From Macrostomum lignano (lineage: Eukaryota), in the NCBI GenBank assembly GCA_002269645.1, contig NIVC01002590.1:62001-126000 (forward strand): DNA of 64,000 nt, read 5' to 3'. Numbering within the stretch: position 1 is the stretch's first letter; each line of letters begins with the position of its first letter. Of the stretch, positions 1-64,000 are shown piece after piece. The notes under the pieces were generated by a model. That model searched no databases. It saw only the letters and a program-made list of their open reading frames with translations, and was not told the origin of the DNA. A program made the translations under genes and the position numbers.

Positions 1-3000
1 CTCATTGAAGGTCTGTGCAGCGGCAGCAGGTACGGCCGTTGTCGGAGATTCGACACTTCCGTGGCCACGAGTATGAGATGTGGTAATTTGCACTGGGTTT
101 TCTAGCTCTGCGCGGCATCCTAGAGGAGACCCATTACCAACATCTCATGCCGCTGTCGACCGCTTTCTTCTGCTTAAACACTGGAACGTGTGCCCATTGC
201 CGAACTGGCACACGTCAGACAGTCGCTTCTGTACTTTCACAGGAAGCTGCCTAGGCTGTACTCGCAGCGCGCACTGACATACAATGCGCACCAGGTATAA
301 ATGCCCTTCACTAGTAATATTTTTAGGCACTGGTTTTCAGAGAAGTATTTCAACCATGGATAGCCTGCTCGCCTGCTTTTCAGGTGTGCTGGCATACGGT
401 GCAGCACGCAATTCTAGGCGGACCAGTGCATCTGCTGTCCACAGGCCTATTCGAGACTATGCATTCGCGAATTAAAACTCGATTACACGGTACGCGGATT
501 GACGTCGAGTTGGTGCGCGCCATCGAGCGTGACGTCGCATCAGCACAGGTTTGCCAGTCACTAGAGCTGTATTGGACCAAAAAGTTTCTCGATTTAAAAA
601 AGAACACTTATGTACTTTGCCTGGCTAAACAGGGAACCGTGGAACTCACTTTAATCTATTTTAATCTTTCAATTTAGAATCGCGGCTAACTCCAAGATGC
701 CGGCCAGACTACGAAGGACCCGCGAGGCAAAAAGAGGTAGTCGTCGTGCCCTCCCGGTTAGGACCGATTGTGCTTCGACGACCTAGGACGATGACGACTG
801 GGTGGAGAAGCGCGTCGCTGCCATCAGCCGTCTATGTTGAGGCGTGGCATCCCATCGCAGGAGGACGTCTGAACTCTGAAGACTTCATCCAGCTTCGTTG
901 CTGTACAGGCGGATACTGAACCGATGGACTTCGTCTTCGGCCGCACACATAGTCTGGAATATGGTGGCAGCGACGTTGTTCGCGTACTTCTAGAAGTACT
1001 CCCGGTGGAGCCTGGCGTCGATCCCCTGCAGGAATTGGCCAACGTTAGGTCGGACTCTGGGGAACGTGGGTGCCGCAACGCAAGTTTTCGGCTTCTGCGG
1101 ACGGACCCCTTTGCCGACCTGCAGGCATTTGGCCCCCTAGTGCCCTTCAACGTCAACACAATCGTTGGTGTTTGCGCCGTCAGTCCCACGGCCATCGCTC
1201 TGCTGCCTCACTTGCAGTTAGGCTTCTCATGATTAAGAATAATGACAGTCCAGACATAGATATCCCTCTAATATATAGGTTACTTTTTCAGGTGGTAACA
1301 AATTCTCGGGCCAAAATCAGCGATGGTTCCAGGAAAGGATTCCATCTGAATACTATGATTCCTGTAATCCACTCTTCAGGCAGCTTCTCACTGTCTGTCC
1401 TTGTGTATGCTAATTTTGTAAGCGTTCGCTCGAGACTCCGCTTTTTTGCAGACTACTTCGTTTGCCTACAATCCTACATCATGTGCGTACTGACGATTGA
1501 TTGATTTTTGATTGCTTGAAAATATTGTATCCTTCGTTTCATTTTGTACTTTCCTTTGCCAAATAAAACCAAAAGTATAACCAAAAAAATTTGCTGCTAC
1601 CACAGTTATTTAAATAACTATAGGAACCAATATTAGGGATCCTTTAGTCTGGGAATAGTCTGGTAAGTTAGAGATTAGTCGGGCAGATTAGGCCCGTACA
1701 TGGGAACTCGGAATCCGTAGTATACATATCGCACTTTGCACTTGCGCTGCAAATCCTTTGATCTTGCAGTCCCGACAGATGGATCACTCGTCCAGTGACT
1801 CGGGAATTAACTGGAGCAAATTATTCGACTCCTGTGCCACCCCAGCGACTGGGAGCCGACAGACAGCGACAGCAAAGGCTCCGAAACAGACGTTGAGGAT
1901 CTGCGCGCGGAGCTGTCAGCTAAACGACCCCGAAACGTTTATTCACTCGTGGATTACAACTGCTTACCGCCTGCGCCTCCCGCCCAATACGGCACCAGAA
2001 GCGGGAGGAGCACATGCGTCTGCCAGCCCAAACCTGCCCCGAATGTGAGGATTGGTTTGCGTAGCTTTTGCCAAAGTCACGCGCTACTCGCCTACAATAC
2101 CATGGACGTCATCGGCACCGCCGCATAATCCAGGCGAACTTTTTTTTGCTATCGACACGCCCCCCTCGCCACCACCTGCCCCCTTCGAGCTAATGAAGGT
2201 TGGCAAGAGGCGACGTCGACCACTTTTGTGACCTGCAGGCCAGGTCGCACAGCCCCACTAAAATCAAGGCGCCGATGAATGACTTGGTAAATCCATCGGC
2301 GTCACCATCGGGCAGGTCGTGGTCGCGGGGCAGGAAATATGCGTGCTTCAGGCAATGCTGATGCAGAGCAGCCTCAGTAACACCGCTGCTGGAAAGGTAA
2401 GCTTAGTTGGCCTGCAAGCGCTACAATGCAAAAAAACACCACAAACGCGCCGTTCCACGCTTATGCCCCCCGCTTTTCCCACTCCCCATAGGTTAAAGCC
2501 ATCCACTTTAATGTGGGCTGCATGGTAAGCAAGGACGACATTATTGTGGAGCTGGAGCCGGCGGCCTAATGATGCAGCCTGTCCCTGGCCATACTATTAA
2601 CAACCGTAATGCAGTTCACTCATTTAATTGAGAGGATTGATACCCCAGCACTATTTACTTGTTGTTGCACATAATAAAAATCTCACATTATCTGCACCGT
2701 CTATTGTATGCGCTGAGGTTCGCTGAGGCAGAACAGTTGTGCCAGCCAACCCTGCAAAAATAAACGTTATCGACGCATTCCTAAAGAATGCTAATGCCAT
2801 CCTTACCAAACGCCAAAAAGGGAAAGTCTTCCACTGCTGTAAGGAGATGGCCCTTAAGCGCCTCAGCTTATATGCACCAAAGCAAAAGGCAAAGACTCCT
2901 ACTCTAGGCTGGGAGAAAATGCAGAGCATCTCCAAGAGCCAGCGTCCTTGCAACGCTAAAGCCCCGTCGCCCATCGTAATTGCCAGCGATGCAGCTTCAG

Positions 3001-3179
3001 GCGTAGCTGCACTTATACGCATTGTACACACCAGCAACGCTGGCGCTGGATCCTTGGGTGTCCACCACCAAAATTTGGACAGCGACTCCAAGGGCCCCAG
3101 TGAAAATTTGTCTGCTGCTGAAGATCTGCTTCTACAGCTTACACAGTAACTTTGCCTTGATAACTTGTATTGCAGTTCC

Positions 3180-5260
3180 GCTATAGGTCTATACCTTACT
3201 GCTTTAGTTCAATTATAATTATAGTTCTACTATAGACTATGATAGATGCTTAACTATAGTTCTCCACTTCTAATCATTCTACTTGGACTATCCCTAGACC
3301 ATTCCTAGTTCAACTGTACTTCTCCTAATGGTTTTTCTTGGAGCATTACTAGACTTCTCTGAGTCTCCTTGGTCTAGCTAGTAGGTTAATTGTTTATTGC
3401 AAGAACAGCTGAGTTTGTAGTTTGCAGTGTTTGCACACAACAGTTGATTTCACAGGTTTTCATAGTTTATTTAGTGGATGTTTATTGTTGATTCTTGATT
3501 CTGTGGGTTGTTTATATTGACTTTGTGGGTTGTTTATTGTTGACTTTGCAGACTTGTTTATTGTTGACTATAAGGTTTTTTATAGTTCATTTAGTGGGTT
3601 ATTTATTGTTGACTTTTGAGCGGGATGTTTATAGTTTTTTTTGTTTTTAAGGTTTTTTATTGTTAACTATCAAATTATTCTTTCTAGTTTATTTAGCATG
3701 TCACACAAAATAAACTTGAGCTAGCAGCATGCCACCCTACACATTATTAATGAGATAGTCTGTCTCATTAAATATTTTGCGCTATATTCAGCAGCATTTT
3801 TTCTTTACTTGGAAAACTAAACTCTTTTATTTGAGAGAGCATCCAAGCAGCTAAATGTTAATTAAGCATGTGTATCATGGTCCAACTTGTCTATATATCT
3901 ATTTCATGGATACATATATATTGTTTGCTATTGAATAGGCCATAATTGTATCCATTTCCTAGACCATTTATGTCCTAAATGCCAAGGTCCATTTCCTTAT
4001 CCATATTAATGTTTATTCTCTAGTCCATTTTTATCCATGGCAATTATGTCCATTTTTGTCCATTCTAGTGAATGCTTCATTATACACACAACTTGAACAA
4101 AAAAGTGGACCAAGGAAATAGTTAAAAAATTATGCAGATAGGAAATAGACCAAAATGGAGGAAAATCTCAAAATATGTTATAAACATTTTTCCTCCATTT
4201 TTACCACTACAAAAAAATAGGCCTAAATGGACACATTCTGGATAGAAAAGTAGACTTCTGATTTCCAATTCTCCAAAAATGGTCTAAAAAGCAGAATTAT
4301 TTTTACCTACATAGGTCTTATTTGAGACTTTGGTATTTGTAATTATTTTTTTTATAAACTAAATAAACCCAAGATAAAATTAATTTTTATAGGAGATAAT
4401 TTGACTAAATTTATAAATAGCAAGAAATTATTATCTTTTTAAATGTTTAATTCCTATATAGCTTTTATTTGTTTTATTTATAGAGCTATTAATATTGTAT
4501 TTTAATTTGTATAACTGTAAATAAAATTAGGAATGCCATGGTGATATAAATACCAATAGGCCATACTTTAGTCCTAAAGAATATAATAGTAAAATAGAGA
4601 TAAAACTGATAGAAGAATGATAGGGTAAAAGCTCATTTATTTATAGAGTTGAATATTTCAACACAAAATTGATTTGCAGGCTACTTTTATATTGTTAGAT
4701 AATAAGAGTTAAGTGCTGTAGGCCAGACTTGAAGATATCATGGACTAGATCTGGCCTATAGGCAAGAGTTTGCTAACCCCTAATATATAATCATAAATTT
4801 TGTTTATAACTATGACCATGCATTAAGTCTAGTCAAAGTTTTCAATAAATAGATTAAAAATATTTTTACTTTACCAATAGCTACCAAGCCTGAAGTTATT
4901 ATGTTTATACATAGAAAGCATGCCTAATAGTAATAGGTATATATATAGCTAGTATAACTTAGCTACAAGTGGTTTAAGCACTGCTTAATCTGCTAACCCC
5001 CTATGACAAAAGGCTATTTTATAAAAATACTACTTATTAGCTAGGTCTACTATATAAAGTATTGCAATATAAAGAAATTTACATAGATTAGTTTGTTAAA
5101 TAACAAAATAATATACACATACACTATTACATAATTCAAAACTATTGAGTCAGATCTTAGGTCTACTTCCAATTTAACCAAATTGATTTTTTCTGGAACT
5201 ATATAGCGCAATAAATAAACAACAACTAATTCACAGAGTTGGCCAGCCAGTGACTAGTAT
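3180..5260. other. AT-rich, almost CpG-free block, probably a decayed repeat or mobile element
   Basis: Only about three CpG dinucleotides found by eye in ~2 kb, abundant TpA, and clustered GTCCATTT / AAATGGAC motifs. No intact ORF. Confidence 0.35.
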
Positions 5261-7414
5261 GATTAGGCGATTAGGATCAGCTAACAACAAATAAGTAAAT
5301 TAGTTAATACAATATGAAGCTCCTGCTCCATCCTTACTAAAAACATCGTCGTTGTGACACAAAGTTTCATTTAGAGTTAGCTTGGGTAATTTTTCAGCTC
5401 CAAGCTTCTAACTAAACTTGATCAGCTAATTTTACACACTGGAGCAAGCACAACAACGGTCACACACGTGGTAAAAATGATCAACCAAATTCTAAAGTGA
5501 ATTTTTTTTCTTACCAATGGCTGTTTGCAAGCTGAAATATTAAAGTAAAATGTTTAAGCGGAATAAAAAGAGTGTGATTTTTTATTTTTCATATTTTTAA
5601 CCATCTTAAACCCAATATTCTACACGCCTTTTGTTAAAGCATTATGAAGTAATTTTAATCAAGAAACAAGAATCAAAATTCAAACTCGTTAATTACCACG
5701 TCTGAAAAAAGTGGACTATCCTAATGGACAAAAGCTGCAACTGACTGAAGTTAGATTAAAATTCTGTGTGGCACGTTTAAAAACAGTTCGTTACTTTCAC
5801 TGCTATTTAGCAAGGCAAAATTTATCATGACAATTAATTTTGTACTCTGTATTGCAATAGTATACATGTACATCAGCCTTGCGTATTGCGGTTGGTGTGA
5901 GCCACACTTTGACTTTAAATATAGAAGTCGATATCGCCAACTTGGCTGAGAGTCGTGTATACCCATAATCAGTTTGCGCTCCAACATTTGCGTCGCGCAA
6001 GCACAAGCTAGGAAGCCCCCTATATGTAAGCTGGGCCGCTAGATCGAATTAGTCAAAGTGAGAAAGTGAGATGCAAGCCTTAGTGGCCGCCACACTGCAA
6101 AGTAAATACGGTCCCAAATTTTAAAAGCAAATTTTGCAAGACACGTCTCAGTCATCGGCTGCGGCAGCATCTGAAGTGCTACGATCAACCAAAATTCATC
6201 ACCGCAAGATCATCGAGCCAGCTGGACCGCCAAGTAAAACATTTTGAAGGTATGATGGCCGAGATGATCCATGGCCAATGGATTAGGGTTGCCAACAATC
6301 TGTCGACCAATTGCAGTGTACGAAGTGTTGGTCGCCACTAAGCAGCGACGCCGCAGCCGAGAGTGTAAAGACAAGGAAGCGGCGATATCGCAGCATCTGG
6401 TCAGTCAGGGCGACTTGGTTGCCCTCATATTGGCCAAGACAGCAAAGAGAGTTAGTGGCCAGCTATATGGTCTGTCTGTTAATTAAGGAAAAAGACTCCC
6501 CCCCCGAGAACAGTTTGTTCTTCGGCAAGCTTCGCTTGGATTTCCAATTGGCGGTGATCTGGCAAAATGTCTTGTACCTCAGACTATATGCTGTATGCAT
6601 TTAAATAACTTTTCAAACCTTAAGCTACGAGCGTATAATAATCTTAGTGCTAAATGAAAATTTCTTGCTTTGTTGCTTGGCTGTCTTTTATGCAGAGTAA
6701 AGGGGATAGGGTCCTTTATTTTTTATTATACTGTTCAATTTCTTACTGTTCGAATGTGTACCATATTCGAATACGTTTACAGTTGAAAAATTATTACAAA
6801 TACTGTAAAAATTAGGTTATACGTTATGTTTGTTAAATGGTCTACTATCTTATCCTTGACACTATCCTTGATCTGCACAATGTCATTTGTCCACTTACAG
6901 GTCATACTGCATGATTCTCAATTTGTTGTTTAGGGTCATTTGTCCAGCTCGTGTCATGATCTGCGTAGTGTCATAGCAGCAGCCATGCATGCAAGGACTT
7001 TAGAACTGTACTGTAGATGTGGATCCTGTGTACGAGCTATCAATTCGTTAATAGTACATATGTGTACTTTTCGATTCAAGCACATTAATTGAGTACACTT
7101 TGGAAGGCAACTTGTTTTTTACAGCTTTGATACATTCATGATACATGTATACTAAGCATTCGCTAATGCATTTGCCATTTAAGAAGAGAAAATGCGTAAT
7201 AGGCGTTAACACGTTTGTCAGATTTTGATTTAAATTGTTAAAATTTTAAGTAGCAATTAGTGCGTTACTACTTTTAATACTATGGTATGCGGTAAATCTT
7301 CGTGAAAACTCGAAGCCTTATCCAGGGGTTCCGTGTGCAAAATTTCACATCTCCGAAAAGTAGCCTCCGTCACAACTCCGACACTTTATATTTCCGACAC
7401 AATTAAAATCTTCG

Positions 7415-7780
7415 ACATTTCATATCTCCGACATTTCATATCTCCAACACTTCATATCTCCGACATTTCATATCTCCGACATTTCATATCTCCGACACTT
7501 CATATCTCCGACACTTCATATCTCCGACATTTCATATCTCCGACACTTCATATCTCCGACATTTCATATTTCCAACACTTCATATCTCCAACACTTCATA
7601 TCTCCAACACTTCATATCTCCGACACTTCATATCTCCGACACTTCATATCTCCGACACTTCATATCTCAGACACTTCATATCTCCCAAACTTCATACCTC
7701 CCAAACTATATATCTCCGGCATTTCATATCTCCACACTTCATATCTCCACACTTCATATCTCCACACTTCATATCTCTGA
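7415..7780. repeat. Minisatellite, ~16-bp unit CTTCATATCTCCGACA
   Basis: Direct tandem copies visible. Confidence 0.9.
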
Positions 7781-8644
7781 AACAATGCATCTCCGAAATA
7801 CGAATTGTCGGAGCTATGAAAGCACCCACTGATTCCTTATTCCCGGGGTATCCCCCCACGTTGGTTCGACAGTCACTTTTGCATTCATTCGTACTAACAG
7901 TAGCTTTTTTGCAAAAATGCTTTTATGTCTTCAACACTGCCGGGTCCCTATATCGCTTGAGAGGCTTGCGCTTGCTGTCAATCCGCAACAAGTTCGCCAT
8001 TAGAAAAAGTTAAGTAATAAATTCAGTAATATCTCCCCTGAACCCGGGAAGTCTGAGCTGTTGCTCAAATCGTACCTCCACAGCTATGCGGTATGCAACT
8101 TTCTGTCTGTGAGCACAGCTGCCCTCTGTGCAAGCGCTGTGATAAAATTCCCCTTTTTTCCCCAAAGACTTTTAGCGTCAAGTTTACTAAAGCAAGTGTG
8201 CTTGCATTGCCTTGCGCTTGCTGTGCTCCTGTCAGCTCTACAAGGAGTTGAATACTTCCTGTCAGTCCTATTTTCAACTACCGTAGCTGCTGGTTCAACC
8301 CCTATTGTGGACTGATTCTAATAGTTTTCTTGCATTTCACGTTGTGTATTGATTCTTCAGCAGGTGTCCCTGTACAATGACTGGCCCTGTTCTCTCTGTA
8401 GTGTAAGGACTGGATTTCCCTTTAAGTTTTTTTATGAGCAATTATACACACGAGGTGCTGTGCAACTCACAGCTCTGCTACCTGGTGCCGCTCCTTTTGC
8501 CTTTAGACCTTGAAAGCATTCTAAAAATGGACTACTTTTTAAAGTTACTATAACTCTAACAGTATATTAAAGCGAATAAAAAAGAAAATCTCACTCTTCT
8601 TCTGATTTGTCCTACGCTTTTCGACCTGTACATTAAACCCTTCA

Positions 8645-8870
8645 ACTGCCTCCCTCTCCCCCCCATCCGCCTCCCTCTCCCCCTCATTCGCCTCCCTCTC
8701 CCCTCCATCCGCCTCCCTCTCCCTCTCCATCCGCCTCCCTCCCCCATCCGCCTCCCTCTCCCCCCATCCGCCTCCCTCTCCCCTCCATCCGCCTCCCTCT
8801 CCCCTCCATCCGCCTCCCTCCCCCCATCCTCCTCCCTCTACCCCCATTCACCTCCCTCTCCCCTCTCCGC
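8645..8870. repeat. C-rich minisatellite, ~20-21-bp unit CTCCCTCTCCCC(C/T)CCATCCGC
   Basis: Tandem copies visible. Confidence 0.88.
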
Positions 8871-9604
8871 TTTTGCCTCTCGCGTGAATGAAAAGTGAGA
8901 AAGGGAAGGTGAGCAGAGAAGCGAGGAAGCAAGACAGACAGAAGAGAGGGTACGTATGAGAGATGCAGGGGCTGAGAGGAATGCCATATAGCGCTGACAT
9001 GCAGTAGTAAGATACAGATAGATATTAGCAATCCCAGTCCATCGGTCTGCCGACACGCACAAGACAGAGACCCGTGCCACCCTCTCCCCTCTCCCTTATC
9101 CCATCCCACCTCTCCTTCGCGTGCGGTTGTCGTGCCACTTTCACATCTGTTCCAACCTCCATCTGATTTCAAAATTAATAGGCCGGGGGCGGACCAGAGC
9201 AGACAGAAGGCCACACAGACTGCAGATCTGCTTGCTGCAAAGGCTGCTATTAAACACTGTTGTGTTAGCCAAGGTTCAAAGTTGTGACAACCGCGTTGGG
9301 GGCGGAATGCAACTAATAATAATGAAGAAAATGGGGTTTGAAAGTCTGAGATAAAACTCCTATAGCCCCGTCATCATCGCCAAGCCTCTGTCTAGTGTAG
9401 GGTATCGCCTTATAGCACAAAGACTGTGTATAGCTATTGCCCTAGCACAAAGACCTACAAACACAACAGATTGCAAGAATCTGTACAACTTAGTTGAATA
9501 AGGTGTCTCTTAGAATAATTTGGAAACTAACAAAACTAATCGCTTCATTAAATCCACAGTTCCAGTTATTGGCCTTTTGTTGTATTTTACTCGCACTTAT
9601 GAGG

Positions 9605-10010
9605 GTGAGGCAGGGAGGCAGGTGGAAGGGAGAGGGAGGCAGAGGGAGGCAGAGGGAGGCAGAGGGAGGCAGAGGGAGGCAGAGGGAGGCAGAGGGAGGC
9701 AGAGGGAGGCAGAGGGAGGCAGAGGGAGGCAGAGGGAGGCAGAGGGAGGCAGAGGGAGGCAGAGGGAGGCAGAGGGAGGCAGAGGGAGGCAGAGGGAGGC
9801 AGAGGGAGGGGAGAGGGAGGCAGGGGGAGGCAGAGGGAGGCAGAGGGAGGCAGAGGGAGGCAGAGGGAGGCAGAGGGAGGCAGAGGGAGGGGAGAGGGAG
9901 GCAGAGGGAGGAGAGAAGAAGCCAGTTTGAGGGAAGAGGGCTGAGTGGAGAGGGGGGCAGGTGGAGACGAAAGGGAGGCAGATAGAAGGGAGAGGGAGGC
10001 AGATGAAGGG
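9605..10010. repeat. 10-bp minisatellite (AGAGGGAGGC)n with degenerate flanks
   Basis: Near-perfect core at ~9628-9910. Confidence 0.92.
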
Positions 10011-10621
10011 GAGATGTTTGCAAGATGAGGGTCACAGGCAGAAACTTTGTTCCAATTTAAAGAAAAAAACGTTAAAAATTTGAAGTGAACGGCTGGATGG
10101 AGAGAAAAAACTCGCGATAAAAAAGCAGACTTTGAAAAGCGAAAAGCTCAGACAGTGCAGGCCGCCCAGTGATTGCACAATTTGCCTTGGGGCTGCAATC
10201 TCGGTTGGTGTCTCCAGTCCTGCAGCCCCCCCCCCCCTGCCCCCGAGCGAGCAATTATATTTAGGGACGCCATTGTGCAAGCGATTAAGTTGATCGCCTC
10301 AACACACCTTTCGCTTTCGCCCGATAATAACCAACGCGAATTGATTTGGTGCCGATTGTCCCCCCCAGCTGAGTGGAGTCTGGGCGGCCTCATCAGCTGC
10401 GGCTTTAATTGCAAACGAAATGGAGGGCGAGAGAATTGTAAGACGTGAACGAGGCACAACTCTCTCTTCCTTCTTAATCCCCAATTATTGACACCCAAAG
10501 TCACTTCTTTTTTATCCCCTAAATGGGGATCATTGTGCGATCTGCATATAGTCTTTGTAGGCTTGGAACAAAGACTAAGAAAACGAATTAAATCGGCTTA
10601 TCTTCGTGCTCTTGGAAACGC

Positions 10622-10622
10622 G

Positions 10623-10720
<98 letters not shown>

Positions 10721-10733
10721 CCTATCTATCTAG
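10622..10733. repeat. (TATC)n microsatellite
   Basis: Direct observation. Confidence 0.97.
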
Positions 10734-11419
10734 GTATGTGATCGATTTCAGAAGAATAATAGCTATAAGAATAGTACAGAAACTGCTGAAGAAATTATAT
10801 CTGCTCTACATTTTTTGTACTACAAAGCTTGCACAAAGAGCAAGTAAGGAATTCCCAGATGGGCGACCGATGGAGCTTCAGCTCGAGCAGCAAAATCCCT
10901 ACTGAGTTAAGAAAGGAAAAGCGTGCAGTTTTAGCACCATCTCATGGTCGTCAAGGCAACAGACTCTAATCGCGGGTAAAGTCTCCAAGTGCTTCCTCCC
11001 CCTGGGGGATTCCATCCTGCCTGGTAGGCGCCAATTCAAAGAGCAGTCTTCCTCGACCAAAAAAGTTAAACAAAAAATCTAACCCAGGTTCACAGCAAGT
11101 CTGAAGCACTCGGTTTGCTGCTCAATTGAACTACTCTGCAAAACATTCCTGGAAAAAAACTACTCAACATTATTAGCGGCCATGAAGTGGGGGGTAGCGC
11201 TGTGTTTTGTAACCAAGCTTGTGTCGGAGGTCTGTTTTTTAAACTATTTTTCAATCTTCACGTCCTTTTAAAGGGCGAAATCCCATGGGAATTCCTGCGG
11301 TCGTATAGGGCCGGGTGTCCCGTTAGCCACTTAGTATTGAAATTAGTCAATTAAAAATCATGTACACACAAATTGTTCACCAACTTTGCTGAGCTCCTAT
11401 ACCGTTAAGAAGGCCGCTA

Positions 11420-11790
11420 GTCATGCAGGAATCACCCGCTAGTTATCCAGGAATCACCCGCTGGTTATCCAGGAATCACACGCTAGTTATTCTGGAATCA
11501 CCCACTAGGCATCCAGGAATCACCCGCTAGTCATCCAGGAATCACCCGCTAGTTATCCAGGAATCACCCGCTAGTTATCCAGGAATCACACGCTAGTTAT
11601 TCTGGAATCACCCACTAGGCATCCAGGAATCACCCGCTAGTCATCCAGGAATCACACGCTAGTTATGCAGGAATCACCCGCTAGTTATCTAGGAATCACC
11701 CGCTAGTCATGCAGGAATCGCCCGCTAGTTATCCCAGAATCACCCGCTAGTTATCCAGGAATCGCCCGCTAGTTATCCCAGAATCGCCTC
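11420..11790. repeat. 22-bp minisatellite AATCACCCGCTAGTTATCCAGG (same family as 13818-15815)
   Basis: Tandem copies sharing the CCCGCTAGTTATCC core with the larger array. Confidence 0.9.
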
Positions 11791-12379
11791 AGAGTCGCAG
11801 TGGTGTCCTCAGGGCGCTGTCTCAAAAAACCGCAACTGGCGCAGCTTCCACCGTTGCCAATGTAAATAATAACCAGTGCCAGGCTATAGAGAAATAAGAA
11901 GCCCCAATGCAAAGGGACTGAGAACTGGCGGGATTGTAGCTATTGCAAGGATTGATTCCGCTCGGATTGCAAATTTCAGTGAAGAGTCCCAATTGTCCCC
12001 CTATTGTTCAGGAGATGTCTAGCATGCATGCATTTAGCTCAGCTATTTAGTTTGTGCAGTGTATAACAGTTCGGTGAGCAAAGCCTATGCTAACAGCCAA
12101 TTATTTATTGGCTAGCCCTAGCAACCAGGCCACTGAGACCCGCGAAGCTTAGGTTAGCCCATAGACTATGGCGAATTCCTAAAAAAAAACGTTACAAACC
12201 TCTGCCCTAACCTTCAATTTCATGACTTCTGATGACTTTTTAAGCTTTCTGATTGCAAGTCATTTACTTACGTCGTGTCATCCAAAAATTTTTGCACACT
12301 TGAGGCATTCGGGCATGTTATTCTGAGAGATGAGGAAATGTGGAGTTTAGGGGATATTTTGCATTCTTGCATTTGCATT

Positions 12380-12865
12380 CTAAGGGGAGTGCCATTTTCT
12401 ATTCTAGGAGTGCCGATTTGTGTTCTAGGAGTGCCGATTTGTGTTCTAGGAGTGCCGATTTGTGTTCTAGGAGTGCCGATTTGTGTTCTAGGAGTGCCGA
12501 TTTGTATTCTAGGAGTGCCATTTTGTATTCTAGGAGTGCCATTTTGTATTCTAGGAGTGCCAATTTGTATTCTAGGAGTGCCAATTTGTATTCTAGGAGT
12601 GCCATTTTGTATTCTAGGAGTGCCAATTTGTGTTCTAGGAGTGTCAATTTGTATTCTAGGAGTGCCAATTTGTATTCTAGGAGTGTCAATTTGTATTCTA
12701 GGAGTGCCAATTTGTGTTCTAGGAGTGTCAATTTGTATTCTAGGAGTGCCAATTTGTGTTCTAGGAGTGCCATTTTGTATTCTAGGAGTGCCATTTTTTT
12801 AGGAGTGCTATTTTCCATTCTAGGAGTGCCATTTTGCATTATAGGAGTGCCATTTTGTATTCTAA
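12380..12865. repeat. 21-bp minisatellite TTCTAGGAGTGCC(A/G)(A/T)TTTGT(A/G)
   Basis: Tandem copies; these generate the spurious LGVPICI / LLEYKLA ORFs. Confidence 0.92.
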
Positions 12866-13817
12866 GAGTTCCCGTTTTGTTCTCAAAAAGTCGGTTTTTT
12901 GAGAAAATAAAGTTTTATTTTATATTTATTTTGAGCAATTCTGTGCTATTTTGATGCAAAAACTGTGTCACTGACCAGTTTGTATCAAAGCCCAAAATAT
13001 CGGGAAATTTTACTTTCAAACCCTGAGAGTGAAGAAATTAATTACTGCTTCCAGGGAAGAAAATCAATTAAGATTCAGAGGATGAGCTGCTTCTGTTGCT
13101 TTGGTAGGGCCAGAAAGAGAAGAAGACTAAAATTGCTTTTTTTCTCCCAGCCAAACCCCCGCCCACTCCTAAAAGATAAGTTTTTTACAAGCAGCTGCTA
13201 CTCTGGCTCCGCCCACCTAATTAAGCCCGTGCAAATTCATTAAAACACCGGTGCACCCAGCCCCACCCCATGCGGGCAAATAATCTAACACAAAATCATT
13301 GTTACATTGTGCCTGCTTCTCATGCCCGTGGGTTCACAAGTGAGCTGAGAACGGCTGCACTGGATGAAGCTGGCTGAGGTCAGCCTAGCGTCTCAGAATT
13401 ACTATACCTAGATAATATTGCATGAGAACAAAAGTGATGAAGCTGTTTCGAGCTGAGTGCATTATCAAGTGGCCTATAGCTTCATCTACTATGTTAGGAG
13501 ATCTCGAAAATCTGCGTGAGAACGCTGCTCCCGGTGAAATAGGGGCCCAGCAAGATGGAGTGGTCAGACAGGCAGATAGGGTCCAAGTTGAAGAGAGAGT
13601 GGGTAAGTGGCTATTTTGATTGACAGGTTTGACACTGTCAGTCTGTCGGTACCTATGCAGTGTATTTCTATGCTGTACGCGTGTCCAGCCACGCAGTAAT
13701 GCAATGCAGATTCTATTGAAAGTTTTGAAATTTCATTGATTACTGCTAACAATGGTCATTTTTCTCAGCTCATTTTAGTGTCAAATCTCTCCAATCTGAT
13801 TCTATCGTGGACTGGGA

Positions 13818-15815
13818 CTAGTTATCCCAGAATCGCCCGCTAGTTATCCCATAATCGCCCGCTAGTTATCCCAGAATCGCCCGCTGGTTATCCCAGAATC
13901 GCCCGCTAGTTATCCCAGAATCGCCCGCTAGTTATCCCATAATCGCCCGCTAGTTATCCCAGAATCGCCCGCTGGCTATCCCAGAATCGCCCGCTAGTTA
14001 TCCCAGAATCGCCCGCTAGTTATCCCAGAATCGCCCGCTGGTTATCCCAGAATCGCCCGCTAGTTATCCCAGAATCGCCCGCTAGTTATCCCAGAATCGC
14101 TCGCTAGTTATCCCAGAATCGCCCGCTAGTTATCCCAGAATCGCCCGCTAGTTATCCCAGAATCGCCCGCTAGTTATCCCAGAATCGCCCGCTAGTTATC
14201 CCAGAATCGCCCGCTAGTTATCCCAGAATCGCCCGCTAGTTATCCCAGAATCGCCCGCTGGTTATCCCAGAATCGCTCGCTAGTTATCCCAGAATCACCC
14301 GCTAGTTATCCCAGAATCGCCCGCTAGTTATCCAGGAATCACCCGCTAGTTATCCCAGAATCGCCCGCTAGTTATCCCAGAATCACCCGCTAGTTATCCC
14401 AGAATCGCCCGCTAGTTATCCCAGAATCGCCCGCTAGTTATCCCAGAATCGCCCGCTAGTTATCCCAGAATCGCCCGCTAGTTATTCCAGAATCGCCCGC
14501 TAGTTATCCCAGAATCGCCCGCTAGTTATCCCAGAATCGCCCGCTAGTTATCCCAGAATCGCCCGCTAGTTATCCCAGAATCGCCCGCTGGTTATCCCAG
14601 AATCGCCCGCTAGTTATCCCAGAATCGCCCGCTAGTTATCCCAGAATCGCCCGCTAGTTATCCCAGAATCGCCCACTAGTTATCCCAGAATCACCCGCTA
14701 GTTATCCCAGAATCGCCCGCTAGTTATCCCAGAATCTCCCGCTAGTTATCCCAGAATCGCCCGCTAGTTATCCCAGAATCGCCCGCTAGTTATCCCAGAA
14801 TCGCCCGCTAGTTATCCCAGAATCGCCCGCTAGTTATCCCAGAATCGCCCGCTAGTTATCCCAGAATCGCCCGCTAGTCAAGCAGGAATCGCCCGCTAGT
14901 TATCCCAGAATCGCCCGCTAGTTATCCCAGAATCGCCCGCTAGTTATCCCAGAATCGCCCGCTAGTCAAGCAGGAATCGCCCGCTAGTTATCCCAGAATC
15001 GCCCGCTAGTCAAGCAGGAATAGCCCGCTAGTTATCCCAGAATCGCCCGCTAGTCAAGCAGGAATCGCCCGCTAGTCAAGCAGGAATCGCCCGCTAGTTA
15101 TCCCAGAATCGCCCGCTAGTTATCCCAGAATCGCCCGCTAGTTATCCCAGAATCGCCCGCTAGTTATCCCAGAATCGCCCGCTAGTCAAGCAGGAATCGC
15201 CCGCTAGTTATCCCAGAATCGCTCGCTAGTTATCCCAGAATCGCTCGCTAGTTATCCCAGAATCGCCCGCTAGTTATCCCAGAATCGCCCGCTAGTTATC
15301 CCAGAATCACCCGCTAGTTATCCCAGAATCACCCGCTAGTCATCCCAGAATCGCTCGCTAGTTATCCCAGAATCGCCCGCTAGTTATCCCAGAATCACCC
15401 GCTAGTCATCCCAGAATCGCCCGCAAGTTATCCAGGAATCGCCCGCTAGTCATGCAGAAATCACCCGCTAGTTATTCAAGAATCACCCGCTAGTTATCCC
15501 AGAATCGCCCGCTGGTTATCCCAGAATCGCCCGCTGGTTATCCCAGAATCACCCGCTAGTTATCCCAGAATCGCCCGCTAGTTATCCCAGAATCACCCGC
15601 TAGTTATCCCAGAATCGCCCGCTAGTTATCCCAGAATCACCCGCTAGTTATTCAAGAATCACCCGCTAGTTATCCCAGAATCGCCCGCTAGTTATCCCAG
15701 AATCACCCGCTAGTTATCCCAGAATCACCCGCTAGTTATTCAAGAATCACCCGCTAGTTATCCCAGAATCACCCGCTAGTTATCCCAGAATCACCCGCTA
15801 GTTATCCCAGAATCA
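13818..15815. repeat. 22-bp minisatellite AATCGCCCGCTAGTTATCCCAG, ~2 kb
   Basis: Roughly 90 tandem copies with point variants. Confidence 0.96.
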
Positions 15816-16684
15816 CCCACGAGCTTCAGTCCGATTTCGTGATAATCTGTGACGGTGACTGGCAGGCAGTTCAAGTGCACAATAACCCCCCCCCCCCAAC
15901 CTTAATTGATGCACCTTATCGAGAAGCCAAAAACGCGCGTTGAAACCGCCAAGCATTGTAGAATGCGAGAGGAGAGGAGAGATGAAAGTAACAGAGGGAG
16001 CTGCGGTTCCCTCCCTCAAGGAGATAGGAAATCCCTGCTAGCTACACATGCCGAAACCTTCATCAGTGCTGGAGTGGGCTGCCGATAAACAGTGCAGTCC
16101 AAGTTCTGCGCCACCACCTCGCAAAAGCTGTCAGTCAAAGTTCTGTTGCGCAGACTGCACCCCATATACAGCCTTATACATACATCACCGCTAAGTTCTT
16201 TGCGGAAAGGAGTTGATGGACAGGACAGGTAAGAAAGTTATATCGGTCCGTGTCTGTATAATCGCATCTTGGTGGTTCGACCAATGCATTCCAGAATCCC
16301 AACTACTGAAACCCTTTCCCACACGTGCGGGATCAAGATTGCACGGCCGGCCACTGACACACTGTCTACTAGTTTCCATTGAGCCTCGGCCTAGCAACCA
16401 GAGTTTAATGATCTGATGGCGCTGATTATGGGAGCAAAGTGGGTGGAAGCGGGGAAGGCCATGCGAAATTCTCCCACTAAATATGGCTGATTGATCAAGA
16501 TCGGTGGCCCTCCTTAATACTCTCGCTCAAAACAACAAGAGCTTACAGTTTCCCACAAGTCCAGAAGCTCATGGACGGTCAATAAAATCCATTTATCTGC
16601 ATGAATCTGTGCTCTATGTGATTGCATTCATTGCATATTTGTGGTGTGCCACTTAGCGATCAGAGAGTTCTGTAGAGATTCGTT

Positions 16685-17090
16685 AAGTGCCATTGGAGAT
16701 CTGGCGAGTGCCATTGGAGATCTGGCGAGTGCCATTGGAGATCTGGCGAGTGCCATTGGAGATCTGGAGAGTGCTATTGGTGATCTGGAGAGTGCTATTG
16801 GTGATCTGTGGAGTGCTATTGGTGATCTGAAGAGTGCCATTGGAGATCTGAGGAGTGCCATTGGAGATCTGGCGAGTGCTATTGGTGATCTGGAGAGTGC
16901 TATTGGAGAACTGGCGAGTGCCATTGGAGATCTGAAGAGTGCCATTGGAGATCTGAGGAGTGCCATAGGAGATCTGGTGAGTGCCATTGGAGATCTGGGG
17001 AGTGCCATTGGAGATCTGGGGAGTGCCATTAGAGATCTGAGGAGTGCTATTGGTGATCTGTGGAGTTCTATCAGAGACATGGGGAGTAGC
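16685..17090 (+). repeat. 21-bp tandem repeat AGTGC(C/T)ATTGG(A/T)GATCTGNNG, possibly coding (SAIGDLx heptads)
   Basis: Tandem copies within the stop-free ORF 16641-17156. Confidence 0.88.
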
Positions 17091-17749
17091 ATAGGTGCAG
17101 CTCTGAGAAATTCTGTGCTAAAAGTACTCCAGGTAAAAACTTCTAGATCCCATTGAGAACTCTCGCAGACTAGAACCCATGGCCATTCAAGCTTGGCTCC
17201 CCGCAGCGCAGCTCCACGAGCTCCCACTCGCCACTTTAGAGCACAATATATAGCAATTATATAGATATAAAAAAGCTAATTTTGAGTTTGTCTGTTCACC
17301 TTCACCTACTTATCAAATCTATAATATTGTTCGCAAACTATTTGGATGAATTGTCTGTATAATAACACAATAAATATAGCCAATCTGAATGAGACTGGGG
17401 TTGAGTGACAATCCCACTGGGAAATTAGCAATTGCTTGCTTGAGTCGCATCCGGCAATTCAGAATTGTAAAAAGACCCGGTCAGCGGGCGGTACCCAGCA
17501 TGCAACCCAATTGGCCAAGAAAATCTTGGGCCTAAATGCATGTGAATGAAGACCCACACAGACACAGATTGGTAAATCCCAATGCTATATGGGCGACCCC
17601 CTGCGGATGTTGCAACAACTGTTCCTTGCCATTTTTTGAGAAAAAAGTCAAGCATACAAAGCAGACAGAAAGAGGGTTGCTTCACGCATGACAATCGAAG
17701 TTTGTTATAAATACAGCTTTGTTGCAACCTCGTATGTGAACTGTGTGAT

Positions 17750-18200
17750 ATACAGAATGGCTGCAACTACTCGTACATTGTGATACAGAATGGCTGTAAC
17801 TGCTCTACATTATGATACAGAATGGCTGTAACTGATCTACATTGTGATACAGAATGGCTGTAACTGATCTACATTGTGATACAGAATGGCTGTAACTGAT
17901 CTAAATTGTGATACAGAATGGCTGTAACTGATCTAAATTGTGATACAGAATGGCTGTAACTGATCTACATTGTGATACGGAATGGCTGTAACTAATCTAT
18001 AGTGTGATACAGAATGGCTGTAACTGATCTACATTGTGATACGGAATGACTTTAACTACAGTGGGATACAGAATGACTGTAACTGATCTACAGTGGGATA
18101 CAGAATGGCTGTAACTGATCTACAGTGTGATACAGAATGGCTGTAACTAATCTACAGTGTGATACAGAATGGCTGTAACTTAATTACAGCAAAATACAGA
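17750..18200. repeat. 32-bp minisatellite TGTGATACAGAATGGCTGTAACTGATCTACAT upstream of zic
   Basis: Tandem copies visible. Confidence 0.92.
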
Positions 18201-18827
18201 ATGGTTTAAAAAGTAATTAAACGGAATAGCATTACAGCATTGCTCGAACAGCACTTCCTTAACAAGCCAGCGCAGACCTCGGTCCCTAATTTGCGCAATA
18301 ACTTGCAGTCAAGCTTATTAAACACTATTGGCCAGTATTAATGGCCATAGACTAAATTGCCCGAAGCTCCAGTTCTGCCCCTCGCAATTTTCGCTAAGGG
18401 GGGTCTCCAAACCGCGGTCCATTAGCCCAGCGAACTGCTCCGGTCCCTCGGCTCCGCCCTCCCGAACCCCCGCTGCGACTGGCCCAGCTGGCCGGCCAAT
18501 CCGAGCTGGTCGCGGCGCCCGCCCACCCCAACCTCCGCGCCAGCCTCCGCCACCTCCACAGCCCCGGCTCTCCCCGGCGCGGCACCCCGCAGGTTAAAAG
18601 ACCGACCCCCCGGCGGAGGCCACCCGCCAGGCGCGCCCCGCTCAGTCGGTCTTCTGCAAGCAGAAATCAGGCAAAAGTCTATTATAACCAACCTCGCCTA
18701 CCCAGCCGCCTAGGCAGAGTCTCCCTGCAGTGCAGCGGGATCCTTAATCCCCGGGCCAGCGGTCGCAAATCCCCCCCCCGTACAGCCACACCCCCTGCCG
18801 AGTTCTCCGCGGTGTAAAGCCGGCGGC

Positions 18828-21800
18828 ATGTTCAGCCCCTACCACCCGCACGCGGTGCAGCCGCAGGTCCCGTACCAGCAGCAGCACCAGCTGCAGCACC
18901 AGCACCAGCACCTGGTTGGCGGAGGCGACCTGACGGCGTACTCCAGCCCGGCTTCGGTCGGCGACCTTTTCCTGCGCCGACACCAGCAGTACGCCGCCGC
19001 CGCTGCCACAGCCGCCGTTGCTGCCGCCGATTTTCCCGTCTATGGCGAACTGTTCGGGCAGGCCCAGCAGCCTCATCACCAGCCTCAGCATCATCAACAG
19101 CAACAGCAACAGCAGCAACAACAGCATCAGCAGCACCTACAGCAGCAGCAGCAGCAGCAGCAACAAGCTCAAGCTGCCACTACTTCAGAGCAGCAACATC
19201 TCAATCAGCATCAGCAGCAGCTACAGCAGCACCAGCACCAGCAGCAGCAGCAGCACCAAGCCTCTCATGCCGGCTTTCCCCTGAGTGCAGATCTGCACTT
19301 GCAGCCTCCTTATTCGCCTCATCTGCAGCAGTCGCAGTCTCACCCTGCCCAGCAGCAGCCTCACCAGCAGCCTCATCATCAGCATCAGCATGCGTATCAG
19401 CAGGCCGCCGCGGCTGCCGGTCACTTGGCCAGCAGCTTCGGCCACTTCAACCATTTGAACATGTCGGCCTACGGGCCGGCCTTCTACCGGGCCTACCTGC
19501 AGCGCAGCGGCGGCGGAGGCGGCCTGCGAGACTATCGCTGCCTGTGGATCGAGCGGGACCAGCCGGAGCCAAGGAAACCTTGCAACCGCATGTTTGCCAG
19601 CGTGCACGACATCGTCACGCACATCACCGTGGATCACGTGGGCGGTGAGTCAACCATAGACTGCATATAGCCTGGGCATAATTCTTACTGATCTATAAGC
19701 CTCCTTACTGATATATAGGCTTCCTCACTAATCTATAGGCTTCCTCACTGATCTATAGGCTTCCTCACTCATCTATAGGCTTCCTCATCATCTATGGGCT
19801 ACCTTACTGATTTAAAGGCTTCCTTACTGGTCTAAGCTTCCCTACTGATCTATAGGCTTCCTTACTGATCTATAGGCTTCCTCACTGATCTATAGGCTTT
19901 ACTACTGATCTATAGACTTCCATATTGATTTAAAGGCTTCCTTGCTGATCTATAGGCTTCACTACTGATCTATAGGCTTCACTACTGATCTATAGGCTTC
20001 ACTACTGATCTATAGGCTTCCTTGCTGATCTATAGGCTTCACTACTGATCTATAGGCTTCCTTACTGATCTATAGGCTTCACTACTGATCTATAGGCTTC
20101 CATATTGATTTAAAGGCTTCCTTGCTGATCTATAGGCTTCACTACTGATCTATAGGGTTCCATATTGATTTAAAGGCTTCCTTGCTGATCTATAGGCTTC
20201 ACTACTGATCTATAGGGTTCCATATTGATTTAAAGGCTTCCTTGCTGATCTATAGGCTTCCTTACTGATCTATAGGCTTCCTCACTAATCTATAGGCTTC
20301 CTCACTGATCTATAGGCTTCCTCACTGATCTATATAGGCTTCCTTACTGATCTATAGGCTTCCTCACTGATCTATAGGCTAAATCTGTATTTATGCATCA
20401 TTTTGATAACGCCAGCCGCCTCCGCCCCGCACCTCAGCAGGACCCGAGCTGACCGATCACACCTGCTACTGGCAGGAGTGCGCCCGACACTTCAAGCCGT
20501 TCAAGGCAAAGTACAAGCTGGTGAACCACATCCGGGTGCACACAGGCGAGCGCCCGTTCCCCTGCCCGTTCCCCGGCTGCGGCAAAGTGTTCGCCAGATC
20601 GGAGAATCTCAAAATTCACAAGCGAACTCACACAGGTGAGCATCTGGAAATTTTTTGTCTTTTTGTCGAAACAGACTTCGGTCGCGCTGCGGGTGTCGCA
20701 GAGCAAAGAATTTTGAAAGAAAAATCCAACGGAGGCTTCATTAGGCACAGCTGGGGGCGGGGCTGGCCCATAGACCATTAGGGCCCGTGCATCTGTCGGT
20801 GTGTTTTCCGACCTCGCATGAGAAGCTCCTCTCTGTTCCTTTCACAAAATTTTTTTGTCCCTAATGCTGTCCGAGAAATTGCGGACTCAACTGCCGCTAG
20901 CCGGCCGAAACGCCTGAATAAATGATGAGGCCGACAGACAAAGGGAGAGCAGGCAGAGGCAGCGCATGCAAACGTGAGCCTGATGGGGCTGGTCCAGCTT
21001 CCTAACACCAGAAAGTTTGTCAAGTGACTCCTGCAGAGAGGAAGAGAGATGGAGAGTTTCTAATGAGCATCGCTTTTTTACAAATTGCAGTTTCTTTTGT
21101 CTTCCTCTGTTTTTCTGCAACACTTTCCTTGCCGCAGCTCTTCTATACACAACCTTGCTGAGTAATTCTCCCACTCTCCTCTTGCGCAGCTGTCAGGCCA
21201 TTATCCTCTGGACAATAGAAGAAAGTGTGAAAAATGCGGAAGCCACGAGGGCACGCGCCTTTCTTGCGGTCGGGTCGGGCCCATAGACAGGCACCCAGCG
21301 CTTCCATATAGTTGCCATGGCCTCCAATGCCCCCAGCTTATATAAGAGGCTGCAAACTCTGTTGCCAACCTGTTGCTACTGTTCCTCTTTCCTCTGTCCC
21401 GTCATTCCTAACGCCTGACTTCCTGTAGCGGAAGCGTGAAATTTTCATAGATTCTAAGAATTTAACAGCGGGGGCCCTCGGTACAGCAGGGCGGATCGCG
21501 CTTCACTGGGCACTGCTGCGAAGCTCCTCTCGACCCGTTGAACATCTCTCGTGTCCTCGGGTGCGACTGGATTCAACATTTGAGCTTCCAAATCTCAATC
21601 CTCCCAGCTTCAATATCTCCCTCTGCCTTGTTCCTATCCGTACCTGTCCCTTCAAGCTTACGCATCTTTTCTTTCCCTTCATTCTCTACTCTCCTCTCTT
21701 CCTGTTTTCTCCCTGTGCCCCCTGATCTCTCACCCATCTACCTCTCACATCTTACCCTGTCATAGTCCCTCTCATTTTAACCTCTCAGCATCTCCCTTCC

Positions 21801-23182
21801 CGGTCGTCACTCCGCTCTCAGCATCTCCCTTCCCGGTCGTCACTCCGCTCTCAGCATCTCCCTCCCCGGTCGTCACTCCGCTCTCAGCATCTCCCTCCCC
21901 GGTCGTCACTCCGCTCTCAGCATCTCCCTCCCCGGTCGTCACTCCGCTCTCAGCATCTCCCTCCCCGTCGTCACTCCGCTCTCAGCATCTCCCTCCCCGT
22001 CGTCACTCCGCTCTCAGCATCTCCCTCCCCGGTCGTCACTCCGCTCTCAGCATCTCCCTCCCCGGTCGTCACTCCGCTCTCAGCATCTCCCTCCCCGGTC
22101 GTCACTCCGCTCTCAGCATCTCCCTCCCCGTCGTCACTCCGCTCTCAGCATCTCCCTCCCCGTCGTCACTCCGCTCTCAGCATCTCCCTCCCCGGTCGTC
22201 ACTCCGCTCTCAGCATCTCCCTCCCCGGTCGTCACTCCGCTCTCAGCATCTCCCTCCCGGTCGTCACTCCGCTCTCAGCATCTCCCTCCCCGGTCGTCAC
22301 TCCGCTCTCAGCATCTCCCTCCCGGTCGTCACTCCGCTCTCAGCATCTCCCTCCCCGATCGTCACTCCGCTCAGCATCTCCCTCCCGGTCGTCACTCCGC
22401 TCTCAGCATCTCCCTCCCCGGTCGTCACTCCGCTCTCAGTATCTCCCTCCCGGTCGTCACTCCGCTCTCAGTATCTCCCTCCCCGGTCGTCACTCCGCTC
22501 TCAGCATCTCCCTCCCCGGTCGACACTCCGCTCTCAGTATCTCCCTCCCCGGTCGACACTCCGCTCTCAGCATCTCCCTCCCCGGTCGTCACTCCGCTCT
22601 CAGTATCTCTCTGCTGTCCCGCCCGCAGGTGAGAAGCCGTTCAAGTGCGAATACGACGGCTGCGACCGGCGCTTCGCCAACAGCTCGGACCGCAAGAAGC
22701 ACATGCACGTGCACATGAACGACAAGCCCTACTACTGCCGGGTGGGCGGCTGCGACAAGTCTTACACGCACCCCAGCTCGCTGCGCAAGCACATGCGGGT
22801 CCATTCGACCTCGCCCAGCGGCCGGTCTCTTGACGACGACAATGACGGAGCGGACGACAGCGTCAGATCGGACGAGTCGGACGGCACCGGCCGGACAGCC
22901 GGCGAGGGCAAGGGCGGCTCCGACCACGTGAAGCCGCCGACGGCCCAGCAGCAGCAGCAGCGGCGCCGAGCTGCCACCGCAGCGGCCTCCGTCGCTGTCA
23001 AAGCCGAGAGGAAGCCGGCCGAGCGGACAAGTTACGTCGAAACGCCATCTACTTCGCCGAACGAACCGTCGCCGACTCCGCCGTCGGTGTCCAGTGATTG
23101 GACGAGTCCCTACATGGCTATGATGCAGCAGCAGCCGCATCAGCAGCCGCACTGCAAGCCAGTGCTGTTTCCGGCCTTCTAG
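18828..23182 (+). CDS. zic: Zic/odd-paired family C2H2 zinc-finger transcription factor; exons 18828-19644, 20441-20635, 22629-23182
   Basis: The spliced translation gives five Zic-type fingers: CLWI...PCNRMF...HITVDHVG|[14 protein letters not shown]...[45 protein letters not shown]|[29 protein letters not shown]...DKPYYC...[18 protein letters not shown]. Both introns are GT-AG and phase 1. The N-terminus is Gln/His/Ala-rich. Confidence 0.97.
19680..20380. repeat. 19-20-bp minisatellite ACTGATCTATAGGCTTCCTT filling zic intron 1
   Basis: Tandem copies between the donor (19645) and acceptor (20440). Confidence 0.92.
21785..22605. repeat. 32-33-bp minisatellite CACTCCGCTCTCAGCATCTCCCTCCCCGGTCGT in zic intron 2
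   Basis: Tandem copies ending ~25 nt before the acceptor at 22628. Confidence 0.95.
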
Positions 23183-24017
23183 GTCACCACGTGTTCAAAC
23201 CCTGAATTCCAGTTCTGTACAGCTTAATGTACGCGGCTTGATCCACTATAATGTCTGCATTTTTATCCGCACCAAGCTGACCTTAGCGCGCACAGTTCCG
23301 CAATGCTGTACATTCATAGCATGCAGCCAATTGACAAAACTTGCTGCCTTCACGAGCCCCTGTGCCAGACTTTGCTGTTAGTTCTATCTGTGTTTAGCTT
23401 GTAACCTTGTGAATTCCTCACTGCAGTAGCGGTGATTACTGTCCCCCTTGTTGCTACAGATATGAGAAATAGAGACAAGCAATCCTCAGCGGGGGTGACA
23501 AAATTCATTTGTAAAAACATTTCCTATTTTTCCTTGTCTGCATTCCTAATGCGCCTGCTTCTGGCCGTTGTGTTGCTGCAGAATCTTCTTCAATCCAGCG
23601 ATGTCGAGCCCCCCTACTGGCCAGCAACACAGCCGGGGGTCCGGGGGAGTCGCGGCAGCAGCGGCGGCTCTCCACGGGAGCTCGCAAGGATCTGGCTGGG
23701 ACCGGCCGTGGGAGCCGCGGCCGGTTGCCTGAAATTGGAGGGGATTTTCGGGGCCTCGTTAGAGGGGATCAGCGGCTCCTGACAGATGCTTTCAGCGCAG
23801 CCATTCCTGCGCGAGTGGCAACGCAGAGGCGAGCTTGGGGAGGCTGGGATGGAGGAGCCAATTTGTGCAACTGACGCAGTTCATGGGGATCGTGTCAATC
23901 AAGCGGTGGGGCTGGGGAAGGCAGAGGGATTTCCGGGAAACGATGGGAACTGGGGGGAGACAAGTGCGCGAGAGGCTCATCAGCTGGCCGACATTACTGC
24001 CTTAATAAACTTGGCTA

Positions 24018-24795
<778 letters not shown>

Positions 24796-25454
24796 GATGA
24801 AAAAGTGAAGAGGTGTAATTGGTCAGAGCAGGAGTGCAGTGTAAGAGCTAAAAAGAAGTCGATTGTCACCGCACACCGGGTCCCTTTGTCCGCAGATGTC
24901 AGCACTTATGTTGGGTCCAGTTCAAGTGCCCCAAAGCCAGCCCGGTTTCACGCCACGGTCCCGCATTGTGTTGTTTATCTCCGATGTCTCCCACTCCCCG
25001 TCTCTTTTCTGCAGTAGCGCGGTCAGCTGATTGACATGTCCTAGCCGTGTTATCATTAGTCTGCCAGAATCCTGCTGGCCGAGTGGGCCGCCCCCACTTC
25101 GCGGGTTTGTGCGGCGCCTCTCGCCATTCGAGAAGCGGGCCGGCCGATAGGCACAATAAACACCTGAAATCAGGGGTCAAGACTAGTCTCTAATAAAGAC
25201 GCGAAGGCTCCTCCCTCTTGCCAGACTCAGTGCAAACAAATAAACTTCTTGACTCTTCGAATAGGAAGAAACAGAGGGAGAGAGTGACTTGCTGGGATTG
25301 CGTCACAGTCATGGATGAGGCAGCTGATGAAGATGGCTATGCTAGCAATCAGCTGCTGACCATGTGTGTCTGCTGAAGTGGAAGTGGTGCTCTGGCTGGG
25401 ACCCGCTTAAAATACTCTGGGCTTTGTTCACCGCAATCAGCTGGGGAAGAAGAG

Positions 25455-26065
25455 GGTGAGAGGGAGGCAGGGTGAGAGGGAGGCAGGGTGAGAGAGAGGC
25501 AGGGTGAGAGGGAGGCAGGGTGAGAGGGAGGCAGGGTGAGAGGGAGGCAGGGTGAGAGGGAGGCAGCGTGAGAGGGAGGCAGGGGTGAGAGGGAGGCAGG
25601 GTGAGAGAGGCAGGGTGAGCTGGGGCAGGGTGAGTTGGGGCAGGGTGAGAGGGAGGCAGGGTGAGAGAGGCAGGGTGAGCTGGGGCAGGGTGAGAGGGAG
25701 GCAGGGTGAGAGGGAGGCAGGGTGAAAGGGAGGCAGGGTGAGAGGGAGGCAGAGTGAGAGAGGCAGGGTGAGCTGGGGCAGGGTGAGAGTTAGGCAGGGT
25801 GAGAGGGAGGCAGGGTGAGAGAGGCAGGGTGAGAGGAAGGCAGGGTGAGAGGGAGGCAGGGTGAGAGGGAGGCAGGGTGAGAGGGAGGCAGGGTGAGAGG
25901 GAGGCAGGGTGAGAGGGAGGCAGGGTGAGAGAGATGCAGGGTAAGAGAGAGGCAGGGTGAGAGGAAGGCAGGGTGAGAGGGAGGCAGGGTGAGAGGAAGG
26001 CAGGGTGAGAGCGAATCAGGGTGAGAGAGATGCAGGGTGAGAGAGAGGCAGGGTGAGAGGGAGGC
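25455..26065. repeat. 16-bp minisatellite AGGGTGAGAGGGAGGC
   Basis: Tandem copies visible. Confidence 0.92.
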
Positions 26066-26533
26066 AGAGAGAGAGAAGTCGATACTGAGTGTAGACGAGA
26101 GATGCACGCAGCTGAGGCGGTGACTCAGGTGGCTAGCAGCTGCAGACAGAGCCGGAAGAAATTCAGCAAAACATTTTTGGCATTGATTTTCTTTAGCAGT
26201 TTTGGTGAACTGAAACAGATTATGATTAGTTCCCGATGCTGAGGTCCGGTTTTGGGCACTGCTGACCAAGATTGAATACACAGATGAGGCGGACAAGGCG
26301 GGGAAAGCATAAACATGGGGGCTGTTTAGCCAAACTTGTTGGTGCGCTGCAGGAATGGAGCCGGCAAAGATGATGTTGTCACAGTTGACGACGAAGCAGC
26401 TGCTGTTTGGGCCCGCCAGCCCCGCATCCGGGACCTGTCAGTCACGGACTGCCAGAGATTGCTGCCGATCAGCAGCTCAGGGCTCTGCCGCGCTAAATCT
26501 CGAGTAAGTTTGGGCTGAAGAGTATGCATTTTG

Positions 26534-28660
26534 GACACACAGGTGAGTATTTAGACACACAAGTGAGTATTTAGACACACAGGTGAGTGTATATAGACAC
26601 ACAGGTGAGTATTTAGACACACAGGTGAGTATTCAGACACACAGGTGAGTATTTAGACACACAGGTGAGTATTTAGACACACAGGTGAGTATTTAGACAC
26701 ACAGGTGAGTATTTAGACACACAGGTGAGTATTTAGACACACAGGTGAGTGTATATAGACACACAGGTGAGTATTTAGACACACAGGTGAGTATTCAGAC
26801 ACACAGGTGAGTATTTAGACACACAGGTGAGTATTTAGACACACAGGTGAGTATTTAGACACACAGGTGAGTATTTAGACACACAGGTGAGTATTTAGAC
26901 ACACAGGTGAGTATTTAGACACACAGGTGAGTATTCAGACACACAGGTGAGTATTTAGACACACAGGTGAGTATTTAGACACACAGGTGAGTATTTAGAC
27001 ACACAGGTGAGTATTTAGACGCACAGGTGAGTATTCAGACACACAAGAGAGTATTTAGACACACAGGTGAGTATTCAGACACACAGGTGAGTATTCAGAC
27101 ACACAGGTGAGTATTCAGACACACAGGTGAGTATTCAGACACACAGGTGAGTATTTAGACGCACAGGTGAGTATTCAGACACACAGGTGAGTATTCAGAC
27201 ACACAGGTGAGTATTTAGACGCACAGGTGAGTATTCAGACACACAAGAGAGTATTTAGACGCACAGGTGAGTATTTAGACACACAGGTGAGTATTCAAAC
27301 ACACAGGTGAGTATTTAGACGCACAGGTGAGTATTCAGACACACAGGTGAGTATTTAGACGCACAGGTGAGTATTCAGACACACAGGTGAGTATTTAGAC
27401 ACACAGGTGAGAAGCTCGTATTCAGACACACAGGTGAGTATTCAGACACACAGGTGAGTATTCAGACACACAGGTGAGTATTCAGACACACAGGTGAGTA
27501 TTTAGACACACAGGTGAGTGTATATAGACACACAGGTGAGAAGCTCGTATTCAGACACACAGGTGAGTGTATATAGACACACAGGTGAGTGTATATAGAC
27601 ATACAGGTGAGAAGCTCGTATTTAGACACACAGGTGAGTGTATATGGACACACAGGTGAGTGTATATAGACACACAGGTGAGAAGCTCGTATTTAGACAC
27701 ACAGGTGAGTGTATATGGACACACAGGTGAGTGTATATAGACACACAGGTGAGAAGCTCGTATTTAGACACACAGGTGAGTATTCAGACACACAGGTGAG
27801 TATTCAGACACACAGGTGAGTATTCAGACACACAGGTGAGTATTTAGACACACAGGTGAGTGTATATAGACACACAGGTGAGAAGCTCGTATTCAGACAC
27901 ACAGGTGAGTGTATATGGACACACAGGTGAGTGTATATAGACACACAGGTGAGAAGCTCGTATTTAGACACACAGGTGAGTGTATATAGACACACAGGTG
28001 AGAAGCTCGTATTCAGACACACAGGTGAGTGTATATAGACACACAGGTGAGAAGCTCGTATTTAGACACACAGGTGAGTGTATATAGACACACAGGTGAG
28101 AAGCTCGTATTCAGACACACAGGTGAGTGTATATAGACACACAGGTGAGAAGCTCGTATTCAGACACACAGGTGAGTGTATATAGACACACAGGTGAGTG
28201 TATATAGACACACGGGTGAGAAGCTCGTATTTAGACACACAGGTGAGTGTATATGGACACACAGGTGAGTGTATATAGACACACAGGTGAGAAGCTCGTA
28301 TTTAGACACACAGGTGAGTGTATATGGACACACAGGTGAGTGTATATAGACACACAGGTGAGAAGCTCGTATTTAGACACACAGGTGAGTATTCAGACAC
28401 ACAGGTGAGTATTCAGACACACAGGTGAGTATTTAGACACACAGGTGAGTGTATATAGACACACAGGTGAGAAGCTCGTATTCAGACACACAGGTGAGTG
28501 TATATAGACACACAGGTGAGAAGCTCGTATTCAGACACACAGGTGAGTGTATATAGACACACAGGTGAGTGTATATAGACACACGGGTGAGAAGCTCGTA
28601 TTTAGACACACAGGTGAGAAGCTCGTATTCAGACACACAGGTGAGTATTTAGACGCACAA
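26534..28660. repeat. Composite minisatellite with near-invariant core GACACACAGGTGAG (20-, 22- and 27-bp units)
   Basis: Units end in TATTTA/TATTCA, TGTATATA or AAGCTCGTATTTA. Confidence 0.96.
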
Positions 28661-29149
28661 ACTGATAGCTAAACAATTAACTGAAGAGTTACTCAGGTAA
28701 ACAAATACAAATAAGTGCGGCACTCCCCACAGCGGGCAGACGCACGTGTAGATTACGTAACTGGAGTAGCCTTGCCTGCATGACAGAAGCTTCAGTTTTC
28801 AGATTTTTATTAATAAAAAGCCGCAACAGTGGTGAACGGCAATTTCTGGTAGTTGCCAGCCAGAATGAGGCGCTGCTGCCTTCTCTTAATTCGAGTAGGC
28901 TCAACATTTCCTAACCACGCCGCTCAGAGCTGCGGGTCATGAAGCATTCGGACTTTTCAAGTGGCCACTTCACATCGCTTATCTGCTGCTTATGGCTGTG
29001 CCGAAAATGGCCGAATTTCGCGAGGCACTTCAATTTGCTTCAGTTGCTTTTTCTGCTTTGGTTATCGCGTTAATTGGGTTGCTGCTGCTGCTGCTGGTCC
29101 CAGCTTGTTTTTCAATGACGGGAGCTCGAAATAAGGGACTGAAGCAGTG

Positions 29150-29716
<567 letters not shown>

Positions 29717-30376
29717 AGCATCCTGTAGCAGGAAGCTGTCTCTTTCAAAAGCAGCAAACAAGCACCGGAAATTCTGCAACAAGTCACGCTTCAGGCGGAG
29801 AATTACTCTCGTGAAAAGCAGAACCCGGTCAAACCAGCGGCTTGCCACATGAATAGCGGGACCCCCGCTGAGAGGCGCTGAGAACTGCTCATAGTTATGA
29901 TTATTATTAATTCCCAATCTGCTTTGCCAGCTTTTTTCGAAAGTAATCACGTTTTGAGTCCCATTGCTAATACTCACTTGGCTAATAATTCTTGGTCATT
30001 CACACTTCATCAGTCAAACTAATATATAAGAATAATTTTATTCGAACCCGTTGGTTAGTGACTCAGTGAGACCCATACTCCATCATCAGGTGATTCACCT
30101 AGAGTCTCTGAGTAGCGCTGGGTAGGTAGGAGAGAGAGAGGACCCGTCAAAATTTTGAGCACGAGTCCGCCATGAAAGAGCAAAGACTCAAAATTGTGGT
30201 GGGGGCGAGGAGGATGAAGGCAGCTGGGGAGTCAGAGAGTTGAGATGGAGGTTAATTATTTCTTAATGCTGCTTCCTGACGTGCCGCATCCGGTGATGGA
30301 GGGCCTTCCACATCAGGTGGGAAGAGGAGGCGGCGCGTTTTGTTGCGATTCGGACAGTGCTTTTGACTTTTGACTT

Positions 30377-31262
30377 TTGACTGACTGACTGACTGACTGA
30401 CTGACTGACTGACTGACTGACTGACTGACTGACTGACTGACTGACTGACTGACTGACTGACTGACTGACTGACTGACTGACTGACTGACTGACTGACTGA
30501 CTGACTGACTGACTGACTGACTGACTGACTGACTGACTGACTGACTGACTGACTGACTGACTGACTGACTGACTGACTGACTGACTGACTGACTGACTGA
30601 CTGACTGACTGACTGACTGACTGACTGACTGACTGACTGACTGACTGACTGACTGACTGACTGACTGACTGACTGACTGACTGACTGACTGACTGACTGA
30701 CTGACTGACTGACTGACTGACTGACTGACTGACTGACTGACTGACTGACTGACTGACTGACTGACTGACTGACTGACTGACTGACTGACTGACTGACTGA
30801 CTGACTGACTGACTGACTGACTGACTGACTGACTGACTGACTGACTGACTGACTGACTGACTGACTGACTGACTGACTGACTGACTGACTGACTGACTGA
30901 CTGACTGACTGACTGACTGACTGACTGACTGACTGACTGACTGACTGACTGACTGACTGACTGACTGACTGACTGACTGACTGACTGACTGACTGACTGA
31001 CTGACTGACTGACTGACTGACTGACTGACTGACTGACTGACTGACTGACTGACTGACTGACTGACTGACTGACTGACTGACTGACTGACTGACTGACTGA
31101 CTGACTGACTGACTGACTGACTGACTGACTGACTGACTGACTGACTGACTGACTGACTGACTGACTGACTGACTGACTGACTGACTGACTGACTGACTAA
31201 CTGACTGACTGACTGACTGACTGACTGACTGACTGACCTGACTGACTGACTGACTGAGTGAC
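30377..31262. repeat. (GACT)n microsatellite, ~880 bp
   Basis: Direct observation. Confidence 0.98.
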
Positions 31263-31699
31263 TGATAAACCATGAAGTGATGGCGAGTTAACAAGCATTT
31301 TTTGAAACTTTAGACAATCTAATATACAAAAATGGTTCGTTATTTTTCAAATTTTTACAATAACACTTGCAAACGAAATTACTTTCTATTTATTCTATTT
31401 TTAATATATATTTTAATATAAAAAACGACAATAAGTACTTTGAGTAGTGAAAAAGCGAAGGCAGGAAATGTAAACTGCTTGAACAGTATAGCTGGGAAAT
31501 GCTAAGCCAACTGAGTGTGTTTTAGTAGATAATTCTAAGGCTCATATAAGTCTCTATGGAATGGATATGATTGGGATTACAGGTGTCTGAGGAAGAGATG
31601 AGACGGAGGCAGCGTCAGAGGTGATCTCAATGCATAAGGAAAATTTTGCCTCAAACATGATCAGTCAGCATCAGTAAGACATAACTGATTCCGTCAAGA

Positions 31700-34600
31700 T
31701 CAATAGCCAAACACCTGTGTCGTAGCAGAGGTGATGTCGCGCGAGCAGCTGTCAGCGACGGAGTCTGACGCCAGGCGGCCTCGGCAGGCCCGGCACTGAA
31801 TGCTGGCCGCTGCAGCTGCCGCAGGGTCTGCTGGCACCGAGTCATCGACGCCGAGCTCCGCAGTCAGCGTGGGCGATCGAGATCGTGGCAAAGGCTTGGC
31901 AACTGGCTGAGGCTGAGCAGTGAGCAGCGCTGGCGTCGGCTGTGGGCGGGACAGCTGGAACTCGACCAGGGACCAAGACTGCAGAGCAGACAGCACCAGC
32001 TGCAGAGCGAATTGAGAGTGCACTGCGGGACGGCGAGGGCGAGGGAGTCGGGGGGGGGGGCTCAGGAAACATGGTAGTAGTTAATGGCTTGTGAGATATT
32101 CAACGAGAACTTTAAGGATACTTCAGGAAAATTATGGAAAACATGGGAATGTAAATCACAACTGAGGCATTGCATGCATCTCAACATGCATTGGAGACAG
32201 GATTGTGTGGCAATAAAATGGGGATCATTCATCTATTTGGGGAATAAAACAGTGATCGATTTGGGGAATAAAACTGTAATCTACTTGGGGATTAAAACGG
32301 GGATCAATAATCTACTTCGGGAATAAACTGGGGATCAGTAATCTACTTGGGGAATAAACTTGGATAAATGACCCACTTAGGAATAAAATGGGGATAAATG
32401 ACCTACTTAGGAATAAAATATGGGGATAAATGAACCACTTAGGAATAAAATGGGGATCAATGATCTACTAGGGAAATAAACTGGGGATCAGTGATCTCTT
32501 TGGGGAATAAAACGGGGATTAATGATCTACTAAGGGAATAAAACGGGGATTAATGATCTACTAGGGGAATAAAACGGGGATTAATGATCTACTAGGGGAA
32601 TAAAACGGGGTTCAATGATCTACTAGGGGAATAAAACGGGGATCAATAATCTACTAGAGGAATAAAACGGGGATCAATAATCTACTAGAGGAATAAAACG
32701 GGGATCAATAATCTACTAGAGGAATAAAACAGGGATCAATAATCTACTAAGGGAATAAAACGGGATCAATAATCTACTAGAGGAATAAAACGGGGATCAA
32801 TAATCTACTAGGAGAATAAAACAGGGATCAATAATCTACTAAGGGAATAAAACAGGGATCAATAATCTACTAGAGGAATAAAACAGGGATCAATAATCTA
32901 CTAAGGGAATAAAACGGGGATCAATGATCTACTAAGGGAATAAAACAGGGATCAATAATCTACTAGAGGAATAAAACAGGGATCAATAATCTACTAAGGG
33001 AATAAAACAGGGATCAATAATCTACTAGAGGAATAAAACGGGGATCAATGATCTACTAAGGGAATAAAACAGGGATCAATAATCTACTAGAGGAATAAAA
33101 CAGGGATCAATAATCTACTAAGGGAATAAAACAGGGATCAATAATCTACTAGAGGAATAAAACGGGGATCAATAATCTACTAAGGGAATAAAACGCGGAT
33201 CAATGATCTACTAAGGGAATAAAACGGGGATTAATGATCTACTAGGGGAATAAAACGGGGTTCAATGATCTACTGGGGGAATAAAACGGGGATTAATGAT
33301 CTACTAGAGGAATAATACGGGGATCAATGATCTACTCAGGGAATAAAACGAGGATCAATGATCTACTCAGGGAATAAAACGGGGATCAATGATCTACTAA
33401 GGGAATAAAACGCGGATCAATGATCTACTAAGGGAATAAAACGGGGATTAATGATCTACTAGGGGAATAAAACGGGGTTCAATGATCTACTAGGGGAATA
33501 AAACGGGGATTAATGATCTACTAGAGGAATAATACGGGGATCAATGATCTACTCAGGGAATAAAACGAGGATCAATGATCTACTCAGGGAATAAAACGGG
33601 GATCAATGATCTACTAAGGGAATAAAACGCGGATCAATGATCTACTAAGGGAATAAAACGGGGATTAATGATCTACTAGGGGAATAAAACGGGGTTCAAT
33701 GATCTACTAGGGGAATAAAACGGGGATTAATGATCTACTAGAGGAATAATACGGGGATCAATGATCTACTCAGGGAATAAAACGGGGATCAATAATCTAC
33801 TCAGGGAATAAAAGGAGGGATCAGGGAGAGAATACTTAAGGAGATGGGGACCCCCAGGCTTATGCCACAGACCACTCCAAACTGGCCGCAAATTATGCCA
33901 CACAAGGAGACAATGCGCAGGTCAGAGAGCGGACTCAACAGCCACTCACCAGCGATCTCAGCGGCATTGGCGCCATCAGCCTTCCAGAAGTCGGCGACGT
34001 AAGCGGCGCTGTGCAGCCCCATCTGGGCGAGGCAGGCGCCGGCCAGCGGAACGAACTTGGCGCCAAGCCGGTAGCCGGGAAGCAGCGGCGGCCGGCGGCA
34101 GCAGCGGGCGACGAGGGCGACTGCGGCGAGGCTGCCGGCCAGGCGGGAGGCAGCGGCGAGGCCGCGCAGCCAGACGAGCCAGCCCTCCAGCGGGGGCTGC
34201 CAGGGCGGCTGCGGATCCGACCGGAGCTGCTGAGGCGGCCGGGCGCCGCCGTTGTCCAGCAGGATGGCAGCCGACACCGCCAGGTTGCAGCAGTGGAACA
34301 GCTGGCCCTGGCGCACCAGAGCCCGCGCCGTCAGCAGCTGGAATCTGGCAGTGGTGGCGCATCTTGCCCTGGGGGAGACTGGAAGCTAACTGGGGACAGT
34401 GGGGATGGCGGGGACGGTAGGGATGATGGGGATGATGGGGATGGTGGGAATGGTGGGGATGGTGAGGATGATGGGGATGGTGGGGATGGTGGGGATGGTG
34501 GGGATGATGGGGATGGTGGGGATGATGGGGATGGTGGGGATGGTGGGGATGGTGGGGATGGTGGGGATGGTGGGGATGATGGGGATGGTGGGGATGATGG

Positions 34601-37600
34601 GGATGGTGGGGATGGTGGAGATGATGGGGATGGTGGGGATGATGGGGATGGTGGGGATGATGGGGATGGTGGGGATGGTGGGGATGGTGGGGATGGTGGG
34701 GATGATGGGGATGGTGGGAATGGTGGGGATGGTGGGGATGGTGGGAATGGTGGGGATGGTGGGGATGAACAATGAGAGTAATAGAGAGATGGTGGGGATG
34801 GTGGGGATGGTGGGGATGATGGGGATGGTGGGGATGATGGGATGATGGGATGATGGGGATGGTGGGGATGGTGGGGATGGTGGGGATGGTGGGGATGGTG
34901 GGGATGGTGGGGATGGTGGGGATGGTGGGGATGAACAGTGAGAGTAATAGAGAGATGGTGGGGATGGTGGGGATGGTGGGGATGGTGGGGATGGTGGGGA
35001 TGATGGGGATGGTGGGGATGATGGGATGATGGGGATGGTGGGGATGATGGGATGATGGGGATGGTGGGGATGGTGGGGATGGTGGGGATGGTGGGGATGG
35101 TGGGGATGGTGGGGATGATGGGGATGGTGGGGATGATGGGGATGATGGGGATGGTGGGGATGATGGGATGGTGGGGATGGTGGGGATGGTGGGGATGGTG
35201 GGGATGGTGGGGATGGTGGGGATGGTGGGGATGGTGGGGATGAACAGTGAGAGTAATAGAGAGTAAGCAGGGAGCGAGTGGGATAGTGGGCAGGGAGGGG
35301 TTGGGATAATGGGAGGGGTTGGGATAATGTGCAGGGGTTGGGATAATGGGAGGGAGGGGTTGGGATAGTGGGCAGGGAGGGGTTGGGATAGTGGGCAGGG
35401 AGGGGTTGGGATATTGGGCAGGGAGGGGTTGGGATATTGGGCAGGGAGGGGTTGGGATATTGGGCAGGGAGGGGTTGGGATATTGGGCAGGGAGGGGTTG
35501 GGATAGTGGGCAGGGAGGGGTTGGGATATTGGGCAGGGAGGGGTTGGGATATTGGGCAGGGAGGGGTTGGGATATTGGGCAGGGAGGGGTTGGGATAGTG
35601 GGCAGGGAGGGGTTGGGATATTGGGCAGGGAGGGGTTGGGATATTGGGCAGGGAGGGGTTGGGATATTGGGCAGGGAGGGGTTGGGATATTGGGCAGGGA
35701 GGGGTTGGGATAGTGGGCAGGGAGGGGTTGGGATAGTGGGCAGGGAGGGGTTGGGATATTGGGCAGGGAGGGGTTGGGATAGTGGGCAGGGAGGGGTTGG
35801 GATATTGGGCAGGGAGGGGTTGGGATAGTGGGCAGGGAGGGGTTGGGATATTGGGCAGGGAGGGGTTGGGATAGTGGGCAGGGAGGGGTTGGGATATTGG
35901 GCAGGGAGGGGTTGGGATAGTGGGCAGGGAGGGGTTGGGATAGTGGGCAGGGAGGGGTTGGGATAGTGGGCAGGGAGGGGTTGGGATATTGGGCAGGGAG
36001 GGGTTGGGATAGTGGGCAGGGAGGGGTTGGGATATTGGGCAGGGAGGGGTTGGGATAGTGGGCAGGGAGGGGTTGGGATAGTGGGCAGGGAGGGGTTGGG
36101 ATAGTGGGCAGGGAGGGGTTGGGATATTGGGCAGGGAGGGGTTGGGATAGTGGGCAGGGAGGGGTTGGGATAGTGGGCAGGGAGGGGTTGGGATAGTGGG
36201 CAGGGAGGGGTTGGGATAGTGGGCAGGGAGGGGTTGGGATAGTGGGCAGGGAGGGGTTGGGATAGTGGGCAGGGAGTGAGTCGTGAGTGGGATAATTGGG
36301 AGAATTATCCAGATTCGAGCCCCTTACCTACTCCAAAGCGGCTTGGTCCTGAGCACGGCAACCCGCGCGCCGTCTTCGCAGCCAGTCTGGTCGGCGAGGG
36401 CGCGCCGGGGGCCCAGAATGAAGCGAATAGCGCCGAATTTGAAGGCCAGAAGATTTGCCAACTCGTTAAAAGCGACCATGGAATACCTGAAAATTAGTTC
36501 AAGTATTTCTGCTTATTTACCTAGTTTACAGGTGTCATAAATTAATAAGCGGCAAACTCACGCTGCCATCAGCACGTGCATGAACTCGGCCGATTTTGGC
36601 ACCAGTATTGCCAAACAAATCAGCCATTGGTACACCTGGAGGGCAGGTTGGGAGTGCATCAGGTTCAGGTATTTCCTTTTACTAGTGATAATGGAATGAA
36701 ATAATTGAATAGTTTTAAGACGTCCAACAGACAAGGTAAAACGTAAACAAGGTGAAAAGTGAAGTGCTTGCGCCGTCGGCTAATAAAAAAACTGCATTTT
36801 TCTACTATTATCAGTAGCAAAAGTAGCGTGTTTTATATTTTTAATGAAATAAAAACTATAAAATCTGTGGGGTACTGCTGTAAGAATTTCATTTTTAATA
36901 ACGCAGCAATACGCTCAGCTACTCAGATACACGCACCGGAAACAGGGCGGTCAGGTTTGAGGCCAGGGTCAGGTGAGAATGCGACAGGCGGTCTCTGACC
37001 ATGGCGCCCATGCGAGTGGCGTACAGGCAGGCGCCGGCCGCGGCCAGGGTCAGGCAGACTGCGGTCTCCGCTTTGCCCACCGTTGGCAGGGCTGCGGTGA
37101 ATAAATGGAAAATGGGAATCAGTGTTTAGTTAGGCGTGGGATCGGTATACAATCTGGCACAACCTGACACTCACTGGCTGACACAACCTGACACTCACTG
37201 GCTAACACAACCTGACACCCACAGGCTGACACAACCTGACACAACCTGACACTCACTGGGTGACACAACCTGACACTCACTGGCTGACACAACCTGACAC
37301 CCACAGGTTGACACAACCTGACACCAACTGGCTGACAGTCCAACTAAACCTGACACACGCTGGCTGGCTGACAGTGACAATCCAGAACAACCTAACACGC
37401 TGACACTCTCAAGTGACAACACAATGGAAATTAATGCTATTTACTTTGTGTATAAAATTTGACAGACATCACGACACTTCAGCATAATCTGACGCAGTCT
37501 GACTAGCATTCTAACAGTCTGACCTGAAACACTAAAGCATACTAAACAGTAAACACCAACAATCAAAGTTAATCTGAGACGATGCTTTATTAAAGGAAGT

Positions 37601-37773
37601 CTTGGTCTCGGTTTGTACCATTCTGCTTAAAAAAGCAGGATTTTTAACACCCCTACACAGCAAGACTCACTTGTAATGTAAGCCAGACCGCTCTGCGCTT
37701 CCACATCTGAAGAAGCAGGCGGTGTTCCGTTCGTGACTTGGCCAGATTGGCACAGTGGGGGTTGCTGTCCCAT
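31700..37773 (-). CDS. slc51a: Organic solute transporter alpha (OST-alpha/SLC51A, TMEM184-related)-like multi-pass membrane protein, ~410 aa; exons (minus) 37773-37671, 37091-36937, 36635-36562, 36486-36328, 34368-33950, 32022-31700
   Basis: Six exons join through GT-AG junctions with matching phases (1,0,2,2,1) into one stop-free frame. Motifs ALFPVYQWLICLAILVPKS, YSMVAFNELANLLAFKFG, LRTKP, RFQLL...AILLDNG, WLVWLRG...LPGYRLGAKF resemble OST-alpha segments I recall (VLCCFGLWIPRS, FYAVCFYLL...GFGG, LGEQNMGAKF). The family call is by eye, with no database search. Confidence 0.78.
32290..33815. repeat. 31-bp minisatellite GGGAATAAAACGGGGATCAATGATCTACTA(A/G) in OST-alpha-like intron 5
   Basis: Tandem copies; each carries AATAAA on the + strand (antisense to the host gene). 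Confidence 0.94.
34395..35245. repeat. 9-bp repeat GGGGATG(G/A)T in OST-alpha-like intron 4
   Basis: Tandem copies interrupted by GAACA(A/G)TGAGAGTAATAGAGA spacers. Confidence 0.93.
35290..36275. repeat. 23-bp G-rich minisatellite GGGCAGGGAGGGGTTGGGATA(G/T)T in OST-alpha-like intron 4
   Basis: Tandem copies with four G-runs per unit. Confidence 0.95.
37150..37400. repeat. ~24-bp minisatellite CTGACACAACCTGACACTCACTGG in OST-alpha-like intron 1
   Basis: Same unit as the 45840-46840 array. Confidence 0.85.
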
Positions 37774-39468
37774 TGCATTGATTTTAGGCTTTGGTGGATT
37801 GAAGGCGCAGTTCTACTCAGAACTCATTAATTAATTTAAATATTTCCACCCTTGGACTATCAATTATCTGCTGAACTATCGGCTATTTTAATTGATTTTA
37901 ATCGTGGTCTGGTTGATTTAGCCCTGCGTGCCTAGGCGTCTGGCTCAGAAGATTGGGGTGGTTGTAGCCGATGTACATAGCCAGAGCCAATGTACATTAA
38001 ATCCCTAACCCTCCCCCGCATGTACAAAGGGCGGGCCACTTTCTCTTTTACTACTCTACCAGAAGTCTTTACCCCAAACCGTTCACCCCGTGCACAATCA
38101 AATTAGGCAACGTTTCACGCGCAATGTTCAAGGCCATGCAAATTGGTGTACAAGTTGGATGTTTAGTCCACAGAACCACAGAAAGTTCTGCGGTTTAGCC
38201 TTCATTAATTATAGTGAACGAGAACCGAGTCCAAACGAAAAATGAATACAGGAAGCATAATATTCTATTTGATTTTGTTCATAAGCTACATACGGGGCTT
38301 ATGAACAAATTGATTTAAACAAAAAATTCTCAAGTTTTTATAAGATACCGTATTTTGATCGTTTTTTGATATTTCATAAACGGAAAGTTGTATAGTAATC
38401 GTTTTTTTATGTTTTACATTTACATATACTAATATCTGTTTTCTAAAATTTGAAAAAAAAGTTGTTATAAAAGAGGAAGACTGAAAAAAGATATAATTTT
38501 TAATATGCGTCCTGCTTTATAACGACTATACTAGTAGCTTTTAAATATAATTTTTATTACTAACTGATTTGTTATACTTTCTTAGCAAAGCTTTTATAAA
38601 CGACTATATTTCAGCATCAACCATAATGAATACTTATCAGGATGCGATGAAGAAGATGCGATATATTATTAAATAATCAATAACATTGTAGAGGGACGCC
38701 CGTTGCTCTTGATATTGTTCCCACGAAAAATTCTTCAAACTGGAATGAACAAAAAATTTTTATTCAGTCAAATAAGTCTTTTTTTAATAAATATATGAAA
38801 ACGTGCTCAAGCATCCACTAGGAGCTCTTATTCCTAAACTTATTCGGAACACTCATTCTAAAGCCATTAATTGTTTTGTTGGAAGAAAAGTTTGCTATTT
38901 TGTTTGCTAGATGGCCTAGGTTAATAATGCGACATGCTGTCGGATTACAAAAGTGAGCCTTTAGCAGCGAATATTGTTATTTCTCACGGAAAGTCCGCAT
39001 TAAAAACTGCAATTAACATAAATGAAAAACAGAGATCTATAAATAGTATTCCGAAATCTGAGTGCGTATGCAATAAATTCATTTGCAGAGACAGGTGTAC
39101 AAATTAATAATTTTTCTGGTAAACTCGGGCTTTTGTCATAGTTTCAGCAGGCCACTAGTCGGAGTTGTCTTCATCTCTTTCGGCGAATATTTACACTGAA
39201 AATAGTTGTCAAAAACACTCCCCAGTGACTAAAGTGCTGCAAAACAATGCATAAAGTTTAAAGCGGTATTTACGCCGGGTGAGAGCAGCCACCAGCAGTG
39301 CAGAGGCGACTCGAAGCAAGAAAAAACTGTTGCCTTCATTTAGCCAGCCAACACCCTCTGTTTTCGAATAATAGCTCCTATATTGTCTCTCTGCTTACCA
39401 CCCACCCGCCCATAAAAACAAGCTTCATCTCAGAGTGAATTATTTAGACAACCGACAATTTAGCGCTC

Positions 39469-42081
39469 ATGCGGCCGTGGGTACCAATCCTGCCATTACT
39501 GCTTCAACTCGCCCGCGTCAGGGCCCAGTGCAACCCGGCCAGCTCCGTGCCCGACCCTCGAGTTGGCGTTGTTGACTACCCGGGCACGGCTGGCGACAGC
39601 TGCTACTTTCCCTTCACCTACGGCGGCAGGGTGTTCCACGAGTGCGACGGGCCCTACTGCGACGGCTCCTTCTGCGGCTACTGGTGCGCCACCAGCTGCA
39701 ACTACCCCACCGACTACTCGGCCTGGCGCTTCTGCCGCTTTATGGTGGCCGACCTGGCCAAGCCGAACTGCGCCGCCCTGGCCAACATGAGCTCCTCGAC
39801 CGAGATTGAAGTCTACGGCAGCAGCGGCTTAGGCACAGCCTGCTACTTTCCGTTCATGCACGACAATGTCTGCTACGATGACTGCATTGATACTGACGGC
39901 AGCGGCCAGTTTTGGTGCTCAACCACGGATGTCATGTACCACGTAGCTACCAACAAGCGCTTCTGTCGTGCCACCAGGAAGGGCCTGAGGGATTCTAGCT
40001 GTTCCAGACTTAACGCTACCGCCCCCGTGTACCTTCCACAGCAGATTGGCAACTACTCAATAGCTCTGGTGCAAACGGATCCTACAGGTAACTGCACCTT
40101 CCCTTTCTACTACAAAGAGAAATGCTACGATGACTGCACGACGGTGGATGCTCAAGCTTGGGACCTGCCCTGGTGCCTAACCGAGAAATACTACCAGCCT
40201 AACAAGCGAACGAGGGTCTGCCCGCACTATCGCAAGTATAAGGAGGTCACCGGCCTCGCACTTGACTGGGGATTCTTCTACATCCGAGAGCACACCAGCT
40301 GCAGCTCCGGTGGTGCCGCTTGCAACTCGTCCTGGTCTCCCGCAGGTTCCGCTGTGCCAACCACATCAGCTGGATCAAAACGGATGGCGCTGCAGCCGTC
40401 AGCTGAGCCAATTGAGGTCATGCCTCAGCCAAATGGCCTCTTCATCTTAAAGTTGCCATTGAGTTGCACCGACTCCAACTGGAGAAGCTTAAGCATCGAT
40501 GGCAGCGAGGTCGGCCTGGAGCCGATTTCGAACGAGCGCGAGTTCTGGGACCTCCGTCCCACTGGCACGCCAGGTGCGTTCACAGTGCAGTCGATGCGAA
40601 ACAGCACGCGCGGAATGTATCTGTCTCACAGCTCGCTGAGCGGTACTCCGGTTTTAAGCCTGTCGGCTACCAGCGCCACCCAGTGGCGATTCGAAGCGCT
40701 TTCAGATCTGTCTATGGCCTCGCTGGGTCTGCCGTGCGAGAATCCGACCCGGCTGGACGGATCTTGGTGTGCCTGGAGTGAGTACTTTGTGTCCGGGAGC
40801 GTTTCGACCAGAAATCGAACGTGCGCCTGCCCGCCAGCAATTCGCGGCCTGCCATGCGATGGGAACAGCACGGAGGTTGCCTCTGTGGTCAACGGCAGCT
40901 GGTGCGGTTGGTCCGCTTGGACCGAGATCAGCGATGGCTACAACACGAGATCTCGATTGTGCAACTGTAGCGCGCCGAAGAATGGCGGTGCAGACTGTCC
41001 AGGCGCGGGCAACGAGACTGGCCTGCGAGTGAACGGGTCGTGGTGCGATTGGTCCGCGTTCACTGTCGACCCTGACGGCTGGGGATTTCGGAGTCGTTAC
41101 TGCAACTGCAGCGCGCCGCAGTACGGAGGTTTGGACTGCGTCGGACCAAGCAACGATACAGGAGTGGCTGTCAACGGCAGCTGGTGTGCCTGGTCTTCAT
41201 TCTCTCCCGCAGATAGCTCTGGACTGAGCTCCCGAACCCGAGTTTGTAACTGCAGCGCTTCGCAGTACGGAGGCTCAGAATGCGTTGGAGCCAGTAACGA
41301 GACCGGGCCTCAAGTAAACGGGTCCTGGTGCAACTGGTCGCCATTCAATGTTACACACGGTCAAGGAACTCGAAGAAAATCTTGCAACTGCAGAGCGCCA
41401 CAGTTCGGAGGTGCTGCTTGTCCAGGAAGCAGTATCGAGACAGGCCCCGCAGTCAATGGCACTTGGTGCAGTTGGTCGCCTTTTACTGTGAGTGGCTCTC
41501 TAGGCGTCAGAACGCGAGCCTGTAACTGCAGTGCGCCGCAGTATGGCGGCTCGAATTGCTCTGGACTAGGCAGAGAAGAGGGACCGGCCGTGAACGGCAC
41601 CTGGTGTGCATGGTCGGCCTATTCAAGTAACGGAACTCATGAAACTCGACGACGAGTCTGCAACTGCAGCGCGCCGCAGTTCGGCGGATCTGACTGTCCG
41701 GGCAGAGGCGTCGAGGCGAGCAGCATCGTTTCCGGCGGCTGGTGCAGCTGGTCAGCCTGGTCTGTCTCTGGCACCGGCCGGAGCAGCAGAAATCGATCAT
41801 GCACCTGTCCCTCAGCCAGTAGGCTGGGCGCCGGATGCAGCGGGCCGGACACTGAAACTGAAAGCGGCGGTGGCGGCGGCAGCAGCGGACGGGCGCATCC
41901 AGCCGAGCCGGGCGAGCCAGGCGCGGCCTTCACCAGCCTGGACTCGTACACCCGCCTCGTGGCCTGGTCAGCGGTCATCTGCCTGGCCATGCTGACCAGC
42001 ACACTGACCGGCCTGGGCCTCATGCTCAACCGGATTGTCCAGTCCAGACGCTCTGTTGGCTCCAGCACCGAGGCGTCTTAG
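39469..42081 (+). CDS. Intronless 870-aa type I membrane protein: signal peptide, 3 fibronectin type II domains, beta-trefoil/ricin-B-like region, 8 variant TSP1 repeats, TM helix, 16-aa tail
   Basis: Single ORF with a hydrophobic N-terminus. Three CxFPFxY/H...C...WC...C FN2 motifs (aa ~45-89, 125-166, 209-251), a QW-type motif (ATQWRF), eight ~47-aa repeats mostly of the form (N/D/S)GxWCxWS...RxRxCxC...GGxxCxG, and TM segment LVAWSAVICLAMLTSTLTGLGLML. Confidence 0.92.
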   Translation: MRPWVPILPLLLQLARVRAQCNPASSVPDPRVGVVDYPGTAGDSCYFPFTYGGRVFHECDGPYCDGSFCGYWCATSCNYPTDYSAWRFCRFMVADLAKPNCAALANMSSSTEIEVYGSSGLGTACYFPFMHDNVCYDDCIDTDGSGQFWCSTTDVMYHVATNKRFCRATRKGLRDSSCSRLNATAPVYLPQQIGNYSIALVQTDPTGNCTFPFYYKEKCYDDCTTVDAQAWDLPWCLTEKYYQPNKRTRVCPHYRKYKEVTGLALDWGFFYIREHTSCSSGGAACNSSWSPAGSAVPTTSAGSKRMALQPSAEPIEVMPQPNGLFILKLPLSCTDSNWRSLSIDGSEVGLEPISNEREFWDLRPTGTPGAFTVQSMRNSTRGMYLSHSSLSGTPVLSLSATSATQWRFEALSDLSMASLGLPCENPTRLDGSWCAWSEYFVSGSVSTRNRTCACPPAIRGLPCDGNSTEVASVVNGSWCGWSAWTEISDGYNTRSRLCNCSAPKNGGADCPGAGNETGLRVNGSWCDWSAFTVDPDGWGFRSRYCNCSAPQYGGLDCVGPSNDTGVAVNGSWCAWSSFSPADSSGLSSRTRVCNCSASQYGGSECVGASNETGPQVNGSWCNWSPFNVTHGQGTRRKSCNCRAPQFGGAACPGSSIETGPAVNGTWCSWSPFTVSGSLGVRTRACNCSAPQYGGSNCSGLGREEGPAVNGTWCAWSAYSSNGTHETRRRVCNCSAPQFGGSDCPGRGVEASSIVSGGWCSWSAWSVSGTGRSSRNRSCTCPSASRLGAGCSGPDTETESGGGGGSSGRAHPAEPGEPGAAFTSLDSYTRLVAWSAVICLAMLTSTLTGLGLMLNRIVQSRRSVGSSTEAS

Positions 42082-43318
42082 CAGATCAGACCGAAACGGC
42101 CGACACCACCGATATTCTCTGACTACGGATCTCACAGCGCCTACCCGGGATGACCTTTCCGGGACTAGCTTAGTCTAGCTATACTCGTAGCCTCAGTTGA
42201 GCAAGCTGCGATCGTGCTCACTCCTGCAATTCATCTTTCATTGACACTTCGCACTCTCCCTAAATATACATAAGATTTATAACCTGACAGCATCGAGCTG
42301 CCTAATTTATTCTTTGCCATATTACTGAAACACTCAAATTTAGTATATTAGACTAGCAATCCAGTGCCCCCCTTCCGAGGCGCTCAATAAGCAAGGAGCA
42401 AAAATTATTCATGCAAATCCATTAAAAAAGCACATTTTCTTAAGAACCAATTCCTTCTTCAGTTTTATAAATCACCTTATTTGAGTAAAATTGTCATGAA
42501 AAAAGATGCTTACCATGAATCTCTTGCTTCTAAAGTAACAAAGGGACGCAACAAAATAAAGCCCTCAAGAAGATAGCAGGCATACCCCCTAAATCGAAAG
42601 CATCCCCAGAAAGCAAGCATCCCCCCCCCCCAGATAGCAAGCATCCCCTGATTGCAGGCATCCCCAGAAAGCAAGCATCCCCCAGACAGCAAGTAGCTAG
42701 TGCAACAATTTCCTCAGCTAATGCAATAATCGCTTTCTAAGCTATTGTAATAACCCCTTTGTAAGCTAGTGCAATAAACCTTTACTCGTCAAGTACAATA
42801 ATCCTTTTCTCATGGTGCAATAATCGATGTCTCTGCTAGTACAATCGTCACCTTCTCAGCTAGTGCTGAGCAACAAAATGAAATGAGGCGAACTTTTTCA
42901 GCTCTTTATTATTGCGTAAAAACAGGTCTTTAAAAATAACATTGTCATCAAATCTTGAGTTTATAAAATACCTTGGTAGAGCAATTGAAAGTTTGATGTA
43001 TTCCAAAATGCCGAATTTAGTATTGGAAATGTCATCTAGAAAACTGGCATATTGAAGAATCTCATAATTACTCTGCAACAAAACTATTTTGAATAGATTA
43101 AAAACAAATAATATTTCATGAAAAAATCTTTTCTGTTAAAAAATAAAAAAAATACGCAAATTACTTGCAAGTTACTAATAGTAGTGCGAACTGAAAAGCG
43201 TAGAATAGTAGCGTAAAATTTGCACTGTTCCAGTTTGAACGGCGCGGCCTGGAGCTGACAGATAAATGGCGCCAAAAGGGCAGACAGAAGACAGTTCGAC
43301 CGCCCTCAGCAACCACTA

Positions 43319-46300
43319 TCAGGGAGCCGGCTTGGCTGACTGCTGCCGCCGCCGCCTCTCCAACCGCTGCTGCACCAGGTCATCCGCCAGCAGCAGCAGC
43401 CCCGCGAATCCGATCAGAGCCGACAGGAAGATGATGGAGGCGTTCCAGGAGCCGGTCCGGTCGAACAAATCGCCTGGAGAGGAATTTCAAGTATCTATTC
43501 GAGGGTTCGCGGCGATAAAAGCGTTCGGCACTGGTTAGTGAGGCTGGCTTTGGCGCTCTGGGCCAGCCTGAATGGAATTAAATACTTCTAGTGCGAGCTG
43601 AGGGTCTGCTTGCCTGTCTGCTTGTACTGAATATTCTGCTGTGTGTACCCCAATAACCTCACAATGCCTCTCTAGTCCATAGTACTCCAATCCAAATTCA
43701 CGTATCTTCATTGCTTCCCCAATTTCCATCCATCCCATCCCATCCTATCTCATCCTATTCAATCCCATCCCATCCCAACCTATCCCATCTCATCTCATCT
43801 CATCACATACCATCCCATACAATCCCATCTCATCCCATGTCATCCCCATCCCATTCCATCTCACCCATCCCATTCCATCCCATCCCATCCTATCCCATCC
43901 CATCCCATCCCATCCCATCCCATCCAACTCCATCCCATCCTATCCTCTCATATCCCATCCGATCCCCATCCCTAGCAGCAGTAACGCACCCAGCAGCACG
44001 GGCACGATCAGCATGATTATGCTCTCGATGATGCCCAGCATCCCGTAGGTCAAGCCCAGGTTCTCAATCCCGAACGTCTCCACCAGCATTGGCGCCAGGT
44101 TGGGAACCAGGCCGCCAGCCAGCAGGCCCTCCAGCAGAGCGTAGGCCAGGGCAGCGGCCGGTGTCGGGTGCAGCAGGAGGCACCAGAGCGCACCCTGGGC
44201 GATCGTGAGGGTCAGCAGCAGCAGCTGCCGCCTGAACAGCTGCCTGTCAGCCAGGAAGCCGATGCTAATCCGAGTGACGAGGTCGGTGATGCCCTGGTAC
44301 TGCAGCAGCCGGGTGTACTCAGTGGCCGTCATGCCGATGTTCTTGCCGTGCTGCGGCAGCACCATGAAGTTGAACGGCATGGCCTGCGCGGCCAGCGACA
44401 GGCTGAACAGCAGCACCCAGAAGCGAGGCCGGCGCATCAGGCGGCCGCTCTCTTTGAAGCTCCGGCGAAGTCGGGCGACGAAGTTTCCCTGAAAGACGTC
44501 TTCCGGGGTATTCGCTGGGCCGCCGCCGGAGTCAAACAAGACGCTGACGTCTCCACAGGACGCCAGGAAGATCGCCGGGGCGTGCGGGGCCGGGGCGCCG
44601 CGGGACGCATCTTCCGCTGCCTCTGCGGACGTGGCGTTCGTCGAGGTAGCTCGACGTCGACAGCTGCGCCCGGCTGCGGACTTGGCCGAGCCGGACACAA
44701 AAAGAATGTTATCGGCGCTGGTGCAGTAGTGGTGCGGGTCACCGTTGGTTTGTTGCTTGGCTTTGCTCTTGGAGGTGCAGCTTGCACAAGCCTCTGGCTG
44801 GCTCTTGCTATCGTTGTCCATTTCACTTTCTACATCCTTTTCCGTGCTCTGCTTTTTAGTCTTCATTGCGTTTTCTTCCACCACCTCTTCAGCATTCTTC
44901 TCCGCATTCTTCTCCGCATTCTTCTCCGCATTCTTCTCCGCATTCTTCTCCGCATTCTTCTCCGCATTCTTCTCCGCATTTTTCTCCGCATTCTTCTCCG
45001 CATTCTTCTCCGCATTCTTCTCCGCATTCTTCTCCGCATTCTTCTCCGAATTCTTCTCTGCATTCTTCTTCGCATTCTTCTTCGCATTCTTCTTCGCATT
45101 CTTCTCTGCATTCTTCTCCGCATTCTTCTCCGCATTCTCAGCCTGTTCGCCGATCAGCGCCTCCGCCTCAGGCGCAGCTCCCTGGTCGCTGGCGGGCACA
45201 AACGGGCGCATGACAGCGGCAGCCACGGCCACGTTGAGCATGATTGCGCCCCAGATCAGCATGCAGCCGCGGAAGGTGTACTGCTCAATTAGATAGTTCA
45301 TCAACGGTGGCATGCACAGAGCGCCCATGGAGCAGCCGGAGAACGTGATGCCCATAGCGACCGTCCGGCGCTGCAGAAAGTAGTAGCTGATGATCAGCAC
45401 AGTCGGCGGGTGCGTCATGGACAGCCCGATGCCCACCAGCAGCCCGATGGTGAAGTACAGCACCTCCAGCGATTCGGCAAAGTAGGACAGGGAGAAACCT
45501 AAGCTGAGGAAACAGCTGCCGATGGACACGACCAGACGGACTGAGAAGCGCCTGGCCAGGGCCATTGTGACTGGCGCTGGGCGGGTTCGCGGAGGAAGAT
45601 GGATTAGTGGAGAATCATAGGGTTAAACTGGTGCCCATCTGCTCATCTTCTGACTTACTAAGAATGAGAAACACCAGAAACATGAAGCTCAAAATCCATG
45701 AGGTGTCCCGCTTGCTCCTGTTGTAGTGCTCGGACACGCTGGCCAGCAGCAGGCCGGTGCTCCGGACATTGCCGATCACCAGGATGTGCAGGAATGACCC
45801 AGCTGAAATGCATCCGGTCACCTGCTCGCTTAACTGGCAGTCTGGCACTCACTGACTGACAGGCTGGCACAGCCTGACACTCACTGGCTGACAAGCTGAC
45901 ACAGCCTGACACTCACTGGCTGACAAGCTGACACAGCCTGACACTCACTGGCTGACAAGCTGACACTCACTGACTGACAGGCTGGCACAACCTGACACTC
46001 ACTGGCTGACAAGCTGACACAACTTGACACTCTCTGACTGACAAGCTGACACAGCCTGATACTCACTGACTGACAATCCGACACAACCTGACACTTATCA
46101 GATACTGACTGACTATCTAACACAGGATGCCACACACTGGCTGACACAATCTGACTCTCAGTTGCTGACACAATCTGACATTCACTGGCTGACACAGCCT
46201 GACACTCACAGGCTGACACAGTCTGACACTCACTGGCTGACACAGCCTGACACTCACTGGCTGACACAGTCTGACACTCACTGGCTGACACAGCCTGACA

Positions 46301-46930
46301 CTCACAGGCTGACACAGGCTGACACAACCTGACACTCACAGGCTGACACAGCCTGACACTCACTGGCTGACACAGCCTGACACTCACAGGCTGACACAGG
46401 CTGACACAACCTGACACTCACAGGCTGACACAGGCTGACACTCACAGGATGACACAGTCTGACACTCACAGGCTGACACAGGCTGACACTCACAGGCTGA
46501 CACAACCTGACACTCACAGCCTGACACAGCCTGACACTCACAGCCTGACACAACCTGACACTCACAGGCTGACACAGCCTGACACTCACAGCCTGACACA
46601 ACCTGACACTCACAGGCTGACACAGCCTGATACAACCTGATACTCACAGGCTGACACAGCCTGACACTCACAGCCTGACACAACCTGACACTCACAGGCT
46701 GACACAGCCTGACACAACCTGATACTCACAGGCTGACACAGCCTGACACTCACAGCCTTACACAACCTGACACTCACAGGCTGACACAGCCTGACACCCA
46801 CAGGCTGACACAACCTGACACAGCCAGACACTCACTATGACAATTCAGCACAACCACAGCACTCACCGCCGCAGATGACCCAGGCCCAGCCCCTGTCAAC
46901 AGGCGATGCAGCTGGCTTGGCAAGTGCCAT
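43319..46930 (-). CDS. slc16a: Monocarboxylate transporter (SLC16/MCT family, MFS); exons (minus) 46930-46867, 45802-45659, 45576-43990, 43473-43319
   Basis: The N-terminus has the MCT signature PVDRGWAWVICG, followed by TM segments, YFLQRRTVAMGITFSGCSMG, a large central loop, and the final GDLFDRTGSW + TM12. All three introns are GT-AG and phase 1. The symbol is family-level only. Confidence 0.93.
43725..43975. repeat. (ATCCC)n degenerate pentamer repeat in MCT intron 3
   Basis: Direct observation. Confidence 0.85.
44890..45140 (-). repeat. Coding 12-bp repeat (AATGCGGAGAAG = NAEK) inside MCT exon 3
   Basis: About 20 in-frame copies in the central loop. Confidence 0.93.
45840..46840. repeat. 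~24-bp minisatellite CTGACACAGCCTGACACTCAC(T/A)GG filling MCT intron 1
   Basis: Tandem copies with an internal CTGACAC subrepeat. Confidence 0.93.
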
Positions 46931-47814
46931 CAAAGATGGCCTCCAAAACAGAAAAAACCTAATGAAGATCTACTGCAATGGAAAACTCGTATTTCGGTGA
47001 AGTCTTTCGGAAAGTAGTTTAAAACCTGGCAGTTCTGAGGTTTGTCACCACCGACGGACCCGGCTCGAGTTTACAATGATCAAAATCGGCGATAACAGAA
47101 AGAAATAAATGAAATTCTAAACAGACAAATGAAGCGCTACTGAAAAAGCGAGATGGCATCTTATAAAAAGCAAGATTGGCCAGTTTTTTCTCCATCCGAA
47201 GCTCCATTGGCTGCAGTGCGCTGACCTGATGCCATTCCCTTACCCCGAGCAGCGCTGTACGCGGAGCCATGGACGCCATAAGGTAGACATCTGGACACAG
47301 GTCTAGCCCAATGGAATTTCCCCAATCGATTGAAACGCAAAAACACAAACTGCCTTCCATTCCAGACTCTCTCTCTCTCTGTCTAGGAGTCCCTGGCAGA
47401 GCGCTGATGCTGCGGCATCTGCCCCTCACCGTCCGCCCAAGTGCACACTGCTAGGGGTACACTGAGACGTACAGGGAGGGAGCAAGGACTCAATAGCTAC
47501 GCACTGCCCTGTCCTGTGACATCCATCTGTACTCGCCTGTACCGCGGCTACATGAGTACACTTTCCTCAGCGCCTCTCATTGCCTCTCATTGAAACCCTG
47601 AGATCTGGAATGGAACCCGGCTATTTTTAGGAATAAAACCGACTAAGAACTGGGCCATGCTTTTGTTGGCATCAGGATCGTAGTTTGTCTGCGTCCCTGG
47701 GTGTATTAAGGGCCCGCGTTCACGCCAACAGGCAGTTAGAGTTGTCAATCAAGAAACAACACTGATTTCAAGCTGTGGTTTCATCAGGATTGCCTATAGC
47801 ACTAATGCGTAATG

Positions 47815-49560
47815 AGCTGGGATCTGTAACCTGGGATCTCGGATCTGTGTTCCGGGATCTGGGATCTGGGATCTGGGATCTAGCATATGGAATTTATGAC
47901 CTATGCTCTGGGATGTAGAATCTGGGATTTGGGATTTGGGATCTAGGATTTTGGATTCGGGATCTAAGATGTGGAATATTGGATCAATGTTTTGGGATCT
48001 TGGGCGTGGGATTAGGATCTAATTTAGGCTGCCTGTTTTCTGGAGTCTTCATCCGGGATATGAAATCTGGGATCTGAGATCTGGGATCTGGGATCTGGGA
48101 TCCGGAATCTGGGATCTGGGATCTGGGATCTGGGTTCTGGGATCTGGGATCTGGGATCTGGGATCTGGGATCTGGGATCTGGGATCCGAGATCCATGATC
48201 TGAGATCTATGATCTGGGATCTATGATCTGGGATCTATGATCTGGGATCTATGATCTGGGATCTATGATCTGGGATCTATGATCTGGGATCTATGATCTG
48301 GGATCTATGATCTGGGATCTATGATCTGGGATCTATGATCTGGGATCTATGATCTGGGATCTATGATCTGGGATCTATGATCTGGGATCTATGATCTGGG
48401 ATCTATGATCTGGGATCTATGATCTGGGATCTATGATCTGGGATCTATGATCTGGGATCTATGATCTGGGATCTATGATCTGGGATCTATGATCTGGGAT
48501 CTATGATCTGGGATCTATGATCTGGGATCTATGATCTGGGATCTATGATCTGGGATCTATGATCTGGGATCTATGATCTGGGATCTATGATCTGGGATCT
48601 ATGATCTGGGATCTATGATCTGGGATCTATGATCTGGGATCTATGATCTGGGATCTATGATCTGGGATCTATGATCTGGGATCTATGATCTGGGATCTAT
48701 GATCTGGGATCTATGATCTGGGATCTATGATCTGGGATCTATGATCTGGGATCTATGATCTGGGATCTATGATCTGGGATCTATGATCTGGGATCTATGA
48801 TCTGGGATCTATGATCTGGGATCTATGATCTGGGATCTATGATCTGGGATCTATGATCTGGGATCTATGATCTGGGATCTATGATCCGAGATCCATGATC
48901 TGAGATCTATGATCTGGGATCTATGATCTGGGATCTGGGATCTGGGATCCGGGATATGGGATCCGGTATCTGGGATCTGGGATCTAGGATCTGGGATTTG
49001 GCATCTGGGGTTTGGGATTTGGGATTTGGGATTAAGGATCTTGGATATGCGATTCATTATCTGAAATCTGGGATTCAGAAGTTAAAATCTCGCATCTATG
49101 ATTTGGGATTTAGGATTTGGAACCTGAGATGTGGAATAATGGATCAATGTAATGTTTTGGGATCTTGGGCGTGGGATTTCGGATTTCGGATCTGATTTGG
49201 CTGTCTGTTTTCTGGAGTCTTCATCCGAGATCTGTGATCTTGGATTTGGGATTTGAGATATGGGATTTCTAATCTGAAATTAGGGATTTGGAAGTTGAGA
49301 TCTTGGATCAGTGATTTGGAATTCGGGATTTTGGATCTCGAATCTGGGATGTGGAACATTAGAACCCATGTTCCGAGATCTTTGAGGCGGGATTTGGGAT
49401 CTATGATCTGTTTTAGGCCGTCCGTTTTCTAGAATTTTTTATCTGGGATTTAGGATCTGGGATCTTGGGATCTCTCTGGAATCTGCATTCTAAAATATGG
49501 CTCTAGAATCTGTCTTCGAGGATAAAGAATTTGTGGGATTTGGGATCTGAGGAATATAAT
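47815..49560 (+). repeat. (GATCTGG)n-based satellite with a perfect 14-bp core GATCTGGGATCTAT (~48205-48925)
   Basis: Direct observation; degenerate flanks contain a duplicated ~100-bp block. Confidence 0.92.
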
Positions 49561-49854
49561 CTTAGAACCTGGGACCTGGGATTTAGAGCCAGGAATTTTG
49601 AGCAACGAGTATGTAGAAAGAAAAATTCGAAGACTACTACTCAACGGAATAAGTACTATATGTAGCGCTTTTATCGCATTTTATCACATTTTGGGCACAA
49701 ATTTGTAGCTCAAATTATTCTGGCTGCGCAGTGTTTTACTCAATAAGAAACACTAATACGCAAAATACAACTAAAGCAGGAAGCGGCTATTGTTCGTAGA
49801 GATGCGAGCGTTAAAGCGATGAGAGAAATGCCTGATCCCAATGTGTCAGCTACT

Positions 49855-50405
49855 CCAATCCCGATCCCAGATTCCAGATTCCAGATCCTAGATTCCAGAT
49901 CCTAGATTACAGATCCCAAATCCCAAATCCCAGATCCCAGACTCTAGATTCTAGATCATAGTAGCATTTCAGATCCCAGATCTCAGACTCTAGATTCCAG
50001 ATCATAGCATTCCAGATTCCAGATCCCAGACTCTACATCCTAGATCATAGCATCCCAAATCCCAGATCCCAGATTCCAGATCCCAGATCCCAGATCCCAG
50101 ATCCCAGATCCCAGATCCAAGATCCCAGATCCAAGATCCCAGATCCAAGATCCCAGATCCAAGATCCCAGATCCAAGATCCCAGATCCAAGATCCCAGAT
50201 CCAAGATCCCAGATCCAAGATCCCAGATCCAAGATCCCAGATCCAAGATCCCAGATCCAAGATCCCAGATCCAAGATCCTAGATCCAAGATCCCAGATCC
50301 AAGATCCCAGATCCAAGATCCCAGATCCTAGATCATAGAATTTCAGATCCCAGATCCCAAATCCTAGTTCTTACTATTTCAAATCTAAAGTCCCAGATCC
50401 CAGAT
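49855..50405 (-). repeat. (CCAGATC)n satellite, the inverted counterpart of 47815-49560
   Basis: The reverse complement of its core is GATCTGGGATCTTG. Confidence 0.9.
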
Positions 50406-50540
50406 GACAACCAATAGAAAGCAAGCGGTTGTACACGATGGTACGAGTTGCATTACGGTATATTACGAGCTAAAATCATTCGAGCGAAATAACCAGGCCA
50501 GTTGAGCAGCGGTTCTGCAGTCAGTCGGTGAGTCATTCAG

Positions 50541-53500
50541 TCAGTTGTCAGTGCTGGATCTTCTGGGCGTGGAGAATTTCAGACGAAAAGAGAGTTTTTT
50601 ATCCTTGCAGCTGAGAATCTGCTTCCAAGCCTCCCTGAGATCCTCGCGCTCGGAGTCCGCTCCCAGGTGGATGACCCCAACGGTCTTCTGGAAGTAGTGC
50701 TGCACGCTGCCGACGCTGCCTCGCCGAAGATTCGCCATGCGGGCCGTGGGCTCCTGCTTGAGCAGCAGCTTCAGGCTGGCGCTCTCCAGACTGCTGGATT
50801 GCAGGCTGATGCGCATCTTGTGGTTGAACACCGGATTGTAGGAGTTTGTCACCGCGGCCGTGCGGTCCGACAGCACGACGTTGTGGCCGCGCAGCAGCAT
50901 CAGCTTCATGTACAGGCAGGGGGTGGTGGCCGATACCGGGATGGCCGCGTTGTTCACCTGCGGTCAGTTGATGAGAAATGCTTGTTTGGGATGCGGGACT
51001 GATGACTGTCTGTCCATTAAGGTTTGCAACTCATGAGCTGCCTCAGGGGAGGGGAGGACAGGAGCTCAGAGGAGGGGAGGACAGGAGCTCAGGGGAGGGA
51101 GGACAGGAACTCAGAGGAGGGGAGGACAGGAACTCAGAGGAGGGAGGACAGGAGCTCAGAGGAGGGGAGGACAGGAGCTCAGGGGAAGGAAAGGACAGGA
51201 ACTCAGAGGATGGAAAGACAAGAACTCAAAGGAGGGGAGGACAGGAACCCAGAGGAGGGAGGACAGGAGCTCAGAGGAGGGGAGGACAGGAGCTCAAAGA
51301 AGGGTAGGACAGGAGCTCAGAGGAGGGGAGGACAGGATCTCAGAGGAGGGGAGGACAGGAACTCAGAGGATGGAAAGACAAGAACTCAGGGGAGGGGAGG
51401 ACAGGAACTTAGAGGAGGGGAGGACAGGAGCTCAGAGAAGGGGAGGACAGGAACTCAGAGGAGGGAGGACAGGAGCTCAGAGGAGGGGAGGACAGGAACT
51501 CAGAGGAGGGAGGACAGGAGCTCAGAGGAGGGGAGGACAGGAACTCAGAGGAGGGAGGACAGGAACTTAGAGGAGGGGAGGACAGGAGCTCAGAGGAGGG
51601 GAGGACAGGAACTCAGAGGAGGGAGGACAGGAACTCAGGGGAGGGGAGGACAGGAACTCAGAGGAGGGGAGGACAGGAACTCAGAGGAGGGAGGACAGGA
51701 ACTCAGAGGAGGGGTGGACAGGAACTCAGAGGAGGGGAGGACAAGAACTCAGAGGAGGGGAGGACAGGAGCTCAGAGGAGGGGAGGACAGGAGCTCAGAG
51801 GAGGGGAGGACAGGAGCTCAGAGGAGGGAGGACAGGAGCTCAGAGGAGGGAGGACAGGAGCTCAGAGGAGGGGAGGACAGGAGCTCAGAGGAGGGGAGGA
51901 CAGGAACTCAGAGGAGGGAGGACAGGAACTTAGAGGAGGGGAGGACAGGAGCTCAGAGGAGGGGAGGACAGGAACTCAGAGGAGGGAGGACAGGAACTCA
52001 GGGGAGGGGAGGACAGGAACTCAGAGGAGGGGAGGACAGGAACTCAGAGGAGGGAGGACAGGAACTCAGAGGAGGGGTGGACAGGAACTCAGAGGAGGGG
52101 AGGACAAGAACTCAGAGGAGGGGAGGACAGGAGCTCAGAGGAGGAGAGGACAGGAGCTCAGAGGAGGGGAGGACAGGAGCTCAGAGGAGGGAGGACAGGA
52201 GCTCAGAGGAGGGGAGGACAGGAGCTCAGAGGAGGGAGGACAGGAGCTCAGAGGAGGGAGGACAGGAACTCAGAGGAGGGGAGGACAGGAGCTCAGAGGA
52301 GGGGAGGACAGGAGCTCAGAGGAGGGAGGACAGGAGCTCAGAGGAGGGAGGACAGGAGCTCAGAGGAGGGGAGGACAGGAGCTCAGAGGAGGGAGGACAG
52401 GAGCTCAGAGGAGGGAGGACAGGAGCTCAGAGGAGGGAGGACAGGAGCTCAGAGGAGGGAGGACAGGAACTCAGAGGAGGGGAGGACAAGAACTCAGAGG
52501 AGGGGAGGACAGGAACTCAGAGGAGGGGAGGACAGGAACTCAGGGTAGGGAAGGACAGGAGCTCAGAGGAGGGGAGGACAGGAGCTCAGAGGACAAAGAC
52601 TGCACTGCTCACCCGCTCAATTTTGACCGTCAGCCGCTTCTTGCGCTGCACCTGCCGCACAGAGAAGACGAGCTCGCCCTGAGACAGCTCGGACTCCTGC
52701 CTGTCCAGGTTGAGGAATTTCCACAGCAGGACTCCTTTCTCCAGCTCCGCCAGGGTCAGGCTGCGCAGCAGGATGACGGCCTCGCCAATCAGCGTGCTGC
52801 TGTCCCCGGTGGTCCGGTCCCACACCTCGATAACGAACGCCTTGTGCTCTTTGAAGTTGTCCTCTAGAAAGTTGCGGATTCGGAATACCTCCTTCCACAC
52901 TGGGTTGCTGGTCAGCATTCGGACTTTGGTCTCCAAGCGGGAGCTGGACGAGATCGGCAGGAAGCTGACGGTGGCGAAGGCGCAGATTTCGCTGCCGTTG
53001 ACTGAGCGAAGATCCTTGGCCTCGATGATCTTCAGGGTGAGCAGCTGCTCCTCGCGATTGTAATGGAAGCTGAGCAGCACCTTGCCGCGGTTCTCGTCGT
53101 CGCCTGTTGAGAGAGATTGTGATTAGGGAGATGATGATTAGAGATGATGATTAGAGAGATGATTAGAGATGATGATTAGAGAGATGATTAGAGATGATGA
53201 TTAGAGAGATGATGATTAGAGAGATGATGATTACAGATGATGATTAGAGAGATGATGATTAGAGATGATGACTAGAGATTAAGCTTAGATATGATCATTA
53301 GTGAAATAATGATTAGGGATATGATAATTAGAGATGATGGATAGTGAAATGATAATTAGGGAGACAGGTTATGATCGGAGAGATTACGATCATAGGAAAG
53401 ACATGATTTTGAGATCTAGGATTTTGATAAAAGAGACACTGAGAAAAGAAATGATCATAGAGATGATTGGAGAGAGATGATTGAAGAGGGATGATTGGAG

Positions 53501-53994
53501 AGAGATGATTGGAGAGAGATGATTGGAGAGAGATGATTGGAAAGAGATGATTGGAGAGAGATGATTGGAAAGGGATGATTGGAAAGGGATGATTGGAGAG
53601 AGATGATTGGAGAGAGATGATTGGAGAGAGATGATTGGAGAGAGATGATTGGAAAGGGATGATTGGAGAGTGATCAAAGAGTGGTCAGGTGTCGCAGGAA
53701 CATGGGGCCCCCGCACCCACCCTGATGGCTGAGGTCGCCAGCTTGCTCCAGCTGCTGGATGGTGCTGCCATTGTAGGAGCCGATGGAGCTGGCCATGCTG
53801 AGCCGGGAGGCGCTCAGACTGCCCAGGCTCATCCGGCGCCCTTTGCCGGCGGCGCCGTCCTCGACAGCGGCGCTGTGCCGTTCGAGCTCACGCTGGACGC
53901 CGCTGCCGCCCGTGTTGGAGCGCCGCCGGGACCGCTGCTGATGCGGGAACTGCCCGCCGTTCTGCAGGAAGCCCTTCAAGGAATAGTCGGTCAT
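50541..53994 (-). CDS. Tandem C2-domain (synaptotagmin-like) protein, probably Ca2+-independent; exons (minus) 53994-53721, 53103-52613, 50957-50541; further upstream exons are possible
   Basis: C2A: RGKVLLSFHYNREEQLLTLKIIEAKDL...TKV...NPVWKEVF...IGEAVI. C2B: GELVFSV...LTVKIER|...YMKLML...NPVFNH. Junctions CAGG|GTGGGT, CAACAG|GC, CGG|GTGAGC and CGCAG|GTG are phase-consistent. The start codon is less certain. Confidence 0.82.
51040..52590. repeat. 22-23-bp GA-rich minisatellite GGAGGACAGGA(G/A)CTCAGAGGAG(G) filling C2-gene intron 2
   Basis: Tandem copies. Confidence 0.94.
53125..53670. repeat. 12-14-bp repeats GATGATTAGAGA / GATGATTGGAGAGA in C2-gene intron 1
   Basis: Tandem copies in two sub-blocks. 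Confidence 0.88.
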
Positions 53995-54959
53995 GGCTTG
54001 ATGAAGCTGAGCTCTGTTATTTTGATGCCTCTCGTTTCGCCTGCCGCGTTTATAACTTAAGTTTTCTCAGTGTTATTTTGCTCCATTCTATTGGCTCGGG
54101 GTAGAGAGAGAAGCTTAAAATGGCTGAGATTTATTCGTCAGCTGGGCGGAATGCGCTGGATTCTCAGCCGCCGTCCCTGAGTGCAACAGCTTCAAGTTTA
54201 TTATTGAGTTGCCTTTAATTTTGCTCTAGCTAGAGAACAGCCTAGTCAGCCCTACTGAGACCTGCGAATGGAGGCCAGGAGGGGGCACAGGGGTCATGAC
54301 CCCCTCACAATGGGCCGATTGCATTTGAGATCCTTCCTGTTGCTCTTTCCCTCCTATAGGCCCAAGTAAATAATTACGCCTAGCTAAATTAATTACACAA
54401 CATATCGGGTGATCTTAACTGTCACTCTGGGTTTCTCTGCTTACACATTGCTCACAGTCACTCCACTGGGCTCCCATAATTTTTTGTTTACATCGAATTG
54501 AAGCTTTTGAGCTCACTGTTTATGCCAAAAATAGCATTAGTTGGGCCTGTGCCTCTGTGTGCAGTGCAGCAATGCAGGGACAGTGAGAACCCACATACAC
54601 TGTACAGTGCTGCATAACAATAGATAACAATTTCCCTCTTTGAATGCGGTACAGACAGTTTATTTAAGTAGTAAAGAGCGCATTGAGTAGCATGATTTTC
54701 TCGAATACATGTACTGTATATTCTCAATTGCTTTCTATTAATTGATAATTACTTCTCAAATATACCGGTTTGTGAGTTCTTATCGGGGCTTCATAGAGAC
54801 TAAAAGTCTGCTAAACTGCAATAAGTATTGAAAATTGTCAATAAGAGACTTGGTGACTGCTGACACAAATATTTGATGCACAGTTAGTCAGTTTGAGGGT
54901 AAGGTAGCGTATATTCACGTGGCTATCATCAATTTCCATCAGTTATCCAGTGGTTTCCA

Positions 54960-55230
54960 TCAGTTATCTAACGGTTTCCATCAATTATTATCCTACGACT
55001 TCAATCAATTATCCTACGACTTCAATCAATTATCCTACGACTTCAATCAATTATCCTACGACTTCAATCAATTATCCTACGACTTCCATCAATTATCCTA
55101 CGACTTCCATCAATTATCCTACGACTTCAATCAATTATCCTACGACTTCAATCAATTATCCTACGACTTCCATGAATTATCCTACGACTTCCATCAATTA
55201 TCCTACGACTTCCATGAATTATCCCCCGGT
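54960..55230. repeat. 21-bp minisatellite TTC(A/C)ATCAATTATCCTACGAC just downstream of the ENaC stop codon
   Basis: Tandem copies. Confidence 0.92.
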
Positions 55231-55265
55231 ACTATCAATCAGGCTGCACTTTCCGAACCCCTCGT

Positions 55266-57537
55266 CTACTCGCCCAGCCCTCTGCAGCAGCTTCTCATCA
55301 GCTGGGACAGCAGGTCGGCCAGCTCAAACATGGTCAGGATGCTCAACCCCAACCAGAAGCCGCCCTGGCCGCCGCAGTCGCTCAGCAGGTCCTTGAGCTC
55401 GTAGCTTGGCGAGTCCTCAACCCGGTAGACTTTCAGGTGCTCGGCGAAGATGCTAACGCGCAGGAAGTTGCCGCGGGCGAAGTCCAGCAGCATGTTGTCA
55501 GCCTTCGCCTTGGCTACGTCGTTGGCGTAGCCGCTGGCCGTGGCGAGCTCGATGAGCCGTGGCAGGTAGGACAGCGCCGGGAACTGGCCGTAACTGCTGG
55601 TCGCCCTGTACACCCGCCGGCTGCAGGGAAATTTGCACCTCTCCAAGCAGTCGACCCCGCCAGTCAGCAGCTTCTCGTAGCAGGACTTCTCGGTGACGTT
55701 GCCGCGGATCAGAATGGCGGAGCGCAGCTCGCAGGGCCGCTTGCTGTTCCGCAGGGAGTTGCTGGCGTAGCTGCAAGACAGGTAGCAGCCGCAGGTGCTC
55801 AGGGCCGCCTGCTGCATGCAGGTGCGCAGGCAGGCCTGGTGGCTGTAGCCGACCTCAGCCGCTGCCGCCGGACTTTCCGCCCTAACGGCAACGGAGGCGT
55901 TCACGTAGGCATTCAGCTGGCGGTTCTCCTCGTCCGTGTAGATCTTGCAGGTGCCGTAGGGCGGCGGCAGGGTGTCGATTCGGTGGAAGCTGAGCCCGAT
56001 CTGCGCCGAGCTGCCGGGGCTCAGGTGGAAGCCGGCGGCCTCGGCAAACGGATAGGTGCGCGGCTCGTGGATCAGGATCCGGAAGCCGGCGTCTCCGTAA
56101 CCATTGTCAACATAGTCGGACTGGTTCAGGGCCAGCGTCATCTGCAAGCTGTTGAATGGCCCGTAGCTGGCCATCCTCCAGCTGCCGTTCAGGTTGATGG
56201 TGTAGCAGAAGCCGAAGGCGGCATTGCGGAAGGTGACGAAGTCCTTGGGCGTGCACTGCATGCCCAGGTAGGAGCAGTCGAGCAGAATCTGCTGCAGTCT
56301 CACGGAGACGCCGGCCAGCAGGGAGTCGTTGACCTGGTTGATCCCCATGGCGTAGCTGCCCATCAGGAAGTTTTCCTTGGACGGCACGTTCGAGGTGGTG
56401 AGGCGCCACTTCTCTTCGCAGGTCATGTTGCCCGGCAGGCTGCTGCTGTTGGTGCTGGCGGATCCGGGTGGCGCGGTCGAGAAGATGTAGCCCATGACTT
56501 CAGTCAGGGCCTTCATGTTGGCCTGTGTGCTGAAGTTCGACAGGCCGTTGATGGGACAGATCGTGACCGCCGGGAACTGCACGCTGGTGACGTCCTCCTC
56601 GTAGCGCCTGGTGGCCACCGGGAACTGCGAGAACTTGATGGCCAGCTGGCTGATCTGCCGGTAGGGTCGAGGGTTCGAATTTCTGATTGAGGTTTCAGTT
56701 CCGGTGCTGGTGCTTCGGCTTTTAGAGACAGTTTTGTGTTTTAGGGCCAGCTTGGATTGGGACTTAAAGTAGCGTTTCGGGTAAGGTTCCTAGTAGTGTT
56801 TTGGGTAGGGTTTCGGGCAGGGCTTCGGGTAGGGTTTCGGTTAGGGTTTTGGGTAGGGTTTCGGGCAGGGCTTCGGGTAGGGTTTCGGTTAGGGTTTTGG
56901 GTAGGGTTTCGGGCAAGGTTTCGGGTAGGGTTTTAGGTAAGGTTTCGGTTAGGGTTTCGGGTAGGGTTCCTAGTAGTGTTTTGGGTAGGGTTTCGGGTAG
57001 GGTTCCGGGCAGGGTTTCTGGTAGGGTTTTGAGTAGGGTTCCTAGTAGGGTTTCGGGTAAGGTTTCGGTAGGATTTCGGGTAGAGTCTCGGGTTAATTCA
57101 GTTTCGGTTTCGGTTAAGGTTTCGGTTTCAAGTAGAGTTTCAGGTAGGCTTTCGGGTAGGCTTTCGGGTAGACTACTAGACTAGTACTAGACTACAAGCG
57201 TTTCGAGTAGGGTCTGGAGTTGATATCCTACCTGGTAGGCAAAGAAGCCGACCGAGCACACCAGCAGGCAGGTCCAGACAATGCGCCTCATCGCCGATGG
57301 AGCATCGGCCTCATCCTCGGTCAGCTTCCCAATCCCGTGCATGCTGGTGGTGCGGGCCCACTGCGTGACGGCGAGCCGCATCTTGGCCGAGCTGGCCGAA
57401 TAGACGGAGGAGCGGCCGGGGCTGTCGGTGGACGAAGCGGTGTCGGCGGCGGCGGCCCAGGCCTCCCGCGCCTTGGCCTGCTGGCCCTCGCTCAGGGTGA
57501 AGACGGGGCAGTCCGCCTCACCCGGCAGTGGCTTCAT
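55266..57537 (-). CDS. DEG/ENaC (amiloride-sensitive sodium channel / ASIC / FaNaC superfamily) subunit, ~564 aa; exons (minus) 57537-57232 and 56654-55266
   Basis: Pre-TM1 TSMHG motif, TM1, FPAVTICPIN, FGFCYTIN, Cys-rich thumb (CLRTCMQ...CGC), and TM2 DCGGQGGFWLGLSILT with the GxS filter. Phase-0 GT-AG intron. Confidence 0.95.
56780..57175. repeat. 12-bp telomere-like repeat GGGTAGGGTTTC in the ENaC intron
   Basis: Tandem degenerate copies including TTAGGG. Confidence 0.82.
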
Positions 57538-58119
57538 CTCTTCCGGCTGTTGCGGTTTTAACAATTTTTAACACAAAAGGAAAATTGAAGTTGAAACATG
57601 AAACTCCCAGAAATTTCTTGACCAGCCCGGCATTAAATCCCGCAGCGCTGGACACTCCCCCCAGCCAGGTGGAAAACTTGGAGAGTGTTTGCTCAGCTGG
57701 CTGTGCTCCCAAGCTGCTGGAGCTGACTGGCTGACGGGCTGGCTGGAACCAGAAATTCAAATTGCAAAAAATATATCAATTCCACTGGGCAAACATTGCC
57801 TGCGAGAGCCGGGGGTTTCACCATAGCTGACCAAATCCTCAACTGCTGGTTGTTGGGGCATCAGCGCAAGGAGGAGGAGAGGAGAGGAGAGGAGAGGAGA
57901 GGAGAGGGTCCAATGCTGCCACCAGCTGTCACTTGTCAGAAGTGTGAACACTGAGCCAGCGGAAATGATTGATTAGTATGTAGAATCGGGTTGGTGAATT
58001 CATTTATTTAACTTTTGTTTGTTTTTGCAATTATTGATAATATATGCCAAGTGGCACTTTGCGGATTAGCGAACTCAGTTAGAAAGAGCGCTATTCAATC
58101 CACGATTACTCTCGATTTT

Positions 58120-58540
58120 ATTATAGAAGCTCACTTTTACCATTCACTCCCAAGGTTCACTCACAAGGTTCACTCTCAATTTTCACTCTCCGAAGTTCAC
58201 TATCAGGGTTTACTCTCAGGGTCCACTCTCAGGGTTCACAAGGTTCACTCTCAGGTTCACTGCCAAGTTTCACTCTCATGTTTCACTCTCAAATTTCACT
58301 CTCAAGTTTCACTCTTAAGTTTCACTCTTAAGTTTCACTCCCAAAGTTCACTCTCAGGATTTACTCCCAAGGTTTACTATCAGGGTTCACTTCCAAGGTT
58401 CAGTCTCAGGGTTCGCTCTCAGGGTTCGATCTCAGGGTTCACTCTCATGTTTCCCTCTCAGTTTGCACTCCAAAGAGTGAATACACTCCCAAGTTCATTC
58501 TCAAGCATCACTCTCGGAGTTCAGAAAGCGCAAGACAAGT
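58120..58540. repeat. Degenerate TTCACTCTC(A)AGG(G) repeat in the ENaC/RING divergent intergenic region
   Basis: Imperfect copies visible. Confidence 0.7.
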
Positions 58541-59278
58541 TCACTTTTCAGACTTAAAAATTCTATTCAGACTTCCTGATTCTATGCAGACTACTCATTG
58601 GCTCAGCGTCAGTATGGCGCATGGCAAGAAATATTTTATTTTCAGGACAACAGACGCGTTGGCGCAGAGCCACTCTGCCCCTCTAGTTCTTAGTTAGTTA
58701 GTTAAATTTAAATAATTTTCATGCTCCTATGGGCTACTATCGAACAGTAGGTTAAAAGAGTATTAATATCGGAATACGGAGTGAACTATCAAAAGTTTTA
58801 GCATCTGTGTTTCCAAAGATACGTATTTTTTTAAGGCCCTTGTTTAACCTATTTTAATAATGCAAATAATAAATTATAGCTATGAAGATAATTCTAGACT
58901 CAACAGCTGCACACAGCGCGCACCTATGTAAGAAATTAAGCCATGAGAACGAGATAAGAAGCCAGTCCATCTTGTACAGGCAGAGCTGCAATATGAAAAA
59001 ACACTGTACACTGAAATCTCTACCCACCACCCAATTTGCTCAGGCGTAGCAACCAAGCTGGACTGCACTGGGACAGACTGGAGTGCTGCGCTGCCATATC
59101 GATTGAGAGAGCGAGACTGCCGCCGTCCCTTCCTTCCCTCACCGCCAGCCAGCCCCAGCCCCCGCCAGTGCCCTGCAGTACTGTAAATAGGCGTTCTCGC
59201 CTTATGCAGTGCACTCTGCGCTGTTGAGACCGAACTGATAGACAGGCAGACAGGCGAGTTGCCAGGCCAGCTGCTGTC

Positions 59279-61877
59279 ATGGAGCCGCGCGATCGAACCT
59301 CGGACTCGGGGGATGTCGGCCAGGTCTACGACCAGCAGACCATGGTGGCCATCTCCATCTTCTCCTTCATGGACCGGCTGCTGTCCGCCATCAGGAGCGG
59401 CGCCGACGAGGGCGACGCCGACAATGACAGCGAAGGCGACGGCGAACAGCCGGACGGCGAGGATGCCGGCGAGGCGGCGAAAATTCAACCGGGCGGCTAC
59501 TCGGATGAAATGTTCTTTTATCTGTCTGACGCTGAGAAGGAGCAGTTCGAGTGCCGCATCTGGTGAGCCGCTGTGGGGGCGATTCTTACAGCCATTGTTT
59601 ATGCCAGGGCGATTCTTACAGCCATTGTTTATGCCAGGGCGATTCTTACAGCCATTGTTTATGCCAGGGCGATTCTTACAGCCATTGTTTATGCCAGGGC
59701 GATTCTTACAGCCATTGTTTATGTCAGGGCGATTCTTAAAGCCATTGTTTATGTCAGGGCGATTCTTACAGCCATTGTTTATGCCAGGGCGATTCTTACA
59801 GCCATTGTTTATGCCAGGGCGATTCTTACAGCCATTGTTTATGCCAGGGCGATTCTTACAGCCATTGTTTATGCCAGGGCGATTCTTACAGCCATTGTTT
59901 ATGCCAGGGCGATTCTTACAGCCATTGTTTATGTCAGGGCGATTCTTACAGCCATTGTTTATGTCAGGGCGATTCTTACAGCCATTGTTTATGCCAGGGC
60001 GATTCTTACAGCCATTGTTTATGCCAGGGCGATTCTTACAGCCATTGTTTATGCCAGGGCGATTCTTATAGCCATTGTTTATGCTAGGGCGATTCTTTCA
60101 GCCATTGTTTATGCCAGGGCGATTCTTACAGCCATTGTTTATGCCAGGGCGGGTCTTACAGCCATTGTTTATGCCAGGGCGATTCTTACAGCCATTGTTT
60201 ATGCCAGGGCGATTCTTACAGCCATTTTTTGTCATTTACCTCGCCAACGGCGTCAAGCTCCATCCAACCCTACCATACCGCATCTGCAGCTTCAGCATCC
60301 TGAAGGACTGCCACGAGTGCCGCAACAGGCACCGGTTCTGCTACGGCTGCATCTACATGTGGAGCGGCCAGGAGGGCGGCGGCGCGGACTTCTGTCCGGT
60401 GTGCCGAGCGCCGGGCGAGTACGCCAGGAGCCCGGACGTCAACGAACGGCTTGGCAAGAAGCGGGTTCGCTGCTCCGAATGCAACTGGCGCGGCTGCCTG
60501 CGCGACTTTGACGGGCACGAGCACCGGCGCTACGATGAGAAGGAGCTGGCGCCGTCTGCTGGCGCCCAGCTGCCCGCGCTTAGCAGTAAGCAGAGCCTCG
60601 TGGCTGCCCAGCCACCCCAGCCTTCCCAGACTCCGTTGCAGCCACCACCGCCTCCGCCCCCGCAAGCTCAGCCTACGGCGGCAGAAGTCCCAGTCGCCGC
60701 CCAGCCACAGCGGCTTACGCAGCCTCCGCCGCAACCGCCCCGCCTGCTGGGACTTCGGCAGCAGGGCTCCGGCCGCAGGCTGACGCAGAATTCCACGACA
60801 CCCACCGCTGCACCCGTCGCTGCCACCGGCGCTAATCGTCAGGCCGGCAGCGGCGGCGGTGGCAGCCGGCGAGGCTCAACGGCAGCAGCTGGCGCGAATT
60901 CTACGGCGGGCAGCGGCGCCAGGAGACTGGCAGCGGCGACGGCCGGGACGTCTTCTCAGGAGCAGCCGCCACCGCCGCCTCCTGCGCGAACTCCGCATCC
61001 GCCGACGGCGCCACGTCCAACGAATGCGACGACAAGACCACTGGCTCGCCGGCTGCAGCAGCGTACAAGACCTCAACCGCAGGCGGCTTCAGAAGCAGCG
61101 CCACAAGCAGCGCCACAAACAGCGCCACAAGCAGCGCCACAAACAGCGCCACAAGCAACGCCACAAGCAGCGCCACAAGCAGCGCCACAAGCAGCGCCAC
61201 AAGCAGCGCCACAAGCAGCGCCTCAAGCAGCGCCACAAACAGCGCCTCAAGCAGCGCCACAAGCAGCGCCACAAACAGCGCCACAATCATCATCGACATC
61301 GACTAATTCCGCTGCGGAAACATCAACCCTGCCGCCGCCAGCTACGTTTGCCACCGGCACGGCACCGCAGGAGCCGCCGCAGCCGCCACCGCAGCCGCAG
61401 CCGCAGGAGCTGCAGTTTGCCCGCTTGAACCGTCGGGCGCGTCGCCAACCGCCGGCCATGGCGCAGCGGCTGCAGCAAAGCCGGGACCACCTGGCGGTGC
61501 TGATGGCGCTGCTGTCGGTTGAGCTGGACGAGCGCCGCCGCGCCGTCGAGCAGCACCAGCAGGAGGCGGAGCAGCGGGAGATGCGGCGCCTCCACCAGCT
61601 GGCCGAGGTACAAAGCCTCAATCGGCGACTGTCGCAGGTGGCCAGCAACCTCAGCCGGATAGTGGACGGCGGTGGCGGCGACGGAGGCATCGGGGTGGCC
61701 GCCGCTGAGCCGCCCCAGCCACCGACGCAGCCAGGTCGGCTGCCCCGACTACCAGCTGGTGGCGGCGGCGGCGGCATTCTGCATCCCAGAGTGGGGCTCG
61801 GGCCGCCCATCAGGCCCGCCTCGAGCGAGCTCGCCTCCGACTCTGAGTTGGATTTTGAGGACTCTGACACGGACTGA
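59279..61877 (+). CDS. RING-finger (C3HC4, TRAF/RNF151-like) putative E3 ligase with a low-complexity P/Q/A-rich C-terminus and a coiled coil; exons 59279-59562, 60290-61877
   Basis: Splicing TG|GTGAGC...CTGCAG|C restores CRICFSILKDCHECRNRHRFCYGCI...CPVC. This is followed by a Zn-finger-like CSECNWRG...H segment, then AAPQ repeats and a Q/E/R-rich helical region. Confidence 0.88.
59578..60225. repeat. 30-bp minisatellite GCGATTCTTACAGCCATTGTTTATGCCAGG filling the RING-gene intron
   Basis: About 21 near-perfect copies. Confidence 0.96.
61094..61290 (+). repeat. Coding 12-bp repeat GCAGCGCCACAA (AAPQ/TAPQ) in RING exon 2
   Basis: In-frame tandem copies. Confidence 0.9.
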
Positions 61878-61959
61878 TGACGGGGCTTGAAAGTTGTTTG
61901 AAAATTTCTTGTGATTTCAAAAACTTGTGATGTCCGAGCACTTTTCCCTTGGTGCTCGC

Positions 61960-62310
61960 AGCCTCTCCTGGCACTATCTTGACATCCTAGCCACTGCCTC
62001 TCCTGACACCCCTGCCTCTCCTGACACCCCTGTCTCTCCTGATACTCCACTGTCTCTCCTGATCCTCCACTGCCTCTCCTGACACCCCAATCTCTCCTGA
62101 GACCCCATTGCCTCTCCTGACACCCCTGTCTCTCCTGATACTCCACTGCCTCTCCTGATACTCCACTGCCTCTCCTGATACTCCACTGCCTCTCCTGACA
62201 CCCCACTGCCTCTCCTGACAACCCACTGCCTCTCCTGACACCCCACTGCCTCTCCTGACACCCCACTGCCTCTCCTGACACCCCACTGCCTCTCCTGACA
62301 CCCATGTGAA
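61960..62310. repeat. 20-bp minisatellite CCTCTCCTGACACCCCACTG downstream of the RING stop codon
   Basis: Tandem copies. Confidence 0.9.
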
Positions 62311-62809
62311 CGGTTTTACGATGCAGATTATTGAAATGGAGCACTATCGTTCGCCATAAAAAACATAGTTACATTCTTTAATTGTAATACGAAAATAATA
62401 CTACTGGATATTGTAAACTCTACCTGTAGATAGCGGCATGTAGACACCTATATAGAAGTCTAAATTTTATCCGTTTTTCCCAACGCTGCCCGCTTCATCT
62501 GCTTCAAGCGCACTTGTAGATGTACTGCTTTTCATTTTTCATTGCATTTCACTTTGCTGTACAGAAAATATCTACAGACGACTTGTATTTTCGTAGAAAG
62601 AGTTTCATATTTTCATATCATAAAAGGAAAAATAGCAAGGCGTTTCATTTTATAACACTAATTACAACTCGATTAATTTCGGTTTCTTAACCATTTATAG
62701 TAACAAATTTTTCGCTGGCGTGCAATCTTCTATTTTGAATCGAAAAGTGCAGAAAAGTGCATCCAGCTAGGTACGAAGTAGAGAGCATATGGGACACCAG
62801 AGTGGCATG

Positions 62810-63790
62810 AAAGGACAGTGGGGGCGCCAGGGGAGGACAGTGAGGGCGCCAGGGGAGGACAGTGGGGGCGCCAGGGGAGGACAGTGGGGGCGCCAGGGGA
62901 GGACAGTGAGGGCGCCAGGGGAGGACAGTGGGGGCGCCAGGGGAGGATAGTGGGGGTGCCAGGGGAGGACAGTGGGGGCGCCAGGGGAGGACAGTGGGGG
63001 CGCCAGGGGAGGACAGTGGGGGCACCAGAAGGGAACAGTGGGGCGCCAGGGAGGACAGTGGGGCGCCAGGGGAGGACAGTGGGGGCGCCAGGGGAGGACA
63101 GTGAGGGCGCCAGGGGAGGACAGTGGGGGCGCCAGGGGAGGACAGTGAGGGCGCCAGGGGAGGACAGTGGGGGCGCCAGGGGAGGATAGTGGGGGCGCCA
63201 GGGGAGGACAGTGGGGGCGCCAGGGGAGGACAGTGGGGGCGCCAGGGGAGGACAGTGGGGGCACCAGAAGGGAACAGTGGGGGCGCCAGGGGAGGACAGT
63301 GGGGGCGCCAGGGGAGGACAGTGGGGGCGCCAGGGGAGGACAGTGAGGGCGCCAGGGGAGGACAGTGGGGGCGCCAGGGGAGGACAGTGAGGGCGCCAGG
63401 GGAGGACAGTGGGGGCGCCAGGGGAGGATAGTGGGGGTGCCAGGGGAGGACAGTGGGGGCGCCAGGGGAGGATAGTGGGGTGCCAGGGGAGGACAGTGGG
63501 GGTGCCAGGGGAGGACAGTGGGGGCGCCAGGGGAGGACAGTGGGGGCGCCAGGGGAGGACAGTGGGGGCGCCAGGGGAGGACAGTGGGGGCACCAGAAGG
63601 GAACAGTGGGGGCGCCAGGGGAGGACAGTGGGGGCGCCAGGGGAGGACAGTGAGGGCGCCAGGGGAGGACAGTGAGGGCGCCAGGGGAGGACAGTGGGGG
63701 CGCCAGGGGAGGACAGTGAGGGCGCCAGGGAAGGACAGTGGGGGCGCCAGGGGAGGACAGTGGGGGCGCCAGGGAAGGACAGTGGAAGTC
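62810..63790. repeat. 22-bp G-rich minisatellite ACAGTGGGGGCGCCAGGGGAGG
   Basis: Tandem copies. Confidence 0.94.
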
Positions 63791-64000
63791 AGGGAATGCT
63801 GTCTATTGGATTAAAATGAGAAGTAGTTTCTTACTTTATCGGTAATTTACTAGCAAAATGCATTATCGAAGCAGAATGAAATCATGAACTTGAACGCACA
63901 ATACGCTCATAATGCATGGCTGAGATTGTTAGCTTTTTTAAGCTGCACATGTATGTATAGTTAGGAATAAACTATAGGACTAGACTAAACTAAACTATAG

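Follow-up and report, generated by a model that had tools for sequence, protein, structure and literature searches.

What kind of protein is encoded at positions 39469..42081 of this window, a stretch of 64,000 nucleotides from Macrostomum lignano, and what could such a protein do? A preliminary description had proposed a receptor of unfamiliar architecture, running from a signal peptide through three fibronectin type II (FN2) modules, a beta-trefoil-like region and eight thrombospondin type 1 repeats (TSRs) to a transmembrane (TM) helix. This domain order proved correct with the exception of the label given to the middle region, and the coordinates of the open reading frame (ORF) were exact. 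Literature searches found no described family with an FN2 and TSP1 architecture, in agreement with the earlier impression that the combination matches no named family. Here, the protein is identified as a lineage-restricted mosaic of known module types, already present in UniProt as an FN2-domain protein.

Results

An intact gene with conserved copies

The features of the locus are as follows.

39469..42081, + strand: complete single-exon ORF, 870 aa, ATG to TAG; copy of M. lignano BOX15_Mlig014498
39469..39528, + strand: signal peptide, aa 1-20, MRPWVPILPLLLQLARVRA followed by QC; read by eye
39601..39735, + strand: FN2-1, aa 45-89; Pfam fn2 24.3 bits; PDB fibronectin 1e88, E 1e-7
39841..39966, + strand: FN2-2, aa 125-166; Pfam fn2 34.9 bits
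40093..40221, + strand: FN2-3, aa 209-251; Pfam fn2 34.2 bits
40222..40749, + strand: orphan middle domain, aa 252-427 (approximate), with four conserved Cys (278, 285, 333, 423)
40750..41868, + strand: array of eight shortened 4-Cys TSRs, aa 428-800; unit profile matches TSP-1 TSRs, E 1e-17
40750-40887, + strand: TSR T1
40888-41028, + strand: TSR T2
41029-41169, + strand: TSR T3
41170-41313, + strand: TSR T4
41314-41451, + strand: TSR T5
41452-41589, + strand: TSR T6
41590-41727, + strand: TSR T7
41728-41868, + strand: TSR T8
41869..41955, + strand: Gly/Ser/Pro-rich juxtamembrane linker, aa 801-829, 29 aa
41956..42027, + strand: transmembrane helix, aa 830-853, LVAWSAVICLAMLTSTLTGLGLML; hydropathy maximum and AlphaFold2 (AF2) helix
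42028..42081, + strand: cytoplasmic tail and TAG stop, aa 854-870, 17 aa

The ORF is an intact, complete M. lignano gene. In-frame stops lie upstream of its ATG, and the UniProt name of BOX15_Mlig014498 is "Fibronectin type-II domain-containing protein". It is carried on the 159-kb M. lignano contig NIVC01002590.1 with ordinary animal genes nearby, namely an MFS transporter and a DEG/ENaC channel. The surroundings of the locus are rich in minisatellites. A second M. lignano paralog group, Mlig009063, is 45% identical and shares the architecture, but with 10 TSRs; no paper naming Mlig014498 or Mlig009063 was found in literature searches.

Two homeolog copies share 98.7% DNA identity, with 35 of 2688 nucleotides differing, mostly synonymously, and no frameshifts. 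About 19 of the differences are synonymous and about 13 change an amino acid, none of them affecting a Cys, which indicates purifying selection (dN < dS). The studied copy has TAG where the two homeologs have CAG and continue for 24 codons. The difference in stop codon and the minisatellite-dense surroundings could be expected of a duplicate undergoing decay in a polyploid genome rich in repeats, with no functional gene at this position, but 870 codons are uninterrupted, 56 of 56 ectodomain Cys are retained and synonymous changes outnumber non-synonymous ones among the homeologs. Furthermore, the earlier stop trims only a non-conserved tail, which is even shorter in the paralog, and decay is considered very improbable.

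A triple-FN2 head

Pfam fn2 (PF00040) matched three stretches of the whole protein (E 5e-10) and, when scanned singly, all three modules scored above the gathering threshold (GA) of 22.2 bits, bearing out the FN2 modules originally read from the sequence. The canonical Cys sets (C45/59/73/89, C125/139/150/166 and C209/223/236/251) have the expected spacing of approximately 14/14/16, and the aromatic core is represented in every module by CYFPF or CTFPF, WC and the core Y, while the last conserved Trp is absent from FN2-2 and FN2-3. FN2-3 is the best conserved module, with 81% identity to the paralog.

Each module is accompanied by extra Cys. FN2-1 is indeed Cys-rich, as had been noted, with C64, C69 and C77 lying within its C2-C3 loop, but that loop is of normal length and contains no insertion; the Mlig009063 paralog does have one there, of 9-10 aa. 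The extra Cys reported in an xCYDDC context are present as C135 of FN2-2 (VCYDDC) and C219 of FN2-3 (KCYDDC). The paralog retains both of them, together with linker residues C101 and C178 and every other Cys of the head. It is likely that C135 pairs with C101 and C219 with C178. C21 is an additional linker Cys upstream of FN2-1.

Collagen and gelatin binding by FN2 modules is established (PMC6211748, PMC3435950). The literature long considered the module to be confined to vertebrates, planarian VAL-FN2 fusions being recognised exceptions, and its rarity outside vertebrates agrees with the preliminary description, in which FN2 is sparse in protostomes (PMC3435950; PMC6211748).

Homologs were sought with a word-indexed tool of limited sensitivity, the queries being the whole sequence, its head and a profile of the three FN2 modules. 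A bryozoan FN2 protein, the paralog and a single short fragment were all that emerged, and no FN2 and TSP_1 architecture was found elsewhere. Relatives of the head and middle regions were limited to FN2-only proteins and the 45%-identical paralog of M. lignano. Paralog A0A1I8FYL0 is called 'Protein-tyrosine-phosphatase' in UniRef, a name rejected here as its precomputed Pfam annotation is fn2 only; P0006, which belongs to the same 90% cluster, likewise gave fn2 alone in a Pfam scan.

The nearest non-Macrostomum relative by sequence is the bryozoan protein, a tandem-FN2 'epididymal sperm-binding protein 1-like' sequence (28% identity, E 1e-20). This match is what might be expected of a reproductive or gamete-surface protein, encoded by one of this hermaphrodite's fast-evolving reproductive genes and attaching through its FN2 tandem to choline phospholipids in the membranes of sperm or eggs as BSP/ELSPBP1 do, and the paralogs have diverged to 45% identity and differ in TSR number (8 in the 39469..42081 protein, 10 in Mlig009063). 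However, the ELSPBP1-like name reflects tandem FN2 content only and a dN below dS among the homeologs does not indicate rapid change; a reproductive role is judged improbable.

A stalk of shortened thrombospondin repeats

The eight TSP1 repeats previously counted were recovered as a shortened, four-Cys variant of the module. Each unit is 46-48 aa long with the pattern WCxWS...RxRxCxC...GGxxC, and a profile of 15 units drawn from both paralogs matched TSR proteins in 27 of 27 PDB hits, the best being TSP-1 (1lsl, E 1e-17). Across the 15 units W5, C6, W8, R21, C25, C27, C37 and G39 are invariant, R23 is present in at least 90%, and the WxxW (Trp) and RxR (Arg) layers are kept. The canonical six-Cys pattern (CSxTCG, C5/C6) is absent: a unit has only four Cys, shows a 5-residue gap where the hairpin would lie and stops short of C5/C6. 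When units were scanned singly with Pfam TSP_1 (PF00090), only T5 passed (22.7 vs 21.6 bits), the others giving 19 bits or less or no match, and the repeats are therefore classed as variant TSRs. Predicted N-glycosylation sites (NxS/T) are enriched in the stalk, with 21 sequons observed against 5.1 +/- 1.9 in shuffles, or about three per TSR, in keeping with the glycosylated stalk first suggested.

An orphan middle domain

The region between head and stalk reads as beta-strand-rich, and its 48% identity to the paralog without gaps indicates constraint. An exhaustive HMMER profile scan of 1.84 billion representatives found no relatives beyond the two M. lignano paralog groups. The only other match in that scan, P0008, is a repeat protein and was judged spurious.

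The description of aa 265-410 as beta-trefoil-like was not confirmed: no significant profile, PDB or structure-prediction support was obtained, only two sub-threshold ricin-type matches. These came from a phmmer search of aa 314-415 against PDB, in which two of the three weak matches were ricin-type lectins (9s11_A, E 0.2; 4g9m_A, E 1.7), with EFW and TQW falling on QxW motifs and GTPV on GTPI. They bear on a rival role, that of a pattern-recognition or scavenger receptor functionally analogous to the vertebrate mannose-receptor head, with a cryptic ricin-type trefoil and the FN2 modules capturing glycans, collagen fragments or microbes for uptake. A strand-like pattern recurring every ~41-56 aa in the middle domain and the type I, short-tailed layout shared with the mannose receptor family would also suit such a receptor. 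The three conserved xxW-hydrophobic strands (LDW267, EFW360, TQW406) are spaced by 93 and 46 aa, which is compatible with (QxW)3 only on the assumption that a Trp is missing from one repeat. An AF2 model of the middle domain from a four-sequence alignment had a pLDDT of 29.8, too low to be usable.

Against this role, the ricin-type matches are non-significant and were not reproduced with either the paralog sequence or the two-sequence profile, with which PDB searches returned nothing significant. Pfam gave nothing relevant for the middle domain and six sub-fragments, PF00652 (Ricin_B_lectin) and PF14200 (RicinB_lectin_2) being absent even for fragments at up to E 10. The hhalign probability was 0.4% (P 0.16) against R-type domains validated by Pfam, four in number (ricin B1/B2, a CBM13 and CNL), and 0.2% against a mannose-receptor CysR alignment (MRC1/MRC2), and the dot-plot score for an internal repeat was no higher than in shuffles. 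The protein also has no C-type lectin-like domains (CTLDs) and its tail has no endocytosis motif. A ricin-type beta-trefoil identity for aa 252-427 is an unproven lead, and the scavenger role is possible but rather unlikely.

A predicted type I membrane protein

The signal peptide has a hydrophobic core and V-R-A at positions -3/-1, with predicted cleavage before QC. The full-length AF2 model (five sequences, pLDDT 28.7) exceeds a pLDDT of 50 only at aa 830-853, which it builds as a helix, and leaves even the FN2 and TSR modules unmodelled; with no usable AF2 model, the geometry of the stalk and the pairing of its disulfides are presumed. The TM helix is conserved in both paralog groups and is followed by the charged stretch NRIVQSRR. 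Signal peptide (by eye), C-terminal helix and charged tail together point to a type I single-pass membrane protein. A GPI anchor was rejected, as a charged tail lies behind the hydrophobic segment in all copies.

The tail is as short as had been described, though 17 rather than 16 aa, and poorly conserved (18% identity to the paralog). Its length is 41 aa in the homeologs and 9 aa in the paralog; since the stop codon of the studied copy differs from that of the homeologs, tail length is not fixed.

The flexible linker ahead of the TM helix raises the alternative that the membrane form is a precursor, with the ectodomain shed at the linker to become a matrix or adhesive component, like the TSR-bearing secreted glue proteins of M. 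lignano, among which the adhesive protein Mlig-ap2 contains TSRs (PMC6410801). Nevertheless, no furin or sheddase site is recognisable, similarity to Mlig-ap1/Mlig-ap2 is one of TSR module type only, and the TM helix is kept in both paralog groups, which leaves shedding a slim prospect.

Discussion

The data are best read as describing a membrane-anchored ectodomain of three FN2 modules, an orphan domain and an eight-TSR stalk that serves as a non-signalling adhesion, anchoring or uptake receptor for matrix or collagen-like ligands. This role is drawn from domain types and is given a probability of about 0.5. The TSR array would form a long, stiff, glycan-shielded spacer that keeps the head off the cell surface. 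The FN2 modules, which retain the FPF / Y / WC / Y aromatic core, would bind a matrix ligand, either collagen-like or Pro-rich in some other way, or else a choline lipid; such ligands are bound by the FN2 modules of MMP-2/9, fibronectin, Endo180 and BSP proteins, although to our knowledge FN2 ligand specificity is not readable from sequence. The orphan domain may provide a second binding site, possibly for carbohydrate. With no conserved motif in the tail, an adhesion, anchoring or uptake receptor would be expected rather than a signal transducer, and any signalling would depend on a partner. Because the middle domain has no assigned family, the function of the head may be unrelated to matrix binding.

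A bolder proposal is that the head combines three FN2 modules with a highly diverged ricin-type trefoil and is an independent protostome invention of the mannose-receptor-type collagen-plus-glycan unit, mounted on a hitherto undescribed 4-Cys 'mini-TSR' stalk that replaces C-type lectin domains. We regard this as unlikely, but if true it would mean that arrays of tandem FN2 modules were present at the flatworm base, contrary to the older view of FN2 as a vertebrate module, and it would establish two new entities, an orphan or cryptic lectin domain and a subclass of TSR.

Should the favoured receptor reading hold, tandem, Pfam-grade FN2 modules in an early-branching flatworm bear on the timing and frequency of FN2 spread outside vertebrates, and a compact four-Cys TSR that lacks the O-fucosylation hairpin but keeps the Trp/Arg ladder informs the minimal TSR fold. 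It would also add an extracellular domain that is under constraint and for which 1.84 billion representative proteins yielded no detectable relatives. No long-standing open question is touched. Extracellular proteins of invertebrates commonly show new combinations of domains, and this one, though unnamed, is what domain shuffling ordinarily produces. Function is testable in M. lignano, for which RNAi, in situ hybridisation and transgenesis are available.

Comparison with known systems

The mannose receptor family (MRC1, MRC2/Endo180, PLA2R1, LY75) resembles the M. lignano protein in its type I topology, its short tail and its long ectodomain of many domains, with FN2 forming part of the N-terminal binding head, and FN2 is the collagen-binding unit of MRC1, MRC2 and PLA2R. 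However, these receptors have one FN2 module rather than three and 8-10 C-type lectin-like domains where the M. lignano protein has a TSR stalk; Pfam domains in the protein, its homeolog and its paralog are fn2 and TSP_1 only. The domain adjoining FN2 is on the C-terminal side in the M. lignano protein, whereas it is the N-terminal CysR in mannose receptors, and only a 24-aa linker with no CysR precedes FN2-1. Membership of the family was rejected on the absence of both an N-terminal CysR and a CTLD array and on the hhalign result against CysR.

MMP-2/MMP-9, the collagen-binding region of fibronectin and BSP/ELSPBP1 also have consecutive FN2 modules (three in MMP-2/9), and the CxFPF...WC...Y...C core is common to all. 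In contrast, the M. lignano protein is membrane-anchored, has no protease, FN1 or other domain in common with them and has predicted extra disulfides (C21, 64, 69, 77; presumed C101-135 and C178-219). The shared module type is the sole link between them ('epaktologs', as the term is used in PMC3927612).

An extracellular run of TSRs followed by a TM helix is shared with THSD7A/THSD1, UNC5, semaphorin-5, ADGRB/BAI and apicomplexan TRAP/MIC2, and a short tail with THSD7A and TRAP-like proteins, the WxxW/RxR layers also being kept, but no domain other than the TSR is in common with these surface proteins. Compared with TSP-1, the M. lignano repeats lack the C5/C6 pair and the 5-residue CSxTC hairpin tip, and therefore any POFUT2 O-fucosylation site, but gain a Cys directly after the first Trp and a C-x-C.

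Planarian VAL-FN2 fusions (SmdVAL4/8, DrVAL9/12) are secreted SCP/TAPS proteins with one C-terminal FN2 and neither TSRs nor a TM helix, unlike the M. lignano protein, but they are likewise flatworm extracellular proteins with bona fide FN2 and show that the module is present in the Platyhelminthes (PMC3435950).

A conserved gene with homeologous and paralogous copies

The preliminary description placed a complete open reading frame (ORF) in the window, and its coordinates proved exact:

39469..42081, + strand, window gene, ATG to TAG, 870 aa (ORF listing)

In-frame stops lie immediately 5' of this GC-rich coding sequence (GC 0.60 vs ~0.45 in the flanks), and no second copy of the protein was found within the 64-kb window. 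The flatworm Macrostomum lignano is free-living and early-branching. Homeologous copies are found on contigs NIVC01000094.1 and NIVC01002808.1 (BOX15_Mlig014498g3/g2, "hypothetical protein"), and the annotation as an FN2-domain protein is already known, UniProt A0A267GYT2 (BOX15_Mlig014498) being named "Fibronectin type-II domain-containing protein". Comparison of the homeologs with the window copy shows 35 differences in 2688 nt, with ~19 synonymous and ~13 amino-acid-altering changes, all Cys kept and zero frameshifts. The locus could alternatively be read as a decaying duplicate, but because the changes are mostly synonymous, the Cys are kept and no frame is broken, the comparison indicates a working gene under purifying selection.

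The Mlig009063 group (A0A267E2T2, A0A1I8FYL0) is paralogous, with 45% identity to the window protein across 97% of its length and the same architecture, except that it has ten repeats vs eight. At the Mlig009063 locus (6001-9260 of L004, contig NIVC01002830.1) the last two of the ten mini-TSRs retain C5/C6-like Cys. The window gene is single-exon; the L004 ORF ends within TSR 9, the ninth of ten, and the annotated Mlig009063 model therefore needs a ~420-nt intron. The UniRef name of A0A1I8FYL0, 'Protein-tyrosine-phosphatase', is probably mis-transferred: its precomputed Pfam annotation lists no domain but fn2, and the Pfam scan of its cluster-mate P0006 likewise finds fn2 alone. Another paralog cluster member, A0A1I8GD55 (2735 aa, 'C2H2-type domain-containing protein'), is probably a chimeric gene model.

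Genomic surroundings

Minisatellites are extremely dense in the window (54 TRF rows), their 20-34-bp units present in 30-95 tandem copies. Examples and neighbouring coding features are:

13818-15818, 26530-28591, 32279-33823, 35267-36276, 51042-52593, 62812-63785, minisatellites (TRF)
43940-45565, - strand, major-facilitator transporter exon (Pfam MFS_1, E 6e-27)
55266-56618, - strand, amiloride-sensitive sodium channel (DEG/ENaC) domain of an unrelated neighbour gene (Pfam ASC, E 1e-60)

The long 'ORFs' at 23786-24808, 30263-31294 and 51024-52682 are translated repeats only, one of which gives spurious Pfam matches (Gp5_C, DUF445). The transporter exon holds a 12-nt tandem repeat (44892-45138) that yields a long (NAEK)n run in the protein. 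GC skew is very strong (+0.74) across the G-rich repeats at 34001-36000, where TGGGGATGG occurs ~94 times (34391-35242) and a 23-mer ~44 times (35267-36276); these are potential G-quadruplex-forming sequence within or beside the upstream gene's span.

FN2 modules and TSR stalk

Pfam fn2 matches three stretches of the whole protein (E 5e-10), and the three modules of the preliminary description each exceed the gathering score of 22.2 bits when scanned singly (24.3, 34.9 and 34.2 bits for FN2-1, FN2-2 and FN2-3). In each, the four canonical Cys are in place, as is the CxFPF / WC / Y core, and phmmer against PDB matched FN2 modules of fibronectin, PDC-109, MMP-2, factor XII and SEL1L. FN2-3 is 81% identical to its paralog counterpart. 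The extra Cys reported earlier are real and kept in the paralog: C135 and C219 (xCYDDC) are each preceded by a conserved linker Cys (C101 and C178, respectively), and the FN2-1 region adds C64, C69, C77 and C21. FN2-1 is thus Cys-rich as described, but the proposed insertion is not borne out, since the loop is of normal length in the window copy; the paralog has a 9-10-aa insertion there. The ectodomain holds an even number of Cys (56).

Eight TSR units of 46-48 aa span aa 428-800. Single units are weak against Pfam TSP_1, with only T5 passing (22.7 vs 21.6). A profile built from 15 units of both paralogs, in which W5, C6, W8, R21, C25, C27, G34, C37 and G39 are invariant, matched only TSR-containing PDB chains, led by thrombospondin-1 TSR2-3 (1lsl, E 1e-17) and followed by UNC5, C6-C9, BAI1, ADAMTS13 and properdin. 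Compared with the TSP-1 TSR, the units have a 5-residue deletion at the CSxTC hairpin tip and stop before C5/C6, whereas two Cys are gained, one after the first Trp and the other two residues past C3. The repeats are a shortened 4-Cys TSR variant, which retains the WxxW (C-mannosylation-type) and RxR layers without the O-fucosylation site. The array contains 21 NxS/T sequons vs 5.1 +/- 1.9 in 2000 shuffles (maximum 11), an excess that supports the earlier "glycosylated stalk".

Membrane anchor and tail

Hydropathy peaks at aa 830-853, the only stretch with AlphaFold2 pLDDT above 50, modelled as a helix; NRIVQSRRSVGSSTEAS comes next. Conservation is lowest in the tail, which shares 18% identity with the paralog and measures 17, 41 or 9 aa depending on the copy. 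The window stop TAG (42079-42081) is CAG in both homeologs (8611-8613 of L002/L003), which read on for 24 codons (QQIRPKRPTPPIFSDYGSHSAYPG); in this polyploid genome, copies of one gene thus have cytoplasmic tails of unequal length.

An orphan middle domain

The weakest element of the description is the middle region (aa 252-427). This is a genuine domain under constraint, aligning with the paralog at 48% identity, essentially gapless and with four conserved Cys. Its sequence is an orphan: when its profile was run through HMMER exhaustively against 1.84 billion representative proteins, the only matches were the two M. lignano clusters and a repetitive protein judged spurious. Pfam searches of the region, whole and in fragments, and PDB profile searches returned nothing, and no internal repeat rose above shuffles. 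AlphaFold2 confidence was too low to use (pLDDT 29.8 for the domain, 28.7 for the whole protein), because no more than five closely related sequences were at hand to align.

Of three weak phmmer matches of aa 314-415 to PDB, two, 9s11_A (E 0.2) and the Rhizoctonia agglutinin 4g9m_A (E 1.7), belong to the ricin-type lectins, with EFW360 and TQW406 falling on lectin QxW motifs in the weak alignment. These suggestive hints bear on the rival reading of a lectin-type scavenger or recognition receptor. The matches were absent when the paralog or the profile was the query, and hhalign gave probabilities of 0.2% against a mannose-receptor CysR (ricin-type domain) alignment built from PDB sequences and 0.4% (P 0.16) against four hand-entered, Pfam-validated R-type lectin domains. 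We consider a beta-trefoil a tentative assignment, at slightly below even odds.

Proposed role and relation to known families

The sequence shows a type I surface protein that is rich in disulfides and heavily N-glycosylated, with a head of three FN2 modules and the orphan domain, a stalk of eight mini-TSRs and a short, unconserved tail. The stalk may be a rigid spacer; through their aromatic pockets the FN2 modules could bind choline lipids or matrix ligands of a collagen-like or Pro-rich kind, and the orphan domain may offer a second site. The protein would then anchor, adhere or take up ligand without signalling by itself. This function is inferred; a gamete-surface protein and a shed matrix or adhesive component are rival readings, and the searchable literature holds nothing on expression or function of the Mlig014498/Mlig009063 loci.

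FN2 was for a long time considered specific to vertebrates, with planarian VAL-FN2 fusions and a planarian nidovirus FN2 noted as exceptions (PMC3435950, PMC6211748). A macrostomid protein with three FN2 modules of Pfam grade is hence of some interest for module evolution. Sequence searches found no relative sharing the whole architecture outside M. lignano; the closest sequence from elsewhere is "ELSPBP1-like", a bryozoan protein with tandem FN2 (28% identity, E 1e-20). The combination that the preliminary description did not recognise is indeed unnamed, and its observation was largely correct. Membership of the mannose-receptor family is ruled out, with neither of two features that define it, C-type lectin-like domains and CysR, detected (Pfam; hhalign). 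The protein combines known module types with one orphan domain in a mosaic restricted to its lineage; it shares only FN2 with MMP-2/9, fibronectin, BSP proteins and the mannose-receptor family, and only TSRs with thrombospondin, UNC5 and THSD7A-type proteins, and these families are its "epaktologs" in the sense of PMC3927612.
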